NCBI GenBank assembly: GCA_035691665.1
Contig: DASSIS010000007.1
Location: forward strand, 1,549 to 65,548
Source of the DNA: Gammaproteobacteria bacterium
Lineage (GTDB): Bacteria > Pseudomonadota > Gammaproteobacteria > Natronospirales > REEB76
Length of the DNA stretch: 64,000 nucleotides
Direction of reading: 5' to 3'
Shown here: positions 1 through 64,000 of the stretch, piece by piece
Numbering within the stretch: the first letter of the stretch is position 1
Layout of the letters: the number at the start of each line of letters is the position of its first letter
Notes under the pieces: model-generated
Database searches by the model: none
What the model saw: the letters and a program-made list of their open reading frames with translations, nothing else
Told to the model about the DNA's origin: nothing
Translations under genes and position numbers: made by a program

Positions 1-434
1 AGTCCCGGCTGCCGCTCCTCTGGGACCTTCGCCAGGGCGTTTACGTCCAGGGGCCTATGGGGTGGCGCCAGAGCGCTCTCGAGGTGGCGCCATTCCAGCG
101 CCGCCACGTCGCTGAGATAGGGCAAGGAAGATGCTGGCCCATAACCCGCCAGGAAGCGCGGGAAAGCGCCGCCATAGTCCTGGATGTTCCCGCTATGGGA
201 AGGATGCGCCTGGATATAGTCCCAGGCGACCGCAGTGAAGAACTCCTCCCCCACCAGCCGCCGGGTCACGGGATAGACGGCAGAGAGCGCCTCCGTGAGG
301 TTGATACGCATGTTGTTGCGATAGACCTGCAGCCGCCGCGCCGCATCGAGGCCATTGCCCCGCGCTGGCACCTCAGCCTCGCGTCCGACCAGAAATGCCC
401 CGATGCGACACTGCAGCTCAGGCAGCGGCAGCAT
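1..434 (-). CDS. bufC: DUF2063-family protein (BufC-like), C-terminal part cut by window edge
   Basis: Hand translation of minus strand from ATG (432-434): MLPLPELQCRIGAFLVGRE..RRLQVYRNNMRINLTEALSAVYPV..; start overlaps stop of the upstream DUF692 gene by 17 nt; absent from ORF track because it runs off the window. Confidence 0.7.
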   Translation of the reverse strand, partial: MLPLPELQCRIGAFLVGREAEVPARGNGLDAARRLQVYRNNMRINLTEALSAVYPVTRRLVGEEFFTAVAWDYIQAHPSHSGNIQDYGGAFPRFLAGYGPASSLPYLSDVAALEWRHLESALAPPHRPLDVNALAKVPEERQPG

Positions 435-1281
435 GGTGCCTCCGCAACAAGACCTCTGCCTTGCCGGCCTCCGCCAGCAACACCACGAACTCCGGCAAGG
501 CGCTGTCCCACTCGATCAGGGTCGGCTTCGGACCCAGGATCTCCAGGGCGTAGCCGTAGAGCTCCCAGACCGCATCCTTCACGGGGCGGTCGTGGGTGTC
601 GATGAGCAACTCCACGCCCTCCACGCGCTTCTGCAGATGCCCGGCGAGATGGATCTCCTGCACGTCCTTGGCGGGGATGGCGTCGAGGTAGCGGCGCGGA
701 TCGAACCCGTGGTTCACGGCGTTCACATAGATGTTGTTCACGTCGAGCAGGATGCCGCAACCGGCGCGGGCCGCCACCTCCCGCAGGAAATCCCATTCCG
801 GCATGGCGGAGTGTTCGTACTCGAGGTAGCTGGATACGTTCTCGATGAGGATCTGCCTGCCGAGGTATTCCTGCACCTCGGCCACCCGGCCCGCCACGTG
901 CGCCAGCGCCTCATCGGTGTAGGGCAAAGGCAGGAGATCATGGAAATGGCTGCCGCCCTTGGAGGTCCAGCAGAGGTGCTCCGAGACGAGGGCCGGCGCA
1001 TAGCGGTCCACGGCATGCTTGAGTCTGGCGAGATGCTCCTGGTCGAGCGGGTCCGCCGAGCCCAGCGACAGCCCCACTCCGTGGAGGCTCAAGGGATAGT
1101 CGCGCCGTACCCGGTCGAGCTCGGTCACGGCGCGGCCGCCGGCGGCGAAGTAGTTTTCGCTGTGCACCTCGAGCCAAGCCACCTCAGGGCGCTCCTGCAG
1201 CAGGACCTGCATGTGGGGTGCGCGCAGGCCGATGCCGGCACGGGCCGGCAAGAGAGGCTGCACGGGGAGCGCGGTGTCCAT
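418..1281 (-). CDS. bufB: DUF692 / MbnB-like iron enzyme (BufB-like RiPP maturase)
   Basis: 287 aa; GIGLR..LLQERPEVAWLEVHSENYF..LSLHGVGLSLGS..VSEHLCW..LLDVNNIYVNAVNHGFD typical UPF0276/DUF692 TIM-barrel signature; sits between DUF2282 and DUF2063 genes. Confidence 0.85.
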   Translation of the reverse strand: MDTALPVQPLLPARAGIGLRAPHMQVLLQERPEVAWLEVHSENYFAAGGRAVTELDRVRRDYPLSLHGVGLSLGSADPLDQEHLARLKHAVDRYAPALVSEHLCWTSKGGSHFHDLLPLPYTDEALAHVAGRVAEVQEYLGRQILIENVSSYLEYEHSAMPEWDFLREVAARAGCGILLDVNNIYVNAVNHGFDPRRYLDAIPAKDVQEIHLAGHLQKRVEGVELLIDTHDRPVKDAVWELYGYALEILGPKPTLIEWDSALPEFVVLLAEAGKAEVLLRRHHAAAA

Positions 1282-1416
1282 GGTCGTAGAGTCTAGCCCT
1301 TCGGGCTGCCCGGTTTGGGTACCGGTGAAAGACCTGGATCAGGAAGGATTTATTACTTATGGGGATCGGAAGATCCGGTCCCCGCAGAGCGGGGACCGGA
1401 TGATGCGAGCGCGCGA

Positions 1417-1695
1417 TCAGCCCTTCTTCTTGGCCGGAGCAGCCGGGGCCAAAGAACCGCCGGCGATCTTGGTGCACAGGCCCTTCGGCAGGTTGATGAA
1501 GGCGTCCGGCTGGCGGTCCTTCTCAGCGGTGCCGGCGCAGGAGTTGCTGGCGGTCTGGCAGTCGTTCTTGCCGGCCGCGGCCACGCCATAGCACTTCTCC
1601 TGGGGGGCGCTGTCGGCGGCGACGGCGGACACGGCCGCGAGGGTCACCACAGCGGCCACGGCCGCGCCGATGGCGAGCTTGATGTTCTTGTCCAT
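1417..1695 (-). CDS. bufA: DUF2282 signal-peptide protein, bufferin-type RiPP precursor
   Basis: 92 aa; Sec signal peptide (..AAVSAVAA/DS) then EKCYGVAAAGKNDCQTASNSCAG..PKGLCTKI with four Cys in the DUF2282 spacing. Confidence 0.8.
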   Translation of the reverse strand: MDKNIKLAIGAAVAAVVTLAAVSAVAADSAPQEKCYGVAAAGKNDCQTASNSCAGTAEKDRQPDAFINLPKGLCTKIAGGSLAPAAPAKKKG

Positions 1696-2030
1696 GGATC
1701 AATCCTCCAAAGATGGTTTAGGGAGCTAGAGGGGGTGTTTCACAACCAGAGTACTCGAAATCGGCCTCGCCGGAGGCACCCCAGGACCCCGGCCGGATTG
1801 CCATCTAGACCCGACCACCCCCCGCTTTGTTACGGCCAGGGGTGATTTTCCTAGGTAAAACCGCTCCGACCCGTTATAATGCCCCGAGTTTGACGCGACG
1901 CGACCCGGTCTCAAGTCCCGCAAACCGTCGCGGCGTACCCTCCAAAGTATCCCCGATCCCCCTTAAGAGTAATCCGCTGCCTGGACCGGCACGACGCACC
2001 ATGCGTCAGCAGGCGCCCCCAGGAGTAAAC

Positions 2031-3329
2031 ATGTCATTTTCGACCCTCGGCCTATCGGCCGAATTGCTGTGTGCTGTCTCAGAGCAGGGCTATACCGAGC
2101 CCACCCCGGTGCAGGCACGATCCATCCCCTCCATCATCGCCGGTCGCGACCTCCAGGCCGCGGCCCAGACCGGCACCGGCAAGACCGCCGGCTTCACCCT
2201 GCCCCTGCTGCAACGGTTGCATGCAGCCCCGGTCCAGCAGGGCCAGCGCCATCACGTGCGCGCCCTGATCCTCACCCCCACCCGCGAGCTTGCGGCCCAG
2301 GTGGGCGAAAGCGTGCTCGCCTACGGCAAGTATCTGCGCTTCTCGAGCGCGGTGATCTTCGGCGGCGTGAGCATCAACCCCCAGATCGACAAGCTGCGCC
2401 GCGGCGTGGACATCGTCATCGCGACCCCCGGACGGCTTCTGGACCACGTGGAACAGCGCACCATCGACCTCTCCAAGGTCGAGATCCTGGTACTGGACGA
2501 AGCCGACCGCATGCTGGACATGGGATTCATCCGCGACATCCGCCGCGTGCTGGCGCGATTGCCTGCCCAGCGGCAGAACCTGATGTTCTCCGCCACCTTC
2601 TCCGACGACATCCGCAAGCTCGCGGGCGGCATCCTCAAGGATCCGGAAGTCATCGACGTGGCGCCGCGCAACTCCACCGCCGAGCGCATCAGCCAGCGCA
2701 TCTATCCGGTGGACCAGCATCGCAAGCGTGCCCTGCTCTCCCAGCTCATCAAGGAAGGCGACTGGCGGCAGGTGCTGGTGTTCACCCGTACCAAGCACGG
2801 CGCCAACCGCCTGGCCGAGCAGCTCGGCAAGGACGGCATCCAGTCCGTCGCCATCCACGGCAACAAGAGCCAGAACGCCCGCACCCGGGCCCTGGCGGAC
2901 TTCAAGCAGGGCCGCGTCCGAGTGCTGGTGGCTACCGACATCGCGGCCCGCGGCCTCGACATCGACATGCTGCCCCACGTGGTGAACTACGAACTGCCGA
3001 ACGTGCCGGAAGACTACGTGCACCGCATCGGCCGCACCGGGCGGGCCGGTGCCGCCGGTGAGGCAGTCTCCCTGGTGGCGGGCAGCGAGCGCGGCCTGCT
3101 GAAGGACATCGAACGGCTGTTGCGTCAGGAACTGACCAAGACTGTGGTGCCGGGCTTCGAGCCTGGTTCAGGGCCAGCCCCGGAAGCGGAGCCCCGTCCT
3201 GCCCATCACCACCAGAACCGTCGAGGTCATGGCGGTGGACAGCACCGCGGCGGCCACAACCGCCCTGGCTCCCGTGACCATGGTCATGGCCAGCGCGGCA
3301 ACGGCCAACGGCGCAGCAACGGACGCTAA
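2031..3329 (+). CDS. rhlE: DEAD-box ATP-dependent RNA helicase RhlE
   Basis: Q motif [25 protein letters not shown] ([11 protein letters not shown]), [13 protein letters not shown]; RG/H-rich tail; start moved to ATG 2031 behind AGGAG. Confidence 0.9.
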
Positions 3330-3336
3330 ATCGGCT

Positions 3337-3939
3337 TCAAGAACCGGAAGACGTGGAGAGCCGGCTTTGCAGCCGGCTTTTCACGTCTGGCCACTCCTCA
3401 AGGATGATGCTGAAGTAGACCGTGTCCCGCATCCGACCGGTGTGGGTCATCTTATGGCGGCGGAAGATGCCTTCCTGCTTGGCGCCGATCCGCTGGATGG
3501 CGTTGCGGGAACGCTCGTTGAGAGCATCGGTCTTGAGCTCCACCCGCAGGCAACCCATCACCTCGAAAGCATGGCGCAGCATCAGGTACTTGGCCTCGGT
3601 GTTCACCACGCTCCTCTGCCAGGGCTTGCCGATCCAGGTCCAACCGATCTCCACCCGTTGGTCCTCGAGGCTCATGTTGGCGAAGCGGGTGCAACCCACC
3701 ACCTGCCGGTTCGATTTCAGCAGCGTGGCGAAGGGCATGGAGACGCCGCGGCGCTGCTCGTCCAGGGCATCCTGCACGTAAGCCTGCATCTCGTCCGGGT
3801 TGCGCACCGGCATGGGTATCCACTGCCACAGTTCCGGGTCCAGGCCCACAGCACAGAGACCGTCCAGATGGTCCATGGAGAGGGGCTCGAGGCGCACCTC
3901 TCCGCCCTCGAGCACGGTGGGCACGGGTTTGGGCATCAT
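3337..3939 (-). CDS. GNAT family N-acetyltransferase (RimJ/RimL-like)
   Basis: MMPKPVPTVLEGGEVRLEPLSMDH..IEIGWTWIGKPWQRSVVNTEAKYLML..AIQRIGAKQEGIFR; start trimmed to MM at 3939 where the upstream gene stops. Confidence 0.7.
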   Translation of the reverse strand: MMPKPVPTVLEGGEVRLEPLSMDHLDGLCAVGLDPELWQWIPMPVRNPDEMQAYVQDALDEQRRGVSMPFATLLKSNRQVVGCTRFANMSLEDQRVEIGWTWIGKPWQRSVVNTEAKYLMLRHAFEVMGCLRVELKTDALNERSRNAIQRIGAKQEGIFRRHKMTHTGRMRDTVYFSIILEEWPDVKSRLQSRLSTSSGS

Positions 3940-4469
3940 GTGGGTATCCGTGGGCGCAGGAAGATGCGTAGGGTGTAGACGCAGAGGATGCAGACCCCGA
4001 CGCCGATGGTGGCCTCCGAGAAACGCAGGAAGGCGTTGAGCAAGGGCGGGATCTGAGGTGACTGGCCGCTGACCACGGCGATGATCACCACCGTGGCGGC
4101 GGCGAGACGCGCGTATTCGAAGATGTCCAGCACGTAGCAGATGGCGAGGGTGAGACCGGCACAGAAAGCCATGCCCATCACGCCGAACCCGAACAGGGAC
4201 AGGTAGAGGGCGCACAGCAGCGCACCGATGGCGGTGCCTATGGTGCGCAGCAGCGAGGACTTCAGGGTCTCGCGGATGGTGCTCTGCAGGACCACGAGGC
4301 CGGAGATGGCGGACCAGATGCCCCCGATCTCGGCCGAGGCGCCGTGGAAGATGGCGGTGAAGCGGGAGCCCAGGTAGTAGCCCAGCAAGGTGATGAATAT
4401 GCCCTCGAGGCAGACGATGAGCGTCATGCGCCAGGGCTTGCGGAAGATCTCCCGCGGATGCCAGCCCAT
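3936..4469 (-). CDS. small FUSC/aromatic-acid-exporter-like integral membrane protein
   Basis: 177 aa from MGWHPREIF; 4-5 hydrophobic helices; the upstream part of the track ORF is Arg-rich junk overlapping the can gene. Confidence 0.45.
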   Translation of the reverse strand: MGWHPREIFRKPWRMTLIVCLEGIFITLLGYYLGSRFTAIFHGASAEIGGIWSAISGLVVLQSTIRETLKSSLLRTIGTAIGALLCALYLSLFGFGVMGMAFCAGLTLAICYVLDIFEYARLAAATVVIIAVVSGQSPQIPPLLNAFLRFSEATIGVGVCILCVYTLRIFLRPRIPT

Positions 4470-4477
4470 GGCAGCGG

Positions 4478-5128
4478 TCAGAAGAGGCCTCCAGGCATCA
4501 CCCGCTGCTCGATGAACTCCTTGAGTTCCTTCTCGCTGCTGATGCAGATGCCGATGTCCTTGAGGAGACCGCTCTGCAGACGATATACCCAACCGTGCAG
4601 GATCAGCGGCTGTCCGCGCTTCCAGGCATCCTGGACGATGGTGGTACGCGCCACGTGTAGCACCTGCTCGATCACGTTGAGCTCGCACAACCGGTCCATG
4701 CGGGTCTCGTCGTCCGGCCGCGCGGCGAGGTCGTCGGAATACTTCTCCGCCACGTCTTTCACGTGGCGCAGCCAGTTGTCGATGAGTCCGAGGGAGGCAC
4801 CGCGCCAGGCGGCCTGCACGCCGCCGCAACCGTAATGGCCACAGACGATGACGTGCTCCACCTTGAGCACTTCCACGGCGTACTGAAGCACCGAGAGGCA
4901 GTTGAGATCGCTGTGTACCACCACGTTGGCCACGTTCCGATGCACGAACACTTCGCCCGGCATGAGTCCCACGATCTCGTTGGCGGGCACACGGCTGTCG
5001 GCACAGCCGATCCAGAGGTATTTAGGGGACTGCTGCGCAGCAAGGCGCTTGAAGAAATCCGGCTGTTTACGGCTTATGCCCTCGGCCCAGGCACGATTGT
5101 TGGCGAAGAGTTGCGGCAACTTATCCAT
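4478..5128 (-). CDS. can: beta-class carbonic anhydrase
   Basis: LWIGCADSRVPANEIVG..VFVHRNVANVV..VIVCGHYGCGGV zinc ligand motifs (C..D.R..H..C). Confidence 0.9.
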   Translation of the reverse strand: MDKLPQLFANNRAWAEGISRKQPDFFKRLAAQQSPKYLWIGCADSRVPANEIVGLMPGEVFVHRNVANVVVHSDLNCLSVLQYAVEVLKVEHVIVCGHYGCGGVQAAWRGASLGLIDNWLRHVKDVAEKYSDDLAARPDDETRMDRLCELNVIEQVLHVARTTIVQDAWKRGQPLILHGWVYRLQSGLLKDIGICISSEKELKEFIEQRVMPGGLF

Positions 5129-5166
5129 TCTTCATCCCCATGAAACAGCGGCATTCATTACTAGGT

Positions 5167-5886
5167 TCACGCACCGGCAGCATAACCGAAGGACCCCAGG
5201 AAGGCAGCCGCTCGCGGATCCGAGGCCAGGGCTCGATCAATTGCATCGGCTCCCTGCTTTGCCGGCTGTCCCTGGATCGGTCGACAGACCGAGCAGTCTT
5301 CAGGCCACTCGATCCAGAGCATGGCGACCTTGCCGTTCTTGGCCGTGATATATACGAGTATATAGGCGGTGTAGTCCTCTGCCAGGGCCAGATCCTTCAT
5401 CAAGTCATGGGCCAGAAGCGCGGTCGAGACCTTCTGGGTGTAGAGGCGCATCAGCCCCCGAGTCGCGCCTGCATCCCAAGGCTTCTCCTGCTGCAGCACC
5501 ATGGGCTCAAGGCGTGCATCCATGAGCTGCTTGCCGTAGACCTTGAGCGCGTTGTCCGCGATCGTATCGAAGCTCGGTACCGGATGGTTATCCGCGAAGA
5601 AATCCTCCGCGTAGGCCCGGTAATACTCCCCCGGCGCGGTCTGGGGGATGAAGGTCACGAAGGAGATGTCTTGCGGATAGACCTCCTGCACCTCCATGTA
5701 GCGGTAATCGTCACCGCCCTCCTGGAAAGGGGGGGCCACGGTGAACCAGCCGCGTCTGTCATGGTAGACGTTGTCCACGATGCTTCCCTGCAGGGCCCCG
5801 GAGAGCATGATGGGCCCTTGGGGTTGGGGCGGCGGCGCCGCGCAGGCAGCCAGCAGTAGACTGAGAGTTGCGATGGAGGCGCGCAT
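5167..5886 (-). CDS. hypothetical lipoprotein
   Basis: MRASIATLSLLLAACAAPP lipobox; start trimmed to 5886 (ATGA overlap with DUF1272 gene stop). Confidence 0.5.
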   Translation of the reverse strand: MRASIATLSLLLAACAAPPPQPQGPIMLSGALQGSIVDNVYHDRRGWFTVAPPFQEGGDDYRYMEVQEVYPQDISFVTFIPQTAPGEYYRAYAEDFFADNHPVPSFDTIADNALKVYGKQLMDARLEPMVLQQEKPWDAGATRGLMRLYTQKVSTALLAHDLMKDLALAEDYTAYILVYITAKNGKVAMLWIEWPEDCSVCRPIQGQPAKQGADAIDRALASDPRAAAFLGSFGYAAGA

Positions 5887-6134
5887 CAGGCCGGGCGCTC
5901 GGCACAGTTCGGATTGTGTATGCGGACGGTGGAAGCTGGGTATTTTTGCAGCAAGCGCGCTTCCCGCAAGGGCCGCCGCACCAGTTCTCCGCCGCAGTTT
6001 GGGCAATGGCCTTCGAGGCGCCCCTCGGCACAATCCTCACAGAACGTACATTCGAAGGTGCAGATCATGGCCTCGAGTGAACCGGGGGGCAGATCCTTGT
6101 CGCACCATTCGCAGTTGGGACGCATCTCGAGCAT
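5886..6134 (-). CDS. DUF1272 Cys-rich zinc-ribbon-like protein
   Basis: 82 aa MLEMRPNCEWCDKDLPP..AMICTFECTFCEDCA..CPNCGGELVRRP. Confidence 0.7.
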   Translation of the reverse strand: MLEMRPNCEWCDKDLPPGSLEAMICTFECTFCEDCAEGRLEGHCPNCGGELVRRPLREARLLQKYPASTVRIHNPNCAERPA

Positions 6135-6153
6135 GGGTCTACCCTCTTACGGT

Positions 6154-6756
6154 TCAAGGGGATGGGGGTTTGGCCGTGGCCGCTGCCGGTGCAGCGTTGG
6201 TGGTCGACATCAGGATGAAGGGCGATGGCGGCGTGAGGTCGGTGCCGTACAAGCGATTGAGGCATTTCAAGCCCTGGGTGGGATAAGGCACGAACGCCGT
6301 CTGTGCGGGATCGAAGACCCAGGCCTCCCGGATGGCGTCGAACCACTGCTTACTGTGATCGTAGTTCACCACCGCCACCACCCTGGACAGCAAGGGTCCG
6401 TCACCCTGCTTGCAGCTGCCGAGGGCGAACATCTGGTCGTAATCGAGCAAGGTGATGCGCTGCAGGGCCCGCACTCGCCAGGTCTGGGTGGGCGCGCCGG
6501 GGGTGATGTTCTGGTCGGCGCTGAGGAGATAATGATCCCCCTCCCACACCAGTGAGAGCCCCCAGTCGGCGCCCGGATGGGCATCGTCCATCTGCATCAG
6601 GGATTGGTCCACGAGCTGGGCGCCGGGGAAGACGATGAAAGGATCCTGGCCCATGTAGCGGGCCACATCCCGGGAGACGCAGCCGCCGCCCAATAGCATG
6701 AAGCCGCCGATCAGCAACGAGCCTAAGGGATTGCAGGAGCGTGACCGGATCTTCAC
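6154..6756 (-). CDS. hypothetical lipoprotein
   Basis: N-terminal LLIGGFMLLGGGC lipobox; no recognisable domain. Confidence 0.45.
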   Translation of the reverse strand: MKIRSRSCNPLGSLLIGGFMLLGGGCVSRDVARYMGQDPFIVFPGAQLVDQSLMQMDDAHPGADWGLSLVWEGDHYLLSADQNITPGAPTQTWRVRALQRITLLDYDQMFALGSCKQGDGPLLSRVVAVVNYDHSKQWFDAIREAWVFDPAQTAFVPYPTQGLKCLNRLYGTDLTPPSPFILMSTTNAAPAAATAKPPSP

Positions 6757-6930
6757 GGGTCTATTCTAACGTGCGGACACCCTCGGCCGCTTGACTCCGG
6801 AGCGGCAAAGTTTAGGATAGCGGCTCGCGAAACAGAGGTTCCCGTGGTTTACCGTTTCCTCCATCTCCAGCAACAGGCCGACCGACAACCCTGAGGTCCG
6901 GCTTGCGCGTTCGCGCGCACATTTCATCTG

Positions 6931-6960
6931 AAACCGCCGGCCCCCGGCGGTTTTTCGTTT
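6931..6960 (+). promoter_or_regulatory. terminator-like hairpin in the 5' leader of the LysE-family gene (candidate attenuator)
   Basis: AAACCGCCGG-ccc-CCGGCGGTTT followed by TTTTTCGTTT, 22 nt before GGAGG RBS and ATG 6983; no plus-strand gene upstream. Confidence 0.5.
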
Positions 6961-6982
6961 CTGGAGTCTGGAGGATACGCAC

Positions 6983-7594
6983 ATGGTCATGGAATTCTTC
7001 GCACGCGGCGTCGCGATCGGTTTCGCCATCGCCGCCCCCGTAGGCCCCATCGGGATGCTCGTCATACGCCGCACGCTCGCCGAAGACTGCAGCCTGGGCC
7101 TCGTCACAGGACTCGGGGCCGCGGTGGCGGACTCTCTCTACGGCGCCGTAGGCACTTTCGGCCTCAGTTTCATCTCGGGCTTCCTCGTGGACCACGCCTT
7201 CTGGACCCGGCTCATTGGAGGGTTTTTTCTCTGCTGGCTCGGCATCAGTACCTTCCGGGCGCGAGTGCGTGAGGGCGGTGGGGACACAGCGGCGGCGAGC
7301 TATCTCGCGGCTTTCGCCACCACCGTGCTGCTCACCCTCTCCAACCCTCTCACCGTCCTGTCATTCATGGCAGTGTTCGTTGGTCTTGGCTTGGGGATGG
7401 GAACTAGTTATGGGGCGGCGAGCCTGGTGGTGACCGGCGTGTTCCTGGGATCAGCCCTCTGGTGGGTACTGCTCTCCGCCGGAGTGACGCTGTTGCGGCA
7501 CAAGCTGAAGCCTGCTGCCATGCGCTGGATCAACCGGGGCTCGGGCCTGTTCCTGTTCGCCTACGGGCTCGCGGCGCTCGCTCGCGCGGTGTGA
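6983..7594 (+). CDS. LysE/RhtB family amino-acid efflux protein
   Basis: 203 aa, 5-6 TM, N-terminal GVAIGFAIAAPVGPIGMLVIRRTL typical of LysE family. Confidence 0.75.
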   Translation: MVMEFFARGVAIGFAIAAPVGPIGMLVIRRTLAEDCSLGLVTGLGAAVADSLYGAVGTFGLSFISGFLVDHAFWTRLIGGFFLCWLGISTFRARVREGGGDTAAASYLAAFATTVLLTLSNPLTVLSFMAVFVGLGLGMGTSYGAASLVVTGVFLGSALWWVLLSAGVTLLRHKLKPAAMRWINRGSGLFLFAYGLAALARAV

Positions 7595-7601
7595 AGCGGT
7601 C

Positions 7602-8126
7602 TCAGCCGCCGGCGACGCCGGGCAGGATCTTGATGAGTTCGTCGGTCGCTTCCGTGCAGCCCTGCGTCTCGAAGAAACCGCGTCGGTCCTTGACGACGGA
7701 TACGGCGGAACATTGTTTGGCGTTGAAGCGATACTGCAAGGGTGCCTTGCCGTTCATCACTTCGGCCACGGGCGCGTAGAACTCCAGGAACCAGACCTGC
7801 CCGTCGGGCGAGCGGGCGACGGCCCGGCAATAGCCGAAGAAATCGTCGAAGTTCTGGTAACCGAACCGATAGGCCTTGCCGCTGACGAGTGCGGTGCGCG
7901 CGCAACCCATGATGTCGTAGAAGTCCTTGTCGGAAGCGTGCAAAGCGAGGAACCCGCAATCCTGGGCCGCATCGCCGGCGAGCGGCTGCACGATCTCATG
8001 CATCGTTCTGGTGCAGGCCCCGTCCCAGGTATTGCGGTCCAGGGCCGAGCCGGCACCGCCCAAGCTGCTGCAACCGGCGCAGGAGAGTGTGGCAAGCAGC
8101 AGGGTCTTGTGGATGGGTTTCAGCAT
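7602..8126 (-). CDS. hypothetical lipoprotein
   Basis: MLKPIHKTLLLATLSCAGCSS lipobox; Cys-rich periplasmic domain. Confidence 0.45.
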   Translation of the reverse strand: MLKPIHKTLLLATLSCAGCSSLGGAGSALDRNTWDGACTRTMHEIVQPLAGDAAQDCGFLALHASDKDFYDIMGCARTALVSGKAYRFGYQNFDDFFGYCRAVARSPDGQVWFLEFYAPVAEVMNGKAPLQYRFNAKQCSAVSVVKDRRGFFETQGCTEATDELIKILPGVAGG

Positions 8127-8129
8127 GGC

Positions 8130-9917
8130 TCAGTGCGCGGGTTTCTTCGGGGCATAGAGGTCGGTGATGGTGCCTTCGAAGACCTCCGCCGCCAGCATCA
8201 CCGACTCGTTCAGGGTCGGATGCGGGTGTATGGTGAGGCCGATGTCCTCGGCGTTGGCGCCCATCTCGATGGCGAGCGCGAACTCGCCAGTGAGCTCGCC
8301 GGCGTTCACACCCGTGGCCGCCGCGCCGATCAAGCGCCCCGTAGCTTCCTCGAAAAGCAGCTTGGTCTGGCCGTCGGTACGGTCGATGGAACGAGCGCGA
8401 CCGGAAGCGGCCCAGGGGAACACGCCCTTGCCGTAGGCGATGCCCTTCTCCTTCGCTTCAGTCTCGGTGATACCCACCCATGCCACTTCCGGGTCGGTGT
8501 AGGCCACGGAGGGGATCACCCGCGCGTCAAAGAAACGCTTGTGGCCCGCCGCCACTTCCGCCGCCACGTGGGCCTCGTGGCTCGCCTTATGGGCCAGCAT
8601 GGGATTGCCGATGACGTCACCGATGGCGTAGATGTTCGGCGCACTGCTGCGCATCTGCCGGTCCACGGGGATGAAGCCACGCTCATCAACGGTCACGCCG
8701 GCCTTCTCCGCATCGATGAGCTTGCCGTTGGGGCGACGGCCCACCGCCACCAGTACCCGGCCATAGGTCTGGGGCGATGGTGCGTCCTTGCCCTCGAACG
8801 TGGCCTTGATGCCCTCCTTCGTAGCTTCCAGCTTCGCTACCTTCACACCCAGGAGGATCTGTTCATAGCGCTTCTTGATGCGCTGCTCCAGGGGGCGCAC
8901 CACATCCCGGTCAGCGCCGGGGATGAGTGTCTCGGTGAGCTCCACCACCGTGACCTTCACACCCAGGGCGTCGTAGACGCAGGCCATCTCCAGGCCGATG
9001 ATGCCGCCGCCCACCACCAGCATGCGTTCCGGCAGGTCCTTTAGTTCCAGGGCGCCCGTGGAATCCATGATGCGCGGGTCGTCCGGCAAACCCGGGATAC
9101 GGGTCACAGAGCTGCCGGTGGCGATGATGCATTGCTCGAACTTGATGACTATCTTCTTGCCTTCCAGCTCCGCCACGATATGGTGGGGCCCCAGGAACTT
9201 GGCATGACCCTGCACCACCTGCACCTTGCGCTGCTTGGCAAGCATAGCGAGGCCTTCAGTGGATTTCTTCACCACCTTGTTCTTGAAGCCCAGCAACTTG
9301 TCGAGCTCAATCTTGGGCTTGCCGAACACCACGCCGTTCTCGGCCATGGCTTCCGCATCCTCGATGACCTTGGCAGCGTGCAAGAGCGCCTTGGAGGGGA
9401 TGCACCCCACGTTGGTGCACACGCCGCCGAGCGCTGCGTAGCGTTCCACCATCACCGTCTGCAGGCCGAGATCGGAGGCGCGATAGGCCGCGCTGTAACC
9501 ACCGGGACCGGAGCCGATGACCGACATCTGGCATTCGATGTCGTGCTTGCCCTGGTATTCGGGCACGTTCGGCGCGGTAGGCGCAGGTCTAGGTACCTCG
9601 GCCTTGAGAGACTGTGCCGCAGGAGCAGGTGCAGCGGCGGGTTTCTTCACAGCCGCTTTCGGTGCCGTGGCGGCTTCATCCGCATCCAGTATGGCGACCA
9701 AGCTACCTTCCGAAGCCTTGTCGCCCTTCTTGAGCTTCACTTCCTTCACCGTACCCGCGTAGGGCGAAGGCACGTCCATGGCAGCCTTGTCGGTCTCGAG
9801 GGTCACGAGCCCCTGTTCCTTCTCCACCCGGTCACCGGGCTTCACCATCACTTCGATGACGTCCACGTCCTTGAAGTTTCCGATGTCCGGGACTTTGACT
9901 TCTACGGTCTTGGTCAT
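8130..9917 (-). CDS. lpdA: dihydrolipoyl dehydrogenase (PDH E3) with N-terminal lipoyl domain
   Basis: 595 aa; lipoyl motif LETDKAAMDVPSP; FAD GSGPGGY; redox CTNVGCIPSK; C-terminal HPHPTLNE. Confidence 0.92.
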   Translation of the reverse strand: MTKTVEVKVPDIGNFKDVDVIEVMVKPGDRVEKEQGLVTLETDKAAMDVPSPYAGTVKEVKLKKGDKASEGSLVAILDADEAATAPKAAVKKPAAAPAPAAQSLKAEVPRPAPTAPNVPEYQGKHDIECQMSVIGSGPGGYSAAYRASDLGLQTVMVERYAALGGVCTNVGCIPSKALLHAAKVIEDAEAMAENGVVFGKPKIELDKLLGFKNKVVKKSTEGLAMLAKQRKVQVVQGHAKFLGPHHIVAELEGKKIVIKFEQCIIATGSSVTRIPGLPDDPRIMDSTGALELKDLPERMLVVGGGIIGLEMACVYDALGVKVTVVELTETLIPGADRDVVRPLEQRIKKRYEQILLGVKVAKLEATKEGIKATFEGKDAPSPQTYGRVLVAVGRRPNGKLIDAEKAGVTVDERGFIPVDRQMRSSAPNIYAIGDVIGNPMLAHKASHEAHVAAEVAAGHKRFFDARVIPSVAYTDPEVAWVGITETEAKEKGIAYGKGVFPWAASGRARSIDRTDGQTKLLFEEATGRLIGAAATGVNAGELTGEFALAIEMGANAEDIGLTIHPHPTLNESVMLAAEVFEGTITDLYAPKKPAH

Positions 9918-9947
9918 GGTGTGTTCTCGGGTTCGGATGGGCCGGGT

Positions 9948-10328
9948 TCAATCCCAGCGATTGGCGTTATAGGGGAAATCCACGGATTGCGCACTCACCA
10001 CGCAGAAGCGCTGGCCGGTAGGCGCCTGCATCACCACCCAGCGGGACAGGCGTTGCGATACCTGAGCGCCGAGTTTCTGGAGTCGTGCCACTTCCGCTTC
10101 GATGTCATCGGTCTCGATGTCCAGATGCGCCCGGCTCTCGTGGTCCACCTTCTGCACTTCCACCCGGATCTCGTCGGGCCGGCCCTCCAGCAGCCGGTAT
10201 AGCTCCGGGTTACCGGATTTCTGGAGGTTCACCGGCCGGCCCAGGGCCGCGCTCCAGAACGCTGCGGCCGCGTCCAGGTCTTCGGTGTCGCAATCGATCA
10301 CGACCTCGCAGAGCCGGGAATGGTGCAT
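9948..10328 (-). CDS. VOC/glyoxalase-like small protein
   Basis: 126 aa; MHHSRLCEVVIDCDTEDLDAAAAFWSAALG..HLDIETDDIEAEVARL resembles glyoxalase-like domain proteins. Confidence 0.55.
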   Translation of the reverse strand: MHHSRLCEVVIDCDTEDLDAAAAFWSAALGRPVNLQKSGNPELYRLLEGRPDEIRVEVQKVDHESRAHLDIETDDIEAEVARLQKLGAQVSQRLSRWVVMQAPTGQRFCVVSAQSVDFPYNANRWD

Positions 10329-10350
10329 GGCTACTTCAACCCCACCGATG

Positions 10351-11622
10351 TCAGAGCACCAGCCCGCGGGCTTCGGACAGGATCTTGCTCAAGAAGCTGG
10401 TGAAGCGCGCCGCCGCGGCGCCGTCTATGACCCGATGGTCGTAGGAGAGCGACAACGGCAGCATGAGCCGCGGTTGGAAGGCCTTTCCGTCCCAGACGGG
10501 TTTCATGGATGACTTGGATACGCCGAGGATGGCCACCTCCGGCGCGTTCACGATGGGCGTGAACGCGGTGCCGCCGATGCCGCCCAGGCTCGAGATGCTG
10601 AAACAGCCGCCCTGCATCTCGTCCGCCTTCAGCTTGCCGTCACGCGCCTTGGCCGCGAGCTCGCCGAGCTCCTTCGCCACCTCGAACACGTTCTTCTTGT
10701 CCGCGTCCTTGATCACCGGCACCACGAGGCCGTTGGGGGTGTCGGCCGCGAAGCCGATGTGGAAATACTTCTTCATCACCTGGTTCTGGCCGGAAGGGTC
10801 CAGGGAGGAATTGAAGTCCGGGTATTCCTTGAGCGCCGTGACACTGGCCTTCACCAGGAAGGCGAGCGGCGTGAGCTTGGCACCGATCTTCTCGGCATCG
10901 GACTTGAGCTCCTGGCGCAGCTGCTCCAAGCCCGTGATGTCCGCCTCGTCGTGTTGGGTGACGTGGGGCACGTTGACCCAGGCCGCCTGCAGGCGCGGAC
11001 CGGAGATGCGCTTGATTCGGGAAAGCGGCTTGACCTCGACTTGGCCGAAGCGCGCGAAATCCACCTCCGGCACCTTGGGCAGTCCACCGCCGCCGGCGCC
11101 ACCGCCCTGCATGACGGCCTTCACGAAGGCCTTCACGTCGTCTTCAGTGATGCGCTCCTTGCGGCCGCTACCCTTGACGCGGGAGAGATCGACGCCCAGC
11201 TCCCGAGCGAACTTGCGCACCGAGGGGCCCGCATGGGCCTTGCCGAAACCGGCTTCGTTGATGGGTGGCAGGGAAGCCGGAGCCACAGGAGCCTGCGCTA
11301 CGGGCGCGGGCGCAGCAGGTCTCGGCGCAGCCGGCGCAGGTGCGGTCGCCTTCTGCGGCGCCGCGGCGGGCTTGGCCGCCTCTTCCTGCGCGTCCATCAC
11401 CAGCACCAGGGAGCCTTCCGAAACCTTGTCGCCCTTGTTGACCTTGAGCGCCTTGACGGTACCCGCGTAGGGCGAAGGCACGTCCATGGCGGCCTTGTCG
11501 GTCTCGAGGGTGATGAGCCCTTGTTCCTTGGCGACCACGTCGCCCGGCTTCACCATCACCTCGATGACTTCCACGTCCTTGAAGTTGCCGATGTCCGGGA
11601 CTTTGACTTCTTTTTCTGCCAC
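10351..11622 (-). CDS. aceF: dihydrolipoamide acetyltransferase (PDH E2), single lipoyl domain
   Basis: GTG start; LETDKAAMDVPSP lipoyl site, E3-binding PSVRKFARELGVDL, catalytic LSLSYDHRVIDGA. Confidence 0.92.
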   Translation of the reverse strand: MAEKEVKVPDIGNFKDVEVIEVMVKPGDVVAKEQGLITLETDKAAMDVPSPYAGTVKALKVNKGDKVSEGSLVLVMDAQEEAAKPAAAPQKATAPAPAAPRPAAPAPVAQAPVAPASLPPINEAGFGKAHAGPSVRKFARELGVDLSRVKGSGRKERITEDDVKAFVKAVMQGGGAGGGGLPKVPEVDFARFGQVEVKPLSRIKRISGPRLQAAWVNVPHVTQHDEADITGLEQLRQELKSDAEKIGAKLTPLAFLVKASVTALKEYPDFNSSLDPSGQNQVMKKYFHIGFAADTPNGLVVPVIKDADKKNVFEVAKELGELAAKARDGKLKADEMQGGCFSISSLGGIGGTAFTPIVNAPEVAILGVSKSSMKPVWDGKAFQPRLMLPLSLSYDHRVIDGAAAARFTSFLSKILSEARGLVL

Positions 11623-11662
11623 GGTCTTAAGCTCCTACCGTCGAATCAGAGAAGAACTGCGT

Positions 11663-11788
11663 CTGAAAATAGGCAATTTTGCTTACCGGCAAGGCGAAAA
11701 TGACCGAGCAAGCGGAGCGTACGCAGCAGTACGTGAGCATTGCGAGGGCGTTTTCAACGCCGCCGGGGAGCAAAAGGGCCATTTTCAG
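11663..11788 (+). repeat. ~126-nt near-palindromic dispersed element, copy A (aceE-aceF spacer)
   Basis: Ends CTGAAAAT...ATTTTCAG; core GGAGCGTAC-N6-GTACGTGAG; collinear with copies at 48486, 51673 and (inverted) 52878; right end contains the aceE stop codon. Confidence 0.85.
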
Positions 11789-14454
11789 ACCGTCACCGGG
11801 TTGGGCTTGTCGGGATTCAGTCCGTATTTCTTGATGGCTTCGGCCACCTTCTTGGCGTCCAGCTGGCCCTCATCCGCCAGGGACTTGAGCGCGGCCACCG
11901 TCACATAGCGGCGGTCCACCTCGAAGAAGTGGCGCAAACCGGTACGGGTATCGCTGCGGCCGAAGCCATCGGTGCCGAGCACCGTGTAGCGGCGCGGCAC
12001 GAACTCGCGGATCTGGTCGGCGAAGAGCTTCATGTAGTCGGTGGCCACCACGATGGGACCCGTGGTCTTGGCGAGGGCCTCGGTGACGTAGGGGACGCGG
12101 GGTTTCTCGCCGGCATGGAACATGTTCCAGCGGGCGCAATCGAGGCCCTCCCGACGCAGCTCCGTGAAGCTCGTGGCGCTCCACACGTCCGCGGACACGC
12201 CCCAGTCCTTCTCCAGCATCTCGGCCGCGGCCTCCACTTCGCGGAGGATGGTGCCGGAACCCATGAGCTGGACCCTGAGCTTCTGCTTGCCGCCCTGCTT
12301 GAGGAGATAGAGCCCTTTCAGGATGCCCTGCTCTGTACCCTTGGGCATGGCGGGCTGCACGTAGTTCTCGTTCATGCAGGTGAGGTAGTAGAAGACGTTC
12401 TCCTGCTCCTTGAACATGCGGCGCAGGCCATCCTGCACGATCACCGCCACCTCATACATGTAGGTGGGATCGTATGACACGCAGTTCGGGATGGTGCCGG
12501 ACAGGATGTGGCTGTGGCCGTCCTCGTGCTGCAGGCCTTCGCCCTCCAGCGTGGTCCTTCCAGCAGTACCTCCAATCAGAAAGCCCCGTGCCTGGATGTC
12601 GCCCGCCGCCCAGGCCAGATCGCCGATGCGCTGGAAGCCGAACATCGAGTAGTAGATGTAGAAGGGCACCATGGGCACGTCATGGTTGCTGTATGCCGTG
12701 GCCGCCGCGATCCAGGAGGCCATGGAGCCCGCCTCGGTGATGCCCTCTTCCAGTATCTGGCCCGACTTGTCTTCCTTGTAGAACATCAGCTGGTCGGCAT
12801 CCGCCGGTTCGTAGAGCTGGCCCACGGAGGAATAGATGCCGATCTGGCGGAACAGGCCTTCCATGCCGAAAGTACGCGCCTCGTCCGGCACGATGGGCAC
12901 CACGTGCTTGCCGATGCCCTTGTCCTTCACCAGCGCCGTCAGGATGCGCACCAGCGCCATGGTGGTGGAGACCTCGCGGTCGCCCGTGCCTTCCAGGAAT
13001 GTCTTGAAGAAGTCGAGGCCCGGCACCTGCAGCGGCGCGCTCTTGTGCCGGCGCTGCGGCAGATAACCGCCGAGCTTCTCGCGCCGCGCCTTCAGGTACT
13101 TGATCTCTTCGCTGTCCTCGGCGAAGCGGCGGAACGGGACCTTGCCGATCTCCTCGTTGGAAACCGGGATGTTGAAGCGGTCGCGGAACTCCTTGAGGGA
13201 GTCCTCGTCCAGCTTCTTCTGCTGGTGGGCGCCCATCTGGCCCTGCCCGGCCTTGCCCATGCCGAAGCCCTTTACGGTCTTGGCGAGGATCACCGTGGGC
13301 TGGCCCTTGCAGTCCATGGCCGCCTGGTAGGCGGCGTGCACCTTGCGCGCGTCGTGGCCGCCGCGGTTCAGGTTCCAGATCTCCTCGTCGCTCATGTTGG
13401 CGACCATCTCCAGGAGTTCGGGATACTTGCCGAAGAACTTCTCGCGCACGAACTTCCCGTCCTTGGACTTGAAGTTCTGGTACTCGCCGTCCACGCACTC
13501 CATCATGAGGCGCTTCAAGAGGTCGTTCTTGTCCTGGGCGAGCAATGGATCCCAGCGCGAGCCCCACAGCACCTTGATCACGTTCCAACCGCTACCGCGG
13601 AAGTTCGCTTCCAGCTCCTGGATGATCTTGCCGTTGCCGCGCACCGGACCGTCCAGGCGCTGCAGGTTGCAGTTCACCACGAACACCAGGTTGTCGAGCT
13701 TCTCGCGTGAGGCGAGCGAGATGGCGCCCAGGGACTCCGGCTCATCCATCTCGCCGTCACCGAGGAAAGCCCACACCTTGCGGTCGCTCTCGGGGATGAA
13801 GCCGCGGTGCTCCATGTAGCGCATGAAGCGTGCCTGGTAGATGGCCTGCAAGGGCCCGAGGCCCATGGAGACCGTGGGGAACTGCCAGTAGTCCGGCATC
13901 AGCCAGGGATGCGGATAGGAGGACAACCCGTCCCGCTCCACCTCGCGGCGGAAGTTCTTGAGCTGCTCCTCGCTGAAGCGCCCTTCCAGGAAGGAGCGGG
14001 CGTAGATGCCCGGGGAGGAATGGCCCTGGATGTAGACCAGGTCGCCGCCGTGCTGCGCGCTCGGCGCGCGCCAGAAATGGTTAAACCCCACCTCGTAGAG
14101 GGTGCCCGAAGAAGCGTAGGTGGCGATGTGGCCGCCGATGCCGCTGTTCTCCTTGTTGGCGTGCACCACCATGGCCATGGCGTTCCAGCGCAGGTAGGCC
14201 TCGATGCGCTTCTCGATGGCCCTGTCACCGGGGTAGGCCGGTTCCTGGTTGGCATTGATGGTGTTTACGTAGGCGGTGTTGGGGCTGTATGGCAGGTAGG
14301 CACCGGAGCGGCGCGCCCTGTCGATGAGCTGCTCGATCAGGAAGTGGGCACGCTCGGTGCCCTCCACGTCCAGCACCGAGGCCAGGGCATCCAGCCACTC
14401 ATGGGTCTCGGCCGGATCCAGGTCCTGGGGCAGATTCGGTACGTCGTTCGCCAT
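11785..14454 (-). CDS. aceE: pyruvate dehydrogenase E1 component (homodimeric type)
   Basis: 889 aa, full-length AceE-like (..GHIATYASS..LGDGEMDEPES..DGHSH..). Confidence 0.93.
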   Translation of the reverse strand: MANDVPNLPQDLDPAETHEWLDALASVLDVEGTERAHFLIEQLIDRARRSGAYLPYSPNTAYVNTINANQEPAYPGDRAIEKRIEAYLRWNAMAMVVHANKENSGIGGHIATYASSGTLYEVGFNHFWRAPSAQHGGDLVYIQGHSSPGIYARSFLEGRFSEEQLKNFRREVERDGLSSYPHPWLMPDYWQFPTVSMGLGPLQAIYQARFMRYMEHRGFIPESDRKVWAFLGDGEMDEPESLGAISLASREKLDNLVFVVNCNLQRLDGPVRGNGKIIQELEANFRGSGWNVIKVLWGSRWDPLLAQDKNDLLKRLMMECVDGEYQNFKSKDGKFVREKFFGKYPELLEMVANMSDEEIWNLNRGGHDARKVHAAYQAAMDCKGQPTVILAKTVKGFGMGKAGQGQMGAHQQKKLDEDSLKEFRDRFNIPVSNEEIGKVPFRRFAEDSEEIKYLKARREKLGGYLPQRRHKSAPLQVPGLDFFKTFLEGTGDREVSTTMALVRILTALVKDKGIGKHVVPIVPDEARTFGMEGLFRQIGIYSSVGQLYEPADADQLMFYKEDKSGQILEEGITEAGSMASWIAAATAYSNHDVPMVPFYIYYSMFGFQRIGDLAWAAGDIQARGFLIGGTAGRTTLEGEGLQHEDGHSHILSGTIPNCVSYDPTYMYEVAVIVQDGLRRMFKEQENVFYYLTCMNENYVQPAMPKGTEQGILKGLYLLKQGGKQKLRVQLMGSGTILREVEAAAEMLEKDWGVSADVWSATSFTELRREGLDCARWNMFHAGEKPRVPYVTEALAKTTGPIVVATDYMKLFADQIREFVPRRYTVLGTDGFGRSDTRTGLRHFFEVDRRYVTVAALKSLADEGQLDAKKVAEAIKKYGLNPDKPNPVTV

Positions 14455-14623
14455 GGCAAAACCTTGTGGTTCGTCGTTCGAGGCGTCGCGGGGAGCGGCG
14501 GGAAAAGCCCTCCGCCGCGGGGTTCATGCGGTCCGTATGCCGTCCGACACGTCTTGTGCCTTCCGGCGGGGCTCCGGGCCCTATATCATCTCTGTCCGGT
14601 TACCATAAATCCCGGACAGTCCG

Positions 14624-16132
14624 ATGACTTTGAGGCTACCGCAGGCTTACAAGCTCGATATCCGGCAGCCCTTGGCGGCGGCGGATACGGCCCGGGTCGA
14701 TGCCCTGGACGCGGTCATTATACTGCTGCCGGAAAGCTCCCTCCAAAAGCGCTGGCCGGATTTCCCCCATGCCGAGCGCCTCAAGAAACGCATTCCGGAA
14801 GGCAAGAAGAGCCTCGCTCCTCTACGTGTCGATCTGCCTAACCCGCGGGGCACGGCCGCCGTCCTGGCCTCCTACAAGACCGAGGCCGGTGCCTTCGAGT
14901 TCCTGACCCTGGCCCGTAAATGTGTCGCCAAGGCCCGTGAATCAGAACCCACGAACCTCGGCTTGCTCATCCCCGGCGCCACCGATGCCCAGCGTGCGGC
15001 ACTGGCCGAAGCCTTCGCCGCCGCCGTACTGGCCGCCGGATTCGACCCGCCCCGTTTCAAGTCAGAGCCCGACAAGACGCGACCCATCGCGAGCCTGACC
15101 TTGTTCGATGGCGTCAAGCCCGTGGATTTCAGCCGCACGCTCGCCGCCGCCGAGGGCAACGCCCTGGCCCGCTGGCTCACCATCCTGCCGGCCAACTACC
15201 TCACTCCGACCGAATACCACGGCTATGCGAAAGAGCTGGCACGGCGTGAGGGCTGGAAGTTCGAATTCCTGGATGAGAAAAAGCTGAAAACCATCGGTGC
15301 CGACGCATTCCTCGCCGTCTCCCGCGGCAGCGACAGCCGCGATGCGGGCATCGTGCACCTGAGCTACAAACCGGCACGGGCCGCTCGCGGCGCCAAGGCC
15401 GTAGCCCTGGTAGGCAAGGGCATCTGCTACGACACCGGCGGCGCCAACCTCAAATCCGACAAGTCCATGTTCGGCATGCACGGCGACATGCAGGGCTCAG
15501 CGGTGGCGCTTGGCACCCTGCTGGCCCTCACCCGCCTGAAGGCGCCGTTCCAGATCGACGCCTGGCTCGCCCTGGCTCGCAACCAGATCGGTCCCAAGGC
15601 CTATACCCAGAACGAGGTGGTCAAGGCCGGCAACGGCGTGCATATCGAAGTCACCCACACCGACGCGGAAGGCCGCATGGTGCTGGCGGACACCCTCGCG
15701 CTCGCCACCAGACCGAAGCCGGCCATCACCGTCGACTACGCGACGCTCACCGGCGCCTGCATGACGGCCTTGGGCAGCCGCTACAGCGGCGCCTTCACCC
15801 GGGACAGCGATCTCGCCAAAGCGGTGATCGACGCCGGCGCCCGGAGCGGCGAACGGGTCTGGCCTTTCCCCATGGACGGCGACTACGACGAGGACCTGGA
15901 GAGCGACATCGCCGACGTGAAGCAGTGCGTGCTGGAGAGCGGCCGCGCCGACCACATCCTGGCTTCCCGCTTCCTCTCCCGCTTCGTGCAGGAAGGCGCA
16001 CCCTGGATCCACGTGGACCTGTCCGCCTCGGAACACAAGGGCGGTCTCGCCCACATCCCCACGGAAGTGACGGGCTTCGGGGTGCGTTTCACCTTGAGCC
16101 TGCTCCTCGACCAGGGACTCGCACCGGCATGA
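14624..16132 (+). CDS. M17 family leucyl aminopeptidase-like metallopeptidase
   Basis: [38 protein letters not shown]17 active-site motifs. Confidence 0.85.
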
Positions 16133-17163
16133 CCGCCACCCTCACCCTCACCCGGCCCGACGACTGGCACCTGCACCTCAGGGACGGGGAGGTGCTGAAG
16201 GACACCGTGGTGCACACCGCCCGGCGCTTCGCCCGGGCCATCGTCATGCCCAACCTGAAGCCCCCGGTGATCACGGTGCAGCAGGCCTTGGAATACCGGG
16301 AGCGCATCCTGGCGGCCACTCCCGAGAGCGCGAGCTTCACTCCCCTCATGACCCTCTATCTCACGGAGAAGACTTGGCCCGAGGAGATCCGCCGCGCCAA
16401 GGCCAGCGGTCACGTCTACGCCGTGAAGTATTACCCGGCGGGCGCCACCACCAACGCGGAGGCAGGCGTACGGGACATCAAGAACTGCCAGGGAGTGCTG
16501 GAAGCCATGGCCGAGGCGGGTCTGCCGCTGCTGATCCACGGCGAGGTCACCGATCCGGATGTGGACGTGTTCGACCGGGAAACGGTGTTCATCGACAAGG
16601 TGCTCGCTCCCCTGGTGCGGCGGCTGCCGGCGCTCAAGGTGGTGCTGGAACACGTCACCACCAAGACCGGGGCGGACTTCGTGCTCGCGGCCCCAAAGAA
16701 CGTGGCAGCCACCCTCACCCCCCAACACCTGCTCCACAACCGCAACGCCCTCTTCAAGGGAGGCCTGCGCCCCCACCTGTACTGCCTGCCGGTGCTCAAG
16801 CGCGAGCGCGACCGGGAGGCACTGCTGAAAGCGGCCGTGAGCGGCGACCCCAAGTTCTTCCTGGGCACCGACAGCGCTCCGCACGCCCGTTATCTCAAGG
16901 AGCATTCCTGCGGCTGCGCTGGCATCTTCAGCGCCCACGCCGGCATCGAGCTCTACGCGGAAGTCTTCGACCAGGCCGGCGCCCTCGACAAGCTCGAAGC
17001 CTTCGCCAGCTTCCACGGCGCGGACTTCTACGGGCTGCCGCGCAACCGCGATCGCATCACACTGGTGCGCAAACCCTGGACACCGCCCGAGACTTATCAC
17101 TTCGGCGATGCCGCCCTGGTGCCGTTCCGCGCCGGCGAAGAAGTCGCCTGGAGCCTCGCGTAA
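16129..17163 (+). CDS. pyrC: dihydroorotase (class II, homodimeric type)
   Basis: [39 protein letters not shown]; ATGA overlap with the peptidase stop. Confidence 0.9.
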
Positions 17164-17201
17164 ACATATCTTCCCGCGGCTCCTTCCTTTATCCTTCAAC
17201 C

Positions 17202-17837
17202 ATGGACGAGACCCACGCACCTCACCCCTTCGCCACGCGCTTCCGCGGCTTCCTGCCGGTGGTGGTGGACGTGGAGACCGGTGGCTTCAACCATAAAACT
17301 GATGCCTTGCTGGAGATCGCCGGCGTGTTCCTGGAGATGGGCCCGGACGGGCGCCTCTCCCGCGGCGTGACCCACAGCTTCCACGTCCAGCCCTTCGAGG
17401 GGGCCAACATCGAACCGGCGGCCCTCGCCATCACAGGAATCGACCCTCATCATCCCCTACGCCCTGCCCTGCCGGAGCGCGAGGCGTTGCGGCGCCTGTT
17501 CCGGGAAGTGCGCAACGACCTCGACAAGTACGGCTGCAACCGCGCGGTGCTGGTCGGTCACAACGCTTTCTTCGACCTCAACTTCCTCAATGCCGCCGTG
17601 GAACGCAGCGGCGTGAAGCGCAACCCCTTCCACCCCTTCTCCAGCTTCGACACCGCGACCCTGGGCGGTGTGGCCGTGGGCCAGACGGTCCTGGCCCGCG
17701 CGGTGGAAGCCTTGCGACTGCCCTGGGACAGCTCCGCCGCCCATTCCGCCGCCTATGATGCGGAGAAGACCGCTGATCTCTTCTGCGAGATCGTCAACCG
17801 CTTCCAGGGCATCTATCAGGGGTCGCTCGCTCGCTAA
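17202..17837 (+). CDS. rnt: ribonuclease T
   Basis: FRGFLPVVVDVETGGFN..DALLEIA..LVGHNAFFDLNFL..HSAAYDAEKTADLF DEDDh exonuclease motifs. Confidence 0.9.
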   Translation: MDETHAPHPFATRFRGFLPVVVDVETGGFNHKTDALLEIAGVFLEMGPDGRLSRGVTHSFHVQPFEGANIEPAALAITGIDPHHPLRPALPEREALRRLFREVRNDLDKYGCNRAVLVGHNAFFDLNFLNAAVERSGVKRNPFHPFSSFDTATLGGVAVGQTVLARAVEALRLPWDSSAAHSAAYDAEKTADLFCEIVNRFQGIYQGSLAR

Positions 17838-17841
17838 ATGG

Positions 17842-17865
17842 AAACGGGACCTCGCGGTCCCGTTT
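17842..17865. terminator. bidirectional intrinsic terminator between rnt and grxD
   Basis: AAACGGGACC-tcgc-GGTCCCGTTT perfect 10-bp stem flanked by A and T runs. Confidence 0.75.
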
Positions 17866-17894
17866 CGATCCAATCCTCCCCGGCAAGCACCCGT

Positions 17895-18218
17895 TCAGGA
17901 ATGCTTGATTCCTTTCTCATCGAACAGCTTCGCGAGCTCGCCCGACTGGAACATCTCCACCGTGATGTCGCAGCCGCCGATGAGTTCGCCTTTCACGAAG
18001 AGCTGCGGGAACGTGGGCCAGTTGGAGACCTTGGGTAGCGTCGCGCGCACCTCCGGTTCCGCCAGCACGTTCACATGCCCGAACTCCACCCCCAGGGACT
18101 TCAGCACTTGGGAGGTGCGGGCCGAGAACCCGCACTGCGGGAAGTCCGGCGTGCCTTTCATGAAGAGCACCACCGGCTGGCTGGCGATCTCCTGTTTGAT
18201 GCGTTCGACGGTATCCAT
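17895..18218 (-). CDS. grxD: monothiol glutaredoxin (Grx4 family)
   Basis: VVLFMKGTPDFPQCGFS active site, WPTFPQLFVKGELIGGCDI. Confidence 0.92.
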   Translation of the reverse strand: MDTVERIKQEIASQPVVLFMKGTPDFPQCGFSARTSQVLKSLGVEFGHVNVLAEPEVRATLPKVSNWPTFPQLFVKGELIGGCDITVEMFQSGELAKLFDEKGIKHS

Positions 18219-18257
18219 GGTCGCTTACTCCCCGGCGCAAACCGGGTTGTGTCTCGG

Positions 18258-18608
18258 TTAGTTGGATTTTACTTCAAGCTCGGACACCACGTCTTTCACC
18301 CCACTGACACTCTTGGCCACGGTGATGGCCTGCTCCCGCAGGGCTTCGGTGGGCAGCGTGCCTTTCAGGGTCACCACCTGATGATCCGTGATGACCTTGA
18401 TGTCAAAAGACTTAAGCCCTTCATCGGCGAGGAGCTTGGACTTGACCGCGGTGGTCAAGTAGGAGTCGTCCATGAAACTGCCGGCCCGCTGGGCGGGCAT
18501 GGGCTGGTCGCTGGAACAGCCCGCGAGGGTGAACAGGGCGGCACCGGAGAGGACCAGTGCCATCAGGATGCCGGTTTTCATGCGCATGGTGGTTACTCCT
18601 GCGTTCAT
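18258..18608 (-). CDS. BON domain lipoprotein (OsmY-like)
   Basis: Lipobox FTLAGCSS; single BON-like domain ..IKVITDHQVVTLKGTLPT..AKSVSGVKDVVSELEV. Confidence 0.7.
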   Translation of the reverse strand: MNAGVTTMRMKTGILMALVLSGAALFTLAGCSSDQPMPAQRAGSFMDDSYLTTAVKSKLLADEGLKSFDIKVITDHQVVTLKGTLPTEALREQAITVAKSVSGVKDVVSELEVKSN

Positions 18609-18787
18609 TGTGTCTCGATAATTGTACCGTTACGCCTATCGGGGAGTTCACCCAGGATGCGGCGCCGTTCGTCTTCGCTAAGTCGTAGCCAGCCTGCGAT
18701 CTCGCCGATATGCCGGCGGCAACCCAGGCAGTATTCATCGTCGTCCAGCGCGCAGATACCTATGCAAGGCGATGTGATCGGATCCAT
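18605..18787 (-). CDS. DUF1289 Cys-rich protein
   Basis: MDPITSPCIGICALDDDEYCLGCRRHIGEIAGW; start trimmed to ATG at 18787. Confidence 0.65.
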   Translation of the reverse strand: MDPITSPCIGICALDDDEYCLGCRRHIGEIAGWLRLSEDERRRILGELPDRRNGTIIETQ

Positions 18788-18929
18788 GGTAAGCGGCACG
18801 TATGGCGGGATGATGGCATGGATAGCGGGAAGGATTATACTAATTGTATCGCTTGTCCCGGCCATCCATTTGACACTTGCCGGGACGGCATCTCAGCCTC
18901 CATAAGAATCAGGCAATGAGGAGTATGCG

Positions 18930-19544
18930 ATGAACCCCCTGAACAGTATCAAAGGCACGCTGATCTGCGGTTTCGTGCTTGCCATCGTGATCGCACTCGT
19001 GCTCAACATGGGTGTCGGCACCGTGAATTGGCTGACGCTGGTCCGCTGGATCCACATCCTGGCGGGCATCACCTGGATCGGCCTGCTCTACTACTTCAAC
19101 TTCGTGCAGACCCCGGCCATGGCCGTGGCCGCCGCTGACAAGGGTGGACCCGGCGGCGCCGGCGTCTCCAAATACGTGGCGCCCCTGGCGCTGCTCTGGT
19201 TCCGCTGGTCTGCCCTTCTCACCTGGGTGATGGGTTTCTGCTATCTCGCCTACCGCGGCAGCTTGGGCGCTTTCGCCCTGGGGCTGGAGAAATCCCCGGT
19301 GGACAGCTACGAGCTCACCATCGGCGTCGGCGCCTGGCTCGGCACCATCATGCTGTTCAACGTCTGGGTGCTGATCTGGCCGAACCAGAAGAAGATCCTG
19401 GGCATCGTCTCGGCCACCGACGAGCAGAAGGCCAAGGGCCGCAAGATCGCGGGCATGGCTTCCCGCATCAACACCCTGCTATCCATCCCCATGATCATGT
19501 GCATGGCTTCTGCAAGCCACGGCTTGCCCCTCATCCACGGCTGA
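18930..19544 (+). CDS. integral membrane protein resembling the PuuD (urate hydroxylase) membrane domain
   Basis: 204 aa, 5-6 TM, WIHILAGITWIGLLYYFNFVQTP motif; no cytochrome c domain. Confidence 0.4.
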   Translation: MNPLNSIKGTLICGFVLAIVIALVLNMGVGTVNWLTLVRWIHILAGITWIGLLYYFNFVQTPAMAVAAADKGGPGGAGVSKYVAPLALLWFRWSALLTWVMGFCYLAYRGSLGAFALGLEKSPVDSYELTIGVGAWLGTIMLFNVWVLIWPNQKKILGIVSATDEQKAKGRKIAGMASRINTLLSIPMIMCMASASHGLPLIHG

Positions 19545-19568
19545 GCCGGTCTTTTGAAGCTTGATGGG

Positions 19569-19600
19569 AGGCCCGGCCGCGAGGTCGGGCCTCTTTATTT
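19569..19600 (+). terminator. intrinsic terminator
   Basis: GGCCCGGCC-gcga-GGTCGGGCC then CTCTTTATTT, 25 nt after the stop at 19544. Confidence 0.7.
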
Positions 19601-19635
19601 ATAATAGGCTCCGGTCCCTCACCGGCAGCAGCCCC

Positions 19636-20484
19636 ATGTCCTCCCCCCTGCCCTCCCTGCCATCGGATATCCCGGTCACCGTGAGCCGCGCGCTCGCCGA
19701 GGACATCGGCGATGGCGACCTCACCGCCGCCCTGGTCCCGGCCGCGGGGCGTGCCCGGGGTCGGGTGATCTCCCGGGAACCGGCCGTGCTCTGCGGCACC
19801 GCCTGGTTCGACGAGGTGTTCCGGCAGGTGGATGACGCCATCGGCATCCACTGGGAAGCGGGCGACGGCGAAGCCGTGCATCGCGACCAGGTGCTGTGCC
19901 GCCTCGAAGGTCCGGCTCGGGGCATGCTCACCGGCGAGCGCAGCGCCCTGAACTTCCTCCAGATGCTATCGGCCACCGCGACCGTCGCGCGGCGCTACGC
20001 GGAAGCCGTGCAGGGTACGGGTACCACCATCCTGGACACCCGCAAGACCCTGCCCGGGCTGCGCAACGCCCAGAAGTACGCCGTGCGCTGCGGCGGAGCC
20101 AGCAACTACCGCATGGGGCTCTACGACGGCATCCTAATCAAGGAGAACCACATCATAGCGGCCGGCGGCATCGCCGCCGTGGTCGCCGCAGCGCGCCGGC
20201 AGAGCACCGGGGTGCCGGTGGAAGTGGAGGTGGAGACCCTGCAGCAGGTCAAGGAGGCGCTGGCGGCAGGCGCCGACATCCTGCTGCTGGACAACTTCAA
20301 GCTGGAAGGCATGCGTGAAGCCGTGCAAATCACGGCGCGGCGCGCCAAACTGGAAGCCTCAGGCGGCATCGACATCACCCAGATCAGGGCCGTGGCCGAG
20401 ACCGGCGTCGACTACATCTCCGTGGGGGCGCTCACCAAGGATGTGGACGCGATAGATCTCTCCATGCGCTTCGAATTCGCTTGA
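19636..20484 (+). CDS. nadC: nicotinate-nucleotide pyrophosphorylase (carboxylating)
   Basis: [54 protein letters not shown]. Confidence 0.9.
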
Positions 20485-20514
20485 CCCCATAAGAATCCAT
20501 CACAAGGAAACGGC

Positions 20515-22929
20515 ATGTCAGGACTGATCTTCGCTCTCATCGTCATCGCCGCCTTCTGGGCCCTGGCGTATTTCGCTGCCCCCCTGTGGCTGTGGACCGC
20601 GGCCGCCACCATCGGCCTCATCGCCGACGGCTGGCTCACCCACGTGCAGCCGACCCTAGCCTGGGTGATCTTCATCGTGCTGGCGGTGCCGCTCAACCTG
20701 CCCCCTCTGCGCCGGATGCTGCTCACCGACCATCTGCTCGGCTGGTTCCGCAGGGTGCTGCCGCCCATCTCCGAGACCGAGCGCATCGCCATCGATGCCG
20801 GCAACACCTGGTGGGATGCGGATCTATTCACCGGCCGGCCGGACTGGAAGAAGCTCCTGGCCACCCCCGCCGCCAACCTCAGCGACGAGGAGCAGGCCTT
20901 CCTGGACGGGCCGGTGGAGGAGTTCTGCAAGTCGCTGGACGATTGGAAGATCACCCATGAGCTCTTCGACCTGACGCCTGAAGCCTGGGAGCTCATCCGC
21001 AAGCACCGCTTCTTCGGCATGATCATCCCCAAGCAATACGGCGGGCACGGCTTCTCCGCCCTCGCCCACTCCACGGTGGTGATGAAGATCGGCACCCGCA
21101 GCACCAGCGCCGCGGTCACGGTCATGGTGCCGAACTCCCTTGGCCCCGGCGAACTGTTGCTGCATTACGGCACCGAGGCCCAGAAGCAACACTACCTGCC
21201 GCGCCTCGCGCGCGCCGAAGAGATCCCCTGCTTTGCCCTCACCGGCCCCTATGTGGGCTCGGATGCCGGTGCGCTGCCGGACAACGGCATCGTCTGCAAG
21301 GGCATGTACCAGGGCAAGGAGACCTTGGGCTTCCGCGTCAACTGGGACAAGCGCTACATCACGCTCGCGCCGGTGGCCACCATCCTGGGCGTGGCCTTCA
21401 AGGCCTTCGACCCGGATCACCTCCTGGGCGACAAGGTCGACCTCGGCATCACCCTCGCGCTCATCCCCACTGACCTGCCGGGCGTGGAGATCGGCAAGCG
21501 CCATAATCCGCTGAACTCGGCGTTCATGAACGGCCCGACCCGCGGCCAGGACGTATTCATCCCCTTCGACTGCCTCATCGGTGGCACCGAGTACATCGGC
21601 CAGGGCTGGAAGATGCTCATGAACTGCCTGTCAGTGGGCCGCGCCATCTCCCTGCCGGCGCTCGGCACCGGCGCCGGGAAGCACGCGAGCCGCGTGACGG
21701 GCGCCTATGGCCGGGTGCGCAAGCAGTTCCGCGTACCCATCGGCAAGTTCGAAGGTGTGGAGGAAGCGCTGGCCCGCATCGGCGCTTACACCTACCGCAT
21801 GGACGCGGCGCGGCGCCTCACCGCGGGCGCCCTCGATCGGGGCGAGAAGCCCTCGGTGCTCTCCGCCATCCTCAAATACCACTGCACGGAAGGCATGCGC
21901 CAGGTGCTGGGCGACGCCATGGACGTGCACGGCGGTCGCGGGGTCATGATGGGCCCGCGCAACTACCTGGCGCGCGGCTACCAGGCGGTGCCCGTGAGCA
22001 TCACCGTGGAAGGCGCCAACATCCTGACCCGTAGCATGATCATCTTCGGCCAAGGCGCGATCCGCGCGCATCCCTACCTGCTGAAGGAGATGGAAGCGGC
22101 TTCCAGCGAGGACCACGCCAAGGCCGCGGTGGAGTTCGACCGGGCGCTCTTCGCCCACATCGGCTTCACCATCAGCAACGCGGCCCGGGCCCTGTTCCTA
22201 GGGCTCACCGGCGCCCTGTTCGTGCCGGCACCCGGGGATTCCGCCACACGCCGCTATTACCGGCAGCTCTCCCGCATGAGCGCAGCCTTCACCTTCACCG
22301 CCGATGTGGGCCTGCTCCTGCTGGGTGGCGAGATGAAGCGCAAGGAGAAGCTCTCGGCCCGCTACGGCGATATCCTGAGCCACCTCTACCTCGCCTCGGC
22401 GGTGCTGAAGCAGTACGAGGACCAAGGCCGGCCCGCGGCGGACCTGCCGCTGGTGGAATGGGCCTGCCAGGATTCGTTGCATGCCATCCAGCAAGCTCTC
22501 GAGGGCCTGCTGCGCAACTTCCCCTCGCGGCCCCTGGGCTGGCTCATGCGCCTCCTGGTCCTACCCTTAGGGCGGCCCTATGCGCCAGTCGGCGACAGGC
22601 TGGGCCATAAGGTAGCTAGCTTGCTGCTCGAGCCCTCTGACGCCCGGGACCGCCTCACCCGCCACGCCTTCACCTCCACCGACCCCAAGGATCCGGTGGG
22701 CCGTATGGAACACGCTTTGAAGCAGACCCTCGCCGCGGAACCCGTGGAAGAGAAGCTGCAGCAGGGTATGAAGAAGCGGCTGACTCCGGCGAACTATATC
22801 GGCCTCGTGGATGAAGCGGTGGCCAAGGGCATCATCGACGCCAAGGAAGCCACGCTGCTGCGCGACACCCATGCGGTGATCCGCGATGCCATCGACGTGG
22901 ACGAGTTCGGGAGCTTGAAGGGAGCCTGA
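20515..22929 (+). CDS. fadE: large acyl-CoA dehydrogenase (FadE type)
   Basis: 804 aa with N-terminal TM segments, central ACAD core and C-terminal FadE-type extension. Confidence 0.85.
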   Translation: MSGLIFALIVIAAFWALAYFAAPLWLWTAAATIGLIADGWLTHVQPTLAWVIFIVLAVPLNLPPLRRMLLTDHLLGWFRRVLPPISETERIAIDAGNTWWDADLFTGRPDWKKLLATPAANLSDEEQAFLDGPVEEFCKSLDDWKITHELFDLTPEAWELIRKHRFFGMIIPKQYGGHGFSALAHSTVVMKIGTRSTSAAVTVMVPNSLGPGELLLHYGTEAQKQHYLPRLARAEEIPCFALTGPYVGSDAGALPDNGIVCKGMYQGKETLGFRVNWDKRYITLAPVATILGVAFKAFDPDHLLGDKVDLGITLALIPTDLPGVEIGKRHNPLNSAFMNGPTRGQDVFIPFDCLIGGTEYIGQGWKMLMNCLSVGRAISLPALGTGAGKHASRVTGAYGRVRKQFRVPIGKFEGVEEALARIGAYTYRMDAARRLTAGALDRGEKPSVLSAILKYHCTEGMRQVLGDAMDVHGGRGVMMGPRNYLARGYQAVPVSITVEGANILTRSMIIFGQGAIRAHPYLLKEMEAASSEDHAKAAVEFDRALFAHIGFTISNAARALFLGLTGALFVPAPGDSATRRYYRQLSRMSAAFTFTADVGLLLLGGEMKRKEKLSARYGDILSHLYLASAVLKQYEDQGRPAADLPLVEWACQDSLHAIQQALEGLLRNFPSRPLGWLMRLLVLPLGRPYAPVGDRLGHKVASLLLEPSDARDRLTRHAFTSTDPKDPVGRMEHALKQTLAAEPVEEKLQQGMKKRLTPANYIGLVDEAVAKGIIDAKEATLLRDTHAVIRDAIDVDEFGSLKGA

Positions 22930-22956
22930 GCGGGGCTTTCGAGGATGCCGTGATGG

Positions 22957-22990
22957 AAAAGCCCCGGGTTTGCCGGGGCTTTTCTTTTTT
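22957..22990. terminator. bidirectional intrinsic terminator (fadE / GGDEF-EAL gene)
   Basis: AAAAGCCCCGG-gtttg-CCGGGGCTTTT with T-run on plus strand and A-run (T on minus) upstream. Confidence 0.8.
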
Positions 22991-25577
22991 ATATCTCGAG
23001 GTCGGGGGCGCCGCGCAACAGCTTATCGCACTGCTCGGCAGGCAGGGGGGGGCTGAACAGGAAACCTTGCATCAGGTGGCAACCCTCGGTCACGAGTTGC
23101 CGCATCTGGCCCACGGTCTCTACTCCTTCCGCGATCACCCGGAACTTGAGCCGGTCCGCGAGCGTGAGGATGGTGCGGGCGATGGCAGCGTCGTACTCGC
23201 TGCTGGCGATCCCCTGCACGAAAGCCCGGTCGATCTTGATGATATCCACCGGCAGATGCTTGATGTACATAAGCGAGGAATGGCCGGTGCCGAAGTCGTC
23301 CAGGGCGATACGCACGCCCAGGGACTTCAGGTCCTCCAGTATGCGGATGCTCGCCTTCACGTCCTGCATGATCAGGCTTTCGGTGATCTCGAACTGCAGC
23401 GCCGAGGGCGGCAGACCCGAGGCCATGAGCGCGTCTTCCACCACCCGCCGCAGGTTCTGCATGGTGAATTGGCGGACCGAGAGGTTCACCGCCACATGCA
23501 GGCGCTTGCCACGCGCCGACTTGTACCAGATGCCGGTCTGGCGGCAGGCCTCTTCCAATACCCATTGTCCCAGCGGGACGATCAGCCCCGTCTCCTCCGC
23601 GAGCTGGATGAACTCGCTGGGCGGCACGAGGCCGAGTTCCGGATCTTGCCAGCGCACCAGCGCTTCCACGCCGACGATACCGCCCTCCTTCACGTCAAAC
23701 TGCGGCTGGTAGTGCAGCACCATCTCATGGTGCCTCAAGGCGCGGCGCAAGGCATTCTCGCTGGAGAGACGCCGCATGGCCTTGGTGTGCATGTCCTGGG
23801 TGAAGAACTGGTAGTTGTTGCGTCCGCGTTCCTTGGCCTTGTACATGGCGCTATCGGCGTTCTGCAACAACGCCTGGGCGGTGGAGCCGTCGCTCGGATA
23901 CATACTCACGCCGATGCTGGCGCCGAGGTTCACCTCCGTGCCTTCGAGCAGGATCGGCTCGGCGAGCGAGGCCAGGATGCGCTCGCAGGTGAGCGTCACG
24001 GACTGGGGTTCGTTGCAATCCTCGGCGATCACCGTGAACTCGTCGCCGCCGAGGCGCGCCACCGTGTCCGAGGTGCGTACACACTCCAGCAAGCGCTGTC
24101 CGATCTGGTAGAGCAGCTGATCGCCGACGTTGTGGCCGAGAGAGTCGTTCACGCTCTTGAACCGGTCCACGTCTATGAACATGAGCGCCAGGGGGCGGCG
24201 TGAGCGGCGCGCTCTGGCCAGGGATTGCTCCATGCGATCCATGAACAAGGTGCGGTTCGGCAGTCCGGTCAAGTGATCGAAGTTGGCGAGGCGGCGCATC
24301 TCCTCTTCGGCCTGCTTGCGGTCCGCGGCCGAGAGCGCCAGGGCCATGAAGTCGGCGAGCGCGCTCGCGTAATTGATCTCCTCCGCGGTCCAGTGCCGTA
24401 CGTCACCGGCCCATTCGTGGAGCACCACGCCGCGCACCTTATAGCCGTGACGGAAGGGCACCACCATAACCGAGTTGATGTTGTACTGCTTGAAGTAGTA
24501 GTGCCAGATCTTGGCGAGGCGCGAGTCACGGCGGATGTCCGGGACCGGTACCGCGCGACTCTGCTGCAACTCCTCGAAGAGCTCGGGGCAGTCATCCTTC
24601 TCGATGTTGGCGCGGGACTGGGTGGAATGGTCGCCGCGATCGAAGGTGTGCACGCAGCGCATGGCGGTGCCGATGGAGTTCATCAGCCAGATGCTGATGC
24701 GTTCGCACTGGGTCGCCTGGGTGGAGCGGGAACTTATGACCTCGAAAGCGGCGCGCAGGTCGCCCGTGGAGATGCTCGGGTCACGGGTCAACTCGTAGAG
24801 CTGAGAATCCTTGTGGCGGGTGCGTTCTTCTTCGCGCTTCAAGCGCGTCTCGAGGCGCGTGCGCTGGTTGGCCTCCGCATCGAGCTCTTCCGCCATGCCC
24901 TCATAAGAGAGCTTGAGCCGGAGCCGCTCGGCGATTTCCTCCTGGCGCGTACGCGCGATGAGGCAGAGGGTCACCGCCACCACGGCACTCACGAGCGCCA
25001 CCAAGATGCCCGAGATGCCCGGTTCCAACGCGAGCCTCAAATCGATGGGCAGGAACAGCACGACGAGGTACATGACGTAGAAGGAGACGCTCCCCGCCAG
25101 CATCACGGAGGGCAAGGCGCCCATGACCACCAGCAGGATCAGCAGCGTGACCTGGTTCTCCATCGAACCGGGGTGGAACATGAACCAACCGGCGGTGCCC
25201 CACACCACGCCGAGCAGCGCAGTGAGCACCAGGAAGACCTTCTGCCAGCGGCTCGCGGTATCGACGGAGGCGATCTCGCCTGCCGCCGAACCCCAACTCA
25301 ACCAGACCCGGACCACGCTCACGAGCGCCATGCATGCGAGCCAGGCCGACATGGCCACGTGGTTGATCTCGGACCAGAAGGCGGCGGCGGCGAGCGCAGC
25401 CGCGCACATGACGGCCAGATCGGTCCAGCCGAATTTGCGTAGTGCGTTCACCCGCGCCAGCTGCACATGCTGGTCGAAGGAGAAGAATTTCTTTACCGGA
25501 TTCTCGGCAGCCATCCTGATTCGCCCCAGCCCCCTGAAGCTGTTCGCCCGCTTAGGTCTGCGGGCCGGCATAGTCAC
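22989..25577 (-). CDS. membrane sensor - GAF - GGDEF - EAL c-di-GMP protein (paralogue 1)
   Basis: 862 aa; ~6 N-terminal TM helices, coiled coil, GAF-like region, [32 protein letters not shown]. Confidence 0.88.
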   Translation of the reverse strand: MTMPARRPKRANSFRGLGRIRMAAENPVKKFFSFDQHVQLARVNALRKFGWTDLAVMCAAALAAAAFWSEINHVAMSAWLACMALVSVVRVWLSWGSAAGEIASVDTASRWQKVFLVLTALLGVVWGTAGWFMFHPGSMENQVTLLILLVVMGALPSVMLAGSVSFYVMYLVVLFLPIDLRLALEPGISGILVALVSAVVAVTLCLIARTRQEEIAERLRLKLSYEGMAEELDAEANQRTRLETRLKREEERTRHKDSQLYELTRDPSISTGDLRAAFEVISSRSTQATQCERISIWLMNSIGTAMRCVHTFDRGDHSTQSRANIEKDDCPELFEELQQSRAVPVPDIRRDSRLAKIWHYYFKQYNINSVMVVPFRHGYKVRGVVLHEWAGDVRHWTAEEINYASALADFMALALSAADRKQAEEEMRRLANFDHLTGLPNRTLFMDRMEQSLARARRSRRPLALMFIDVDRFKSVNDSLGHNVGDQLLYQIGQRLLECVRTSDTVARLGGDEFTVIAEDCNEPQSVTLTCERILASLAEPILLEGTEVNLGASIGVSMYPSDGSTAQALLQNADSAMYKAKERGRNNYQFFTQDMHTKAMRRLSSENALRRALRHHEMVLHYQPQFDVKEGGIVGVEALVRWQDPELGLVPPSEFIQLAEETGLIVPLGQWVLEEACRQTGIWYKSARGKRLHVAVNLSVRQFTMQNLRRVVEDALMASGLPPSALQFEITESLIMQDVKASIRILEDLKSLGVRIALDDFGTGHSSLMYIKHLPVDIIKIDRAFVQGIASSEYDAAIARTILTLADRLKFRVIAEGVETVGQMRQLVTEGCHLMQGFLFSPPLPAEQCDKLLRGAPDLEI

Positions 25578-25638
25578 TCAGGCATTATGTCACATTAAAT
25601 CTAATAGGTTCTAGCTAATCCCTTCGTACCCAAACTAC

Positions 25639-28167
25639 CTAGATTTCCAAGTCAGGCACGCCTTGCAACAGCCTATCGCATTCGGGTTCCGATAGGGGTG
25701 GACTGAACAGATAGCCCTGCATGATGTGACAACCCTGGGCTTTCAGGGTCTCCATCTGCCGCACGGTCTCCACCCCTTCCGCGATCACCTCGAGTTTTAA
25801 GCTCTCTCCCAAGGCGATGATGGCGTGGGCGATGGCGGTGTCGTACTGGCTCTTGTGGATCACGTCCACGAACTCCCGGTCGATCTTGAGCACGTCCACC
25901 GGCAGCCGCTTCAGGTAGAGCAGCGAGGAATGGCCGGTGCCGAAGTCGTCCAGGGCGATGCGCACCCCCAGCATCTTGAGCTGTTCCAGCACGCTGATGT
26001 TGGCCTCCACCTCCTGCATGATCAGGCTCTCGGTGATCTCGAGCTGCAGGGCTGCGGGGGGCAGGCCGGAGTCGCGTAGGGCGGAACGCACCACGTCCAC
26101 CAGGTTCTTCATGCCGAACTGGCGCACCGAGAGGTTCACGGCGATGTGGAAGTGCTGACTCTTGTTCGAGTCATGCCAACGCTTGGCGCGGCGGCAGGCC
26201 TCCTCCAATACCCACTGCCCCAGCGGCACGATCAGCCCCGTCTCCTCCGCCAGCGGGATGAACTCGCCCGGCCAGATGAGCCCGAGCTCCGGGTCCTGCC
26301 AGCGCACCAAGGCCTCGAGGCCCACGATACCGCCGCTTTCGACGTCGAACTGCGGCTGGTAGTGCAGCACCATCTCCGTGCGTTGCAGGGCCTTGCGCAG
26401 GGCGTTCTCCCGGGAAAGGTGCAACATGGCGCGCACGTGCATGTCCTGGGTGAAGAATTGGTAATTGTTGCGTCCCCGCTCCTTAGCCTTGTACATGGCG
26501 CTGTCGGCGTTCTGCAGCAGCAGATCCCCGTCGGCACCGTCGTTGGGATAGAGGCTGATGCCGATGCTGCAGGTGAGGTTCACCTCGGTCTGCCCGAGCG
26601 AGATGGGTTCCACGACCGCCTTCAGGATGCGCTCGCAGGCGGTGGTGATGAACTCTGCGTCCTGGCAGTTCTCCAGGAGTACCGTGAACTCGTCGCCCCC
26701 GAGGCGCGCCACCGTGTCGGAAGCGCGCACGCAGGCCAAGAGGCGTTTGCCGATGGTGCGCAGCACCAGGTCGCCCGCATGGTGCCCCAGGGAATCGTTG
26801 ATGCTCTTGAAGCGATCCACGTCGACGAACAGGATCGCCACCCGCTGGCTTGCCCGGCGCGCCTTGGCGAGCCCCTGAGCCAGGCGGTCCAGGAACAAGG
26901 AGCGGTTCGGCAGGCCCGTGAGGCGGTCGTAATTAGCCATCTCCCGGAGCTTGTCTTCGGCGTCGCGCCGCTCGTTGGCCGTTAGGGCGAGGGAGACGAA
27001 ATCCGCGAGCGAGCTCGCGAAACTGGCCTCGTCCCGGGTCCACTCCCGGACCCCGCCCTGGTATTCATGGGTGATCACTCCGCGCAGCTTCTGACCATGG
27101 CGGAAAGGGGCCACCAGCAGCGCCGTGACGCCGTTCGGGCGCAGGTATTCCTTGAGCTCTCCCACCCGTGGATCCCCGATGGTGTCGCTGATGGCGTAGG
27201 TCCGGGTCTCGTGGATGGCGTCGAACAAAGCCGGGTTGCGGCGACGATCGATCGTCTCCCCTCCTCCGTTGCTGTGCCGCGCACCGTGGAGCACATGGGC
27301 GCAGCGCAGGTTTTCGCCCTTCTCGTCCAGGAACCAGACCGCGATGCGCTTGCAGTGGATGGCCTGGGCAGCCTTCTCGGTGATGACCGTGAGCCCGCCC
27401 TTGAGATCGCCGGCGGAGATGCTGGATTCCCGGGCCAGTTCCAGCAGCGACTGGCTCTGGCGCCGCATGCGCTCCTCGCCTTCCCTGAGCTTGGTCTCCA
27501 CCTGGGTGCGTTCGGACACCTGTCCGGTGAGCTCTTCCACGATGGTGGCGTAGGAAAACCGCAGGTTGAGCCCCTCCAGGAGACGGGCGTTGGCGAGCCG
27601 CGTCACGGCCAAGAAGAGCGCACCCGCGGCCACGAGCAGCAGGGCCACCGCCGCCGCGGTCACATCGCCATACAGAAGGAGGCGGATCGCCGCCGGGATG
27701 AGGGAGAGCACCAGGAAGGCAAGATAGTGCACCAGGCTCGCGCTCAGGAGCGGCACGGCGAGGGCGGCTATCATCGCCAGCAGCAGTGCCGGGAGGCTCA
27801 TCCCCATCCAGCCGTCCCCGCTCAGACAGAGCAAGCCGCAGAGCCCCCAGGCGAGGCCGAGGGCCGCCGTGCTGCCCAGGTAGACCCGGTACCAGCGGGC
27901 CGTGTCTTCCACGGGGATCATCCGCTTCTTGAATACGGATCCCAGGCCTGCGCGCAGGGTCGCGATCAGGCCGAGTGCGGCCGCACATGTGATCAGCATC
28001 ACATGTCCGCCGTCGCGTGCGACCCATATGATGACGAGCGCGGCGAGGAGCCCCGAGCCATCCGCTCCCCAGCTGAAGCGATAGAGCAGGTTGGTCTGTT
28101 CGGCCCTGACCTGCCGCGCGACCTCTTCGTTATGTATTTCCGGGCAGACCGCGGTGGTTATGGGCAC
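25639..28167 (-). CDS. membrane sensor - GAF - GGDEF - EAL c-di-GMP protein (paralogue 2)
   Basis: 842 aa, collinear with the neighbouring gene over the whole length ([16 protein letters not shown], ..[13 protein letters not shown]). Confidence 0.88.
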
Positions 28168-28427
28168 GCTCGGGATCTCTGCATGCGTTCTTGAAACGGG
28201 CCACGCATGGGCCCACCCTTATGGTAGACGGCCTTCTCTGGCCCCAACCCCGACCCTTTCAACAAAGAAAGATACTAGTTAACTTAAGGCGACTATACCA
28301 GCGAGTGCATATTACACTTCAGAACCAGGGGATTCTGCGCAACGCATAGACTGATTGCAGTCAACCTCACAGCACATCCCCCGTTAGCTGGACAGAATAC
28401 GCATCAATATAGACCGGGAGCCGATCG

Positions 28428-30281
28428 ATGTACTTCAGACACACTTCACTGCGCATGGCACGGAGCGGCGCGTTCGCCCTGATGTTCCTGCTGACCGCCT
28501 GCGGCGGCTCCAGCTCCTCCACCGGCACCGCTACCACCGATTGCACGCAGCCGAGCACCAGCGATCCGCAAGGCTGCACCTACGTCAGCTTCACCGACGC
28601 ACCCGGCGACTTCCTGACTTACACCGTGACCATCACCTCCCTGAGCCTGACGCGCACGGACGGCACGGTGGTCAACCTGTTGCCCAAGACCACCACCGTG
28701 GACTTCGCGCAGTATGACGACTTGAGCGAATTCTTGACCCTGGCCACCATGCCTATCGGCACCTACAAGACCGGCACCATCACGGTCGATTACAGCAGCG
28801 CGGACATCGAGGTGGAAGACAACAGCGGCAATGCCGTGCAGGTCAAGCCCGTCGACCAGACCGGCAAACCCATCACCGCCCTCACCCTCGCCCTCAAGCT
28901 CGACAGCCAGGGAGACCTGACGCTGGTGCCGGGCGTGCCGCAGCTCTTCCAGGTCGACTTCAACCTGGATGCCTCCAACACCGTCGACCTGACCACCGAT
29001 ACGGTGACCGTGCAGCCCTTCCTGACCGGGAGCATCAACCCCAACCTGGACAACCAGGTGCGGGTGCGTGGCCCCTTGGCGACGGTAGACAGCTCCGGTG
29101 CAGATTTCACGCTGAATGTGCGCCCGTTCGCTCAGCTCAGCGGCGACTACGGCGGCTTGAGGGTGTTCACCACTGACAACACCGTCTTCGACATCGACCA
29201 GACGCCCTACTCCGGTAACGCGGGCCTGACTGCCCTCGCCGCGGCCGGCGCTGACACCGCGGTCGTCGCCAAAGGCAGCTTCAACTTCAACAGTGACACC
29301 TTCATCGCCACCGAGGTGGACGCGGGTTCCAGCGTGCCGGGCGGCACCCTGGATGCGGCGGAGGGCGTGGTGCTGAGCCGCAGCGCCGATTCCATCGTGC
29401 TGCGTGGCGCCACCCTCTACCGGGCTGGGCAGACAGCCACTTTCCATGACAGCGTCGCCGTCACCTTGGCCTCGACCACCAAGGTGCACGAGGCCGGCTC
29501 GCCCAAGGCCAGCTTCGACATCAGCGACATCTCCGTGGGGCAGCGCCTGCTGGTGTTCGGCAAGCTCACGAATACCAACTCCAGCTCCCTGGCGCTCGAT
29601 GCCAGCAGCGGCTTCGCCCGGCTGCTGTACACGCGCTTCGACGGCACCGTATCCTCGGCGCCGGTCACGGGTGGCGGCACGGCGTCCATGGGCGTGCAGA
29701 TGCAATACATCGAAGGCCGGCCCGTCAGCATGTTCAACTTCACGGGCACGGGCACCAGCACGCTCAACGACGCGGACCCCACCAACTATTCGGTTTCCGC
29801 CGCCGGTGGCATCCTGAACGGCATCGCGCTGAATGACCCGGTGCGGGTCTGGGGCTTCGTCACCCCCTTCGGCAGCGCCCCGCCTGACTTCAACGCCACA
29901 AGCGTCGCGGATTACATCGACGCCCGGGCGCGTCTGGTCCTGGCATGGCCTTCTCCCGGTACCGCCAATGCGTTCACCTCCATGAGCAGCATCAGCGGGA
30001 TCGTGCTCAACCTGGCGAGTTCCCCGCTCGTGCATGAAATACGGCAAGGTGGCATCGTGACACAGCTCGCCACCGCACCGACCATACAGGGCACCCTGGG
30101 CGTCTTCGCCATCGACCAGAACGGCATCGTGCAGACCCACGTGACCCTCGACGCCTTCCTCTCGGACCTGACGGCGCGGATGACGGCGGGAGCGAAGATC
30201 AGGCTGTTCTATGCGGGCGGCGGTTATACCGGCAGCACCGCCACCATGAAGGCCAACCTGATCGCTGTCATCCTGCAGTAA
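28428..30281 (+). CDS. large Thr/Ser-rich lipoprotein, possibly DUF4382-type N-terminus
   Basis: Lipobox FLLTACGG; VSFTDAPGDFLTYTVTITSLSL..VVNLLP..TVDF resembles DUF4382; the rest is beta-rich and repetitive. Confidence 0.45.
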   Translation: MYFRHTSLRMARSGAFALMFLLTACGGSSSSTGTATTDCTQPSTSDPQGCTYVSFTDAPGDFLTYTVTITSLSLTRTDGTVVNLLPKTTTVDFAQYDDLSEFLTLATMPIGTYKTGTITVDYSSADIEVEDNSGNAVQVKPVDQTGKPITALTLALKLDSQGDLTLVPGVPQLFQVDFNLDASNTVDLTTDTVTVQPFLTGSINPNLDNQVRVRGPLATVDSSGADFTLNVRPFAQLSGDYGGLRVFTTDNTVFDIDQTPYSGNAGLTALAAAGADTAVVAKGSFNFNSDTFIATEVDAGSSVPGGTLDAAEGVVLSRSADSIVLRGATLYRAGQTATFHDSVAVTLASTTKVHEAGSPKASFDISDISVGQRLLVFGKLTNTNSSSLALDASSGFARLLYTRFDGTVSSAPVTGGGTASMGVQMQYIEGRPVSMFNFTGTGTSTLNDADPTNYSVSAAGGILNGIALNDPVRVWGFVTPFGSAPPDFNATSVADYIDARARLVLAWPSPGTANAFTSMSSISGIVLNLASSPLVHEIRQGGIVTQLATAPTIQGTLGVFAIDQNGIVQTHVTLDAFLSDLTARMTAGAKIRLFYAGGGYTGSTATMKANLIAVILQ

Positions 30282-30332
30282 CGCAGGATATGACCGGATG
30301 GCTGGGCGGCCCGCTCACGCGGGCCGCCCTTT

Positions 30333-32423
30333 TCATGCCCGCGGCCTGAAGAACGTGGCCCCGCTGCGCATCAGCTCCTCCACATGGGCGGCGGCCTGGG
30401 GGCGGGCGAACAGGAATCCCTGCCCCTGCTCGCAATCCAGGGTCTTCAGGAACTCCCATTGGGCCGCGGTCTCGACCCCTTCGGCGATCACCTGGATATT
30501 CAGGCTCTTCGCCAGCGCGATGATCGCCCGCATGATGGCCTGCTGGTGTTCGTCATGGGGCAGGTTGCTGACGAAGGCCCGGTCCACCTTGAGATAGTCC
30601 ACCCGGTACTGCCGCAGGTAATTCAGGGACGAGTAGCCGGTGCCGAAGTCGTCGATGGCGATCCCGACCCCGAGGTCGTGCAGGTTGTCGAACACCGCCC
30701 GGGTCCGCTCCGGGTTCTCCATCATGCTGCTCTCGGTGAGCTCCAGCACCAGGCTCCCGGGCAGCAAGCCGGTCTCGTCCAGGATGGACATGATCCGGTC
30801 CAGGAAGTCAGGTTGCCTAAGCTGGCGTGGCGAGATGTTCACCGCCATGTGCAGGTCCTGCAATCCCGCGTCCTGCCAGGCGCGCATCTGCAGGCAGGCG
30901 CTCTTCAACACCCATTCCCCGAGCCGGACGATGTGCCCGGTCTCTTCCGCCACCGGGATGAAGCGCGCGGGCGGGATCAGTCCCAGTTCCGGATGCTGCC
31001 AGCGCAGCAGCGCCTCAGCGCCGCTGATGCTGCCGCTGTAGAGGTCGAAATACGGTTGGTAGTGCAGGAACAGCTCTCCGTGCTCCATCGCTTGCCGCAG
31101 ACCCGTGGCGAGGCGCAGTGATTCGCTCGTGTCCGTCTCGCCGCCGCTGAAGCATTCGATGCTGCCGGCGCCGCGCCGCATGGCCGCGTGCATGGCATGG
31201 CCGGCGTGCCGGAAGAGCATCTGGGCATCCTGGTCGGGGGGCGCGGTGGCGATGCCGATGCTGGCCGAGAGATAGAGGTTCTGCTCGGCGGCCGGCAAGG
31301 GCGCTTCCAGGCCGGCGAGGATGCTCTGCGCCATCTCCACCGCCTCGCTCCGGGCACCGATCTTCGGCAGCAGCACGCCGAAGCCATCGCTGCCGAGATG
31401 GAAGGCTTCGCCCCAGCCCGCCACCGTCTCCTGCAGCCGATGGGCGAGCTTGCGCAGCACTTCGTCGCCTACCGCCGTGCTGAAGGTGCTGTTCACCAGG
31501 GCGAAGTTGTCGATGTCGAGATAGAGCAGCGCCATGGGCGTCTTGGCCGTTCCCGCGTGCTGTACTGCCTGGGCCAGCCGGCGCATCAGCATGAACCGGT
31601 TGGGGAGGCCGGTCAGGGAATCGTGGCTGGCGAGGAACGCCAGGCGGTCCTCGTAGGCGCGAAGCTGCGTCATGTCGGTGATGACCGCCACGTAATGGTT
31701 GAGTTGCCCGCGCTTGTCGCGCACCGCGCTCAGGCTCGCGAGCTCCGTGAAACCGCCGCCGTCGTGCCGCAGGTCCTGCAGCTCGCCGCGCCAATGCCCG
31801 TCGGTGCCGACCGCGCGCAATATCTCCTTGCGCGCCACGGCCGGCAGCGCTTCTTCCCGCAGTCCATGCGGGACCCTGCCGATCAGCGCTGCTTCGTCAT
31901 GCCCGGTGATGCCGAGATAGGCCCGGTTGACCGAGATCACATTGAGATCCCGATCCAGGATCAGGATGCCCTCCGCGATGTTCTCCAGCACCTGGGAGGC
32001 GAGATCGAGCCCCTCCTCCGTACTGGCTGCACCTTGCAGCAGTCCCGTCCGGGGCGCCGCCGTCTGCATGAAGCCGAGCAGCTGGCGGCGCGATCCCATC
32101 TGCATGCGTTCCACATGGATGTCCACGAGCGTCCCGCCATGCGCTCCGCCCTCCAGCGCCGCGACGAAACCGCTGTTGCCGGTCTTCTCCGCCTCGACGA
32201 GCGCCGCCCGGATCTTCTCCTTGTCCTGCGCGGCGAAGCGCTGGGCGAGCGCACCGCCGGTGCGGGTGCGTGCCCCGCTCACGGGGTGTTGCCAGAAGCC
32301 GGTGACGCCCGCGGTATCGCAGACGAACACGAGCTTCGCCACCGCCAGTGGCGGCGCGACGTGCCGGCTTTGGGTCTTCTTCTTGCGCAAGGGTCCGCAC
32401 CTTCCGTAGCCCCACTCCGACAA
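30333..32423 (-). CDS. PAS - degenerate GGDEF - EAL protein (likely c-di-GMP phosphodiesterase)
   Basis: 696 aa; PAS (ENIAEGILILDRD), GGDEF site reads HLGSDGFGV, EAL intact (EALLRWQHPE, DDFGTGYSSL, AEGVET). Confidence 0.85.
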   Translation of the reverse strand: MSEWGYGRCGPLRKKKTQSRHVAPPLAVAKLVFVCDTAGVTGFWQHPVSGARTRTGGALAQRFAAQDKEKIRAALVEAEKTGNSGFVAALEGGAHGGTLVDIHVERMQMGSRRQLLGFMQTAAPRTGLLQGAASTEEGLDLASQVLENIAEGILILDRDLNVISVNRAYLGITGHDEAALIGRVPHGLREEALPAVARKEILRAVGTDGHWRGELQDLRHDGGGFTELASLSAVRDKRGQLNHYVAVITDMTQLRAYEDRLAFLASHDSLTGLPNRFMLMRRLAQAVQHAGTAKTPMALLYLDIDNFALVNSTFSTAVGDEVLRKLAHRLQETVAGWGEAFHLGSDGFGVLLPKIGARSEAVEMAQSILAGLEAPLPAAEQNLYLSASIGIATAPPDQDAQMLFRHAGHAMHAAMRRGAGSIECFSGGETDTSESLRLATGLRQAMEHGELFLHYQPYFDLYSGSISGAEALLRWQHPELGLIPPARFIPVAEETGHIVRLGEWVLKSACLQMRAWQDAGLQDLHMAVNISPRQLRQPDFLDRIMSILDETGLLPGSLVLELTESSMMENPERTRAVFDNLHDLGVGIAIDDFGTGYSSLNYLRQYRVDYLKVDRAFVSNLPHDEHQQAIMRAIIALAKSLNIQVIAEGVETAAQWEFLKTLDCEQGQGFLFARPQAAAHVEELMRSGATFFRPRA

Positions 32424-32576
32424 GGGGCGCCTTTGGGGATGCCGTCCGAATTATGGGTTTTAAAACCCACGCAGGAGTATAGACAGTTGCACGCCACGCA
32501 CAATAGCCGTGCGCAAAAATGCAGCGCCCGCCTTAGGAGGCGGGCGCTGGATAAAAACTCACCAACCCGGCGGCGA

Positions 32577-33614
32577 TCAAGGTTGCGGTGTTGCACCCTT
32601 GCCGCTGGCGAAATCCAACACCGTGCTTTGGATATCGCTCTGCAGATACTGGCTCACCTGATCCATGAGCCGCTGCTGGGCGAGGTTCGGATCGGAGCCC
32701 GAGACCTTGATGTCCCAGCGCCGTACGCCGTGCGCACGGCTGTCGGTGCCGCTCAGGCTCACCTGCAGGGTGCCCGTGATCCAGTACCAGCCGCCCTGGG
32801 GGACGAGCTGCGTGTAGTCCAGGCTCGCGGTCAGGGTGTAAGGCGCCGCATCCATCACCGTGAACCCGGCATCCGCGAGCGAACCGGCCAGCACCTTCTT
32901 CACGGCATCCGCATCCCGGCCGTCCGCGGCCGCCGAGATCTGCAACTGCTTGAGCAGCGCCGCGCGGTCCGCCTGGAGCTTGCTGAGGGGCCAGGGCGGC
33001 GCGATGCCCTGCCCCGTCACGTCCACCACCTGGAGTTCTTTCTGCAGGCCCGCGCGGGTCTGCTGGGCATCCACGGCCTGCCCGGCCGCCGCGATCTTGT
33101 CGAAGAGATCGGTGCTCGCCTGGGCGTTGTTGAGATAGGCACGGGTCCCTGCGTCGAGGTCCGTGACCTGCTGGCGCAGGGAAGTGTCCGCCTTCGCCCG
33201 GGAGAGGGTCGCCAATGCGTAATAGATGTGCGTCTGCGGATCCTGCCAGGTATCGGAGATCTCCACGCCCTGCAGTATCGCGTCGGTGCGGGTGCTGATG
33301 TTGCGGCTCACGTCCAGGGTGTTCTTCATCACCGGTGCCGGTCCCGCGTTGCTCTGGGAATAGGACGAGACGTCGGAGGACTGCTCGCTCACGTTCACCG
33401 AGAACACCTTGGCGAGGTCCGTGCGCGCGCGGTCCTTGGCCACGGCCATGTCGTCCGCTTCGCCCCGGCCGGTGAGATAGGAGGTGGCCGGATAGGTGCC
33501 GCTGTTGCCCGTCACCCAGTCGGGTCTCGGGTTCATGGGCTTGCTGGCGGCGCAGGCCGCCAGCAAGAGCGGCAGCGCCAATGACAGGATGCGTGTCGGT
33601 GTGTTCACGTGCAT
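32577..33614 (-). CDS. LPP20 family lipoprotein with C-terminal extension
   Basis: Lipobox LLLAACAAS; PDWV..YLTGRGEADDMAVAKDRARTDLAKVF LPP20 signature. Confidence 0.7.
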   Translation of the reverse strand: MHVNTPTRILSLALPLLLAACAASKPMNPRPDWVTGNSGTYPATSYLTGRGEADDMAVAKDRARTDLAKVFSVNVSEQSSDVSSYSQSNAGPAPVMKNTLDVSRNISTRTDAILQGVEISDTWQDPQTHIYYALATLSRAKADTSLRQQVTDLDAGTRAYLNNAQASTDLFDKIAAAGQAVDAQQTRAGLQKELQVVDVTGQGIAPPWPLSKLQADRAALLKQLQISAAADGRDADAVKKVLAGSLADAGFTVMDAAPYTLTASLDYTQLVPQGGWYWITGTLQVSLSGTDSRAHGVRRWDIKVSGSDPNLAQQRLMDQVSQYLQSDIQSTVLDFASGKGATPQP

Positions 33615-33621
33615 ACCCTCT

Positions 33622-34956
33622 CTAGTGGAATGAAGCCCATTCCAGCGAGGCGAAAGTGATCTGCCCCGGCCGGATAGTGATGCCCTTCAGGAAGCGCTGC
33701 GCACCCGGCTGCCCATAGGCGCCCTGTAGCTGCACTGCCGCGTCATAGGTGCCGGGAGCGAGTCTCAGGCGTGCGATCTGGATGTTGTCAGGCAGTGTCT
33801 CCCAGAGGCGCACGTCCGCCTGGTCCGCCGCCGAGCTTATCAGGCTCGTGAGGCTGCCGAGTCCCGGGCTGTTCCGGTCCATCTTCTCGGCGACGATCTC
33901 CCGCGCCACGTTGCGCGAGAACTCGGCCGCGAGCAGGCCGGGCCGGTCGGCGGCGAGCTGCTGGGCGGCATCCGCCGCCACGTTAGCCACCTGCTCTGTG
34001 CGCACCATGCTGCCCGCGACCGTGATCACGGCATCGGACACCGCCGGCTGGCGCCGCGTCAGCACCGGCAGCGACACACTGTAGTAATGCCCGTTCACCG
34101 GGTTGGGCAGGATCTGGCTCACCGCGGTCTTCTTGGGGGCGAGGCCGTCGTTGAAGATGAACAGCAATTGGCCTTGGGGGTCCGGTGTCGTCACCGGCGG
34201 CCAATCCGTGAGCCCGAAGGCGGCCTTGTATTTGTCGCGTTCGTCGTTGAGCCCGAGGTAATCCGCGAAGCGGCACAGGCTGAGCTTGAGATCGGCCGGT
34301 ATCGCCGCGTCGGCGTAGCCCGAAGCCTTGTAGGCCTGGTAAGCCTTGCGATAGGAGATCATCGCGTCGCTGTACTCCCCCAGGTCCTCGTACACGAGCC
34401 CGGTGAAGTAACGCGGGAAGGCGTCCCCGCCGTCAGGTGCGGCATCGCTGCCGGGATAGAGCCGTTTCAGGAGATCGTCGATCTGCAGGGCCTCCACCCG
34501 GGCGCCGTCCGGCTGTCCCATCTCCAGGTAGTTCATCCCCTGGAAGACGTGCGCCAACAGGCGTTCGTACAGCGGCGCCTCGTAGGCCCGCAGGTTCTCC
34601 GAGAAAGTCAGCGCCGCCGCCGTCTCCGTCACGCTGGTCGCCTCCAGATAGGTCATGAGCGGCTTCGCCTGCTCGAAGGCCTGCACGCTGCCCGGGTAGT
34701 CGCCGGCCATGCGCAGCACCATCGCCTTGTTCAGCAGATACAGCACCTGGTCCTTGCCGCCGGAGATCTTCTCCAGCGACTTCAGCGCGGCCTGGGGCTG
34801 CTGCGCCGCCAGGTCCTGGTCCACCTGCTGCATCGCATCCATGTAGGTGATCGCGCAGCCGGTGAGCGCCGCTAACGCCGTGGCCAGGCACAAGCCGCGT
34901 CCATGCCGCCGGCACGCCGCCGCGCCGCGGCGGACAGCCCGGTGCAGACCCCTCAC
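33622..34956 (-). CDS. TPR-like lipoprotein (COG3014-like, unknown function)
   Basis: Lipobox AALTGCA; helical-repeat N-terminal half; conserved neighbour of LPP20/LpoB-like genes. Confidence 0.5.
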   Translation of the reverse strand: MRGLHRAVRRGAAACRRHGRGLCLATALAALTGCAITYMDAMQQVDQDLAAQQPQAALKSLEKISGGKDQVLYLLNKAMVLRMAGDYPGSVQAFEQAKPLMTYLEATSVTETAAALTFSENLRAYEAPLYERLLAHVFQGMNYLEMGQPDGARVEALQIDDLLKRLYPGSDAAPDGGDAFPRYFTGLVYEDLGEYSDAMISYRKAYQAYKASGYADAAIPADLKLSLCRFADYLGLNDERDKYKAAFGLTDWPPVTTPDPQGQLLFIFNDGLAPKKTAVSQILPNPVNGHYYSVSLPVLTRRQPAVSDAVITVAGSMVRTEQVANVAADAAQQLAADRPGLLAAEFSRNVAREIVAEKMDRNSPGLGSLTSLISSAADQADVRLWETLPDNIQIARLRLAPGTYDAAVQLQGAYGQPGAQRFLKGITIRPGQITFASLEWASFH

Positions 34957-34970
34957 CTACCTATGTCCCG

Positions 34971-35576
34971 TCAGGGGCGCACGCTGCCGTTCGTGACCAC
35001 CTTCTTGATCTTCTGCTGGCCCACCCAGGCGATCACGTTGTTGTGCATGTTCACGAGCCTCAGGTCCACCTGGTAGTACTTCGCCGCGGTCTTTCCGGCC
35101 GCGTCGATGATGGTGTTGATGGTGCCCTGCATCATGTAGTCGGCGCCGATCTCCTGGCCCATGGCGCTGCGGGTCGCGCTGGTGGCGTTCAGGTCCTGGT
35201 CCTGGCGTTCCGCGCGGACGTCACCGCGTTGGTCGGAAGAGGCCACGAACTGCACCTTGCCCGAGTTGATCAGCTCGCGCTGGATGTCGTCGATGAAGGT
35301 CGAGGTGCTGATGTGCTCGGAGCTGAGGTTGCGGATCTCGCCCACGATCACCGTCGGCTGCTTGCCGCCGTTGCCGCCTTCGTACTGCCCGAGCCAGGGG
35401 TCCCCCAGCATCTGGCCGATCATCGTCTGCGCCGTCATGTTCGCATCCGTGTCGTTCCAAAAGCCGCTGATGTCCGTCACCTGGTCGGCGGAGACGCGCT
35501 GCACCTCAGGCATGCTGGAGCAGGCGACGAGCGTCGCGGCGCCGGCCGCGGCGAGGATGAGTTTCAGGTTCTGCAT
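34971..35576 (-). CDS. LpoB-like (COG3417) outer-membrane lipoprotein
   Basis: Lipobox ATLVACSS; ..VIVGEIRNLSSEHI..LINSGKVQFVAS..IGADYMMQGTI..YYQVDLRLVNMHNNVIAW matches the LpoB C-terminal domain layout. Confidence 0.65.
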   Translation of the reverse strand: MQNLKLILAAAGAATLVACSSMPEVQRVSADQVTDISGFWNDTDANMTAQTMIGQMLGDPWLGQYEGGNGGKQPTVIVGEIRNLSSEHISTSTFIDDIQRELINSGKVQFVASSDQRGDVRAERQDQDLNATSATRSAMGQEIGADYMMQGTINTIIDAAGKTAAKYYQVDLRLVNMHNNVIAWVGQQKIKKVVTNGSVRP

Positions 35577-36145
35577 TTATGGTCTCCCTGGGTCATGCCG
35601 TCGAACAGGTTGTCGGCGTGGCTGTTGAAGTAATCGCGGAAACCCTCGTTCATGTCCTTGGAATTGGCCACCATGTCCTTGACCTGCTTCATGTCGAGCT
35701 CCGCCAGGCTCCATACCGAGCCGGTCTTGGGGTCGGCCCAGCGCGCGATGATACGGGCGCCGCTCACGTTCTGATCGGTGATGTTCTGGATCTGGCGCGA
35801 GACAGACTCTTGGGTCTGCTGGTCCTGGCCGGAGCCGGCCGCGGCCGAGTAGTCCTGCGAGACCACGTGCATGAAGGAAGACAGCACGCGGGCCACTTCG
35901 GCGCGGGCCCGGTCATCCGCGGTGGACTGCTGCAGCGACTGGTCGTTCATGCCGGGTGCGGACCCGATGCCGTGTATCAGCTTCCCGTTCTGGTCGTCCA
36001 GGGCCTGGCTGCCCTTGTTGACCCAGTCCGGAGCACCCTTGATGCCGAGGTTGCTCTCGACCGTGGTGCGGCTGGAACAGGCCGTCAGCGAGCCGAACGC
36101 GAGCAACACAGCTCCAAGATAGGCGACATATTTCGCGGATTTCAT
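35564..36145 (-). CDS. LPP20 family lipoprotein
   Basis: MKSAKYVAYLGAVLLAFGSLTACSS; PDWVNKG..IHGIGSAP..ADDRARAEVARVLSSF; start set at ATG 36145 behind GGAG. Confidence 0.7.
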   Translation of the reverse strand: MKSAKYVAYLGAVLLAFGSLTACSSRTTVESNLGIKGAPDWVNKGSQALDDQNGKLIHGIGSAPGMNDQSLQQSTADDRARAEVARVLSSFMHVVSQDYSAAAGSGQDQQTQESVSRQIQNITDQNVSGARIIARWADPKTGSVWSLAELDMKQVKDMVANSKDMNEGFRDYFNSHADNLFDGMTQGDHKCRT

Positions 36146-36373
36146 GTGAATCTCCATTCCCTCAAGGGTAAAGACCGGGTCCGATGCACATATGCTACGT
36201 CAGTGCCGTCTACAAGGCACATTACAAACGTCACGCCCAGGCGTGAAGCGGGTTCTCAAGGCGCAAGATACAGCCACCCCTGGCCGGCTTGGTGTCGAAG
36301 TGTAAAACGCTTTCGGCCGGCACCGGTGCACATGCCCCTGTCGCCGCGTGTCGCGGGGGGTTATCCTGTCTGC

Positions 36374-36766
36374 ATGGACAAGATGCGCGGTTTCCTGCTG
36401 GTTACCATCGCCGCCCTCGCGGGTTGCTCGCTTTTTTCCGTGGATGACCACGCCAATGCGCTCAAGATCGCCGTGCAGGACGATCAGACCTGCGCGGCGA
36501 GCGGGGCCAAATACCCCGATCCGCGCTACGTCGACTGCCGCATGCAGTTGCAGGACGACCGGCTCCATCAGGCTTGGCTCAACATGCAGCTCATGCGCCA
36601 GAGCGCCGCCAGTCAGCCTAATCAGGTCCCGCCGCCCTACACGGGCCATGAGCTCTACCACCCGCTGAACCCGCAGTACTTCAGCTGCCAAGCCGCCACC
36701 GAAGACAAACGCGACTACATCCTGTGCGCTGAAGATGAAAAAGCCGAAAACGCCGGCAAGGGCTGA
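36374..36766 (+). CDS. small Cys-containing lipoprotein, unknown function
   Basis: MDKMRGFLLVTIAALAGCSLF lipobox; start trimmed from a 395-aa antisense-extended track ORF. Confidence 0.5.
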   Translation: MDKMRGFLLVTIAALAGCSLFSVDDHANALKIAVQDDQTCAASGAKYPDPRYVDCRMQLQDDRLHQAWLNMQLMRQSAASQPNQVPPPYTGHELYHPLNPQYFSCQAATEDKRDYILCAEDEKAENAGKG

Positions 36767-37082
36767 CCCCGCCGAGACCCTCTACAGCCGTATCTACGCC
36801 GCTGTCCGCAAGATCCCCAAGGGCCGTGTCACGAGCTACGGTGAGGTCGCCCGCCTCGTACGGGCCCCCACCCCGCGGGTGGTCGGCTATGCCATGGCCG
36901 CCTTGAGACCCGGCACCAGCGTCCCCTGGCAGCGGGTCGTGAACCACAAAGGCGAGATCAGCCTTCGCAAGGGTGGGGATGGCGAGATACGCCAGCGGCG
37001 CCTTCTGGAAGCCGAAGGCGTCCGCTTCGATCTCAAGGGACGCATCAACCTCAAGGTCTACGGCTGGCCCAAGGCCAAATAA
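36735..37082 (+). CDS. MGMT-family DNA-binding protein lacking the PCHR site (Atl/YbaZ-like)
   Basis: IYAAVRKIPKGRVTSYGEVARLV..PRVVGYAMA....VPWQRVVN; the usual PCHRVV reads PWQRVV. Confidence 0.7.
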   Translation: MKKPKTPARADPAETLYSRIYAAVRKIPKGRVTSYGEVARLVRAPTPRVVGYAMAALRPGTSVPWQRVVNHKGEISLRKGGDGEIRQRRLLEAEGVRFDLKGRINLKVYGWPKAK

Positions 37083-37121
37083 GCTACTTTCGAGTGTTTC
37101 GCTGCTCTTGAATATTGCTAT

Positions 37122-37168
37122 TGTGTACTTTATACTACTATCAAATGCACAGTATTGGGTAGTACACA
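37122..37168. promoter_or_regulatory. inverted repeat, candidate PadR operator
   Basis: TGTGTACT (37122-37129) ... AGTACACA (37161-37168), plus nested TACTAC/GTAGTA, directly abutting the GTG start of the PadR gene. Confidence 0.4.
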
Positions 37169-37549
37169 GTGGCCCAGGACCAAGACGAGAACCAGCAGGC
37201 CCAGCAGCGTAAGTTCCAGAAGGAGCTCAACGCCGGCATCGTCTCCTTGGTCCTCCTCTCCATCCTCGCCGCTGCCCGTGAGCCCCTCTATGGCTACCAG
37301 ATAGCCAAGCAGCTGGAACGGGATGGGGACAGCAACGCCATCATGAAGCAGGGCACCCTCTACCCCGTGCTCCGTGCCCTCTGCGCCGGCGGTTTCCTCG
37401 ACAGCAAGGTCGAGCCTTCCGTCTCCGGCCCCCCGCGCCGCTATTACCACATCACCGAGGCGGGCCGCGAAGTGCTCGCCCAGTGGAAGACCGCCTGGGT
37501 CAGCACCCGGGATTTCGTTGATTCAATCCTCAGGGGATCGCCGTCATGA
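37169..37549 (+). CDS. PadR family transcriptional regulator
   Basis: LVLLSILAAAREPLYGYQIAKQLE..GTLYPVLRAL..GFL winged-helix PadR signature. Confidence 0.85.
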   Translation: MAQDQDENQQAQQRKFQKELNAGIVSLVLLSILAAAREPLYGYQIAKQLERDGDSNAIMKQGTLYPVLRALCAGGFLDSKVEPSVSGPPRRYYHITEAGREVLAQWKTAWVSTRDFVDSILRGSPS

Positions 37550-38451
37550 CCAAACCCGTGCCTCGCAGCGTCCAGGAATACCTGGACCAGCTCCGCGCCG
37601 AACTCGCCGGAGCGGACCCCGCCCTCATCCAGGACGCGCTCTACGACGCGGAGGAATACCTGCGCGGCGAGCTCCACGAGCACCCGGAGAAGACCGAGGA
37701 GCAGGTGCTCGCCGCCATCGCCACCACCTACGGCGCCCCCGAGGAAGTGGCGGAGGCCTATCGCGCCACCGAAGTGAAGGTGCAGCAGGCCCTGCGCACC
37801 CCGCGTCCCAAGAAGAGCGAATCCCTGCTGGGCAAGTTCTTCGGCGTGTTCAAGGATCCGCGCGCCTACACCGCCCTCTTCTATATGTTGCTGTCCCTCG
37901 CCACCGGCATCTTCTACTTCGTCTGGACCGTGACCGGCATGGCCCTCTCCATCGGCTTCATGGTCCTCATCGTCGGCATCCCCTTCCTGCTGCTCTACCT
38001 CGGCAGCATCCGGCTCCTGTCCCTGGTGGAAGGCCGCCTGGTGGAAGTGCTGCTCGGCGTGCGCATGCCGCGCCGGCCGGTGCATCCGGGGGATGTCGAC
38101 TCCCGGACGCTCAAGCAGCGCATCAAGGAGATGTTCACCGATCCCCGCACCTGGAGCACCATCTTGTACGTGTTCCTGAAGCTGCCCCTCGGTGTCATCT
38201 ATTTTTCCATCGCTGTGGCCTTGCTGAGCGCCTCTCTCGGCATGATCAGCGCCCCCATCCAGGACCTGTTCCCTCATATGGGCCTGCTGTGGATCCAGTA
38301 TGACGATCAGCCGGCCTACGTCATGCCCTGGATACTCACCCCTCTCGTCAGCGCGCTGGGTGTGGTTTTGCTCACTTGCCTCATGCACATCGCCCGCGGC
38401 GTGGCATATTTCCACGGCCACTTGGCCAAGAGCCTCTTGGTCAAAGCTTGA
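37546..38451 (+). CDS. PadR-associated membrane protein (HAAS/DUF1700-like N-terminus + multi-TM sensor-like domain)
   Basis: YLDQLRAELAG.....DALYDAEEYL then 4-6 TM helices; ATGA-coupled to the PadR gene. Confidence 0.55.
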   Translation: MTKPVPRSVQEYLDQLRAELAGADPALIQDALYDAEEYLRGELHEHPEKTEEQVLAAIATTYGAPEEVAEAYRATEVKVQQALRTPRPKKSESLLGKFFGVFKDPRAYTALFYMLLSLATGIFYFVWTVTGMALSIGFMVLIVGIPFLLLYLGSIRLLSLVEGRLVEVLLGVRMPRRPVHPGDVDSRTLKQRIKEMFTDPRTWSTILYVFLKLPLGVIYFSIAVALLSASLGMISAPIQDLFPHMGLLWIQYDDQPAYVMPWILTPLVSALGVVLLTCLMHIARGVAYFHGHLAKSLLVKA

Positions 38452-38497
38452 TGGATGTGAGCGCGAGGTAGGGGCTGAAGGAGATTGACCGGCCGGA

Positions 38498-39055
38498 CTA
38501 GATCTTGCGGACGAGCTTATCCACCTTCGGACGGTCCTGTAGCCAGGTGAGCATGACCGTGAGGGTGCCGATGCGGCGCTTGTCATGCATCGTGTTCACC
38601 TCCTCGTCCGTATGGGCGGAGTCGATGGGGATCACCGTGTGCACGGATTCCTTGTTGCGCAGCAGGTATTCCACCTCGGAGTACTCCTCGCCCCCACTAT
38701 TGCCTGGGAACTTCACTTCGTACTCACCCGAGAGGGTGTCCCCGTGGGCGTCCGGCGGCGGGTGTAGCTTGTTGTAGCGGAAGAAAGGTGAAGACAGCAC
38801 CACGGAACGCCCCGTGTAATTGCGGAACTCCAGGTGCAGATAGGAAGGGTAGGTATGCCGCTTGTTACGCACGAAGCGGATGTTGAAGTTGAGGTTGCGG
38901 ACGCGCCGGCGGGGGAAGTAGAAGAACTTTAAGCCCAGGACGAAGGTGATCGCCAGGATCACGAACTGCGCGATGCTCCACACCCCGTAGTCGTTGGCCA
39001 TATGCAGGATGGCCAGGAACTGCTTGAGCTTGTCCAGCAAGGCCGAGTAATCCAC
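38498..39055 (-). CDS. hypothetical membrane-anchored protein at the prophage end
   Basis: 185 aa; one TM (WSIAQFVILAITFVLGLKFFYF) then soluble domain; lower GC than flanks; no motif recognised. Confidence 0.5.
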   Translation of the reverse strand: MDYSALLDKLKQFLAILHMANDYGVWSIAQFVILAITFVLGLKFFYFPRRRVRNLNFNIRFVRNKRHTYPSYLHLEFRNYTGRSVVLSSPFFRYNKLHPPPDAHGDTLSGEYEVKFPGNSGGEEYSEVEYLLRNKESVHTVIPIDSAHTDEEVNTMHDKRRIGTLTVMLTWLQDRPKVDKLVRKI

Positions 39056-39143
39056 GCCCTACCCCTTATCTTATGGTCCCGCCACTTCGCGTCGCGGGAA
39101 CCATAAACTACCTCATTTTCAGCCGGCTCGGGCGTTAAATCCG

Positions 39144-39491
39144 TCACTGATTCGAAAGGGTTTCCTTGAGCAGGCGATTCAGATGCGGCAGCAGTTCCGG
39201 GTTATCCCTGAACACCGCGGTCAGTCCCCAGGCCAGCGTCGTCACCACCCGTTCCTCCCGGGCCCGGGGCGGTATCCCGCCATGCTCCCAGATGCCATGC
39301 AAGGTCTCGTGGATCATCCCGTATACGGCTTCCTGCCCCTCGAGGTCTTCGGCGAGCTCGATGCGCCGGTCGTCGAACAGGATCTGGCCGTAGAGGCTCG
39401 GCAGCGCCTTGTATTCCACCCGGTATTGGGCCCGCCCGATCTTGAGCCGCTTCAGCAGGTTCAAGGTTGCCCCCGTATCCAGGCTTGGCAC
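39144..39491 (-). CDS. small HExxH protein (possible ImmA/IrrE-like metallopeptidase)
   Basis: 115 aa; ..RRIELAEDLEGQEAVYGMIHETLHGIWEHGG (HETLH). Confidence 0.4.
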   Translation of the reverse strand: MPSLDTGATLNLLKRLKIGRAQYRVEYKALPSLYGQILFDDRRIELAEDLEGQEAVYGMIHETLHGIWEHGGIPPRAREERVVTTLAWGLTAVFRDNPELLPHLNRLLKETLSNQ

Positions 39492-39751
39492 TCCTTGAGC
39501 TCCGTCACCGCTGTCCCATAAGCATCCCCGTCCATCGCGTGGAGCCTGAGTAGCATCCGGGCCTTATCCGCCGGCCCCAGCGCCTCGAACCCCGCCGGCA
39601 GGAGCTGCAACGGCGTCGCCACCGGTTGCAGGCAGGTCACCGGCTTCGCCGGGTGGCGGGAGGGCGCGGCTGCCGGCATCGTAGAGCAGCCTGAAAGCAG
39701 GATCAGCGAAAGGGTCGTGACAGGTAGGTAAAGACGGCGTCTTGGGCTCAT
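39461..39751 (-). CDS. o-spanin (Rz1-like lipoprotein), overlapped architecture
   Basis: MSPRRRLYLPVTTLSLILLSGCSTM lipobox; starts inside the i-spanin gene in another frame and extends beyond its stop. Confidence 0.7.
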   Translation of the reverse strand: MSPRRRLYLPVTTLSLILLSGCSTMPAAAPSRHPAKPVTCLQPVATPLQLLPAGFEALGPADKARMLLRLHAMDGDAYGTAVTELKECQAWIRGQP

Positions 39752-40019
39752 GGTTCTCTCCGGAGCTAGGGGGCTGGAACGGGGTGCGGGCGATGCGCTC
39801 CTGCAGCGCGCGGCTATCCGCCTGAAGGGCTTGCACATGGGTCGCTGCCGCCAGGGTCCTGGATTCCGTCGCCGCATCCGCTTTGCCGATCCTGGCGTTG
39901 GCTTCAGCTACTGCCTTCGATGCCGCCGCCGCATCGAACCCGGCCTGCACATGCATCCCATAGAAGAATGCGGCCGCGAGCAGCAGTGCACCTGCCAGCA
40001 CGGCATAGGTTTTGAACAT
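39564..40019 (-). CDS. i-spanin (Rz-like)
   Basis: N-terminal TM MFKTYAVLAGALLLAAAFFYG, Ala/Gln-rich helical periplasmic part; position after endolysin/holin. Confidence 0.7.
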   Translation of the reverse strand: MFKTYAVLAGALLLAAAFFYGMHVQAGFDAAAASKAVAEANARIGKADAATESRTLAAATHVQALQADSRALQERIARTPFQPPSSGENHEPKTPSLPTCHDPFADPAFRLLYDAGSRALPPPGEAGDLPATGGDAVAAPAGGVRGAGAGG

Positions 40020-40044
40020 GGGAACCTCGGAAGGATTAAAAGGA

Positions 40045-40278
40045 TTAAGAAGAAGTGGGCCGTGAACGTCCGCGCAGGCCCATGAGCACCCCTACTCCCG
40101 TCGAGAGCGCGCCCACACCGGCACCGAACTCCGCCAGGTTGAAGGGTTGGTGCAACGCCAGCACCGCATAGAGCTCGAGCCCGAAACCTTCCAGTATCGC
40201 GATGGCCGCCACCAGGATCGCCTCATCCAGGGTCCCATCTTCCTGCAGGAACATCCCCTTGAGCGGTTTCAGGTTCAC
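40045..40278 (-). CDS. holin-like small membrane protein
   Basis: 77 aa with two hydrophobic segments and charged C-terminus, between endolysin and spanins. Confidence 0.5.
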   Translation of the reverse strand: MNLKPLKGMFLQEDGTLDEAILVAAIAILEGFGLELYAVLALHQPFNLAEFGAGVGALSTGVGVLMGLRGRSRPTSS

Positions 40279-40754
40279 ATGAGTCCTTTCACCGAGCCCG
40301 AGCGCAGGATCTGGCTCAAGCGGCCATAGCGTCTCGGTAATTGCTTTGCCACCGCCGTGTGGAACTCCAAGTCATCCGCCGCCCCGCCCCAATCCCCGGC
40401 GGCGCAGAGCCCATAGAAAGTCGTGAAAGCCTGGGCTTTGGCCGCGCCCAAGTTGAACCCCATGTCATTGAGAGCCGCTTGTCGTGCTTCATCCGCAGTC
40501 GGCCACCAGGGCCGCCGCCAGAGCCAACCGCAGTTGCTCGAGAGGTCGTACCCATATTGGGCGTCCACCGTCGCCGGCAGCCATTCATCATCCAGGGGCA
40601 GACCGGCCTGCACCTGTATCACCTTGGCCGCTTCGCAAGGCGGGCTCGCATCCAGATTGTGCCCGATGCCGATGGTCCAGAAACCCCTCGAGCCCTGGTA
40701 CTTGCGGGAGCGGTTCCCCTCGTCCGACTCGATGAGGGCGCGGGTGAGATCCAT
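40275..40754 (-). CDS. GH24 (T4/P22-type) lysozyme-like endolysin
   Basis: LIESDEGNRSRKYQGSRGFWTIGIGHNL aligns to P22 gp19 REEGERLKAYSDSRGIPTIGVGH; catalytic Glu and Thr present, Asp position is Gly. Confidence 0.8.
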   Translation of the reverse strand: MDLTRALIESDEGNRSRKYQGSRGFWTIGIGHNLDASPPCEAAKVIQVQAGLPLDDEWLPATVDAQYGYDLSSNCGWLWRRPWWPTADEARQAALNDMGFNLGAAKAQAFTTFYGLCAAGDWGGAADDLEFHTAVAKQLPRRYGRLSQILRSGSVKGLM

Positions 40755-40963
40755 CAGTGCCGACCCCGGAAAACCGCGCCGGTAAAAGCCGCTCCCAGGG
40801 TCAGCAGACCGGCCCAGATCAGCGCCAACACCTTCACGGCACCTCGCTCCCGGTTATGTGCTGCCAGCAGCGTCTTCACATCTCCCCGGATTTCATCAAT
40901 CACAGGTGCAAGCGCATCAAGTCTCGCTTCGACAGAGGCAAGACGTTCGTATTGGGTGGGCAT
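40754..40963 (-). CDS. small C-terminally anchored membrane protein (holin/antiholin candidate)
   Basis: 69 aa; helical N-terminus then TM VKVLALIWAGLLTLGAAFTGAVF; its stop codon overlaps the endolysin start codon by 1 nt (40754). Confidence 0.45.
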   Translation of the reverse strand: MPTQYERLASVEARLDALAPVIDEIRGDVKTLLAAHNRERGAVKVLALIWAGLLTLGAAFTGAVFRGRH

Positions 40964-41043
40964 CCAGACTCCCGAAAATCGTTAATATCAGCGGGATTGA
41001 AGTACAATTTAAAGCTAACAATTCGGAAGCAAAAGATAACAAG

Positions 41044-42153
41044 ATGGGAATAAGTTCGACTCGCTATCTCGACAAATTGGCATCATTGCGCTTCTTCGCG
41101 GCATTCCTGGTCGTGATCTATCATCTCGGCAGCGAGATCGGAAACCAGCAGAGAACGCTCGCTGCCATTCTCACTCCGATCGCAGACTACGGCTTCGTAG
41201 GCGTCTCCATATTTTTCGTGCTATCTGGCTTCGTGATCTCCCATGCGAATGATCGCTGGAAAGGCTGGGACATCTACCTGGCCGGCCGTGTAACGCGCAT
41301 CTACCCACCGCATCTTATTGTGACGTTCGCGCTGATGATGCCGGATGTTATCTTGCTGATAACCCAGGGAGGAGCCGACGGGTGGCTTAAACTGCTCTCG
41401 AACTTCTCACTGACGCAGGCATGGAGTTCAAACCCCGGTTATTTCCGCTCACTTAACCTGGTCACCTGGAGCCTGTCGGTGGAGATGAGCTTTTATGTGG
41501 CTTTCATAGCCCTGCGCCGCCTGGGGGACCGCTGGCTCCTCGCACTGACGGCCATCGCCTATCTTGTTCTCCTGGTCATCACGCTTTATTTGCGCCATAT
41601 TCATCATGATAGATGGACGTTTTATGTTTACTGGCAACTGTACATAAATCCGGTTGCAAGGCTGCCTGAATTTCTCGTTGGCATGTCCATCTATCGACTT
41701 TATCGTGTCGGGAAATTGCCACACCTCTGGGTGCCGCGCTTCAACTTTCTGCTGACCCTTGCGGCCCTGATGGCGGCGCTCTACCTGGCAGGTACTTACG
41801 GCGGCATGGGCGGGACCTTCGCTGAGTTACTTGATTACTCAGTCGTGCCGCTGCCTTTCATCGTTCTCATGATGATAGCTCTCCTCGACGAGCGCTCGAA
41901 TGTGTGGATGCATAACCGTAACTTGGTACTTCTGGGTGAATCGTCGTTTGCGCTCTATTTGCTGCATCGGCTGCTCATCGGATACTTGAACGAGCCGTTG
42001 CACAATGCAGGACTGGGCTCGAACTGGTTGATGCTGTTGGCGCTCATGATCTTCATTGCTGTTCCTGTCGCAACCTCGGTGCTTTTCTATCGATTCATTG
42101 AGTTACCGCTTACCAGAGCACTTCGATATCACCTAGTTCCGCGCAATGTTTAA
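41044..42153 (+). CDS. acyltransferase-3 family membrane protein (O-antigen/polysaccharide acyltransferase-like moron)
   Basis: LDKLASLRFFAAFLVVIYHL.., ~10 TM; opposite strand to phage genes; AT-rich upstream; visibly low GC. Confidence 0.8.
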   Translation: MGISSTRYLDKLASLRFFAAFLVVIYHLGSEIGNQQRTLAAILTPIADYGFVGVSIFFVLSGFVISHANDRWKGWDIYLAGRVTRIYPPHLIVTFALMMPDVILLITQGGADGWLKLLSNFSLTQAWSSNPGYFRSLNLVTWSLSVEMSFYVAFIALRRLGDRWLLALTAIAYLVLLVITLYLRHIHHDRWTFYVYWQLYINPVARLPEFLVGMSIYRLYRVGKLPHLWVPRFNFLLTLAALMAALYLAGTYGGMGGTFAELLDYSVVPLPFIVLMMIALLDERSNVWMHNRNLVLLGESSFALYLLHRLLIGYLNEPLHNAGLGSNWLMLLALMIFIAVPVATSVLFYRFIELPLTRALRYHLVPRNV

Positions 42154-43502
42154 AGGCGTGCATCTGCCGTCCAGTGCATGCGGAGCAAATCACCTGCAGC
42201 AATGGCCGTACCAGTCGCCGGCTCAAACATGGTAGTAGCCAATACGCCTACGGATACAGCGACATCAGCACCTGTTGTTGCATCTCTCAACTTGCCCATC
42301 GAGCCCGTCGCTTCAGAATAGAGCATCACAATAGGAGTAACTCCCTTCTCTACCTCAAAGTAGACGTCCATCTCGTTGATGCCATTGCCGCCACTGTAAC
42401 CGACAGGTACATGAGTGGTCTTCTGCCCTGGGAAAGAGGTCGTACCCGTCAAAACACCATAGGGCCACGAGCGCTCATACCAGCGTTTCACCCCCTGAAG
42501 TTCATCTATAAACCTCGGCGCCACGCAAACCTGTGCCAAGGTGTTAATACATACCTGCCAATCCGTCGCGTAGAAATCCTTCGTCGTTACCGCCCCGCAA
42601 TCCATCTCCAGGACGATCTCGATGCCGCTGCTGCAATCCCCCATGGCAGCGACGGCTGTCACCGCCGTCGTCGTGTTCGTGGGCAGGCTCACCGTAAAGC
42701 CCGTCGTGACGTTGGTTACGCTTGCGAAGTTGTCCTGCGCCGTCGCCTTGTTGATGGTCAGGAAAGCGTTGATGTTGCCGCCCGTGTCTTGGAAGCCCAG
42801 CACGCTGAAGAGCACGTTCCGGTTCTTGAGCGCGATGGCATCCCGGCTCTCGATCCAGCGGCGGAAGAAGACCTTGCCCGTCCCCGTGATGGTGCAGCCG
42901 GCGAGTTTGCAGGAATAAGCCGTCGCCGCGCCGGCGACCGTATAGGCCGTGTCCTGGGTGATGCTCCCGGCACTCACTGCCGTACCCGAAGCCCAGCATT
43001 GAACGAGGTCTACGGCCCCATAGGCCCGCGAGGTTCCCAGGGCCGGCGACGCGCTCGTGCCGGTCTGCGCCACCCGGCAACAGGGGTCCACCATGAAATT
43101 CTTGCCCGGCGGCGCCGGGTTCAAGAGGTTCCACTGCGTCCCGTCATACTTGAGGAAGGCCGGCACCCCGGCTTGCAGTTCACCTCCTGCGAGCGGCAGC
43201 CCGTTCCCATAGATGTTCGTCGTCGCGAGTCCGTCCGGCGCGAAGGTGGCCGGACCCGTGCTGTCCGTAGCGGGGTTGAGGATCTGCAGTAGACCCGGCA
43301 CCAACGCGCCGAAAGGCCGCCCGTTCGCCGCCGTCAGCGCATTCGCGCTGCCACCCGCCGTGGGCAGGCTCACCGCATAGGAAGCGAGATCCGCCATGAT
43401 GTCCCAGCCCGCCGTCTTCACCTGCGAGGGGCGCATCCCCGTCTTGAAGTAGTTGGCGAGATCGTTGTTGCTGGGTGTCGTGCTGTACTGGTCTATGGAC
43501 AT
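42150..43502 (-). CDS. phage tail fibre / receptor-binding protein
   Basis: 450 aa; N-terminus MSIDQYSTTPSNNDLANYFKTGMRP typical of tail-fibre N-termini; beta-rich; position before the lysis cassette. Confidence 0.65.
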   Translation of the reverse strand: MSIDQYSTTPSNNDLANYFKTGMRPSQVKTAGWDIMADLASYAVSLPTAGGSANALTAANGRPFGALVPGLLQILNPATDSTGPATFAPDGLATTNIYGNGLPLAGGELQAGVPAFLKYDGTQWNLLNPAPPGKNFMVDPCCRVAQTGTSASPALGTSRAYGAVDLVQCWASGTAVSAGSITQDTAYTVAGAATAYSCKLAGCTITGTGKVFFRRWIESRDAIALKNRNVLFSVLGFQDTGGNINAFLTINKATAQDNFASVTNVTTGFTVSLPTNTTTAVTAVAAMGDCSSGIEIVLEMDCGAVTTKDFYATDWQVCINTLAQVCVAPRFIDELQGVKRWYERSWPYGVLTGTTSFPGQKTTHVPVGYSGGNGINEMDVYFEVEKGVTPIVMLYSEATGSMGKLRDATTGADVAVSVGVLATTMFEPATGTAIAAGDLLRMHWTADARL

Positions 43503-43571
43503 CTGCTATCCCCAAAAACGAAGACCCCGCCGGTTGGCGGGGTCGGTAGAGCCTGTATCCAAGTACGCCCG

Positions 43572-44156
43572 TCAGGAGGGAACCTTGTCGAAACCCTCAT
43601 ACCACAAGGTCATGTTGTCATGATCCCCGTAATGGAAGCCGGCTCCGTCTTTGGCATACCACGCCTTCCACTTTTCGATGATGGCTTGCTGCACGTCGAC
43701 AGGAGCGACGAAGAGCGAATCGCGCGATTCCCATACGCCGAACATGTTCACTTGATCACCACTGCCAAACAGCAGCCAATATTCGCGGTTCTTGTCCAGT
43801 TTCAGCTGCTTCAGTGTCGCGGCGGACCCGGCCTTGAACTCGAACCCGGTGATGTAATAGAGGCTGCGCAGCGCCCAGATCACATGCAGGCTGTCCTGGT
43901 TCTTGTTCCTGTCTTGATTCGGCACATGCGCGATGGAGACAGTATGCAGTTGCTTCACCAGCAGCCCCGCCGCATCGGCACCGTGCTCAGCGAAGCACTG
44001 TAGGATGGGTCTCTGGTCGAAATTGTCGTTCTTCCAGTAACCCAGCTCCTTCACCTTGGCCGCCATCTCCTCGTTCGTGCAGGCCTCTGCTCTTGCGGGC
44101 AGGCTCAGCGTCGCGACGCATAGTGCGAGATAGGCGATTGCGATTCCCTGTTTCAT
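43572..44156 (-). CDS. secreted hypothetical protein (candidate immunity/inhibitor partner)
   Basis: Signal peptide MKQGIAIAYLALCVATLSLPARA/EA; lower GC; immediately downstream (2-nt gap) of the 221-aa hydrolase-like gene. Confidence 0.5.
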   Translation of the reverse strand: MKQGIAIAYLALCVATLSLPARAEACTNEEMAAKVKELGYWKNDNFDQRPILQCFAEHGADAAGLLVKQLHTVSIAHVPNQDRNKNQDSLHVIWALRSLYYITGFEFKAGSAATLKQLKLDKNREYWLLFGSGDQVNMFGVWESRDSLFVAPVDVQQAIIEKWKAWYAKDGAGFHYGDHDNMTLWYEGFDKVPS

Positions 44157-44157
44157 C

Positions 44158-44823
44158 TCAGTTGTCCGCTTTGTAGAAGTCGATATAGGTATTGCTGCCC
44201 TTGGGCACGTCGCCCCCGCCGGTGTTCATGAACGGCCCGAAACTCCTGACCAGTTCCGTATTCCCCCAGCTTGAGGGGGGTGTCTGGAGCCCGTCACCGC
44301 CTTCCTGTCGGATGAGGAAATGGTTGGTCCCGGACGGCGGCTTCAGCTGTTGCGCCGCCTGCGCCGCATCCACGGAGTTGCCCCACACCATCCTCTCCAC
44401 CCCGTTACTGAGATCAGGAACGCTTTCACGCACCTTGGGGTTGACCAATCTTACTCCCGCCATCCAAGCCCGAGCGGTCTTGAGTTGCTGCGCCGAATCC
44501 GGGTTCCAGTTTTCGGCGCGATAGACCCCCTTGTCATCAGCCTGTGCCGTGAGCTGCGGATAGATACCGGCGGTTTCCCCATAGATCGTCCGCTGCTGGT
44601 GTATCAGGTTGGGGTCGGGCGGTATCTGCGCAGCAGGCCCGGATGGATGAGCGGAGACCGGCGGCAGATTGCCCTCCGTGACCATGCCCGGAGCCGGCGT
44701 CACCGGTGGAAGGCCTTGCAATAGAGCACCCGCCAAGCCCGGCGGTGCCGGATTGGGCGGCCGACCCAGCAGGTCCGCGGCCAGGCCTTGGGTGAAGACT
44801 CCGCTTCCATTGGGATAAGCCAT
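44158..44823 (-). CDS. phage protein: shared N-terminal module + Pro-rich linker + possible SleB-like cell-wall hydrolase domain
   Basis: N-terminus aligns with the product of 53636..54310; C-terminal RTIYGETAG.. and ..AGVRLVNPKV weakly resemble the Hydrolase_2 signature. Confidence 0.5.
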   Translation of the reverse strand: MAYPNGSGVFTQGLAADLLGRPPNPAPPGLAGALLQGLPPVTPAPGMVTEGNLPPVSAHPSGPAAQIPPDPNLIHQQRTIYGETAGIYPQLTAQADDKGVYRAENWNPDSAQQLKTARAWMAGVRLVNPKVRESVPDLSNGVERMVWGNSVDAAQAAQQLKPPSGTNHFLIRQEGGDGLQTPPSSWGNTELVRSFGPFMNTGGGDVPKGSNTYIDFYKADN

Positions 44824-44849
44824 GTCCGTTTCCTTCTCGTTCAGATGGA

Positions 44850-45698
44850 TCAGTAGTCGGGCTCGTCTATCGGCATCGTCGTCGCATCCCAGTTGCCGGC
44901 CGGCTGCAGCGTGTTCAGCGTCGGCAGACTGCTGCTGGAATAGAGCGGCATCTGGTTGTACTGGTTGTAGAGGTTCATGCCCATCGAAGCGGCATTCATC
45001 GCGTTACCCAGCGGATTGCTGAAATAGGGGTTCGTCGTCTGCATGCCGGGCTGCACGCCGCCCAGGAAGCTCTCGTATTGCTGCAGCTGTTGTACCGGCA
45101 GCATCTGGTAGTAGTTGTACTTCTGCTGGTTCGCATCGATGTTCTGCTGCGCCAGGTCCTGCACCTGCTTGCCCACCCCTTCTGCGGCCGTGAGCCCGTT
45201 CATGCGCGTGTCATAGAGGTTTTGCGCCTGGTTCCCGGCCGCGAGCGCGTCCTGCATGTCCTGCTGATAGGCGTTGCCGTAGAGCCCCGTCGCCAGGTTG
45301 TCGAGCTGCTGCCCCCGCAGCGCCTGCGAGGCATCCACGTTCCGGCCCGTCCCGCCGAACTCCGAGGCGAGCTGCCCCTGTGTCGCACCCGCTGCCTGCT
45401 TGAAAGTGGCATCGAGATAGGGGTTCGATCCGCCCGCGTCATTGAGCAGGGTGGTGTCGAAGCCCTGTGCTGCGTCGAGCGCCGGCGTGCCGTTCATCCC
45501 CAGCGTCGAGATCGCCCCCATGGCCTGCTGCTGCGGCTGCGAGAAACCCGCCACCAGGGGGCCGGAATAATACTGGGGCTGGTAGCTCAAGAGCTTGTTC
45601 GCCTGCCCCAGCGCCGTCGAGATGTAGGGCAGCATGTAAGACGCTGGCATCTGCGTCGTCGTGGTGCTGCCCGAGGGAGAAGACCCGCCTAGGCTCAT
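44850..45698 (-). CDS. Gln/Asn-rich phage protein (internal virion/ejection-protein-like)
   Basis: 282 aa low-complexity Q/N/G-rich; position between tail hub-like and fibre genes. Confidence 0.4.
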   Translation of the reverse strand: MSLGGSSPSGSTTTTQMPASYMLPYISTALGQANKLLSYQPQYYSGPLVAGFSQPQQQAMGAISTLGMNGTPALDAAQGFDTTLLNDAGGSNPYLDATFKQAAGATQGQLASEFGGTGRNVDASQALRGQQLDNLATGLYGNAYQQDMQDALAAGNQAQNLYDTRMNGLTAAEGVGKQVQDLAQQNIDANQQKYNYYQMLPVQQLQQYESFLGGVQPGMQTTNPYFSNPLGNAMNAASMGMNLYNQYNQMPLYSSSSLPTLNTLQPAGNWDATTMPIDEPDY

Positions 45699-46225
45699 GG
45701 CTGCACCCTTCCCCGCGGCAACGCCACCGGCATCGGCCTGGGCCGGATGATCGGTGGACTTGGCGCATAGGTGTAAGGATTGTAGGCCGGCACCGCCGCG
45801 AGCTGCGCCAACGTGTTGACCTGGCCGTTATAGCTGCCGCCCGTCGGCGCCTGGGCCAGGCCGTTGGCCATCGCGTTGTAGGGCCCGCCACCCTGTGCCA
45901 GGGGTGTATAGGTGAATGCCGGATTGGGCAGCATGGGGTTCACCCGTCCCGCCGCTGCTGGCAGCCCCGTCGGCGTGGCCGTCCCACCCCAGCGCTGTGT
46001 CTCAAGCGGGTTCACCCCGTTGTTGGGGATGTTGCCGTTGATGAGGCCGGAACCGAAGGGGTTCGTCATGTTGGCGCCGACGTTGGAACCGCTGTGGCCC
46101 AACAGGTTCAGCGGATCGGACATGTTCGCGAGCCCGGCGCCGTAGTGGATGCCGGAGAGGCTGTTCAAGTCCGAATATTGTCCGCCGCTCGAGGCCGCAC
46201 TCGTGATCGCGCTGCCCATGCTCAT
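45695..46225 (-). CDS. Gly/Asn/Pro-rich phage protein
   Basis: 176 aa low complexity; translationally coupled to both neighbours. Confidence 0.4.
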   Translation of the reverse strand: MSMGSAITSAASSGGQYSDLNSLSGIHYGAGLANMSDPLNLLGHSGSNVGANMTNPFGSGLINGNIPNNGVNPLETQRWGGTATPTGLPAAAGRVNPMLPNPAFTYTPLAQGGGPYNAMANGLAQAPTGGSYNGQVNTLAQLAAVPAYNPYTYAPSPPIIRPRPMPVALPRGRVQP

Positions 46226-46605
46226 AGTTTTCTCCTCATGATGGTCGCCATCTCCTCGTAATCGGGATACACCCGCCCCCAGCCCCGCCGCCCCTGCAAC
46301 CGCATCTCGTCGCAGCCGAGGGCCTTCGCCCAGGCTTCGATGGCGCCGAGGTCCGCCTTATGCGACTGCAAGTCTTCACCACCGCAGAGCACCAGCATGC
46401 AAAGCCGTACACCGGGGTAGGTCTGGATCTGTGTCACCACCGCGAGCGCCCAGGGCACCACCCAAAGCTGCATCCGCTCGGCGAGGAGCTGCTGCTGTAT
46501 ATCTGCCAGCCCCCACTCCCTCTGCCGTGCGAGGGCCTTCTCCAGGCAGCCGCTGACTCGCGGCCACAGGGCGGCCACGTCCCAATGAGGTACCTGGAAG
46601 ATCAT
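46222..46605 (-). CDS. hypothetical phage protein
   Basis: 127 aa, coupled (4-nt overlaps) on both sides; no motif recognised. Confidence 0.4.
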   Translation of the reverse strand: MIFQVPHWDVAALWPRVSGCLEKALARQREWGLADIQQQLLAERMQLWVVPWALAVVTQIQTYPGVRLCMLVLCGGEDLQSHKADLGAIEAWAKALGCDEMRLQGRRGWGRVYPDYEEMATIMRRKL

Positions 46606-46928
46606 CGGACGATCAGGTAGTCGAAGTTCAGGTCCGGCTGTGCCACCGCCGCATGCGTGAGCGTGATGCTCCCGCCGTTCGCGGGTACCGAAACCGGGTC
46701 CGCCCAGAGTCCTGTCACCGTGGCCGCATGGGCCGTGGTCGGGAAGAGGAAGACCTTGCAGCCACGGGTGATGTGGTTGTCCGAGAGGGTGGTCACGGTC
46801 CCGTTGTCGGTCAGCGTCACACTTCCCAGGCTGTTGAGCGAGCCGACCAAAAGGCGATTGATGAGCGTCGCCATCTTCGCCGTCGGGTCATAGGGCGGGG
46901 TCGTCCTGAGCGGTGGCAATTTACTCAT
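46602..46928 (-). CDS. hypothetical phage tail-associated protein
   Basis: MSKLPPLRTTPPYDPTAKMATLINRL..; start at 46928 (ATGA overlap with the upstream gene); the longer track ORF start was rejected. Confidence 0.45.
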   Translation of the reverse strand: MSKLPPLRTTPPYDPTAKMATLINRLLVGSLNSLGSVTLTDNGTVTTLSDNHITRGCKVFLFPTTAHAATVTGLWADPVSVPANGGSITLTHAAVAQPDLNFDYLIVR

Positions 46929-48463
46929 GCCTCGCCTGCCGCCGTCCCATACAGGTCTATGCCTGTAGCGACCCCGAACCCGCCGTTGGCGCCGCCCGGG
47001 ATGATCACCCGCGCTCGCACATAGCGGCCTGTGGCCCTGAGGTCGCAGCGACCCGTCCGTGGGTTCTGGGCCGCGGCGGCGCTCACCGTATAGGTTTCGT
47101 TCTCCAGGTTCCGGGTCAGGAGCTGCACCGTCGGTGCCAGGACATAATTCCCCGCCGTCACCACCGGCCGCATGCCATCTATATAAGTGAGCCCGCCGGG
47201 GTTGGGCGAGCCTTCCGTGCTGTCGATCACCGCCGGGTCCAGGGGATTGCCCGTCAGCGTCCCGAAGGTGTTGCCCCCGTCGAAGGCTTGGAGCTGCAAG
47301 TCCCCACCCTGCCAATAGGGGTTGTCCAGGGACGGCGTGATGAGATCCAGGTCCGTGTTCACGTTATCGAGTGTGTCCAGGGTGTAACCGAAGCTCCGGG
47401 ATCCGAACACCCGGCTCACCGACTGGGAAGCCGGCGCGAACCGGTTCTCCGCGTAGTTGTAGGCGACCTGCCGGTCCGGGATGCCCGTGCTGTTACCCGC
47501 GCTGCAATAGCACCAATAGATGAGCTTGTTGATGGGATCGAGTGCGCCCACCACCCGGTCCGCGTAGGTGAGCGACACGTCGTTCAGGAAGGTCGTGTCG
47601 CACTTCCCATGGCCGATCTGCTGCACCTGGAAGCCATCCGTCATGCAGAAGCCGTCCGCCGCGATGAAATAGCTGAGGTTCCCGAGCTGCACCGGCGCGT
47701 TGGGGAAGAAGGCCCCGCGCTGCTTCTCGTAGGTGCTGAAGTCGAAGATCGCGTCGCCTCCTATATAGGTGGCCCGGGTGATGCCCCGCTGCTGGAAGAT
47801 GAGCCCGTACTCGTAGCCGTTGGCGATCTCCGTCACCGGCCCGTATACCGCGTCCAGGAACTGCTGCCCCGCCTGGTTCTCCTGGTCCGTCAGCGTCGAG
47901 AAGCCCCAATAGGTCGGGTTCCCGATGCCGCACCACTGCACCCGGTTCGGCACGTTGCCGTTGATGCCGTCTTCCGTGGCGCCGAGCATCACGAACTGGT
48001 TGAGGGTGCCGATGCATCCCGCTTTCGGCGGCGCGCCGGCGAGTGCCGCGAAGCCCGCCCCGCCCACCGGCATGGACTGCACCGCATCCGCGAAGTCCGT
48101 GGCCAGCACCAGGTTCCCGAAGCTCGGGCTCGAGAACTCCGTGAATTTCCAGTACTGCCCGTCCGCCGCCGTGTAAGGGCTCCCGCCCCCGGCCGAGAGG
48201 TTCGCGAAAGCCGTGCCGGTGTACTCCAGGAGCTGCGTCCCCGTCCCGGCGTAGATGTGCACGTTCCCGTCCGCATCCGCCATGGAAGTCGCGCCCTGCA
48301 CCCGCGCCGGCGCCGTCACCCCGAGAGAGGAGAACCCCAGCGCCGGTTGATAAGCCCCGTTCACCCACAGCACGTTCGAGGCATATGGCGAGCCTGGATT
48401 ATTAATTTCTGGTAAATCAGGTAACCACTCGCCGAATTTCAGTGCTGCTAGAAGTTTCGCCAT
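46925..48463 (-). CDS. phage tail hub / head-completion-like beta-propeller protein (P22 gp10-like position)
   Basis: 512 aa with repeated beta-strand blocks (..VHIYAGTGTQLLEY.., ..FGNLVLATDF.., ..FVMLGATEDG..); size and position. Confidence 0.4.
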   Translation of the reverse strand: MAKLLAALKFGEWLPDLPEINNPGSPYASNVLWVNGAYQPALGFSSLGVTAPARVQGATSMADADGNVHIYAGTGTQLLEYTGTAFANLSAGGGSPYTAADGQYWKFTEFSSPSFGNLVLATDFADAVQSMPVGGAGFAALAGAPPKAGCIGTLNQFVMLGATEDGINGNVPNRVQWCGIGNPTYWGFSTLTDQENQAGQQFLDAVYGPVTEIANGYEYGLIFQQRGITRATYIGGDAIFDFSTYEKQRGAFFPNAPVQLGNLSYFIAADGFCMTDGFQVQQIGHGKCDTTFLNDVSLTYADRVVGALDPINKLIYWCYCSAGNSTGIPDRQVAYNYAENRFAPASQSVSRVFGSRSFGYTLDTLDNVNTDLDLITPSLDNPYWQGGDLQLQAFDGGNTFGTLTGNPLDPAVIDSTEGSPNPGGLTYIDGMRPVVTAGNYVLAPTVQLLTRNLENETYTVSAAAAQNPRTGRCDLRATGRYVRARVIIPGGANGGFGVATGIDLYGTAAGEA

Positions 48464-48485
48464 AGCTTTGTTTATTCCCTAAACC

Positions 48486-48613
48486 CTAAAAATTAGAGAT
48501 TTTGATTCCCAGCGAGGCAAAAATGCCCGAGCAACCCGGAGCGTACTTTTGATGTACGTGAGGATTGCGAGGGCGTTTTTAACGCTGCTGGGGAGCAAAA
48601 GATCAATTTTTAG
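48486..48613 (+). repeat. near-palindromic dispersed element, copy B
   Basis: CTAAAAAT...ATTTTTAG ends; core GGAGCGTAC-ttttgat-GTACGTGAG; nearly collinear with copy A. Confidence 0.85.
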
Positions 48614-48795
48614 GGCCTGGGTTGCCGTGTTCAGGTGCATCCGGTAGCCATTCCCCGAACCTTAGTGTCGTTAAGAGTTTCGCCATGTCGCTATTGTTTG
48701 TGTCGGAAGCGATTCAGTCGCCGAGATGTCGCATTTCCCCAAGGCTCAGCTATGCTTCGCCGCGAGAGGGATATCCATGCCAAGGAGTGAGGGCG

Positions 48796-49086
48796 ATGGG
48801 GGCTTTAGTCATATCCTGCGTGAGTCGTAACGACTCACCGCATATACATACCCGTATAGAAGGTATCGGCGGCCTCTGCCCCGACACCGGCAAGCGTTGG
48901 TACCTGCCGGCGGAGGAAGCCATCGCCGGCATCCTCAACAAGACCCATGCGTTCCAGGTCGTCATCGGCAGCCGCCATGCGGACGTCGTCGTCGAACGCC
49001 ATCCTGAAGGTCGCCTCTACCTCAAGACCACCGTCGACGGCCCCCTGGAAAACAACCTGCTCCTGCGTCCCCAGTGCCCGATTTGA
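48796..49086 (+). CDS. DUF3892 domain protein (opposite-strand moron)
   Basis: HIHTRIEGIGGLCPDTGKRWYLPAEEAIAGIL..FQVVIG..ADVVV; start set at ATG 48796 behind AAGGAG. Confidence 0.55.
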   Translation: MGALVISCVSRNDSPHIHTRIEGIGGLCPDTGKRWYLPAEEAIAGILNKTHAFQVVIGSRHADVVVERHPEGRLYLKTTVDGPLENNLLLRPQCPI

Positions 49087-49180
49087 GCGCTTAGCCTTTC
49101 TCGTCATGACGTACAGGGACGTACTAATGCCGCGGGAGGCAGGATGCCGGGAGCGGCGCCCGCGTAAGCGGGTATCCAGT

Positions 49181-49798
49181 CTAAATATGAGGTTTCACCC
49201 AACCGACGCCCGTCTGATTGATGTTCTTCTCGTTCAGGTTCGCCAGAGCTTCCTTTTCCAGCTGCGTATATAAGGTGTACTGCTCCGGGTCGCGGATATA
49301 GCGCCCGTAGAGTTGCCGCGTCGCCCGGGTCCGGATCAACTCCTCCGCCGAGCCGAGCCAGGCATTCGTATCCGAATCGTTCACCAGGGGTTGGGGGCTA
49401 AGGATCGCCGTCCCCTTCACCTGCACCGGCAACCCGCCCTGGGGCGGTGGGAAGAGCCGGATCTGCCCGTTCCAGAAGGAATACTCCGTCGGATAGCCGG
49501 ACCAGAAGCCGTTGCCCCAGTCGATCTGGTCCAGATACTGCTCCGTCCGCGCCGTCAGCCGGTAGGTGTAGTTCCCGATGGTCGAGAGCACGTCCAGTAC
49601 CGCTGCGAAGTTCGTCGGCAAGATGTAATACCGCTGCCCCTGCACCGTCGTGAGTGGAGCCATCGAGGCCTCGTTGAACCAGAAGGCCTTGTTCCCGTAG
49701 AAGGTGATGGCGTTGTTGATCTCCCGCTTGATCTCGTCCGAGAGGTCCGAGCGCGCGAGCTCATCCGCGATGGCGGATTGCATATCTGAAAAAGCCAT
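49181..49798 (-). CDS. phage head-tail adaptor / tail tubular A-like protein
   Basis: 205 aa; size and position upstream of the tail hub-like gene; no diagnostic motif. Confidence 0.35.
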   Translation of the reverse strand: MAFSDMQSAIADELARSDLSDEIKREINNAITFYGNKAFWFNEASMAPLTTVQGQRYYILPTNFAAVLDVLSTIGNYTYRLTARTEQYLDQIDWGNGFWSGYPTEYSFWNGQIRLFPPPQGGLPVQVKGTAILSPQPLVNDSDTNAWLGSAEELIRTRATRQLYGRYIRDPEQYTLYTQLEKEALANLNEKNINQTGVGWVKPHI

Positions 49799-49877
49799 GC
49801 CTACTCCAAAAATTAACCCCAGGCTGTTACGACCCGGGGTTAATAGTTCTACCTATGAATGCCACTAGATATTAAAT

Positions 49878-50624
49878 CTAACGGTGAATGCGCTCTCGCT
49901 GACGAGCATAGATAGCACGCGCTTTATCAACACGTTTGCGCAGCTGTGGTAAACGCGTCTTTATAAATTTATCAGGCCATTTAGCATGTTGCGGTATTGC
50001 GACAAGTAGGTCTATTGAATCATCATGCCATGCCCGCAAACCAGGGCGACCAATTGCAATTCGTGCCGTACGTTCAGCCATCTTCAGTGAAGCGCGTATC
50101 TCATTCCCATCAAGGTACTGACGGGCCTGCCGCTCTGCTACATCTACCGCCAATGCAACCCGACGCGCGCTCCTCTGACCAAAGGCTCGCCGATCTAGTT
50201 GCCCATATACGTTTTCTGTCTGTGATTGAACTACATGAAGCGGGTGCATCACACGAATCGTTTTGTTTCCGACCTCAACGTTGGCGGCCCACCTCTCCAT
50301 TTCTTCTGCTCTTACCCCAAGCACTTGAGACATGAAGTCAATTTGGTAAGTTTCTCCATTGAGTTCTATAAGTACGTATGCCGAGTTCGCTGTGTGGTCG
50401 TCGATAGTAGCTATTTCCGTTCGACCACCCCACGCACGACCGGCTTCGCGCGCAAGTGACGCATCACCGAAGAAATCTATGTCTTCGCTGACAGCAGTAG
50501 ATATCGCGGCAAGGCCAAAAGCAACGGCATGAACGTTTAAAGCCTGCCCGCCTATCAGGATCGCACCCCGCGTGCTGACTGAACGATCAAGTAGGTCAAC
50601 AACCTCAGTCAGCCCAATAGGCAT
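49878..50624 (-). CDS. nucleotidyltransferase-fold protein (AbiEii/MenT/MNT-like toxin candidate)
   Basis: ILIGGQALNVHAVAFGL..STAVSEDIDFFGD resembles the GG..(n)..DxD minimal NTase motif; low GC; follows an XRE gene by 13 nt. Confidence 0.45.
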   Translation of the reverse strand: MPIGLTEVVDLLDRSVSTRGAILIGGQALNVHAVAFGLAAISTAVSEDIDFFGDASLAREAGRAWGGRTEIATIDDHTANSAYVLIELNGETYQIDFMSQVLGVRAEEMERWAANVEVGNKTIRVMHPLHVVQSQTENVYGQLDRRAFGQRSARRVALAVDVAERQARQYLDGNEIRASLKMAERTARIAIGRPGLRAWHDDSIDLLVAIPQHAKWPDKFIKTRLPQLRKRVDKARAIYARQRERIHR

Positions 50625-50637
50625 GTGCTATATCCGC

Positions 50638-50973
50638 TTAGCCGATTGATGGGACCCTTACCTTGACATTCCCTGGCACAAGAATAGCGTTGCGATTATG
50701 GGCCAACACTTCGGACGGTTCGTGTGAAACACCAATAGCAAGCTGGAGACCAAGCACGGCCAAGAGACTATTGAGCTTATGAAAGCTCAAGCCTTCTACT
50801 GCTTTATTCTTTTCCAGATCCACAAGCCTAGAGCGGCTAAGCCCAGCACGAGCAGCAACATCAGCTTGCCGCATCTTCAATGCCTGCCGACGTTCGCGCA
50901 CGAGCTTGCCTACTTCATAAATTGAAGATGCATAAATTACCGATTCAGCAGAGAGATTCATGACTGGCTCCAT
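50638..50973 (-). CDS. XRE-family HTH protein (antitoxin/repressor candidate)
   Basis: VGKLVRERRQALKMRQADVAARAGLSRSRLVDLEKNK classic HTH_3. Confidence 0.8.
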   Translation of the reverse strand: MEPVMNLSAESVIYASSIYEVGKLVRERRQALKMRQADVAARAGLSRSRLVDLEKNKAVEGLSFHKLNSLLAVLGLQLAIGVSHEPSEVLAHNRNAILVPGNVKVRVPSIG

Positions 50974-51030
50974 TTTGTGGAGTGTGACCAGCTCAAAAAG
51001 ACTGTGTTTAGAGTAATGTAATTAGTAGTA

Positions 51031-51052
51031 AATGTCCAATATATTAGACATT
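51031..51052. promoter_or_regulatory. 22-bp palindrome upstream of the XRE gene (operator candidate)
   Basis: AATGTC-caatatatta-GACATT in the AT-rich 50974-51053 region. Confidence 0.4.
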
Positions 51053-51053
51053 A

Positions 51054-51087
51054 AAAAAGCAACCCCCCTTGCCACTGTTAGGGGTTG
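51054..51087 (-). terminator. intrinsic terminator (minus strand)
   Basis: Minus strand reads CAACCCC-(14 nt)-GGGGTTG followed by CTTTTTT. Confidence 0.55.
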
Positions 51088-51134
51088 ATATATTACTACT
51101 GTAATTATTTACAGCCCCAGACTAAGAAGAGACA

Positions 51135-51166
51135 TTCGAGGGGCCCCTGCTTCGAGGCCCCTCGAA
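51135..51166 (-). terminator. strong hairpin after the decoration gene
   Basis: TTCGAGGGGCC-(10 nt)-GGCCCCTCGAA, perfect 11-bp stem 17 nt after the stop at 51183. Confidence 0.6.
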
Positions 51167-51182
51167 CAATTTCTCTATAGCT

Positions 51183-51644
51183 TCAAGCAAAGCTCGCATT
51201 ATCCACTTGGCACTCCACCGCCAAGCGCATCGTCCCGTTCTGCCACGTCGCAGGGTTCGCGGTGGCCTTGAACTGGATCACTGTCCCGCCCGCGTTGCCC
51301 CCGCTCGCATTGGGCGGGTTCACGAAGCCCGTGCTGGCCGTCACGTTGTTCGGCAGCACCACCCCCGTCTTGAGCTGCGCCGCCGTCACCGTGATGTATC
51401 GTCCCGCGTTCCCCGCGTCCCCCACCGTGCCCGTCAGGGTCGGCGCGGCGTTCACGTCCAGGGGATCCACGTCCAGGGTCACGTTCAGCACCTTGTAGCC
51501 GTTCGGCACCGTGACGAGCTGCACCACATCCCCGTTGGCCAGGGCCGTGGAGAGCGCCACGCTGCCGAACACCAGGAAGCTCGCCCCCCGCTCGTTGATG
51601 GGGATGGAGCCGCTCGAGACCTGAGAACTCGTATAAGTAGCCAT
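51183..51644 (-). CDS. capsid decoration/cement-like protein
   Basis: 153 aa beta-rich, directly downstream of the MCP; analogous in position and size to cement proteins of podoviruses. Confidence 0.5.
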   Translation of the reverse strand: MATYTSSQVSSGSIPINERGASFLVFGSVALSTALANGDVVQLVTVPNGYKVLNVTLDVDPLDVNAAPTLTGTVGDAGNAGRYITVTAAQLKTGVVLPNNVTASTGFVNPPNASGGNAGGTVIQFKATANPATWQNGTMRLAVECQVDNASFA

Positions 51645-51672
51645 ACTTCAAAACCTCTATGAATTGGTTGTT

Positions 51673-51801
51673 TTAAAAACGAGAGATTTTGTTCACTGGC
51701 TAGGCGCGGGCGTCCGAGGAGCCCGGAGCGTACTTTGGGTGTACGTGAGGACTCCGAGAGGCGCCCGCAACACCGCCAGGGGACAAAAGATCCGTTTTTA
51801 G
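51673..51801 (+). repeat. near-palindromic dispersed element, copy C (MCP-decoration spacer)
   Basis: TTAAAAACG...CGTTTTTAG ends; core GGAGCGTAC-tttgggt-GTACGTGAG; right end contains the MCP stop codon. Confidence 0.85.
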
Positions 51802-52850
51802 TGGGCGGCAGCGTAAGTAGAGATGACTTGAGTCCCAAAATCATTGGAGTTAAAGACTAGTTTCTTAACCCCAAATATGGAGCCCGCTGACACGCCCAAC
51901 ATGTTCCCGTAATCGAAGAGCTCCTCGGACCAGGTGAACTGATCCTTGCTCTCCTCCCGCCCGAAGGCCAGCGCCCCCGCTTGGGCCCCGGCGAACACCG
52001 CCCGGTAGGTGTTGGCGAGGGGCGCGCCCGCGTTCACGCAGGGGCTCACGCGGTAAGCCTTATGCAGGATCACCCCGTTGTACTCCCCGAGCGAACCCGT
52101 GAAGATCGGGTTGTCCGAGACCTCGCCGCCCGTCATGGCCGCCTTCTCGATGTCCAGCCACTGCCCTGCGCTCGTGGAGGTGCGCAGGTCCGTCACCTGC
52201 GAGGGGTGGATGAAGCACACGTACTTGTCCTCCCCCTTGATGCGGATCGGCCGGATCAGGTAGGGGTTGTTGAGGTAGGCCCGTTCCACCGCCGTATCGA
52301 TGAGCGAGAGCGTGAAGGTGTTGGTGTTGACCAGCGCCGCCTCGTTCGCCACACCCGTGGGCAGGATCGTGCGGGTCGGGGCCGTGGCCGCATTGTTCCC
52401 CGTGTAGCGGGTGTCGCCTTGCGCCGTGTTGCCGCAGAGCTGGTTGAAGAAGCAGAGGTCGAACCGGGCGGCCCACCAGTCCTGCAGGCCCATCCGGGCC
52501 TCCTCGCGCAGCTCGAAGGGCACCCGCTGCTGGGTCATGCGCCCACCCACGTTCACCGCATGCCGCAGCTGGTCGATCAGCAGCTTGTCCGCGTAGGTGG
52601 TGAGCGCCTCCTCCTGGCCCTCCAGCGTCCCGTCGCCCTGGATGCCGGCGCCCGCCAGCTGCGTGCGCAGCCCCACGTTCACCGTGTCGCCGGCGGATTT
52701 CTCCGCGTCGTCCAGCATGGTGATGACGTTGTTGCCGTCGTCCGAGATGAAGTTGCGGAACCAGGTCTGCTGGATCGCCTGCACCGCGAGTTTCTTCGCC
52801 CACAGCTTGACCGCAAGCGGATCGTTCACTGTAAAGTTTGTATTGGCCAC
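51798..52850 (-). CDS. major capsid protein, N4-gp56 family
   Basis: GTG start; MANTNFTVNDPLAVKLWAKKLAVQA..SAGDTVNVGLRTQLAGAGIQGDGTLEGQEEAL..LIDQLRHAV matches the N4-gp56-type MCP N-terminal pattern. Confidence 0.8.
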   Translation of the reverse strand: MANTNFTVNDPLAVKLWAKKLAVQAIQQTWFRNFISDDGNNVITMLDDAEKSAGDTVNVGLRTQLAGAGIQGDGTLEGQEEALTTYADKLLIDQLRHAVNVGGRMTQQRVPFELREEARMGLQDWWAARFDLCFFNQLCGNTAQGDTRYTGNNAATAPTRTILPTGVANEAALVNTNTFTLSLIDTAVERAYLNNPYLIRPIRIKGEDKYVCFIHPSQVTDLRTSTSAGQWLDIEKAAMTGGEVSDNPIFTGSLGEYNGVILHKAYRVSPCVNAGAPLANTYRAVFAGAQAGALAFGREESKDQFTWSEELFDYGNMLGVSAGSIFGVKKLVFNSNDFGTQVISTYAAAH

Positions 52851-52877
52851 GTATTGCTCCCGAAAGATTGCCAGTGG

Positions 52878-53003
52878 CTCGAATGGGTCTTTTGCCCTCT
52901 GGCGGCGTTGCAGGCTCCTTCGCAGTCCTCACGTACGACAAAAGTACGCTCCGGGTGCTCAGTCGCCCGCGCCTAGCCATAGGGACAAAATCCCCGATTC
53001 TTG
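52878..53003 (-). repeat. near-palindromic dispersed element, copy D (inverted orientation, MCP 5' leader)
   Basis: Plus strand reads CCTCACGTAC-gacaaaa-GTACGCTCC; reverse complement is collinear with copy C. Confidence 0.8.
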
Positions 53004-53123
53004 GCCGTGCTGAGAATAAAGATGCGGTGGAGACCGCTACTGACTAACTGACGGGTAGTTACCGGATGGCCTTTGACGGAAGGCTGTACCGAAGTTCGTC
53101 ACATGACGCCGTGACCGCGAAGA

Positions 53124-53230
53124 CAAAGAAGCCGCTCCGGTTTCCCTCAGCGGCTTTATCTGCCGGACACGCGAATCCAGCATAGGCATATTTTTCAGAA
53201 CATCACGCCGCCCGTCTAGCCCCTCCCCTG
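53124..53230. repeat. direct repeat DR1 (~107 nt)
   Basis: CAAAGAAGCCGCTCCGGTTTCCCTCAGCGGCTTT..GACACGCGAATCCAGCATAG..CATCACGCCGCCCG.CTAGCCCCTCCCCTG; about 90% matched by eye to 54321-54431. Confidence 0.85.
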
Positions 53231-53243
53231 CGGTGATGGGTCA

Positions 53244-53567
53244 TCAGACTTTAATCCGTCCCTTAGGTTGCAGGAGTTTCCGCTGGATGAAGCCGATTAA
53301 CTCGCCGATACCGCTGAAAAATATACCGTTCGCGAAGGCAACTATTGAAACAAGCTCAATGTAGTCGGCCAACGCAGCAGGGTGCGAATCATAAGGCAAC
53401 GCCATAAGACCGATGCTTGCCGGGCAAAGGAGAACAGCCCAGGCAGGTTCACTTTCCAAGCTGCCATGCGCCATCATCCAATAGACCGTACTCAAAGTGA
53501 GTGCGCCCAACACGAAGCCGATCGCGAAACAGATCAGCACTGGCTTGGGTATGTTACGTATCCCCAT
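53244..53567 (-). CDS. small 3-TM membrane protein (candidate immunity partner)
   Basis: 107 aa, three hydrophobic helices; low GC; downstream of the PPPDE-like gene. Confidence 0.5.
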   Translation of the reverse strand: MGIRNIPKPVLICFAIGFVLGALTLSTVYWMMAHGSLESEPAWAVLLCPASIGLMALPYDSHPAALADYIELVSIVAFANGIFFSGIGELIGFIQRKLLQPKGRIKV

Positions 53568-53635
53568 ATCCTCGGCGCTCCCTGATGCCTGATTCCATTA
53601 TTGCACAACAGGCTCACGCTGAATTCTGATGACTG

Positions 53636-54310
53636 TTATCGGGGATTCACAGATGATTGTTGCGTTGGATCATAGATGTTGTGCAAACCCTTGACGAAAT
53701 CGGCCGGAAACAGTGCCGACAACGAATGCGGTGTTTGCAATCCGGCGGCATTGAGCGCCCTTGCGCCAAACGTCACGCAATCCTTGAAGGGCAGATTGTA
53801 GATACCTGGACCGCTCTGGTTCAGCATGAACTGCCGGGCTTGATTTGCCTGCTCCGACGTCACGGGGATATTCACCTGATCCACCGGCTTCCGGTCCGCG
53901 GAGACCATGTCCACCTCCCCTGGCACAGCGCTACCGATCATATTGATCGCATTGAACTTGTTCGCGAGCGTTCCGGGTTCATGCCCCACCAGCGGTAGTG
54001 CGCCGAAGCCTGGGGCCGGATCAAAACCATAGAAGGGTCCACTGTTCACTGAAATCCCGATATGCCCAAATGGGTTGCCATCCTCGCCGTCGAAGTAAGC
54101 GGCCGTCAGATGGTCACCGCTCGCGGAGTCCGGTGGCTTCTGGTCTGGCGCGACTGCGGGCATGGACGGTATGGATGGTGACGTCACCGACGGCAATGGT
54201 GTCTGCAACAAGGAAGTTGCAAGACCCGGGGGAAAGAACACCGGCGGTTTCCCTAACAGCTCTTGCCCTAATCCACCAAAATAGCTCTGATTACCCACGC
54301 CACCTGCCAT
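53636..54310 (-). CDS. shared N-terminal module + Pro-rich linker + PPPDE/DeSI-like permuted papain-fold peptidase domain
   Basis: FGHIGISV..GPFYGF ... IYNLPFKDCVTFGARALNAAGLQTP parallels the DeSI pattern HTxxVV..FFFG ... [25 protein letters not shown] (His first, Cys second). Confidence 0.55.
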   Translation of the reverse strand: MAGGVGNQSYFGGLGQELLGKPPVFFPPGLATSLLQTPLPSVTSPSIPSMPAVAPDQKPPDSASGDHLTAAYFDGEDGNPFGHIGISVNSGPFYGFDPAPGFGALPLVGHEPGTLANKFNAINMIGSAVPGEVDMVSADRKPVDQVNIPVTSEQANQARQFMLNQSGPGIYNLPFKDCVTFGARALNAAGLQTPHSLSALFPADFVKGLHNIYDPTQQSSVNPR

Positions 54311-54320
54311 GTAGAACCTC

Positions 54321-54431
54321 CAAAGAAAATGCCGCTTCGGTTTCCCGCAGCGGCTTTAGATGCTGGACACGCGAATCCAGCATAGCGATATTTTTCAGGA
54401 CATCACGCCGCCCGACTAGCCCCTCCCCCTG
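54321..54431. repeat. direct repeat DR2 (~111 nt)
   Basis: Partner of DR1. On the minus strand it supplies a hairpin plus T-run, then GGAGG and the ATG of the 224-aa gene. Confidence 0.85.
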
Positions 54432-54500
54432 AGTTCAGCCGCCTTAACTGCCGCATCTCTGTCTATAATGGTGCCCAACGCCGAAACCGGGATACTCGCG

Positions 54501-54851
54501 ATGCATCTCAGCCGTCCTGCTCTGACCCTGGCTGCCCTGCTCGTCTCGGTCAGCGCCTATGCCGCGACACTGACCCCGAGCCAGGTGCTCTACAGCGCCA
54601 ACCGATACAACGGCCAGTCCGTCAATGTCGAGGGCATCGTCACCAAGCTGCAGATCAAGACCACCACCACCGGCATCGCCTACCAGACCTTCCAGCTCTG
54701 CGATGCCAGCGCCTGCTTGAGCGTCAACGCCAAGTACAACAAGGATTACGCCGAAGGCGCCGACGTCAAGGTCACGGGTTATTTCTGGATGACCAAGATC
54801 GTGGGTTACAAGACCTACCACAACGAGCTCGACATCGACGACCAAAATTGA
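54501..54851 (+). CDS. secreted small beta-rich (OB-fold-like) protein
   Basis: Signal peptide MHLSRPALTLAALLVSVSAYA; ..NGQSVNVEGIVTKL.. suggests an OB/BOF-like barrel (weak). Confidence 0.4.
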   Translation: MHLSRPALTLAALLVSVSAYAATLTPSQVLYSANRYNGQSVNVEGIVTKLQIKTTTTGIAYQTFQLCDASACLSVNAKYNKDYAEGADVKVTGYFWMTKIVGYKTYHNELDIDDQN

Positions 54852-54884
54852 TCTTTTGGTTCCCGTTCCCCGGAGATTCCAGCC

Positions 54885-56417
54885 ATGAAGATTGGGTTCG
54901 CGCTCCCTCTCGCCTGCCTGCTTATCTCCACCGCCGCGACCGCTGCCACGCCGGACTCCACTCAGGACCTCGATACCTACGTGCAGAAAGTCATGGACCA
55001 ATGGCAGGTCCCGGGCCTCGCCATCGCCGTGGTGCAAGACGGCAAGGTCGTCCTGGCCAAGGGTTATGGCCTGCGCGAGCTCGGCAAGCCCGGAAAGGTG
55101 GACGCCGACACCCTCTTCGACATCGCCTCCAACACCAAGGCCTTCACCGCTGCGGCCCTAGGCACCCTCGTCTCCTCCGGCAAGCTGAGTTGGGACGCTC
55201 ATGTAGTCGACTACGTCAAACCCTTCCGCCTGGGCGATGCCTACGTCACCCAGAACATCACCCTGCGCGACCTTTTGACCCACGACAGCGGTTACTGCGA
55301 CCCGGGCGCCATGTGGTACAGCTCCGATGACACCGATGCCATCGCCCGCCTCCGCTACCAGAAACCGGACTACGGTTTCCGCGCCGAGTTCTGCTACAAC
55401 AACATGCTCTATCTCACCGCCAGCCGTTTCATCCCCGCCGTAACCGGCGAGAGCTGGAACGACTACGTGGCTGAGAAGTTCTTCAAGCCCCTAGGGATGG
55501 ATCGCAGCGTCACCACCACCGCGGCGCTCGCCGCCTCCAGCGACGTCGCCGCACCCCATGCCCTCTTGGACAAGCACGTCGACGTCATCCACGGCTACTG
55601 GCCCGACAACATGGATATCGACGCTCCCGTGGGCGGCATCGACTCCAGCGCCAGCGACATGGGCCGCTGGCTGCTCATGCTCCTGACCGATGGGAGCTAT
55701 GGCGGCAAGGCCGTGCTCCCGCCCGCCGTCCTCGAAGCCATGGAGACCCCGCAGGCCATCATCAAGGCAGACAACGAATCCGGCCGCATCCTGCGCACCT
55801 GGATGCCCGGCGCCACCTTCTATACCTATGGCCTGGGCTTCTTCATCCAGGACTACGCCGGCCACAAACTCGTCTGGCACGCCGGCGACATAGACGGCAT
55901 GGCCTCTGCTCTCGCCATGGTGCCGGACGCGCACTTGGGGGTAGTCGTGCTCTCCAACCTGGACCACAGCGACGCCCGCTTCGCCATCCTCCAACACATC
56001 CTGCAGGAGCGTTTGGGATTGCCGGCCCAGGACGCGAGCGACGCCCTCTACGCCGAAAGCCAGAAAGCCATCCAGGATGGCGAGGCCGAAGACAAGAAAC
56101 TCGCCGACACCAGGAAACCCGGGGCCAAGGCACCACTCCCCCTGACCGACTACACCGGCCTATACCGGGACGATTTCGACGGCAGCGCCGAGGTCACCGA
56201 AGAGGGCGGCCACCTCGTGCTCCGTCTCGGCAACCCTGACTTCACGGGAGACCTCGCCCCTTGGCAGGACGACACCTTCCGCGTCACCTGGCGCTATGCC
56301 TTCTACGGCAAGGACTACGTCACCTTCACCCAGGATGCCTACGGCAAGCCGAGCGGCATCAGCTTCGCGGAGACGGGGTTGAAGTTCGAGAAGGTGGAAG
56401 AAGCAGGGAAGCAATAG
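54885..56417 (+). CDS. secreted serine hydrolase (class C beta-lactamase/PBP-like) with C-terminal lipocalin-like domain
   Basis: Signal peptide; SxxK (ASNTKAF), YxN (CYNN), H.G (WHAGD); C-terminal ~120 aa beta domain (DUF3471-like). Confidence 0.8.
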   Translation: MKIGFALPLACLLISTAATAATPDSTQDLDTYVQKVMDQWQVPGLAIAVVQDGKVVLAKGYGLRELGKPGKVDADTLFDIASNTKAFTAAALGTLVSSGKLSWDAHVVDYVKPFRLGDAYVTQNITLRDLLTHDSGYCDPGAMWYSSDDTDAIARLRYQKPDYGFRAEFCYNNMLYLTASRFIPAVTGESWNDYVAEKFFKPLGMDRSVTTTAALAASSDVAAPHALLDKHVDVIHGYWPDNMDIDAPVGGIDSSASDMGRWLLMLLTDGSYGGKAVLPPAVLEAMETPQAIIKADNESGRILRTWMPGATFYTYGLGFFIQDYAGHKLVWHAGDIDGMASALAMVPDAHLGVVVLSNLDHSDARFAILQHILQERLGLPAQDASDALYAESQKAIQDGEAEDKKLADTRKPGAKAPLPLTDYTGLYRDDFDGSAEVTEEGGHLVLRLGNPDFTGDLAPWQDDTFRVTWRYAFYGKDYVTFTQDAYGKPSGISFAETGLKFEKVEEAGKQ

Positions 56418-56504
56418 GGCTGGTCGCTCGAAAGATGCTGCTCCCGCACATTTTTTGGGAAAAGAGGCCTATGCTTAAGGCATGACACCCAGGGGAGGTG
56501 TTTC

Positions 56505-56759
56505 ATGACCCGGCACCCGTTCAACGGCAACATCGAAGGCAAGAAGGGCGTCACCAGCACCCTGCACTACCAGGGCATCGTCGAGATCGTGGAAGACCGG
56601 AAAGCCGGGCGCTTCCATGCCTCTTACGGGATTTATCTGCATAATGGCCGCGGCCATCGCACCAGCGAGGAGAAGCGGGTCACGGTCGTGGGCGAGTTCA
56701 ACACCGAGCAGGAAGCGCTGCAGACCGCCCTGGAGCAGGCGGGAAAATACTTCCGGTAA
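56505..56759 (+). CDS. hypothetical small protein
   Basis: 84 aa, no motif recognised. Confidence 0.35.
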   Translation: MTRHPFNGNIEGKKGVTSTLHYQGIVEIVEDRKAGRFHASYGIYLHNGRGHRTSEEKRVTVVGEFNTEQEALQTALEQAGKYFR

Positions 56760-56976
56760 GAGTGATTGAAGGGATGGCTACTCGGACATGGGCACGGTAT
56801 TTGCCTCCATCTGGCCCTTGAAAACCTGCAATTTAGGGTGAGGAACGCCTTATGTACCCTCCGGAAGATACCTGACGGGCGAAAAATGTGCCCTGCATAT
56901 GGCGACGACCGTGGACAAGTGCTAGTTTTTTAAGAAGCCGGTCATCGACTGTTTGCCTGGTCGACGTTTCGTGTCT

Positions 56977-57360
56977 ATGACCTTATATGACCGCACGGGC
57001 GTTGCCGCCGCGTATAGCGACGACGATATGCATGTGTTCCTGTTCGGCGGCGAATCGGTCGCCTACCTGGACGCCGATGCCCTTTACACCTACCGTGGCG
57101 AGCTGATGGGCTGGTTCGAGGACGGCTGGCTGCGCGACAAGGATGGCCATTGTGTGGCTTTTTCCGAACGAGCGAAGGGAGGCCCGCCGCATTCCGTGCA
57201 TGGGGAGAGGCCGTATCAGTCGGCTAAGCATGCCATCCCCACCCTGGAGCGCCAGGATCCGCGTTCATTGCGGCCGATCCATTCCAACGCCTGGTCCACA
57301 CAGAGTGCGTCCGAATTCTTCTCGCGGCTGCGGCACGGCTGGCCCGGCGGAATCACTTAG
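56977..57360 (+). CDS. 4-fold beta-flower-like protein
   Basis: MTLYDRTGVAAAYSDDDMHVFLFGGESVAYLDADALYTYRGELMGWFEDGWLRDKDGHCVAF repeated beta-hairpin pattern. Confidence 0.5.
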   Translation: MTLYDRTGVAAAYSDDDMHVFLFGGESVAYLDADALYTYRGELMGWFEDGWLRDKDGHCVAFSERAKGGPPHSVHGERPYQSAKHAIPTLERQDPRSLRPIHSNAWSTQSASEFFSRLRHGWPGGIT

Positions 57361-57405
57361 CGGGCGGGATGAGATCATCCTCCACCACCCTTAGCACACT
57401 TATAC

Positions 57406-57513
57406 CTAGCGCCGCTTCCCGAATATCTTCTTCCAGGCTTTCTCGAACTCATCCGGGTGGGTGATGGAAGCGAGGTCTTTGGCACTCAGCTCCCCTTCTC
57501 CCGCCGCCCCTCC
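57406..57513 (-). pseudogene. remnant of a second scaffold-gene 3' end
   Basis: Hand translation GGAAGEGELSAKDLASITHPDEFEKAWKKIFGKRR* versus the intact scaffold C-terminus GGTAGDGEISAKDLAGITDPDEFEKAWKKVFGKRR* (58255-58362). Confidence 0.8.
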
Positions 57514-58136
57514 CTATCAGTCGCTACTGCAGACCGCAGGCGGTTCATCTCTCCCCGGCAGGCGGCCAGCACGATGCCGGGCTCGATGAGTGCGTCGATG
57601 ATGAAGTGCGCCGCGATGCAGGGCATGAGCAGCCGTCCTGAGGCGAGGTAGACCACCGCCAGCGCCGCGCCCAACACGCCGGTCACGAACGTCGCACCCA
57701 GTGTGGCTCGCAGGCTCTTGCCGAAGAGCCCCCAGATGCCGTGCGCGAGACCGAAGGTGAGGCCCGAGAGCAGTATCTGCACCGCCACGCTGGATCCCTG
57801 CCTCGCCAGGTGGTCCATCAACGCCCCGCGGAACACCGCTTCCTCGAGTATCCCGGCGAAGAGCGCCATGGGCAGCGCCAGGAGCTTGAGCATGGAGGGC
57901 CGGACCAGGTTTGCCCGTACCGAGGGCAGGTGCAGACTGGAAACGACGTAAGCCACCGTCACTGCCAAGGCCAGGAGCCACCCGAGGGCTGCACCGTGCC
58001 GCCCATCGGCGAAACCGATGTAAGCCATGAACTTCGCCGGGGATCCGAGGAAGCTCAACATCACGATCGCCCCTTCTGAGACCATGAACCCGGCCAGTAT
58101 CAGGGCGGCCTTCTTCTCCACGCTCATCTTCGCCAT
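57486..58136 (-). CDS. CPBP family intramembrane glutamic endopeptidase (Abi/CAAX-type, immunity-like)
   Basis: EEAVFRG, FGLAHG, AAHFIIDA motifs; 6 TM; its 3' end reads into the scaffold remnant in another frame. Confidence 0.8.
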   Translation of the reverse strand: MAKMSVEKKAALILAGFMVSEGAIVMLSFLGSPAKFMAYIGFADGRHGAALGWLLALAVTVAYVVSSLHLPSVRANLVRPSMLKLLALPMALFAGILEEAVFRGALMDHLARQGSSVAVQILLSGLTFGLAHGIWGLFGKSLRATLGATFVTGVLGAALAVVYLASGRLLMPCIAAHFIIDALIEPGIVLAACRGEMNRLRSAVATDREGRREKGS

Positions 58137-58254
58137 ATGCTTTCCCCTTTACGTTGTTATTGGAGGCCAGAGGGGAGCATGCCACCTCTCCCGCTGGCCG
58201 CGGCAGGATAAATCATCACTACATGAAGATGACACCTGTCATCGACAACAGGGT

Positions 58255-59160
58255 TTAGCGTCGCTTCCCAAACACCTTCTTCCAGGCCTTCTCGAACTCA
58301 TCCGGATCCGTGATCCCGGCCAAGTCTTTGGCGGAAATTTCGCCATCTCCTGCGGTACCCCCCTGGTTCAGCTTCGCCCCGGCCGCTTGTAGCCCCGCCG
58401 CGATCTTCGCCTGCGCCTCTTCGCTCCCGGTCGCCCGTTTGTTCTTTTGCGCGAACCCCCTTGCCTGGGCGTATTCCCATACCAGCTCCGCCGGATTCCG
58501 TCCCTGCTGCAGCGCGTTGTGGATGATCTCCGTCGTGTTCTGCCGCACGATGGCCGCCCGCTGCGCCGGGTCCGCATACCCTAAGCTTTGGAGCTCCCTG
58601 TCCCGCGCTTCTGCGGCGTAGCGGTAAGCCTCGGGATACTCCGGCTGGCTCTTGGCGAACTCCTGCTCCTGGGCCGTGGCCCAGTGAGCGGTCTGCTGCA
58701 CCGCCGCCCGTTGCTGGGCAGCCTGCTCCTGCTGCTGGCGCCATTGCTGTAGCTCGGCGGTCGTGGATTGTACGTTGCCGAGCACGTGGTTGATGTAGTC
58801 CAGGGGCTTGGTCTGCGGATCCGGCAGAGGCGCGGCCGCCTGGGCCGGGAACGGTTGCAGCCGCTGCGCGAGCTGCGCCTGCCACTCCCGGTAGGCCCTG
58901 AGCTCGTCCCTAAGCTGCTTCTTCTCCGCCCGCTCCTGCTGCAAGGCCTGTAGCGGCACGAACTTCTCCTGCTTGTTCGTTCTCTCTACTCCGGGTTCCG
59001 GTGCCTCCGCCTTCACCGGCTCTTTAGCCGCATCTGCGGCTGTTTCTGGCGTGGCTTCCGGCCGCTCCGGCAAGCCTTCGGAGAGCGCAGGACCCATCTC
59101 CTGACCTCTGCTCTCGAAGAACTTCGTCTCCGCTTCGTTCAACTGTGGCATCGCATTCAT
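58255..59160 (-). CDS. phage scaffolding protein
   Basis: 301 aa, Ala/Gln/Glu-rich helical; the product of an upstream-of-MCP head-module gene. Confidence 0.6.
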   Translation of the reverse strand: MNAMPQLNEAETKFFESRGQEMGPALSEGLPERPEATPETAADAAKEPVKAEAPEPGVERTNKQEKFVPLQALQQERAEKKQLRDELRAYREWQAQLAQRLQPFPAQAAAPLPDPQTKPLDYINHVLGNVQSTTAELQQWRQQQEQAAQQRAAVQQTAHWATAQEQEFAKSQPEYPEAYRYAAEARDRELQSLGYADPAQRAAIVRQNTTEIIHNALQQGRNPAELVWEYAQARGFAQKNKRATGSEEAQAKIAAGLQAAGAKLNQGGTAGDGEISAKDLAGITDPDEFEKAWKKVFGKRR

Positions 59161-59375
59161 CGTGTCTCCTTATGATTTAGGGTCTGGAAATGGGAAATCC
59201 GGCACGCGCCAAGCCTGGCAGGGGCTTCGCGGCGTGCAGTCGCCATCGGCGTACGCGTGCTAGACTGACATCGTCGGTGCGGGGGCTTCGCTCAGGGGCG
59301 CAGGCATCATCACCGGATCGTCACGTTAACCTAAGGTGAAAACTGTCCGCTCTTCGGCGTCCAGGGAGTGGCCTT

Positions 59376-60623
59376 ATGTCGAACGAACTGCAGAGTGTCC
59401 CGGTCTCCGAGCTCGAACTCGGCATGTACGTCGCCAAGCTCGACCGGCCGTGGACCGACACCCCCTTCCTGTTCCAGGGCTTCTTCCTCCATCACGACGA
59501 CGAGCTGGACCTCATCAGGCGCTACTGCAAGCACGTCTTCATCGACGTCACCCGCGGGGCCGCCCCGCAAGCGGAAGAGTCGCGCACCATCACCCGCGTC
59601 ACCAACCTGCGTGGGCCCACGCCCGAACCCAAGCCCGCTCCCGCCGGCCGCCAGCGCATCACCTACGAGCGCACCGCGGCGGTCGAAAACGAGATGCCGA
59701 CCGCCCGCGCCATCTACGACGACACCGCCGCGGCCGCCAAGAACGTCGTCCGTCATCTGCAGGAGACCGGCCATCTCAACATCGACATGGCCCAGCAGGT
59801 CGTCACCCAGGTCATGGACAGCGTGCTGCGCAACCCGGACGCCATGACCTGGCTCGCGCGCATGAAGACCCACGACGAGTACGTCTACCAGCACTCCGTG
59901 AACTCCTGCATCTGGGGCCTCGCCTTCGGCCGGCATCTGGGTCTCGACCGGCAGGCGATCTACGAGATCGGCCTCGGCAGCATGCTCCAGGACGTGGGCA
60001 AGACCCGCCTGCCCTCCCAGTTGCTGGCCAAGACCGGCAAGCTGTCGGAGACTGAGCTTCGCGTCATCCGCTCCCACGTGGAGCACAGCGTCGCCATCAT
60101 GCGCAACACCCCCGGCGTCACCCCGCGCATGCTCGACATGGCGCAATCCCATCATGAGCGGTTCGACGGCAGCGGCTACCCGGCGGGGCTGAAAGGCAAT
60201 GAGATCCCCACCTTCGCCAAGATCGGCGCCATGGTGGACTGCTACGACGCCCTCATCAGCCCCCGGCCCTATGCGGTGCAGCTCACGCCGCACCAGGCGC
60301 TGCGCGAGATCTATACCTGGCGCGGGAACCTGTTCCAGCCTGAGGTCGTCGAGCAGTTCATGCAGGTAGTGGGCGTCTTCCCCACCGGCAGCGTCGTCGA
60401 GCTCAACACCGGCGCGGTCGGCGTGGTCATCTCCCAGAACGAGACCCGGCGCCTGCGGCCGCGCCTCATGCTGATCCTGGACCCGAAGAAGAGGCGCCTG
60501 CCACGCTTCGAGACCGTGGACCTGTTCCAGGATCAGGAGTGGTCCAACACCGAGAAATACTGGATCGAGAAACACGTGGACGCCGCTGCCTACGGCATCG
60601 ACCCCCAGTCGCTCTACCTCTGA
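59376..60623 (+). CDS. HD-GYP domain c-di-GMP phosphodiesterase with DUF3391-like N-terminus
   Basis: ELELGMYVAKLDRPW N-terminus; HDEYVYQHS..; HHERFDGSGYPAGL. Confidence 0.85.
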   Translation: MSNELQSVPVSELELGMYVAKLDRPWTDTPFLFQGFFLHHDDELDLIRRYCKHVFIDVTRGAAPQAEESRTITRVTNLRGPTPEPKPAPAGRQRITYERTAAVENEMPTARAIYDDTAAAAKNVVRHLQETGHLNIDMAQQVVTQVMDSVLRNPDAMTWLARMKTHDEYVYQHSVNSCIWGLAFGRHLGLDRQAIYEIGLGSMLQDVGKTRLPSQLLAKTGKLSETELRVIRSHVEHSVAIMRNTPGVTPRMLDMAQSHHERFDGSGYPAGLKGNEIPTFAKIGAMVDCYDALISPRPYAVQLTPHQALREIYTWRGNLFQPEVVEQFMQVVGVFPTGSVVELNTGAVGVVISQNETRRLRPRLMLILDPKKRRLPRFETVDLFQDQEWSNTEKYWIEKHVDAAAYGIDPQSLYL

Positions 60624-60641
60624 GCGCGGACACCGGGCGCC

Positions 60642-61928
60642 ATGGGCGACAACATCCTCTCGCTCCGGCCCAACCGGTCGCTGCTGCTGCGTTACCTCGA
60701 GTCGCACCTCGAGCAGACGCACCGCGACGACGAGCAACTGGCCTTGCTCATGATCCAGATCCAGCGCGGTGCTGAGCTCTCCACCCTGTTCACCGCCCAA
60801 TCCACCGAAGCCCTGTTGGAGCAGTTCGCTGCCCGCCTCGAAGGGGTCTGCCGCAAGCAGGATCGCATCGCGCGCACCAGCAACACCGCCTTCGCCATGT
60901 ACCTGCCGGGCATCCTCAACGAAGGCCATGCCATGCTCGCGGCCAACAAGGTCATGCTCTCGCTGGCGCAGCCGTTCGCCGCCGAGGGCCGTAGCTTGCA
61001 GGCAGAGGTGAAGATCGGCATCGCGCTCTTCCCCGATCACGCCGCGAAAGCCGAGACCCTGGTGCAATGCGCCGAATCCGCGCTCGGCGCAGCCAAGGCC
61101 GGCAAGCTTCCTTATACCGTCTATTCCGGCGGCTCCCTCGACCGTATAGGGGAGTCCTGGGACATGGAGGGCGCCATCGACGCCGGGCTCAAGAACGGCG
61201 AGTTCGAGGTCCACTACCAGCCGAAGATAGATCTGCGCAATCGGCGCCTGGCCGGTGCCGAGGCGCTGGTGCGCTGGCGTCATCCCGAGCGCGGTCTCAT
61301 ACCGCCGGACGACTTCCTGCCGGTCGCCTCACGCACCGGCAAGCTCGCCTCGCTCACCTGGTCCGTGATCAACATGGCCTTGGAGAATGCCTCCCGCTGG
61401 CCCCGAGCTGCCGGGCCGCTCACCGTCGCGGTCAACATAGACCCGGCACTGCTCGACGAGGCCCTGGTGGGCCGGATCGCCGACGCCCTCGCCCTGTGGG
61501 GCACGCCGTCGGGAGCGTTCATCCTCGAAATCACCGAGACCGGCGTGATGCAGCAGCCCGAGCGGGGCTTCGCCACCCTCAAGCGGTTGCGCGACCGGGG
61601 CGTGCGCATCTGCGTGGACGACTTCGGCACCGGTTATTCCTCCCTGAGCAACTTCCGCCATATCCCGGCGAATGCGCTCAAGATCGACCGTAGCTTCGTC
61701 ACCCGGCTGCTCACCGACGAATTCGACGCGCGCATCGTGCGCAGCATCATCGGCCTGGCCAGGGCCTTCGACCTCGAGGCTGCCGCCGCCGGCGCCGAGA
61801 ACTTCTCCATCCTCGGCAAGCTCGCGGCCCTGGGCTGCGACTACGCCCAGGGATACTGCGTCAGCCCGCCGCTCCCCACCGACGCCTTCGCGGCGCTGGC
61901 CGTGGAATACGAACCCGTAGTGTTCTGA
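60642..61928 (+). CDS. degenerate GGDEF - EAL protein with altered EAL C-terminal motif
   Basis: GGDEF position reads SNTAFAM; EALVRWRHPE and DDFGTGYSSL present; the usual AEGVET reads AAGAEN. Confidence 0.8.
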   Translation: MGDNILSLRPNRSLLLRYLESHLEQTHRDDEQLALLMIQIQRGAELSTLFTAQSTEALLEQFAARLEGVCRKQDRIARTSNTAFAMYLPGILNEGHAMLAANKVMLSLAQPFAAEGRSLQAEVKIGIALFPDHAAKAETLVQCAESALGAAKAGKLPYTVYSGGSLDRIGESWDMEGAIDAGLKNGEFEVHYQPKIDLRNRRLAGAEALVRWRHPERGLIPPDDFLPVASRTGKLASLTWSVINMALENASRWPRAAGPLTVAVNIDPALLDEALVGRIADALALWGTPSGAFILEITETGVMQQPERGFATLKRLRDRGVRICVDDFGTGYSSLSNFRHIPANALKIDRSFVTRLLTDEFDARIVRSIIGLARAFDLEAAAAGAENFSILGKLAALGCDYAQGYCVSPPLPTDAFAALAVEYEPVVF

Positions 61929-61957
61929 ACCCGCCCCGAAACCCATAGGAGCCGATC

Positions 61958-62311
61958 GTGGAAAAAGGCCGGTTGTTCGTACATGACATCGACAGCGCCG
62001 TCTGCGCGTTCTGTCCCTACGGCACCGAGTTCGCCCGCGGCGACCATATCCTCATCTACGACGAGAAGACCGTGTTCGGCCGCCAGACCCGCGAGCGTCC
62101 GGTGGTGGTCACGGCCGTGAAGCTGTTCCGTTCCACCGGGCGCCAGATCACCCTCGAACTCATGATGATCTCCGACGCCGAAGCCGCGCAGATAGCTGAA
62201 GACAGCGACCTCACCGTGGACATCCTGCTCGCCCACCGCGCCGGCGTCGGCAACTTCGACCCTAAGCGCCCGCCCGTGGTCGTGTACTTCGCGCCCGATG
62301 GAGCGGACTGA
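61958..62311 (+). CDS. hypothetical small protein
   Basis: 117 aa GTG start; no motif recognised; followed by a terminator. Confidence 0.4.
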   Translation: MEKGRLFVHDIDSAVCAFCPYGTEFARGDHILIYDEKTVFGRQTRERPVVVTAVKLFRSTGRQITLELMMISDAEAAQIAEDSDLTVDILLAHRAGVGNFDPKRPPVVVYFAPDGAD

Positions 62312-62322
62312 GCATCCACCCC

Positions 62323-62350
62323 AAAAAACCCCGCGTGGAGCGGGGTTTTT
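62323..62350 (+). terminator. intrinsic terminator
   Basis: AAAAACCCCGC-gtgga-GCGGGGTTTTT. Confidence 0.8.
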
Positions 62351-62488
62351 ACGGGTCTGTGCCAGAGCGCTTCTGTCTATAGGGTAAATACCCCGGCCGG
62401 ATTAGTGTCTTCACCCAATAGATTGTGTACAAAACAATACGGAGAATTATGGCATCCCGATGTCAGGGGTATTACCGGTTTCATCCTG

Positions 62489-63169
62489 ATGCCTTCCGCA
62501 GATTCCGTCTTCGAAGAAGTCCCCAATTCCAAGCGCGGTGTGGCACTGGCGGGCAGCCGTCAGCTCGGCGTAAACCAACAGATCCTCGAGGTGGCCAAGC
62601 ACCTCTTCGCCCGTTACGGATACGAAGGCACGAGCCTGGCCGCCATCGCCCATGGCGCCGGTATCACCCTTGAGGAATTGTCGGATCATTTCTCCGACAA
62701 GCTCGGCATCCTCACGGCGATCTTCGAAGAAGGTTGGGCGGGCATCAACGAGCGTCTTCAGGACATCGTCATCAACTCCCTCAACGCCCGCGAAGCGACG
62801 CTCTCCATGATGGCCGTCATGATGCGCATCCTGGACCGGGATGGGGACCTGGCGCGGCTGCTCCTGTTCGAGTCCCGCCGACCACATCCAGGGACCGGCG
62901 AGATCATGCTCTCCCAGGGCTATCGCTGGTTCGCCCGGCTCTGCGTGGAGTTGGCCGTCCGCGGCCAGAAAGACGGCAGCTTCCGCGCCTCCTTCAACCC
63001 ACGTGCCATCGCCTCCATGGTCTCCGGTGCCCTGGAAGGCCTCATGCGCGACCGCTGTCTCGCCGAGGAGCAGGGCCACACCATGCCGCTCAACGGCGCC
63101 GAACTCATGACCGCCTTCGACGCCCTGGTCACCTACTTGGGTCCGGAGCGGTACCACGCGAAGTCCTGA
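62489..63169 (+). CDS. TetR/AcrR family transcriptional regulator
   Basis: ILEVAKHLFARYGYEGTSLAAIAHGAGITLEELSDHFSDKLGIL HTH; start trimmed to ATG 62489. Confidence 0.8.
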   Translation: MPSADSVFEEVPNSKRGVALAGSRQLGVNQQILEVAKHLFARYGYEGTSLAAIAHGAGITLEELSDHFSDKLGILTAIFEEGWAGINERLQDIVINSLNAREATLSMMAVMMRILDRDGDLARLLLFESRRPHPGTGEIMLSQGYRWFARLCVELAVRGQKDGSFRASFNPRAIASMVSGALEGLMRDRCLAEEQGHTMPLNGAELMTAFDALVTYLGPERYHAKS

Positions 63170-63211
63170 CGCCCGATCGAACCGTGACGCCGGGTCCATA
63201 CCATTCGTGTG

Positions 63212-63238
63212 AAAAAAAGCCCCGCGCTTAGCGGGGCT
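63212..63238 (-). terminator. intrinsic terminator (minus strand, after the kinase gene)
   Basis: AGCCCCGC-gctta-GCGGGGCT preceded on the plus strand by A7 (T-run on minus). Confidence 0.7.
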
Positions 63239-63377
63239 CAACATGGGGTATCTCCGGAACCCACTCAACATAGGTTCACTTGAAGCATAGCCCGCGTCAG
63301 GAAGAAGTGGGCCTGTCACACGATTACATTTTGTATACGTCATTCAGCGTATACGTTACTTGGCGTTACAGATCCCG

Positions 63378-64000
63378 TCAGCCCTCATCCAGGTCGGTGT
63401 CTTCGGAAACCTCATACAAGGGCACCGTCATGCGCACCGTAGTCCCCGCGCCGGGTATGGATCCGATGCTGAACTCGCCGCCCACGAGCCGGGCGCGTTC
63501 CTCCATGGCCAGGATCCCGAGGCTGGCGCCGTCGTTCGCCCGGGTACGCGCCGCCGCCACGTCGAATCCGCGGCCGTCGTCCTGCACGATGAGCTCCAGC
63601 CCCATACCCGCCATGGCGAGATAGATGCTGAGGTTCTTCGCCTGCCCGTGGCGCAGCGCGTTGGTCGCCGCACCCTGGATCACGCGGAAGCAGGCGCTCT
63701 CCACGTCCGCCGAGAGGCGTCCGAGCCCGGCCGGCGCATCGACCTCGACCTGTAGGCCCGCGGGCTTCAGTCGCTCCCGGGAATACCAGTTCACCGCCGC
63801 CGTGAGCCCCAGGTCGTCCAGCACCGAGGGCCGCAGGTCCAGGGACATGTCCCGCGCCTGTTTGAGCAGCACCGTCACGATGTCACGGCTTTCCTGCGAG
63901 AGGTGCCGCGAATCCTCCGGCAGTTTGTCCTCCATGCCCTTGAGCTGCATCTGCAGGGCGGTGAGCGCCGAGCCCACCTCGTCGTGCAGCTCGCGCGCGA
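63378..64000 (-). CDS. HisKA_3-type sensor histidine kinase, N-terminal part outside window
   Basis: Window end translates ..RELHDEVGSALTALQMQ (H-box); HATPase_c N/G boxes (ATNALRHG, DDGRGFD, GILAMEERA..GG). Confidence 0.85.
   Translation of the reverse strand, partial: ARELHDEVGSALTALQMQLKGMEDKLPEDSRHLSQESRDIVTVLLKQARDMSLDLRPSVLDDLGLTAAVNWYSRERLKPAGLQVEVDAPAGLGRLSADVESACFRVIQGAATNALRHGQAKNLSIYLAMAGMGLELIVQDDGRGFDVAAARTRANDGASLGILAMEERARLVGGEFSIGSIPGAGTTVRMTVPLYEVSEDTDLDEG

Follow-up and report, generated by a model that had tools for sequence, protein, structure and literature searches.

For 30 years, ERIC repeats have been used in strain typing. The repeats, also called IRU or RU-1, were reportedly described by Sharples and Lloyd in 1990 and by Hulton et al. 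in 1991, and we know of no transposase, conserved internal features, or range that has been established for them. ERIC copies have been described only from Enterobacteriaceae and Vibrionaceae (PMC10969869). They are cotranscribed and act in an orientation-dependent manner, with an RNase E site being unmasked beside stop codons (PMC3184786; PMC10969869; PMC2229807). According to a review (PMC2229807), ERIC has yielded no DNA structure or function motifs besides the terminal repeats. Correia (NEMIS) elements of Neisseria are 100- to 160-bp hairpin MITEs with TA ends that lie within operons, are cotranscribed, and act via RNase processing (PMC10969869; PMC2229807). REP, BIME, and REPIN sequences are intercistronic palindromes with strand-specific hairpin features that can stabilize the upstream mRNA segment and lead to differential operon expression; REPs are 20 to 40 nt long, GC rich, linked to RAYT, and marked by a GTAG/CGTC tag (PMC3733652). 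The hairpin repeat described here, located between the pyruvate dehydrogenase (PDH) genes aceE and aceF, resembles each of these systems in part. Its sequence is unrelated to that of Correia elements, which conserve a terminal repeat of 24 to 26 bp and in some cases carry an IHF site, whereas the most conserved part here is the hairpin tip. None of the listed REP attributes was seen in the four copies or, in the case of RAYT, among 29 ORFs of the window. The closest likeness is to ERIC, of which the element is probably a relative, judging by modeled structure together with shared motifs.

The DNA that was analyzed, a stretch of 64 kb referred to as the window, belongs to the metagenome-assembled genome (MAG) of an uncultured, nonenteric gammaproteobacterium. 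It contains four imperfect palindromes of 126 to 131 nt with a mutual identity of 66 to 79% (Table 1). When an HMM made from these copies was run over the window, it matched exactly four times (E = 2e-37 to 5e-35), and the next match had an E value of 0.14, which confirmed the three copies, one of them inverted, that an earlier note on this DNA had listed in addition to the one at aceE-aceF (copy A). All four are placed between genes, copies A, C, and D within strings of codirectional genes, and copies B, C, and D belong to a prophage, where they surround the capsid gene. Every copy has the core GGAGCGTAC-loop-GTACGTGAG, with a loop of 6 nt in copy A and 7 nt in copies B to D. The description of copy A as the founding member of the family proved misleading, given that three of the four copies reside in the prophage and that the family is widespread.

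Table 1. Coordinates of the repeat copies and of associated features in the window
Feature	Position	Strand	Remarks
Copy A of the hairpin repeat	11663..11788	+	+ is the sense strand (GGAG..TGAG); the aceEF mRNA (-) carries the antisense version
Apical module of copy A, GGAGCGTAC-GCAGCA-GTACGTGAG	11714..11737	+	5-bp tip stem (6 pairs with the closing G.U)
Block that four relatives lack at their empty aceE-aceF junctions	11636..11784		149 nt, hairpin plus 27 extra nt (11636-11662)
aceE (PDH E1, 889 aa)	11785..14454	-	Stop codon TGA (11785-11787) at the terminus of copy A
aceF (PDH E2, 423 aa)	10351..11622	-	GTG start
Copy B	48486..48613	+	Shares a 717-nt insert with a DUF3892 ORF (48622-49086, +), located between a phage adaptor gene and a 512-aa gene
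Copy C	51673..51801	+	Directly downstream of the capsid gene, antisense; capsid stop codon TAA inside its terminus
Copy D	52878..53004	-	Directly upstream of the capsid gene, sense orientation
Phage major capsid gene (PF13252)	51798..52850	-	Flanked by copies C and D

The anatomy claimed for copy A, consisting of inverted ends, an overlap with the aceE stop codon, and a distance of 40 nt between its first base and the aceF GTG, was borne out together with its coordinates by direct reading. Its end ATTTTCAG includes the complement of the aceE TGA. The internal loop below the tip stem (5'-GGA/5'-GA, i.e., tandem G.A plus one extra G) is conserved. The element does lie in the aceE-aceF spacer, as the earlier note stated, but the wording that it exactly fills this spacer is loose, since the spacer measures 162 nt (11623-11784) and the inserted block comprises extra nucleotides next to the hairpin. 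The hexamer ACCGTC at 11637-11642 is repeated at 11789-11794, forming an imperfect direct repeat, and the 20-nt tail GAATCAGAGAAGAACTGCGT had no second occurrence in the window or in 182 loci. The aceF Shine-Dalgarno sequence GGAG (complement of 11632-11635) is kept downstream of the insert, where it is displayed in the loop of a small hairpin. The C-terminal residues of AceE (..NPVTV) are identical in relatives that do not carry the element. Between 11450 and 11950, neither strand contained a site resembling an intrinsic terminator (a short GC-rich stem with a subsequent U run), and no promoter-like signal was found. Exact-protein look-ups for AceF and P0001 returned no record.

Comparison with related genomes demonstrated that copy A is a recent insertion at the aceE-aceF junction, placed exactly between the stop codon of aceE and the Shine-Dalgarno sequence of aceF, and that both reading frames and the latter sequence remained intact. 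The spacer is only 11 to 12 nt long in the relatives L122, L123, and L124 (89 to 92% AceF identity) and L178 (96%). Their empty junction reads ACGGTT TGA GGAGAAAGACC GTG; in the alignment, the filled junction has its insert between TGA and GGAG, and deleting the 149-nt block recreates the short form. As the element is absent from these four closest relatives, PDH regulation does not include it as a conserved component. A second polymorphic site, grx-rnt, is filled in L124 and empty in L122, a pair that is too diverged for a target duplication to be read. The phage sites of copies B, C, and D and a fourth site vary among the window and the related phages L009 and L153. At the site of copy B, the adaptor gene and the 512-aa gene abut in L009; the site of copy C is empty in both phages; and copy D has an orthologous copy in L009 and none in L153. 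No clean target-site duplication was seen in three filled/empty comparisons (aceE-aceF, capsid/next gene, and E. coli glnA-glnL). With respect to the TA duplication of ERIC, copies B and C (the latter as TAA..TAA) and many other family members are bounded by TA..TA, whereas copy A ends in TG..CA and has the 27 extra nucleotides and the imperfect ACCGTC repeat. Screening 29 ORFs of the window against Pfam yielded no transposase, and a search around approximately 170 copies for a recurring neighbor that might be the transposase returned only phage head-module genes.

Each strand of the element folds as a single long hairpin, with a stability well above that of shuffled sequence. For copy A, folding energies of -57 kcal/mol (z = -5.6) for the mRNA (-) strand and -71 kcal/mol (z = -7.3) for the + strand were obtained; the window copies ranged from -57 to -71 kcal/mol with z values of -5 to -8.6. 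The RNAalifold consensus of the four copies contained 46 pairs, including 21 that were invariant, 5 with one-sided changes (all G-C/G-U), and 17 with two-sided changes that kept the pairing. The two-sided differences pointed out previously, such as AAAA/TTTT versus GCGGGCG/CGCCCGC and TTTTGC/GCAAAA versus TTTTGT/ACAAAA, were confirmed. Across 114 copies from many taxa, 87.1% of cells were paired, compared to 61.7% in shuffles and 25 to 41% in slid controls, and two-sided changes occurred at 23 of 24 pairs. This covariation supports the proposed selection for pairing on a long hairpin and extends it far beyond this genome; together, the HMM matches and the compensatory variation uphold the view of a dispersed, MITE-like hairpin repeat. 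Copies without the exact core have a compensatorily altered tip stem (CGTGC/GCACG, CGAAC/GTTCG, or CATAC/GTATG) and keep GGAG..YGAG. All of the conserved internal loops are purine rich (G.A) on just a single strand, G.U pairs are more frequent than A.C pairs (114 versus 65), and the strand with the purine-rich loops folds 9 to 14 kcal/mol better in each of the four window copies.

Several known motifs were compared with the hairpin and rejected. A K-turn does not match the tip loop, in which the bulge is 1 nt instead of 3 and covariation of the N-N' and C-G pairs determines the register. Mimicry of the sarcin-ricin loop (AGUACGUGAGGAC compared to AGUACGAGAGGAC of 23S rRNA) was discarded, as variant copies change the string yet keep the pairing. 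Resemblance to a CsrA sponge, integron attC, sso/ssi origins, or domain V of group II introns was likewise dismissed, on anatomical grounds.

The same tip was found on hairpins of approximately 120 nt in at least 9 phyla, the taxa being Pseudomonadota, Nitrospirota, Desulfobacterota, Myxococcota, Bacillota, Bacteroidota, Planctomycetota, Campylobacterota, and Binatia, and the exact core is present in 53 viral contigs. Since the genome scan used the exact core, the invariance of the core among its matches is by construction. Features outside the searched pattern are shared as well. AAGGCG in the left arm and AACGCnGC in the right arm recur with constant spacing and lack mutual complementarity, and two further 2x2 GA/GA loops and subterminal GATTTTG..CAAAAGAT boxes are held in common, with Arcobacteraceae, Clostridia, Desulfobacterales, and the window as examples. 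The terminal repeats of the family read CTAAAAATnAGAGATTTTG ... CAAAAGATCnATTTTTAG and also TAGAAGTGGTTTCAAAAC .... When a structure model built without enteric sequences (R1) was run over 1.3 Mb of loci, every inspected match down to 22 bits was a family member, inspection meaning that the 14 copies without the exact core were read rather than each weak match. No Rfam family matched the elements at gathering thresholds in the whole window and 8 diverse loci, or at an E value of ≤10 for copies C and D. A literature search by core sequence returned irrelevant primer matches only, and a tip shared across phyla and phages is not reported in reviews of such repeats. MITEs common to hosts and their viruses have been described, and in a census of 1.4 million prokaryotic MITEs, 97.4% were genus specific, with a table that appears to show no mixed-phylum bacterial clusters (PMC11602168). 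If the family holds up, it would be an exception to this genus-specific picture, with one conserved strand-specific tip in at least 9 phyla and in phages.

The likeness to ERIC begins with size (126 versus 127 bp) and with the overall form of an imperfect palindrome that folds into one long hairpin. The motifs AAGGCG, GGAGCnTAC, GTAnGTGA, and AACGCAGC occupy equivalent positions in both, and their order and spacing can be written as AAGGCG-17/19 nt-GGAGC(G/T)TAC-loop-GTA(C/A)GTGA-18/17 nt-AACGC(C/A)GC. The tip stem is CGTAC/GTACG here and CTTAC/GTAAG in ERIC, and this G/T and C/A difference is compensatory. Like ERIC, the element is dispersed, intergenic, and polymorphic in its presence between relatives, and it has many copies with terminal TA; cotranscription would be a further common trait. 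The terminal repeats differ (CTAAAAATnAGAGATTTTG here, TATACTC in ERIC), as do the hosts, a nonenteric gammaproteobacterium with relatives of its element in at least 9 phyla lying outside the range described for ERIC, and there is no BLAST- or HMM-level identity. A sequence-only nhmmer profile of 111 nonenteric copies did not match ERIC or its central core GTGAATCCCCAGGAGCTTACATAAGTAAGTGACTGGGGTGAGCG. In contrast, when R1 was run on 50 kb of E. coli DNA, its best match was an ERIC copy, at full length and in the correct orientation, with 21.1 bits compared to 10.9 bits for the next match; a broader model (R2) scored it at 16.6 bits (E = 0.025) with filters off and lost it under default filters. 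The earlier note had not recognized the consensus as that of a named family, whereas its architecture and submotifs do match ERIC (IRU), at the level of structure plus motif and not of plain sequence.

Orientation relative to the host genes is mixed throughout the family, whose copies are intergenic and lie within operons. An upstream stop codon was located within 75 nt of the core center for 38 of 47 antisense copies and 10 of 31 sense copies (Fisher P = 3e-5), these counts being derived from crude ORF-based gene calls with at least one error seen (L124). Copies A and C are antisense copies that abut upstream stop codons. In Yersinia, ERIC copies abutting or overlapping stop codons are said to share one common orientation (De Gregorio et al., 2005), so that one orientation sits on upstream stop codons in both families.

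The resemblance to ERIC and the spread across phyla could be due to convergence of unrelated, lineage-specific palindromes, if any long, GC-balanced hairpin with a GTAC-rich tip scored with a structure model. The failure of the sequence-only profile to find ERIC, the modest covariance-model scores (16.6 to 21 bits), and the built-in invariance of the core in a scan by exact core speak for this reading. We nevertheless regard it as unlikely: the AAGGCG and AACGCnGC motifs, which stand at fixed distances and owe nothing to complementarity or to the searched pattern, the additional GA/GA loops and subterminal boxes shared across taxa, the uniform family membership of the inspected R1 matches, and the 10 bits that separate ERIC from the next match all argue against it. 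A somewhat smaller chance is given to an element of the REP/BIME/REPIN type that is moved as single-stranded DNA by RAYT (an IS200/IS605-like Y1 enzyme) or another hairpin-recognizing enzyme rather than a MITE mobilized by a TA-targeting DDE enzyme. The pronounced strand asymmetry in loops, G.U pairs, and folding energy fits such a route, the mixture of 31 sense and 47 antisense copies suits a strand-specific single-stranded DNA intermediate better than a function in mRNA, and copy A is without a clean TA duplication. The REP/BIME affinity suggested in the earlier note is nonetheless contradicted by a length of 126 nt versus 20 to 40 nt, by AT-rich termini, and by the absence of a GTAG/CGTC tag; the copies are single hairpins instead of inverted REP doublets, many of them end in TA..TA as in ERIC, and no Y1 domain or RAYT was detected by Pfam among the 29 window ORFs.

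The remaining alternatives assign the element a function where it is found. A cis-regulatory RNA dedicated to the PDH operon, having evolved as an attenuator, processing site, or riboswitch-like element to adjust the E1:E2 ratio, would account for a position exactly between aceE and aceF, for the strong fold in the mRNA orientation, and for the display of the aceF Shine-Dalgarno sequence in a small downstream hairpin loop. It is already largely refuted by the empty junctions of four relatives with AceF identities of 89 to 96%, and the phage contexts of the other three copies, the occurrence of related elements in hundreds of unrelated contexts, and the lack of terminator- or promoter-like signals and of an Rfam match at the places searched make it highly improbable. 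On another view, the element is a phage-borne expression cassette that raises capsid mRNA stability and sets dosage ratios, and copy A is an accidental prophage spill-over. The prophage holds three of the window's four copies, which flank the capsid gene on both sides, 53 viral contigs contain the exact core, and two unrelated phage groups bear the element in the head module, either directly after an HK97-type capsid gene (about 15 contigs) or between gpM and gpL of P2-like phages. However, most of the 120 genome loci have no phage context, and sites vary even among close phages, as repeated insertion rather than a conserved module predicts, so that a cassette as the main explanation seems improbable to us. 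The cassette idea is compatible with a MITE and does not exclude it.

With good confidence, we interpret copy A as one insertion of a nonautonomous mobile hairpin repeat (MITE), most likely of the ERIC type. A transposase encoded elsewhere would mobilize it in trans, and the TA-ended termini of copies B and C point to an enzyme that targets TA, which has also been proposed for ERIC; prophages and chromosomes may both serve as vehicles. The insertion is most simply seen as a tolerated selfish event and not as an evolved PDH control element, i.e., what looked like a PDH regulatory element turns out to be a recent insertion of selfish DNA, of an ordinary kind. In the mRNA, the element would be cotranscribed with aceEF as a hairpin of -57 kcal/mol that starts at the aceE stop codon, and a tight 11-nt translational coupling of E1 and E2 would be replaced by a structured 162-nt spacer. 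As Yersinia ERIC and REP suggest by analogy, the hairpin could change how stable the mRNA segments before and after it are relative to each other, either through protection from 3' exonucleases or through ribosome-dependent unmasking of an RNase E site when it abuts a stop codon, and the E1:E2 ratio would shift as a result. An effect on aceE/aceF expression is plausible on these analogies, and the filled and empty aceE-aceF junctions represent a natural test of what a 126-nt hairpin does to E1:E2 expression.

More tentatively, and with somewhat less than even odds in our estimation, ERIC may be the enterobacterial branch of an unrecognized cross-phylum superfamily of approximately 120-nt hairpin repeats, also phage borne, that is defined by a strand-specific apical module rather than by terminal repeats. 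The module has the form 5'-A-N-C-GGAG-[5-bp stem]-loop-[stem']-YGAG-N'-A. In it, sheared G.A pairs in tandem are accompanied by an extra G and a closing G.U, and the stem below has an AAGGC/AACGC loop and two more GA/GA loops. Conservation of this kind on one strand across the listed phyla would mean that a widely conserved partner recognizes one strand of the element, as single-stranded DNA or RNA. If this is true, the partner could be either a universal host factor or a family of transposases dedicated to the element. The anti-Shine-Dalgarno sequence of the ribosome would be a possible reader, because GGAG and GAGG resemble Shine-Dalgarno sequences. Such a module would offer the first handle on the movement or action of ERIC-type repeats, and a family that holds up would follow the stop-codon rule reported for Yersinia ERIC and provide a starting point toward a tip-recognizing partner.

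Palindromic intergenic repeats of approximately 100 to 120 bp are also shared across alphaproteobacterial genera, namely, CIR (associated with CcrM in Caulobacter), RIME, and Bru-RS (PMC2229807). Their relationship to the present family concerns its alphaproteobacterial members only and not the window copies. CIR RNA reportedly consists of two arms with a linker between them, in contrast to the one hairpin found here. About 40 alphaproteobacterial loci have the same tip and arms rich in GANTC sites, and these may belong to CIR, RIME, or Bru-RS, with which they were compared by description only.

The aceE-aceF spacer is 162 nt long in the window and holds the near-palindrome termed copy A (see table). 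Reading its sequence confirmed the unit described in the earlier note, with the ends CTGAAAAT/ATTTTCAG, the subterminal boxes TTTTGC/GCAAAA, and the centre GGAGCGTAC-N6-GTACGTGAG. The three bases preceding the final base of copy A are complementary to the aceE stop codon, and the unit lies 40 nt from the aceF GTG. A single correction to that observation was needed: the hairpin does not exactly fill the longer spacer, and the inserted block comprises the hairpin plus 27 nt. Window AceF has 100% identity to a protein of a 'MAG TPA: Gammaproteobacteria bacterium'. In four relatives with 89 to 96% identical AceF, the spacer measures only 11 to 12 nt. The aligned empty junction reads ..ACG GTT TGA GGAGAAAGACC GTG GCA GAA.. 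and the window junction ..ACG GTC TGA [149 nt] GGAGCTTAAGACC GTG GCA GAA... Removing window positions 11636 to 11784 restores the ancestral junction, and the insert leaves the AceE C terminus (..NPVTV) and the aceF Shine-Dalgarno (SD) sequence intact. Judged from these alignments, copy A is an insertion and not part of the design of the pyruvate dehydrogenase operon. The 27 nt have no second occurrence in the window or the comparison loci. ACCGTC is present as an imperfect direct repeat on both sides of a 146-nt segment at copy A and may be a target duplication or carried-over donor flank.

A second polymorphic site, grx-rnt, is occupied in the relative L124 and lacks a copy in the relative L122. 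The L124 element belongs to a sister subfamily, with the glutaredoxin gene on one side and the RNase T gene on the other; the site is empty in the window lineage and in L122. The longest window ORF with an RNase_T domain encodes 487 aa (domain at residues 296 to 470), whereas the RNase T genes of relatives encode 191 to 211 aa; either an N-terminal fusion or a call that extends the ORF too far may account for this length.

Coordinates of features in the window and in comparison loci
Feature	Sequence	Coordinates	Strand	Remark
aceF	window	10351-11622	-	GTG start
Small hairpin with aceF SD	window	11618-11645	-	predicted
Copy A	window	11663-11788
aceE	window	11785-14454	-
RNase_T ORF	window	16374-17837
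Prophage-like block	window	~40000-54400		possibly starting ~30000; collinear homology to viral contigs
Phage lysozyme	window	40275-40754
512-aa gene	window	46925-48463
717-nt insert	window	48464-49180
Copy B	window	48486-48613
DUF3892 ORF	window	48622-49086		opposite strand
SU10-type adaptor	window	49181-49798
HTH protein	window	50638-50973
Copy C	window	51673-51801
Phage capsid	window	51798-52850		PF13252
Copy D	window	52878-53004		inverted
Small hairpin, empty allele	L178	1095-1120		possible
Sister-subfamily copy	L124	3779-3874
Head-to-tail array	L004	6148-6561		Pelotomaculum MAG
Head-to-tail array	L027	5838-6187		Alphaproteobacteria MAG
Head-to-tail array	L025	3391-3660		Bacillus caseinilyticus
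Copy 5' of 16S rRNA	L006	5336-5457		Bacillus chungangensis
Copy with nested hairpin	L020	996-1118		Nitrospirales/Nitrospira
Copy with nested hairpin	L110	3946-4068		Nitrospirales/Nitrospira
Second enteric repeat type	L179	601-719		E. coli 700481, glnA-glnL spacer

When the four copies were made into a profile, it recovered exactly these in the window, with E values from 2e-37 to 5e-35, bearing out the three further copies claimed previously, and no others in the window below E = 0.14. Their pairwise identity is 66 to 79%, and every copy is predicted to form a single long hairpin, much more stable than shuffled sequence. The consensus fold contains 46 pairs, of which 21 are invariant, 5 differ on a single side (G-C/G-U), and 17 differ on both sides yet remain paired; the compensatory differences reported in the earlier note are thus real.

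The other three copies lie in a prophage, among genes at 48 to 54 kb that include those for a phage capsid, an SU10-type adaptor, and an HTH protein; many ORFs of this prophage-like block have no Pfam match. The block is homologous to two viral contigs, L153 and L160 (also designated L009), and the capsids are 92 to 95% identical. Copy C is located directly 3' of the capsid gene, whose TAA stop codon falls inside the terminus of the element, and its site is empty in L009 and L153 (spacer of 9 to 12 nt). Copy D, 5' of the capsid gene, has an ortholog in L009 and none in L153. Copy B resides in a 717-nt insert between the adaptor and 512-aa genes, which abut in L009; the insert also carries a DUF3892 ORF and resembles a repeat-associated, moron-like cassette. 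In both viral contigs a copy follows the 512-aa gene, a position at which the window has none. These differences in site show that the element has moved repeatedly within one phage lineage.

Scanning one genome per species with the pattern GGAGCGTAC-N4-10-GTACGTGAG gave at least 120 matches, and by our own arithmetic about 120 would be expected by chance in 596 Gb. Among the matches listed, nearly all form the tip of an ~120-nt hairpin matched end to end by R1, a covariance model built from 42 copies with enteric and alphaproteobacterial sequences excluded, and they share features that were not searched for (AAGGCG, AACGCnGC, and two 2x2 GA/GA loops). Chance therefore does not explain them. 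Often they also carry subterminal GATTTTG..CAAAAGAT boxes. An approximate tally of record titles among the matches listed assigned at least 40 loci to Alphaproteobacteria, 17 to Bacillota, 15 to Desulfobacterota/'delta', 12 to Nitrospirota, 11 to Gammaproteobacteria, 5 to Bacteroidota, 4 to Myxococcota, 3 to Burkholderiaceae, and 1 each to Planctomycetota (Scalindua), Campylobacterota (Arcobacteraceae), and Binatia (all lower bounds); about 10 had no informative taxon name. The core was also found in 53 viral contigs. In several of these the element lies in the head module, about 15 times directly after an HK97-type capsid gene, and in P2-like phages, including Yersinia phage vB_YenM_42.18, it lies between gpM and gpL.

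Besides dispersed single copies, head-to-tail arrays of 2 to 3 copies spaced 120 to 165 nt apart were observed. A Bacillus chungangensis copy is situated directly 5' of the 16S rRNA start (..TTTTGGAGAGTTTGATCCTGG) and 3' of a cluster of 10 tRNA genes. In two Nitrospirales/Nitrospira loci the right arm of the repeat is split by a nested GC-rich hairpin of ~40 nt (CCTGCCTGCGCGAAGCCGCTCCGGCGAAGGCAGG), so that one small element has inserted within another.

Because the exact core was required, its invariance among scan matches holds by construction; the fair sample is 14 extra copies from the same loci without the exact core. These retain GGAG..YGAG or a recurrent GCAG variant and have compensatory tip stems (CGTGC/GCACG, CGAAC/GTTCG, CATAC/GTATG, and even CCCGCC/GGCGGG). 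Across 114 aligned copies, 87.1% of cells were paired, compared with 61.7% after column shuffling and 25 to 41% when partners were slid by 1 to 3 columns, a large margin even though the model-fitted alignment favors structure. Two-sided changes occurred in 23 of 24 pairs, and the pair just below the tip loop was G-C in 65 copies, C-G in 33, and A-U in 10. The tip can be written 5'-A N C [G GA] G CGUAC-loop-GUACG U [GA] G N' A, in which tandem G.A pairs and one extra G form an internal loop closed by a C-G pair and an almost invariant G.U pair. On the sense strand, which carries GGAG..YGAG, every conserved mismatch is purine-purine, G.U pairs are more numerous than A.C pairs (114 versus 65), and each window copy folds 9 to 14 kcal/mol better than its complement. 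The fold under selection is therefore that of one strand. In all copies (e.g., window 51735-51760), the string (A)GUACGUGAGGAC in the 3' half of the tip is one base off the universally conserved sarcin-ricin loop of 23S rRNA (AGUACGAGAGGAC); this likeness was judged coincidental, since variant copies change the string while pairing persists.

Orientation relative to host genes was mixed: crude ORF-based gene calls put 31 copies in sense and 47 in antisense contexts, and classed 25 contexts as convergent and 12 as divergent. In co-directional contexts, the core centre of antisense copies was 53 to 73 nt from the upstream stop codon in 38 of 47 cases, whereas only 10 of 31 sense copies abutted an upstream stop codon in this way (Fisher P = 3e-5). 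At this spacing, the stop codon falls within or at the hairpin's terminal TA/TG, and copies A and C conform to the rule. The rule matches one that De Gregorio et al. reportedly described in 2005 for the enterobacterial repeat ERIC in Yersinia, where elements overlapping or adjoining stop codons are said to share one orientation. ERIC is cotranscribed with an orientation-dependent effect, and the upstream transcript is destabilized when an RNase E site in the 3' terminal repeat of ERIC is unmasked in a ribosome-dependent manner (PMC3184786, PMC10969869, PMC2229807).

On the mRNA strand, copy A has a predicted hairpin of -57 kcal/mol that begins at the aceE stop codon, and the recent 149-nt insertion separates this codon from the aceF SD. 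A search for terminator-like or promoter-like signals around copy A yielded none. Copy A would be cotranscribed with aceEF, and the insertion would abolish the tight 11-nt aceE-aceF coupling. By analogy with ERIC, Correia, and REP elements, hairpin protection or RNase E/III processing could shift the ratio of aceE to aceF mRNA or protein in either direction. The aceF SD is predicted to occupy the loop of a small ACGGU/ACCGU hairpin. The same hairpin is possible in the empty alleles, where its loop can present both the stop codon of aceE and the SD of aceF, and after insertion an equivalent re-forms from the duplicated ACGGT of the 27-nt tail. Because four close relatives lack the element, a tolerated selfish insertion is the default reading of copy A.

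As a MITE within an operon spacer, copy A is nothing unusual. Neither the breadth of this family nor its conserved strand-specific tip was found in the reachable literature. The Rfam scan proposed earlier was run, and no model matched any window copy or eight diverse relatives. The centre of copy A, which we took to be ERIC-like, was compared with an ERIC copy that lies between ybhJ and ybhI in E. coli. The layouts are ..GGAAGGCG-19 nt-GGAGCTTAC-ATAA-GTAAGTGAC-17 nt-AACGCAGC.. for ERIC and ..GCAAGGCG-17 nt-GGAGCGTAC-GCAGCA-GTACGTGAG-18 nt-AACGCCGC.. for copy A. In both, AAGGCG faces AACGCnGC; since these motifs are noncomplementary, palindromy does not account for their occurring together. Between the two tip stems, the differences T/G and A/C are mutually compensatory. 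R1 scored the four window copies at 67 to 82 bits and ERIC at 21 bits, full length and in the same orientation; with filters off, ERIC was the top match in 50 kb of E. coli (21.1 bits, E ~1e-3, versus 10.9 bits for the next). A sequence-only profile did not match ERIC, and the broader model R2 gave it 16.6 bits. Given this modest support, we call the element ERIC-like, probably homologous to ERIC, rather than a member of ERIC proper, and hold the link with moderate confidence. The alphaproteobacterial branch may correspond to the published CIR, RIME, or Bru-RS repeats. Reviews confine ERIC to Enterobacteriaceae and Vibrionaceae (PMC10969869) and report no DNA structure or function motifs beyond its terminal repeats (PMC2229807). 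In a 2024 census, 97.4% of MITEs were genus specific, and its table, as we interpret it, lists no mixed-phylum clusters for bacteria (PMC11602168).

E. coli and other enterics (L179, L048, L017, and L053) carry a second repeat type with the same tip, distinct from ERIC, with a median of 5 sites in each E. coli genome and further copies in P2-like phages (Yersinia phage vB_YenM_42.18). In some strains it occupies the glnA 3' region, whereas the K-12 glnA-glnL spacer (L181) has a REP-type sequence (GCCGGATG..) instead, within the annotated GlnZ sRNA.

Follow-up and report, generated by a model that had tools for sequence, protein, structure and literature searches.

A palindromic repeat, probably of cellular origin, brackets structural genes of a long-resident gammaproteobacterial prophage

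The colonisation of a prophage by host MITEs is a known kind of event. The vMITEs described by Nadal-Molero et al. (2024, PMC11602168) are cellular MITEs that have been copied into prophages, several copies being present in a single phage, and transfer from host to virus during lysogeny was proposed. Correia elements are present in Neisseria prophages (PMC11602168). In the same survey, the largest so far, which clustered sequences at 95% identity, 97.4% of MITEs were genus-specific, and a cross-phylum bacterial cluster was not reported (PMC11602168). ERIC repeats are confined to Enterobacteriaceae and Vibrionaceae, according to reviews (PMC10969869). The change in mRNA stability caused by ERIC and Correia repeats depends on their orientation, and Correia elements are associated with RNase III processing as well as promoter and terminator effects (PMC2229807, PMC10969869).

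The window analysed here, a stretch of 64,000 nucleotides from an uncultured 'Gammaproteobacteria bacterium' MAG with a GC content of 64%, contains four imperfect palindromes of approximately 127 nucleotides (126-128 nt) (Table 1). Copy A lies in an operon of the host, the AceF protein of which is 100% identical in one NCBI Gammaproteobacteria MAG, and copies B, C, and D are located in a truncated prophage of the SU10/N4-gp56 type. All four were found at the places and gene distances reported in the initial annotation, and they are not a product of chance; the core pattern is expected 0.03 times in the window and was found three times, and the core of copy A is a variant with a 6-nt loop. The TGA stop codon of aceE (11787-11789, minus strand) lies inside the terminus of copy A, and the ribosome-binding site of aceF is contained in approximately 40 extra nucleotides (11623-11663) beside it. 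Copy B occupies a divergent spacer facing a DUF3892 gene, and 23 nt separate its end from the start (48463) of the gene for a 512-residue virion protein. The TAA stop codon of the major capsid protein (MCP) gene (51798-51800) falls within the last bases of copy C, the end of which is 29 nt from the ATG (51644) of a gene encoding 153 residues. Copy D, which has degenerate termini, is sense to the MCP gene and lies approximately 28 nt upstream of its GTG start (52850). Family matches bear out the identification of the MCP, which has a dN/dS of 0.08 relative to its counterpart in the related sequence L172. The 153-residue gene (dN/dS 0.15) was searched for a family match and has none, so that its earlier name of decoration gene derives from its position, and the gene formerly called tail hub-like matches only a family described as 'virion structural protein'.

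Table 1. Positions of the palindromic copies and of the genes next to them in the window.
Feature	Position	Strand	Remarks
Copy A	11664-11790	+ (core strand)	aceE-aceF spacer; model R1 43.6 bits, E 5e-8
Copy B	48487-48614	+ (core strand)	A/B subfamily; TA-flanked; model R1 48.9 bits
Copy C	51674-51801	+ (core strand)	C/D subfamily; antisense to MCP and 153-aa genes; model R1 46.3 bits
Copy D	about 52876-53003	- (core strand, inverted)	C/D subfamily; MCP leader; model R1 44 bits
MCP gene	51798-52850	-	N4-gp56 family; GTG start; phrog_334, E 4e-84; PF13252
153-aa gene, putative decoration/head protein	51183-51644	-	3' of MCP in all relatives
512-aa virion structural protein gene	46925-48463	-	downstream of copy B; phrog_3287, E 4e-63
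aceE (11785-14454) and aceF (10351-11622)	10351-14454	-	host operon with copy A; AceF Pfam domains; gene tables of L187-L189

The division of the copies into two subfamilies was confirmed. Sequence identity is 76% between C and D and 79% between A and B, versus 64-73% between the pairs, and C and D are GC-richer (0.58-0.60 versus 0.45-0.54 for A and B). Folding gives one long hairpin for every copy, at -48 to -67 kcal/mol (z -5 to -10, better strand). The termini have the sequence T(A/G)AAAA...TTTT(T/C)A, which reads T(A/G)AAAAT...ATTTT(T/C)A in the terminal inverted repeat test. The element contains a GGCG/CGCC helix flanked by AA and CAA bulges, CGAG/CGAG tandem-GA loops, and the apical core C-GGAGCGTAC-N6-7-GTACGTGAG-N-A. 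On the mRNA strand, the hairpin is followed by a tract, identified by eye, of five uridines in B and C, four in A, and none in D. An intrinsic terminator scan called an inner piece of copy B (48540-48526) and no whole element. The Rfam scan of the window returned nothing at gathering thresholds, phage capsid-downstream motifs included, and that of four other element-carrying loci gave no match on the elements at E <= 1. In the MCP mRNA, copy D has a folding energy of -60.6 kcal/mol, and copy C has -57.9 kcal/mol versus -67.5 kcal/mol for its opposite strand. Because D is sense and C is antisense to the better-folding strand of the element, their hairpins in the mRNA would be non-equivalent.

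The copies have several properties of a MITE. They are shorter than 300 bp and without coding capacity, the whole element is an inverted repeat, there are four copies in the window, and the aceEF, MCP 5', and MCP 3' sites each occur with and without an insertion. Neither a transposase nor an autonomous partner was detected within approximately 4 kb of 120 loci. The dinucleotide TA surrounds B, C, and the copy in L124, copy A has TG...CA, and the copy in L015 has TC...GA; the boundary of the element is ambiguous because its termini are A-rich. The filled and empty alleles at the MCP stop codon are compatible with a TA duplication.

The element resembles ERIC/IRU in its length of 127 bp, single long imperfect palindrome, intergenic position within operons, and T-A termini; the window copies occupy stop-to-start spacers inside operons and are probably transcribed. 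The order of motifs in an E. coli ERIC copy (L186) is AAGGCG-19 nt-GGAGCTTAC-ATAA-GTAAGTGAC-16 nt-AAACGCAGC, and copy A has the same order, AAGGCG-17 nt-GGAGCGTAC-N6-GTACGTGAG-18 nt-CAACGCCGC. The G>T and C>A differences between the two in the apical stem are compensatory. However, the spacings are off by 2 nt, ERIC has A.C where the core here closes with a C-G pair, neither the arms nor the termini of the two show any sequence relationship, and the element occurs in an uncultured gammaproteobacterium, with relatives in at least seven phyla. Model R1 gives ERIC, with its conserved central inverted repeat (GTGAATCCCCAGGAGCTTACATAAGTAAGTGACTGGGGTGAGCG), 8 bits. In 40 kb of E. coli DNA, ERIC was the top match of model R2, with strand and register both correct and with a borderline score under a rough calibration (18.1 bits, E 0.052), and the next background match reached 9.4 bits. 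The Correia/NEMIS elements of Neisseria are also TA-flanked palindromic MITEs, 100-155 bp long, that occur in operons. Their consensus contains CAAGGCG ... GTAC-AAATA-GTAC, which may resemble motifs of the window element, but their 26-bp terminal repeats (TATAGTGGATTAA..., TATAGTGGATT...), associated with TA duplication, differ from the termini found here. REP/BIME sequences are likewise extragenic palindromes that stabilise the upstream mRNA from 3' UTRs and form strand-specific hairpins recognised as single strands, but REPs are 20-40 nt long with a GTAG head and a linked RAYT, whereas the window elements have 127 nt, another sequence, and no linked gene that we found. Integron attC sites, imperfect palindromes of 57-141 nt in which one folded strand and extrahelical bases matter rather than the arm sequence, are an analogy only; the window elements have no R/L boxes (GTTRRRY), integrase, or cassette context. 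The vMITEs represent the same phenomenon as the window copies, although their survey does not describe this family, its invariant core, or capsid-flanking hot spots (PMC11602168).

At each position, the site is empty in six to eight close prophage relatives. The site of copy D is empty in six relatives, and that of copy C is empty in L121-L127 and L173, among them L121 and L123, which have the highest MCP identity (95%). The complete phage L173 contains no copies. In L187 and L188, the aceE-aceF spacer measures 11-12 nt and has no element, whereas L189 and L190 carry one there. An orthologue of copy B was detected in neither L172 nor L174 by the core scan and R1, both of which also miss the known copy downstream of the MCP in L174. 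In 63 kb of related host DNA (L187-L189), the aceEF copy is the sole match of the model, so that the copy number in the host lineage may be modest; the prophage looks enriched, with three copies within approximately 4.5 kb of the structural module. The distance between aceF and the MCP gene is 33 kb on one contig of GCA_037025005.1 versus 40 kb here, and the dS of the MCP is 0.55 versus 0.49-0.66 for AceE and AceF. This synteny and the matching divergence indicate that the prophage is inherited vertically with its host, in agreement with the long residence assumed in one alternative of the initial annotation.

At least 120 metagenome contigs contain the family signature, and only two of these adjoin an MCP homologue. 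Because of the empty sites in relatives and the mostly non-phage distribution, we consider the elements to be cellular. Copies A-D are thus very probably insertions of a non-autonomous, MITE-like or ERIC-like palindromic repeat of approximately 127 bp from the non-phage pool of an uncultured gammaproteobacterial lineage. The first of the two alternatives in the initial annotation, that a host element colonised the prophage, is upheld by the empty alleles at the MCP 5' and 3' sites of related prophages and at aceEF loci. The opposite course, in which aceEF would have acquired a phage sequence once, is excluded. The occurrence of one element in a metabolic operon and beside a capsid gene, considered unusual in the initial annotation, is not so, since dispersed MITE/ERIC-type repeats behave in this way and host MITEs have been recorded in (pro)phages (PMC11602168).

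The copies would have entered a few short, TA-containing spacers at gene boundaries, between a stop codon and a ribosome-binding site, and some of these, above all the one after the MCP stop codon, would have been struck repeatedly by different subfamilies. They are probably co-transcribed with the late structural genes, and each would form an mRNA hairpin of at least 48 kcal/mol. Such hairpins could serve as 3'-exonuclease barriers, RNase III/E substrates, or leaky terminators, and could uncouple MCP expression from that of its neighbours. An effect on the capsid mRNA, as hairpin barrier, RNase target, or attenuator, is plausible, as is the differential stabilisation or processing of the MCP transcript, by likeness to ERIC and Correia (PMC2229807, PMC10969869).

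At least four element types have independently entered the spacer that follows the MCP stop codon, every one of them in the antisense orientation, and both types of occupant at the MCP 5' site are sense. Copy C differs from its L172 orthologue at 3 of 128 positions, whereas identity is 78-90% in 60-nt windows of its flanks and 71% at third codon positions, and the MCP dS is 0.55. The near-identity of copy C between two diverged genomes suggests that it is now under constraint. Conservation beyond that of neutral sites, combined with site-specific orientation, is unexpected of inert insertions. It is possible, if somewhat doubtful, that the copies, C above all, were co-opted as cis-regulatory modules and are selected as 3'- or 5'-UTR structures of the capsid gene, where they would act as a processing site, stabiliser, or attenuator setting the ratio of MCP to its neighbour; a MITE origin is compatible with such a role. 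Copy D is 89% identical to its L295 orthologue, as this explanation would have it, and 73% to that of L191, but the 68% identity to that of L124 looks like neutral decay. Furthermore, the relatives closest in MCP lack an element after the stop codon, the same-site copy of L174 is just 74% identical to C, and gene conversion towards a stable family consensus could also result in conservation.

The cross-phylum identity of the central core is beyond the ordinary, unlike a MITE landing in a prophage, and so are the strand asymmetry of the arms and the repeated antisense occupation of the spacer behind the MCP gene, with the near-identity of copy C to its orthologue. The exact core was found at 120 or more genome loci in bacteria of at least seven phyla, and is identical from Paenibacillus to Mesorhizobium, Nitrospira, and Desulfobacterales. 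These loci were picked by the exact core, which makes its invariance a matter of construction, and only the C at position -1 (100% of clusters) and the A at +2 (97%) are independent observations. The covariance model R1, built from 61 clusters of other taxa without the window copies, scores these copies at 43.6-48.9 bits, which assigns them to the cross-phylum hairpin family. The arms covary: the -2/+1 pair is GC in 32, CG in 19, and AU in 6 sequences, and the covariation score of 0.286, versus 0.114 in shuffles, was reached by 0 of 500 shuffles. One related copy is positioned between surE and an Smr gene. The window element could represent one branch of an undescribed, very widespread, strand-asymmetric hairpin superfamily, with ERIC as another, although we hold this to be rather unlikely. 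The apical module would comprise the closing C-G pair, a GGA/GA tandem-GA internal loop, a conserved unpaired A, and a helix of 5-6 bp that changes by compensatory substitutions only. Its constancy in at least seven phyla would reflect the recognition of one folded strand, RNA or ssDNA, by a conserved factor. In highly expressed genes, insertion directly after the stop codon in a fixed orientation would be selected, and copy C would be a working part of capsid gene expression.

With the core masked, the core strand gives the more stable fold of the arms in 56 of 64 clusters when DNA parameters are used (p 8e-9), and in 47 of 64 under RNA parameters. The core-strand arms are purine-rich in 61 of the 64, and most copies are antisense to transcription. 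Together with the conserved bulged bases (the +2 A and the AA and CAA bulges), these asymmetries are consistent with a single-stranded-DNA element, the folded strand of which is read by a recombinase or transposase, as in integron attC, IS200/IS605, and REP, any effect on RNA being incidental. We regard this as unlikely, since within approximately 4 kb of 120 loci neither an HUH nor a tyrosine recombinase nor any recurrent protein family was found (the top clusters were ABC transporters, Fe-S proteins, and similar), and tandem G-A loops and bulges are just as typical of structured RNA.

That the copies are native phage hairpins, terminators or processing sites of the late operon of which one passed to aceEF, is highly improbable. 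In its favour, the prophage holds three of the four copies in the window and the lineage has one to three per 9-13 kb, but related phages have empty sites at every position, 118 of the 120 metagenome copies listed are not beside genes of this phage, and the exact core is found in just nine IMG/VR contigs.

As an insertion of host MITEs into a prophage, the window provides a clean natural example, in which the empty-site comparison settles the direction of transfer. To our knowledge, neither a function nor a transposase is on record for MITEs or ERIC after 35 years. The core, identical letter for letter from Paenibacillus to Desulfobacterales, and the non-canonical, strand-specific features that accompany it suggest a specific molecular partner. 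If this is true, the partner could be retrieved from cultivable carriers by a pull-down that uses a 30-nt hairpin, and there would be a sequence basis for ERIC-PCR primers working far outside enterobacteria. The wider superfamily result would matter more than the prophage case.

The four copies of the element, A in the aceE–aceF spacer and B–D in the prophage, each fold into a single long hairpin. The strand bearing GGAGCGTAC has folding energies of −63.4 (A), −61.9 (B), −67.5 (C), and −60.6 kcal/mol (D), with z of −5.3 to −9.7, and the hairpin of the opposite strand is weaker by 10–15 kcal/mol. The core, a conserved motif at the hairpin tip composed of two half-cores and a 6–7-nt loop, has a pattern expected by chance 0.03 times per window. 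The distances in the initial annotation are correct: B lies 23 nt ahead of the 512-aa gene start, C overlaps the TAA stop codon of the capsid gene and is followed by the next ATG 29 nt past its end, and D is about 28 nt from the capsid GTG start. The proposed division into two subfamilies is also borne out, with identities of 79% for A–B, 76% for C–D, and 64–73% between the pairs. The capsid gene encodes an N4-gp56-family major capsid protein (MCP; phrog_334, PF13252), as annotated. The product of the 512-aa gene, labelled tail hub-like, matched only a generic virion-protein family. The family search of the 153-aa gene 3′ of MCP, labelled as encoding a decoration protein, returned no match. 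Rfam had no match in the window at gathering thresholds and nothing at E ≤ 1 on the elements of four other element-carrying loci, and a sigma-70 promoter scan of 48.3–53.4 kb found none.

Coordinates of the element copies, accompanying features, and other repeats
Feature	Locus	Coordinates	Description
Copy A	window	11664–11790	~127-nt imperfect palindrome
Copy B	window	48487–48614	~127-nt imperfect palindrome
Copy C	window	51674–51801	~127-nt imperfect palindrome
Copy D	window	about 52876–53003	~127-nt imperfect palindrome, inverted
Stretch from copy A to aceF start	window	11623–11663	about 40 nt
103-nt repeat	window	53126–53228, 54326–54428	89% identical; upstream of MCP and again upstream of a 224-aa gene
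103-nt repeat	L174	9780–9900	
103-nt repeat	L121	about 800–1000	
Cargo slot	window	49878–50973	low-GC island; XRE regulator and 248-aa protein without family match
Cargo slot	L174	11700–13090	small membrane-like ORFs
Cargo slot	L172	3974–4441	cNMP-binding gene
Terminator-like hairpin	window	51133–51168	strong
DUF3892 gene	window	48796–49086 (+)	opposite strand, between adaptor gene and copy B
Contig end	L191	4210–4254	45 nt past MCP stop, inside element
Tandem array	L012	3441–3625	
Tandem array	L013	5876–6171	
Tandem array	L080	3338–3536	
Tandem array	L002	6198–6531	
Direct repeat	window	9674–9903, 11382–11611	84% identical; N-terminal lipoyl domains of E3 (595 aa) and E2 (AceF)
Similar stretches	window	23103–23839, 25753–26489, 30456–31100	62–80% identical; in three to four large paralogous genes (about 700–860 aa) together with the inverted match
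Inverted match to similar stretches	window	61253–61327	
Direct repeat	window	57407–57515, 58256–58364	109 nt, 75% identical

Close relatives of the prophage (MCP 92–95% identical) were collected from IMG/VR, NCBI, ENA, and Logan, and in the alignment the empty sites are clean. In the related prophages L121–L127, the MCP stop codon is followed by 10–16 nt that include a ribosome-binding site, and then by the next ATG, with no element; in the window, L172, and L174/L176, the element is located exactly at this site. The site upstream of MCP is empty in six relatives and filled in the window, L124, L191, and L295; L124 is identical to L004, a contig of a Gammaproteobacteria MAG. The aceE–aceF spacer is an empty 11–12 nt (TGA-GGAGAT-AAGCC-GTG) in two related genomes (L187, L188) and is filled in the window and L189/L190. 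The stretch between copy A and the aceF start, which is shared by the window and L189/L190 and missing in the empty alleles, provides a new GGAG ribosome-binding site and may have arrived with A or in a second event. Exact-sequence look-ups of the MCP, the 512-aa protein, and AceE had no record; searching by homology with AceF gave an identical protein on a 91.6-kb NCBI contig, which places the host as an uncultured "Gammaproteobacteria bacterium" MAG.

One related element copy is flanked by surE and an Smr gene. A signature of the family (GATTTTG..GGCNAGGCG..core) occurs on at least 120 metagenome contigs with a GC content of 43–70%; among the matches listed, two adjoin an MCP homologue and none adjoins aceEF. 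The exact core is present at at least 120 genome loci, versus nine IMG/VR contigs, two of which belong to the phage lineage of the window. The empty sites in relatives, together with the cellular distribution, exclude the scenario in which aceEF acquired a phage sequence. They support the main interpretation of the initial annotation, that a cellular non-autonomous element colonised the prophage, an event of a known kind; host-to-prophage colonisation has been proposed generally for viral MITEs (PMC11602168). The end of contig L191 inside an element is an assembly break at the repeat, so that short-read MAGs probably under-count these elements.

The prophage was rightly described as long-resident. 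In GCA_037025005.1, MCP and aceF lie on one contig and the same strand, 33 kb apart (40 kb in the window), and MCP has diverged between the two genomes with a dS of 0.55, equal to that of AceE and AceF (0.49–0.66). The MCP dN/dS is 0.08 (range in the phage cluster 0.08–0.15). On both grounds, the cluster has co-diverged with the host under purifying selection. The contig of this second, syntenic genome is JBAIIG010000235.1 (L172/L187). The prophage is truncated: portal and terminase genes are missing ahead of the MCP leader, where a beta-lactamase-family gene lies instead, whereas the bona fide relatives L173 and L174 carry terminase, portal, and scaffold genes there. As a structural cluster of phage origin, the region from about 42000 to 54400 has been inherited vertically and kept under selection.

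The cluster contains a 103-nt repeat that is kept in related prophages. Its motif CAGGGGGAGGGGCTAGAC..CTGAAAAAT..GCTGGAT is followed by a hairpin and a T-run, and the repeat resembles a late promoter whose leader is terminated, perhaps subject to Q/qut-like antitermination. A variable cargo slot separates the 153-aa gene from the adaptor gene and in the window sits behind a terminator-like hairpin. The position of the DUF3892 gene is taken in L174 by a different gene, encoding a small secreted-looking protein.

Elements of at least four different types are found in the spacer 3′ of the MCP stop codon. The window and L172 carry the C type; L174 and L176, a family-1 variant whose apical stem is swapped (GGAGTGCAC..GTGCATGAC); L301, another family-1 variant; and L128, L191, and L192/L193, a second family, common in Rhodanobacteraceae-type genomes. 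All four are antisense to MCP, and the two types of occupant at the 5′ site are both sense to it. Because the window and L172 share the downstream spacer, C is one ancestral insertion. C and its L172 orthologue differ at 3 of 128 positions, whereas the adjoining 60-nt windows are 78–90% identical and third codon positions 71%; C must be subject either to selection or to conversion towards a stable consensus. Identities across other same-site comparisons are 90% (A–L189), 89% (D–L295), 68% (D–L124), and 74% (C–L174), and the strong conservation of C is not general to all copies. Random insertion and neutral decay do not explain the recurrent occupation in a set orientation, the conservation of C, or the differences in conservation among copies. 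The capsid-flanking sites are an insertion hot spot with a fixed orientation and one strongly conserved copy.

The insertions are polymorphic, have hairpin potential, and lie after a stop codon and ahead of the following ribosome-binding site. The copies would be co-transcribed with the late genes from the conserved promoter-like leader. By analogy with ERIC in Yersinia and Correia elements in Neisseria (PMC2229807, PMC10969869), the hairpins may affect the mRNA as an exonuclease barrier, through RNase III/E cleavage, or by partial termination at U5 tracts, which B and C keep and D has lost. In relatives that lack C, the gap between MCP and the next gene is 10–16 nt, and a 128-nt hairpin placed in it must at least uncouple the two genes.

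The core was searched genome-wide in 596 Gb, for which we calculated about 35 chance matches. The matches listed come from Bacillota (Paenibacillus, a Bacillus, Clostridia), Alphaproteobacteria (Mesorhizobium, Brucella/Ochrobactrum, Devosia, Rickettsiales, Holosporales), Gammaproteobacteria (Rhodanobacteraceae, Nevskiales), and Desulfobacterales, Nitrospirota, Myxococcota, Binatota, and Chlorobiota. In all 122 elements extracted from them, the core forms the tip of a long hairpin. Grouping at 60% identity produced 64 clusters, in which two positions outside the search pattern are fixed, with C at −1 in 100% of clusters and A at +2 in 97%. The −2/+1 pair is GC in 32, CG in 19, and AU in 6 sequences, and the arms differ in sequence yet stay paired, with a covariation score of 0.286 versus 0.114 in shuffles (0 of 500 reach 0.286). 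The apical helix variants are solely compensatory (CGTGC/GCACG, TGCAC/GTGCA, TTGAC/GTCAA, CATAC/GTATG). A model built from 61 clusters, with the window excluded, assigns A–D 43.6–48.9 bits. The 3′ half-core GUACGUGAGGAC is similar to GUACGAGAGGAC of the 23S sarcin-ricin loop; a sarcin-ricin fold was rejected, as covariation in the long hairpin links +1 to −2 and no more than about one-third of the clusters have G at +1.

The arms were compared by fold energies, in place of ungapped pairing counts; the ratio of purine-purine to pyrimidine-pyrimidine was set aside because about half of the families are in another register. When the core is masked, the core strand gives the better arm fold in 47 of 64 clusters under RNA parameters (p 2e-4) and in 56 of 64 under DNA parameters (p 8e-9). 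Core-strand arms are purine-rich in 61 of 64 clusters, owing to tandem G-A loops (GGA/GA, CGAG/CGAG, CAGATG/CAGATG) and A-rich bulges. This asymmetry argues that one folded strand, either as RNA or as single-stranded DNA, is under selection. Mutation bias was rejected as its cause, since the asymmetry tracks core orientation rather than the local strand, and a C>T bias predicts the opposite for the strand that carries A, B, and C; the window has 64% GC and a negative GC skew along its entire 64 kb. According to crude gene calls, the elements are almost always intergenic, with flanking genes antisense/antisense in 38 cases versus sense/sense in 21. Within about 4 kb of 120 loci, no recurrent neighbouring protein family was linked to the elements. 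Several other taxa carry tandem arrays of two to three copies spaced 120–175 nt.

A real E. coli copy of ERIC, the enterobacterial palindrome of about 127 bp, shares its motif order with the elements described here and has almost identical spacings; one compensatory pair sets its apical helix apart. The covariance model R1, derived from clusters of other taxa, scores ERIC at 8 bits; because it gives 7 bits to L176, a true family member with a compensatory apical stem, it is too rigid for this score to be informative, and the more tolerant R2 was built as a repair. In 40 kb of E. coli DNA, ERIC is the top match of R2, with strand and register both correct; it scores only 18.1 bits (E about 0.05), and the next match has 9.4 bits. 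The element is therefore called ERIC-like, with its membership in the ERIC family unproven. The range given for ERIC in reviews is Enterobacteriaceae and Vibrionaceae (PMC10969869), and the largest MITE survey contains no cross-phylum bacterial cluster at 95% identity (PMC11602168). A literature search for the core string returned primers only. The elements constitute an apparently undescribed cross-phylum superfamily of strand-asymmetric hairpins with an invariant core, and the value of the finding lies in this superfamily and in the capsid-flanking hot spot to which it led.
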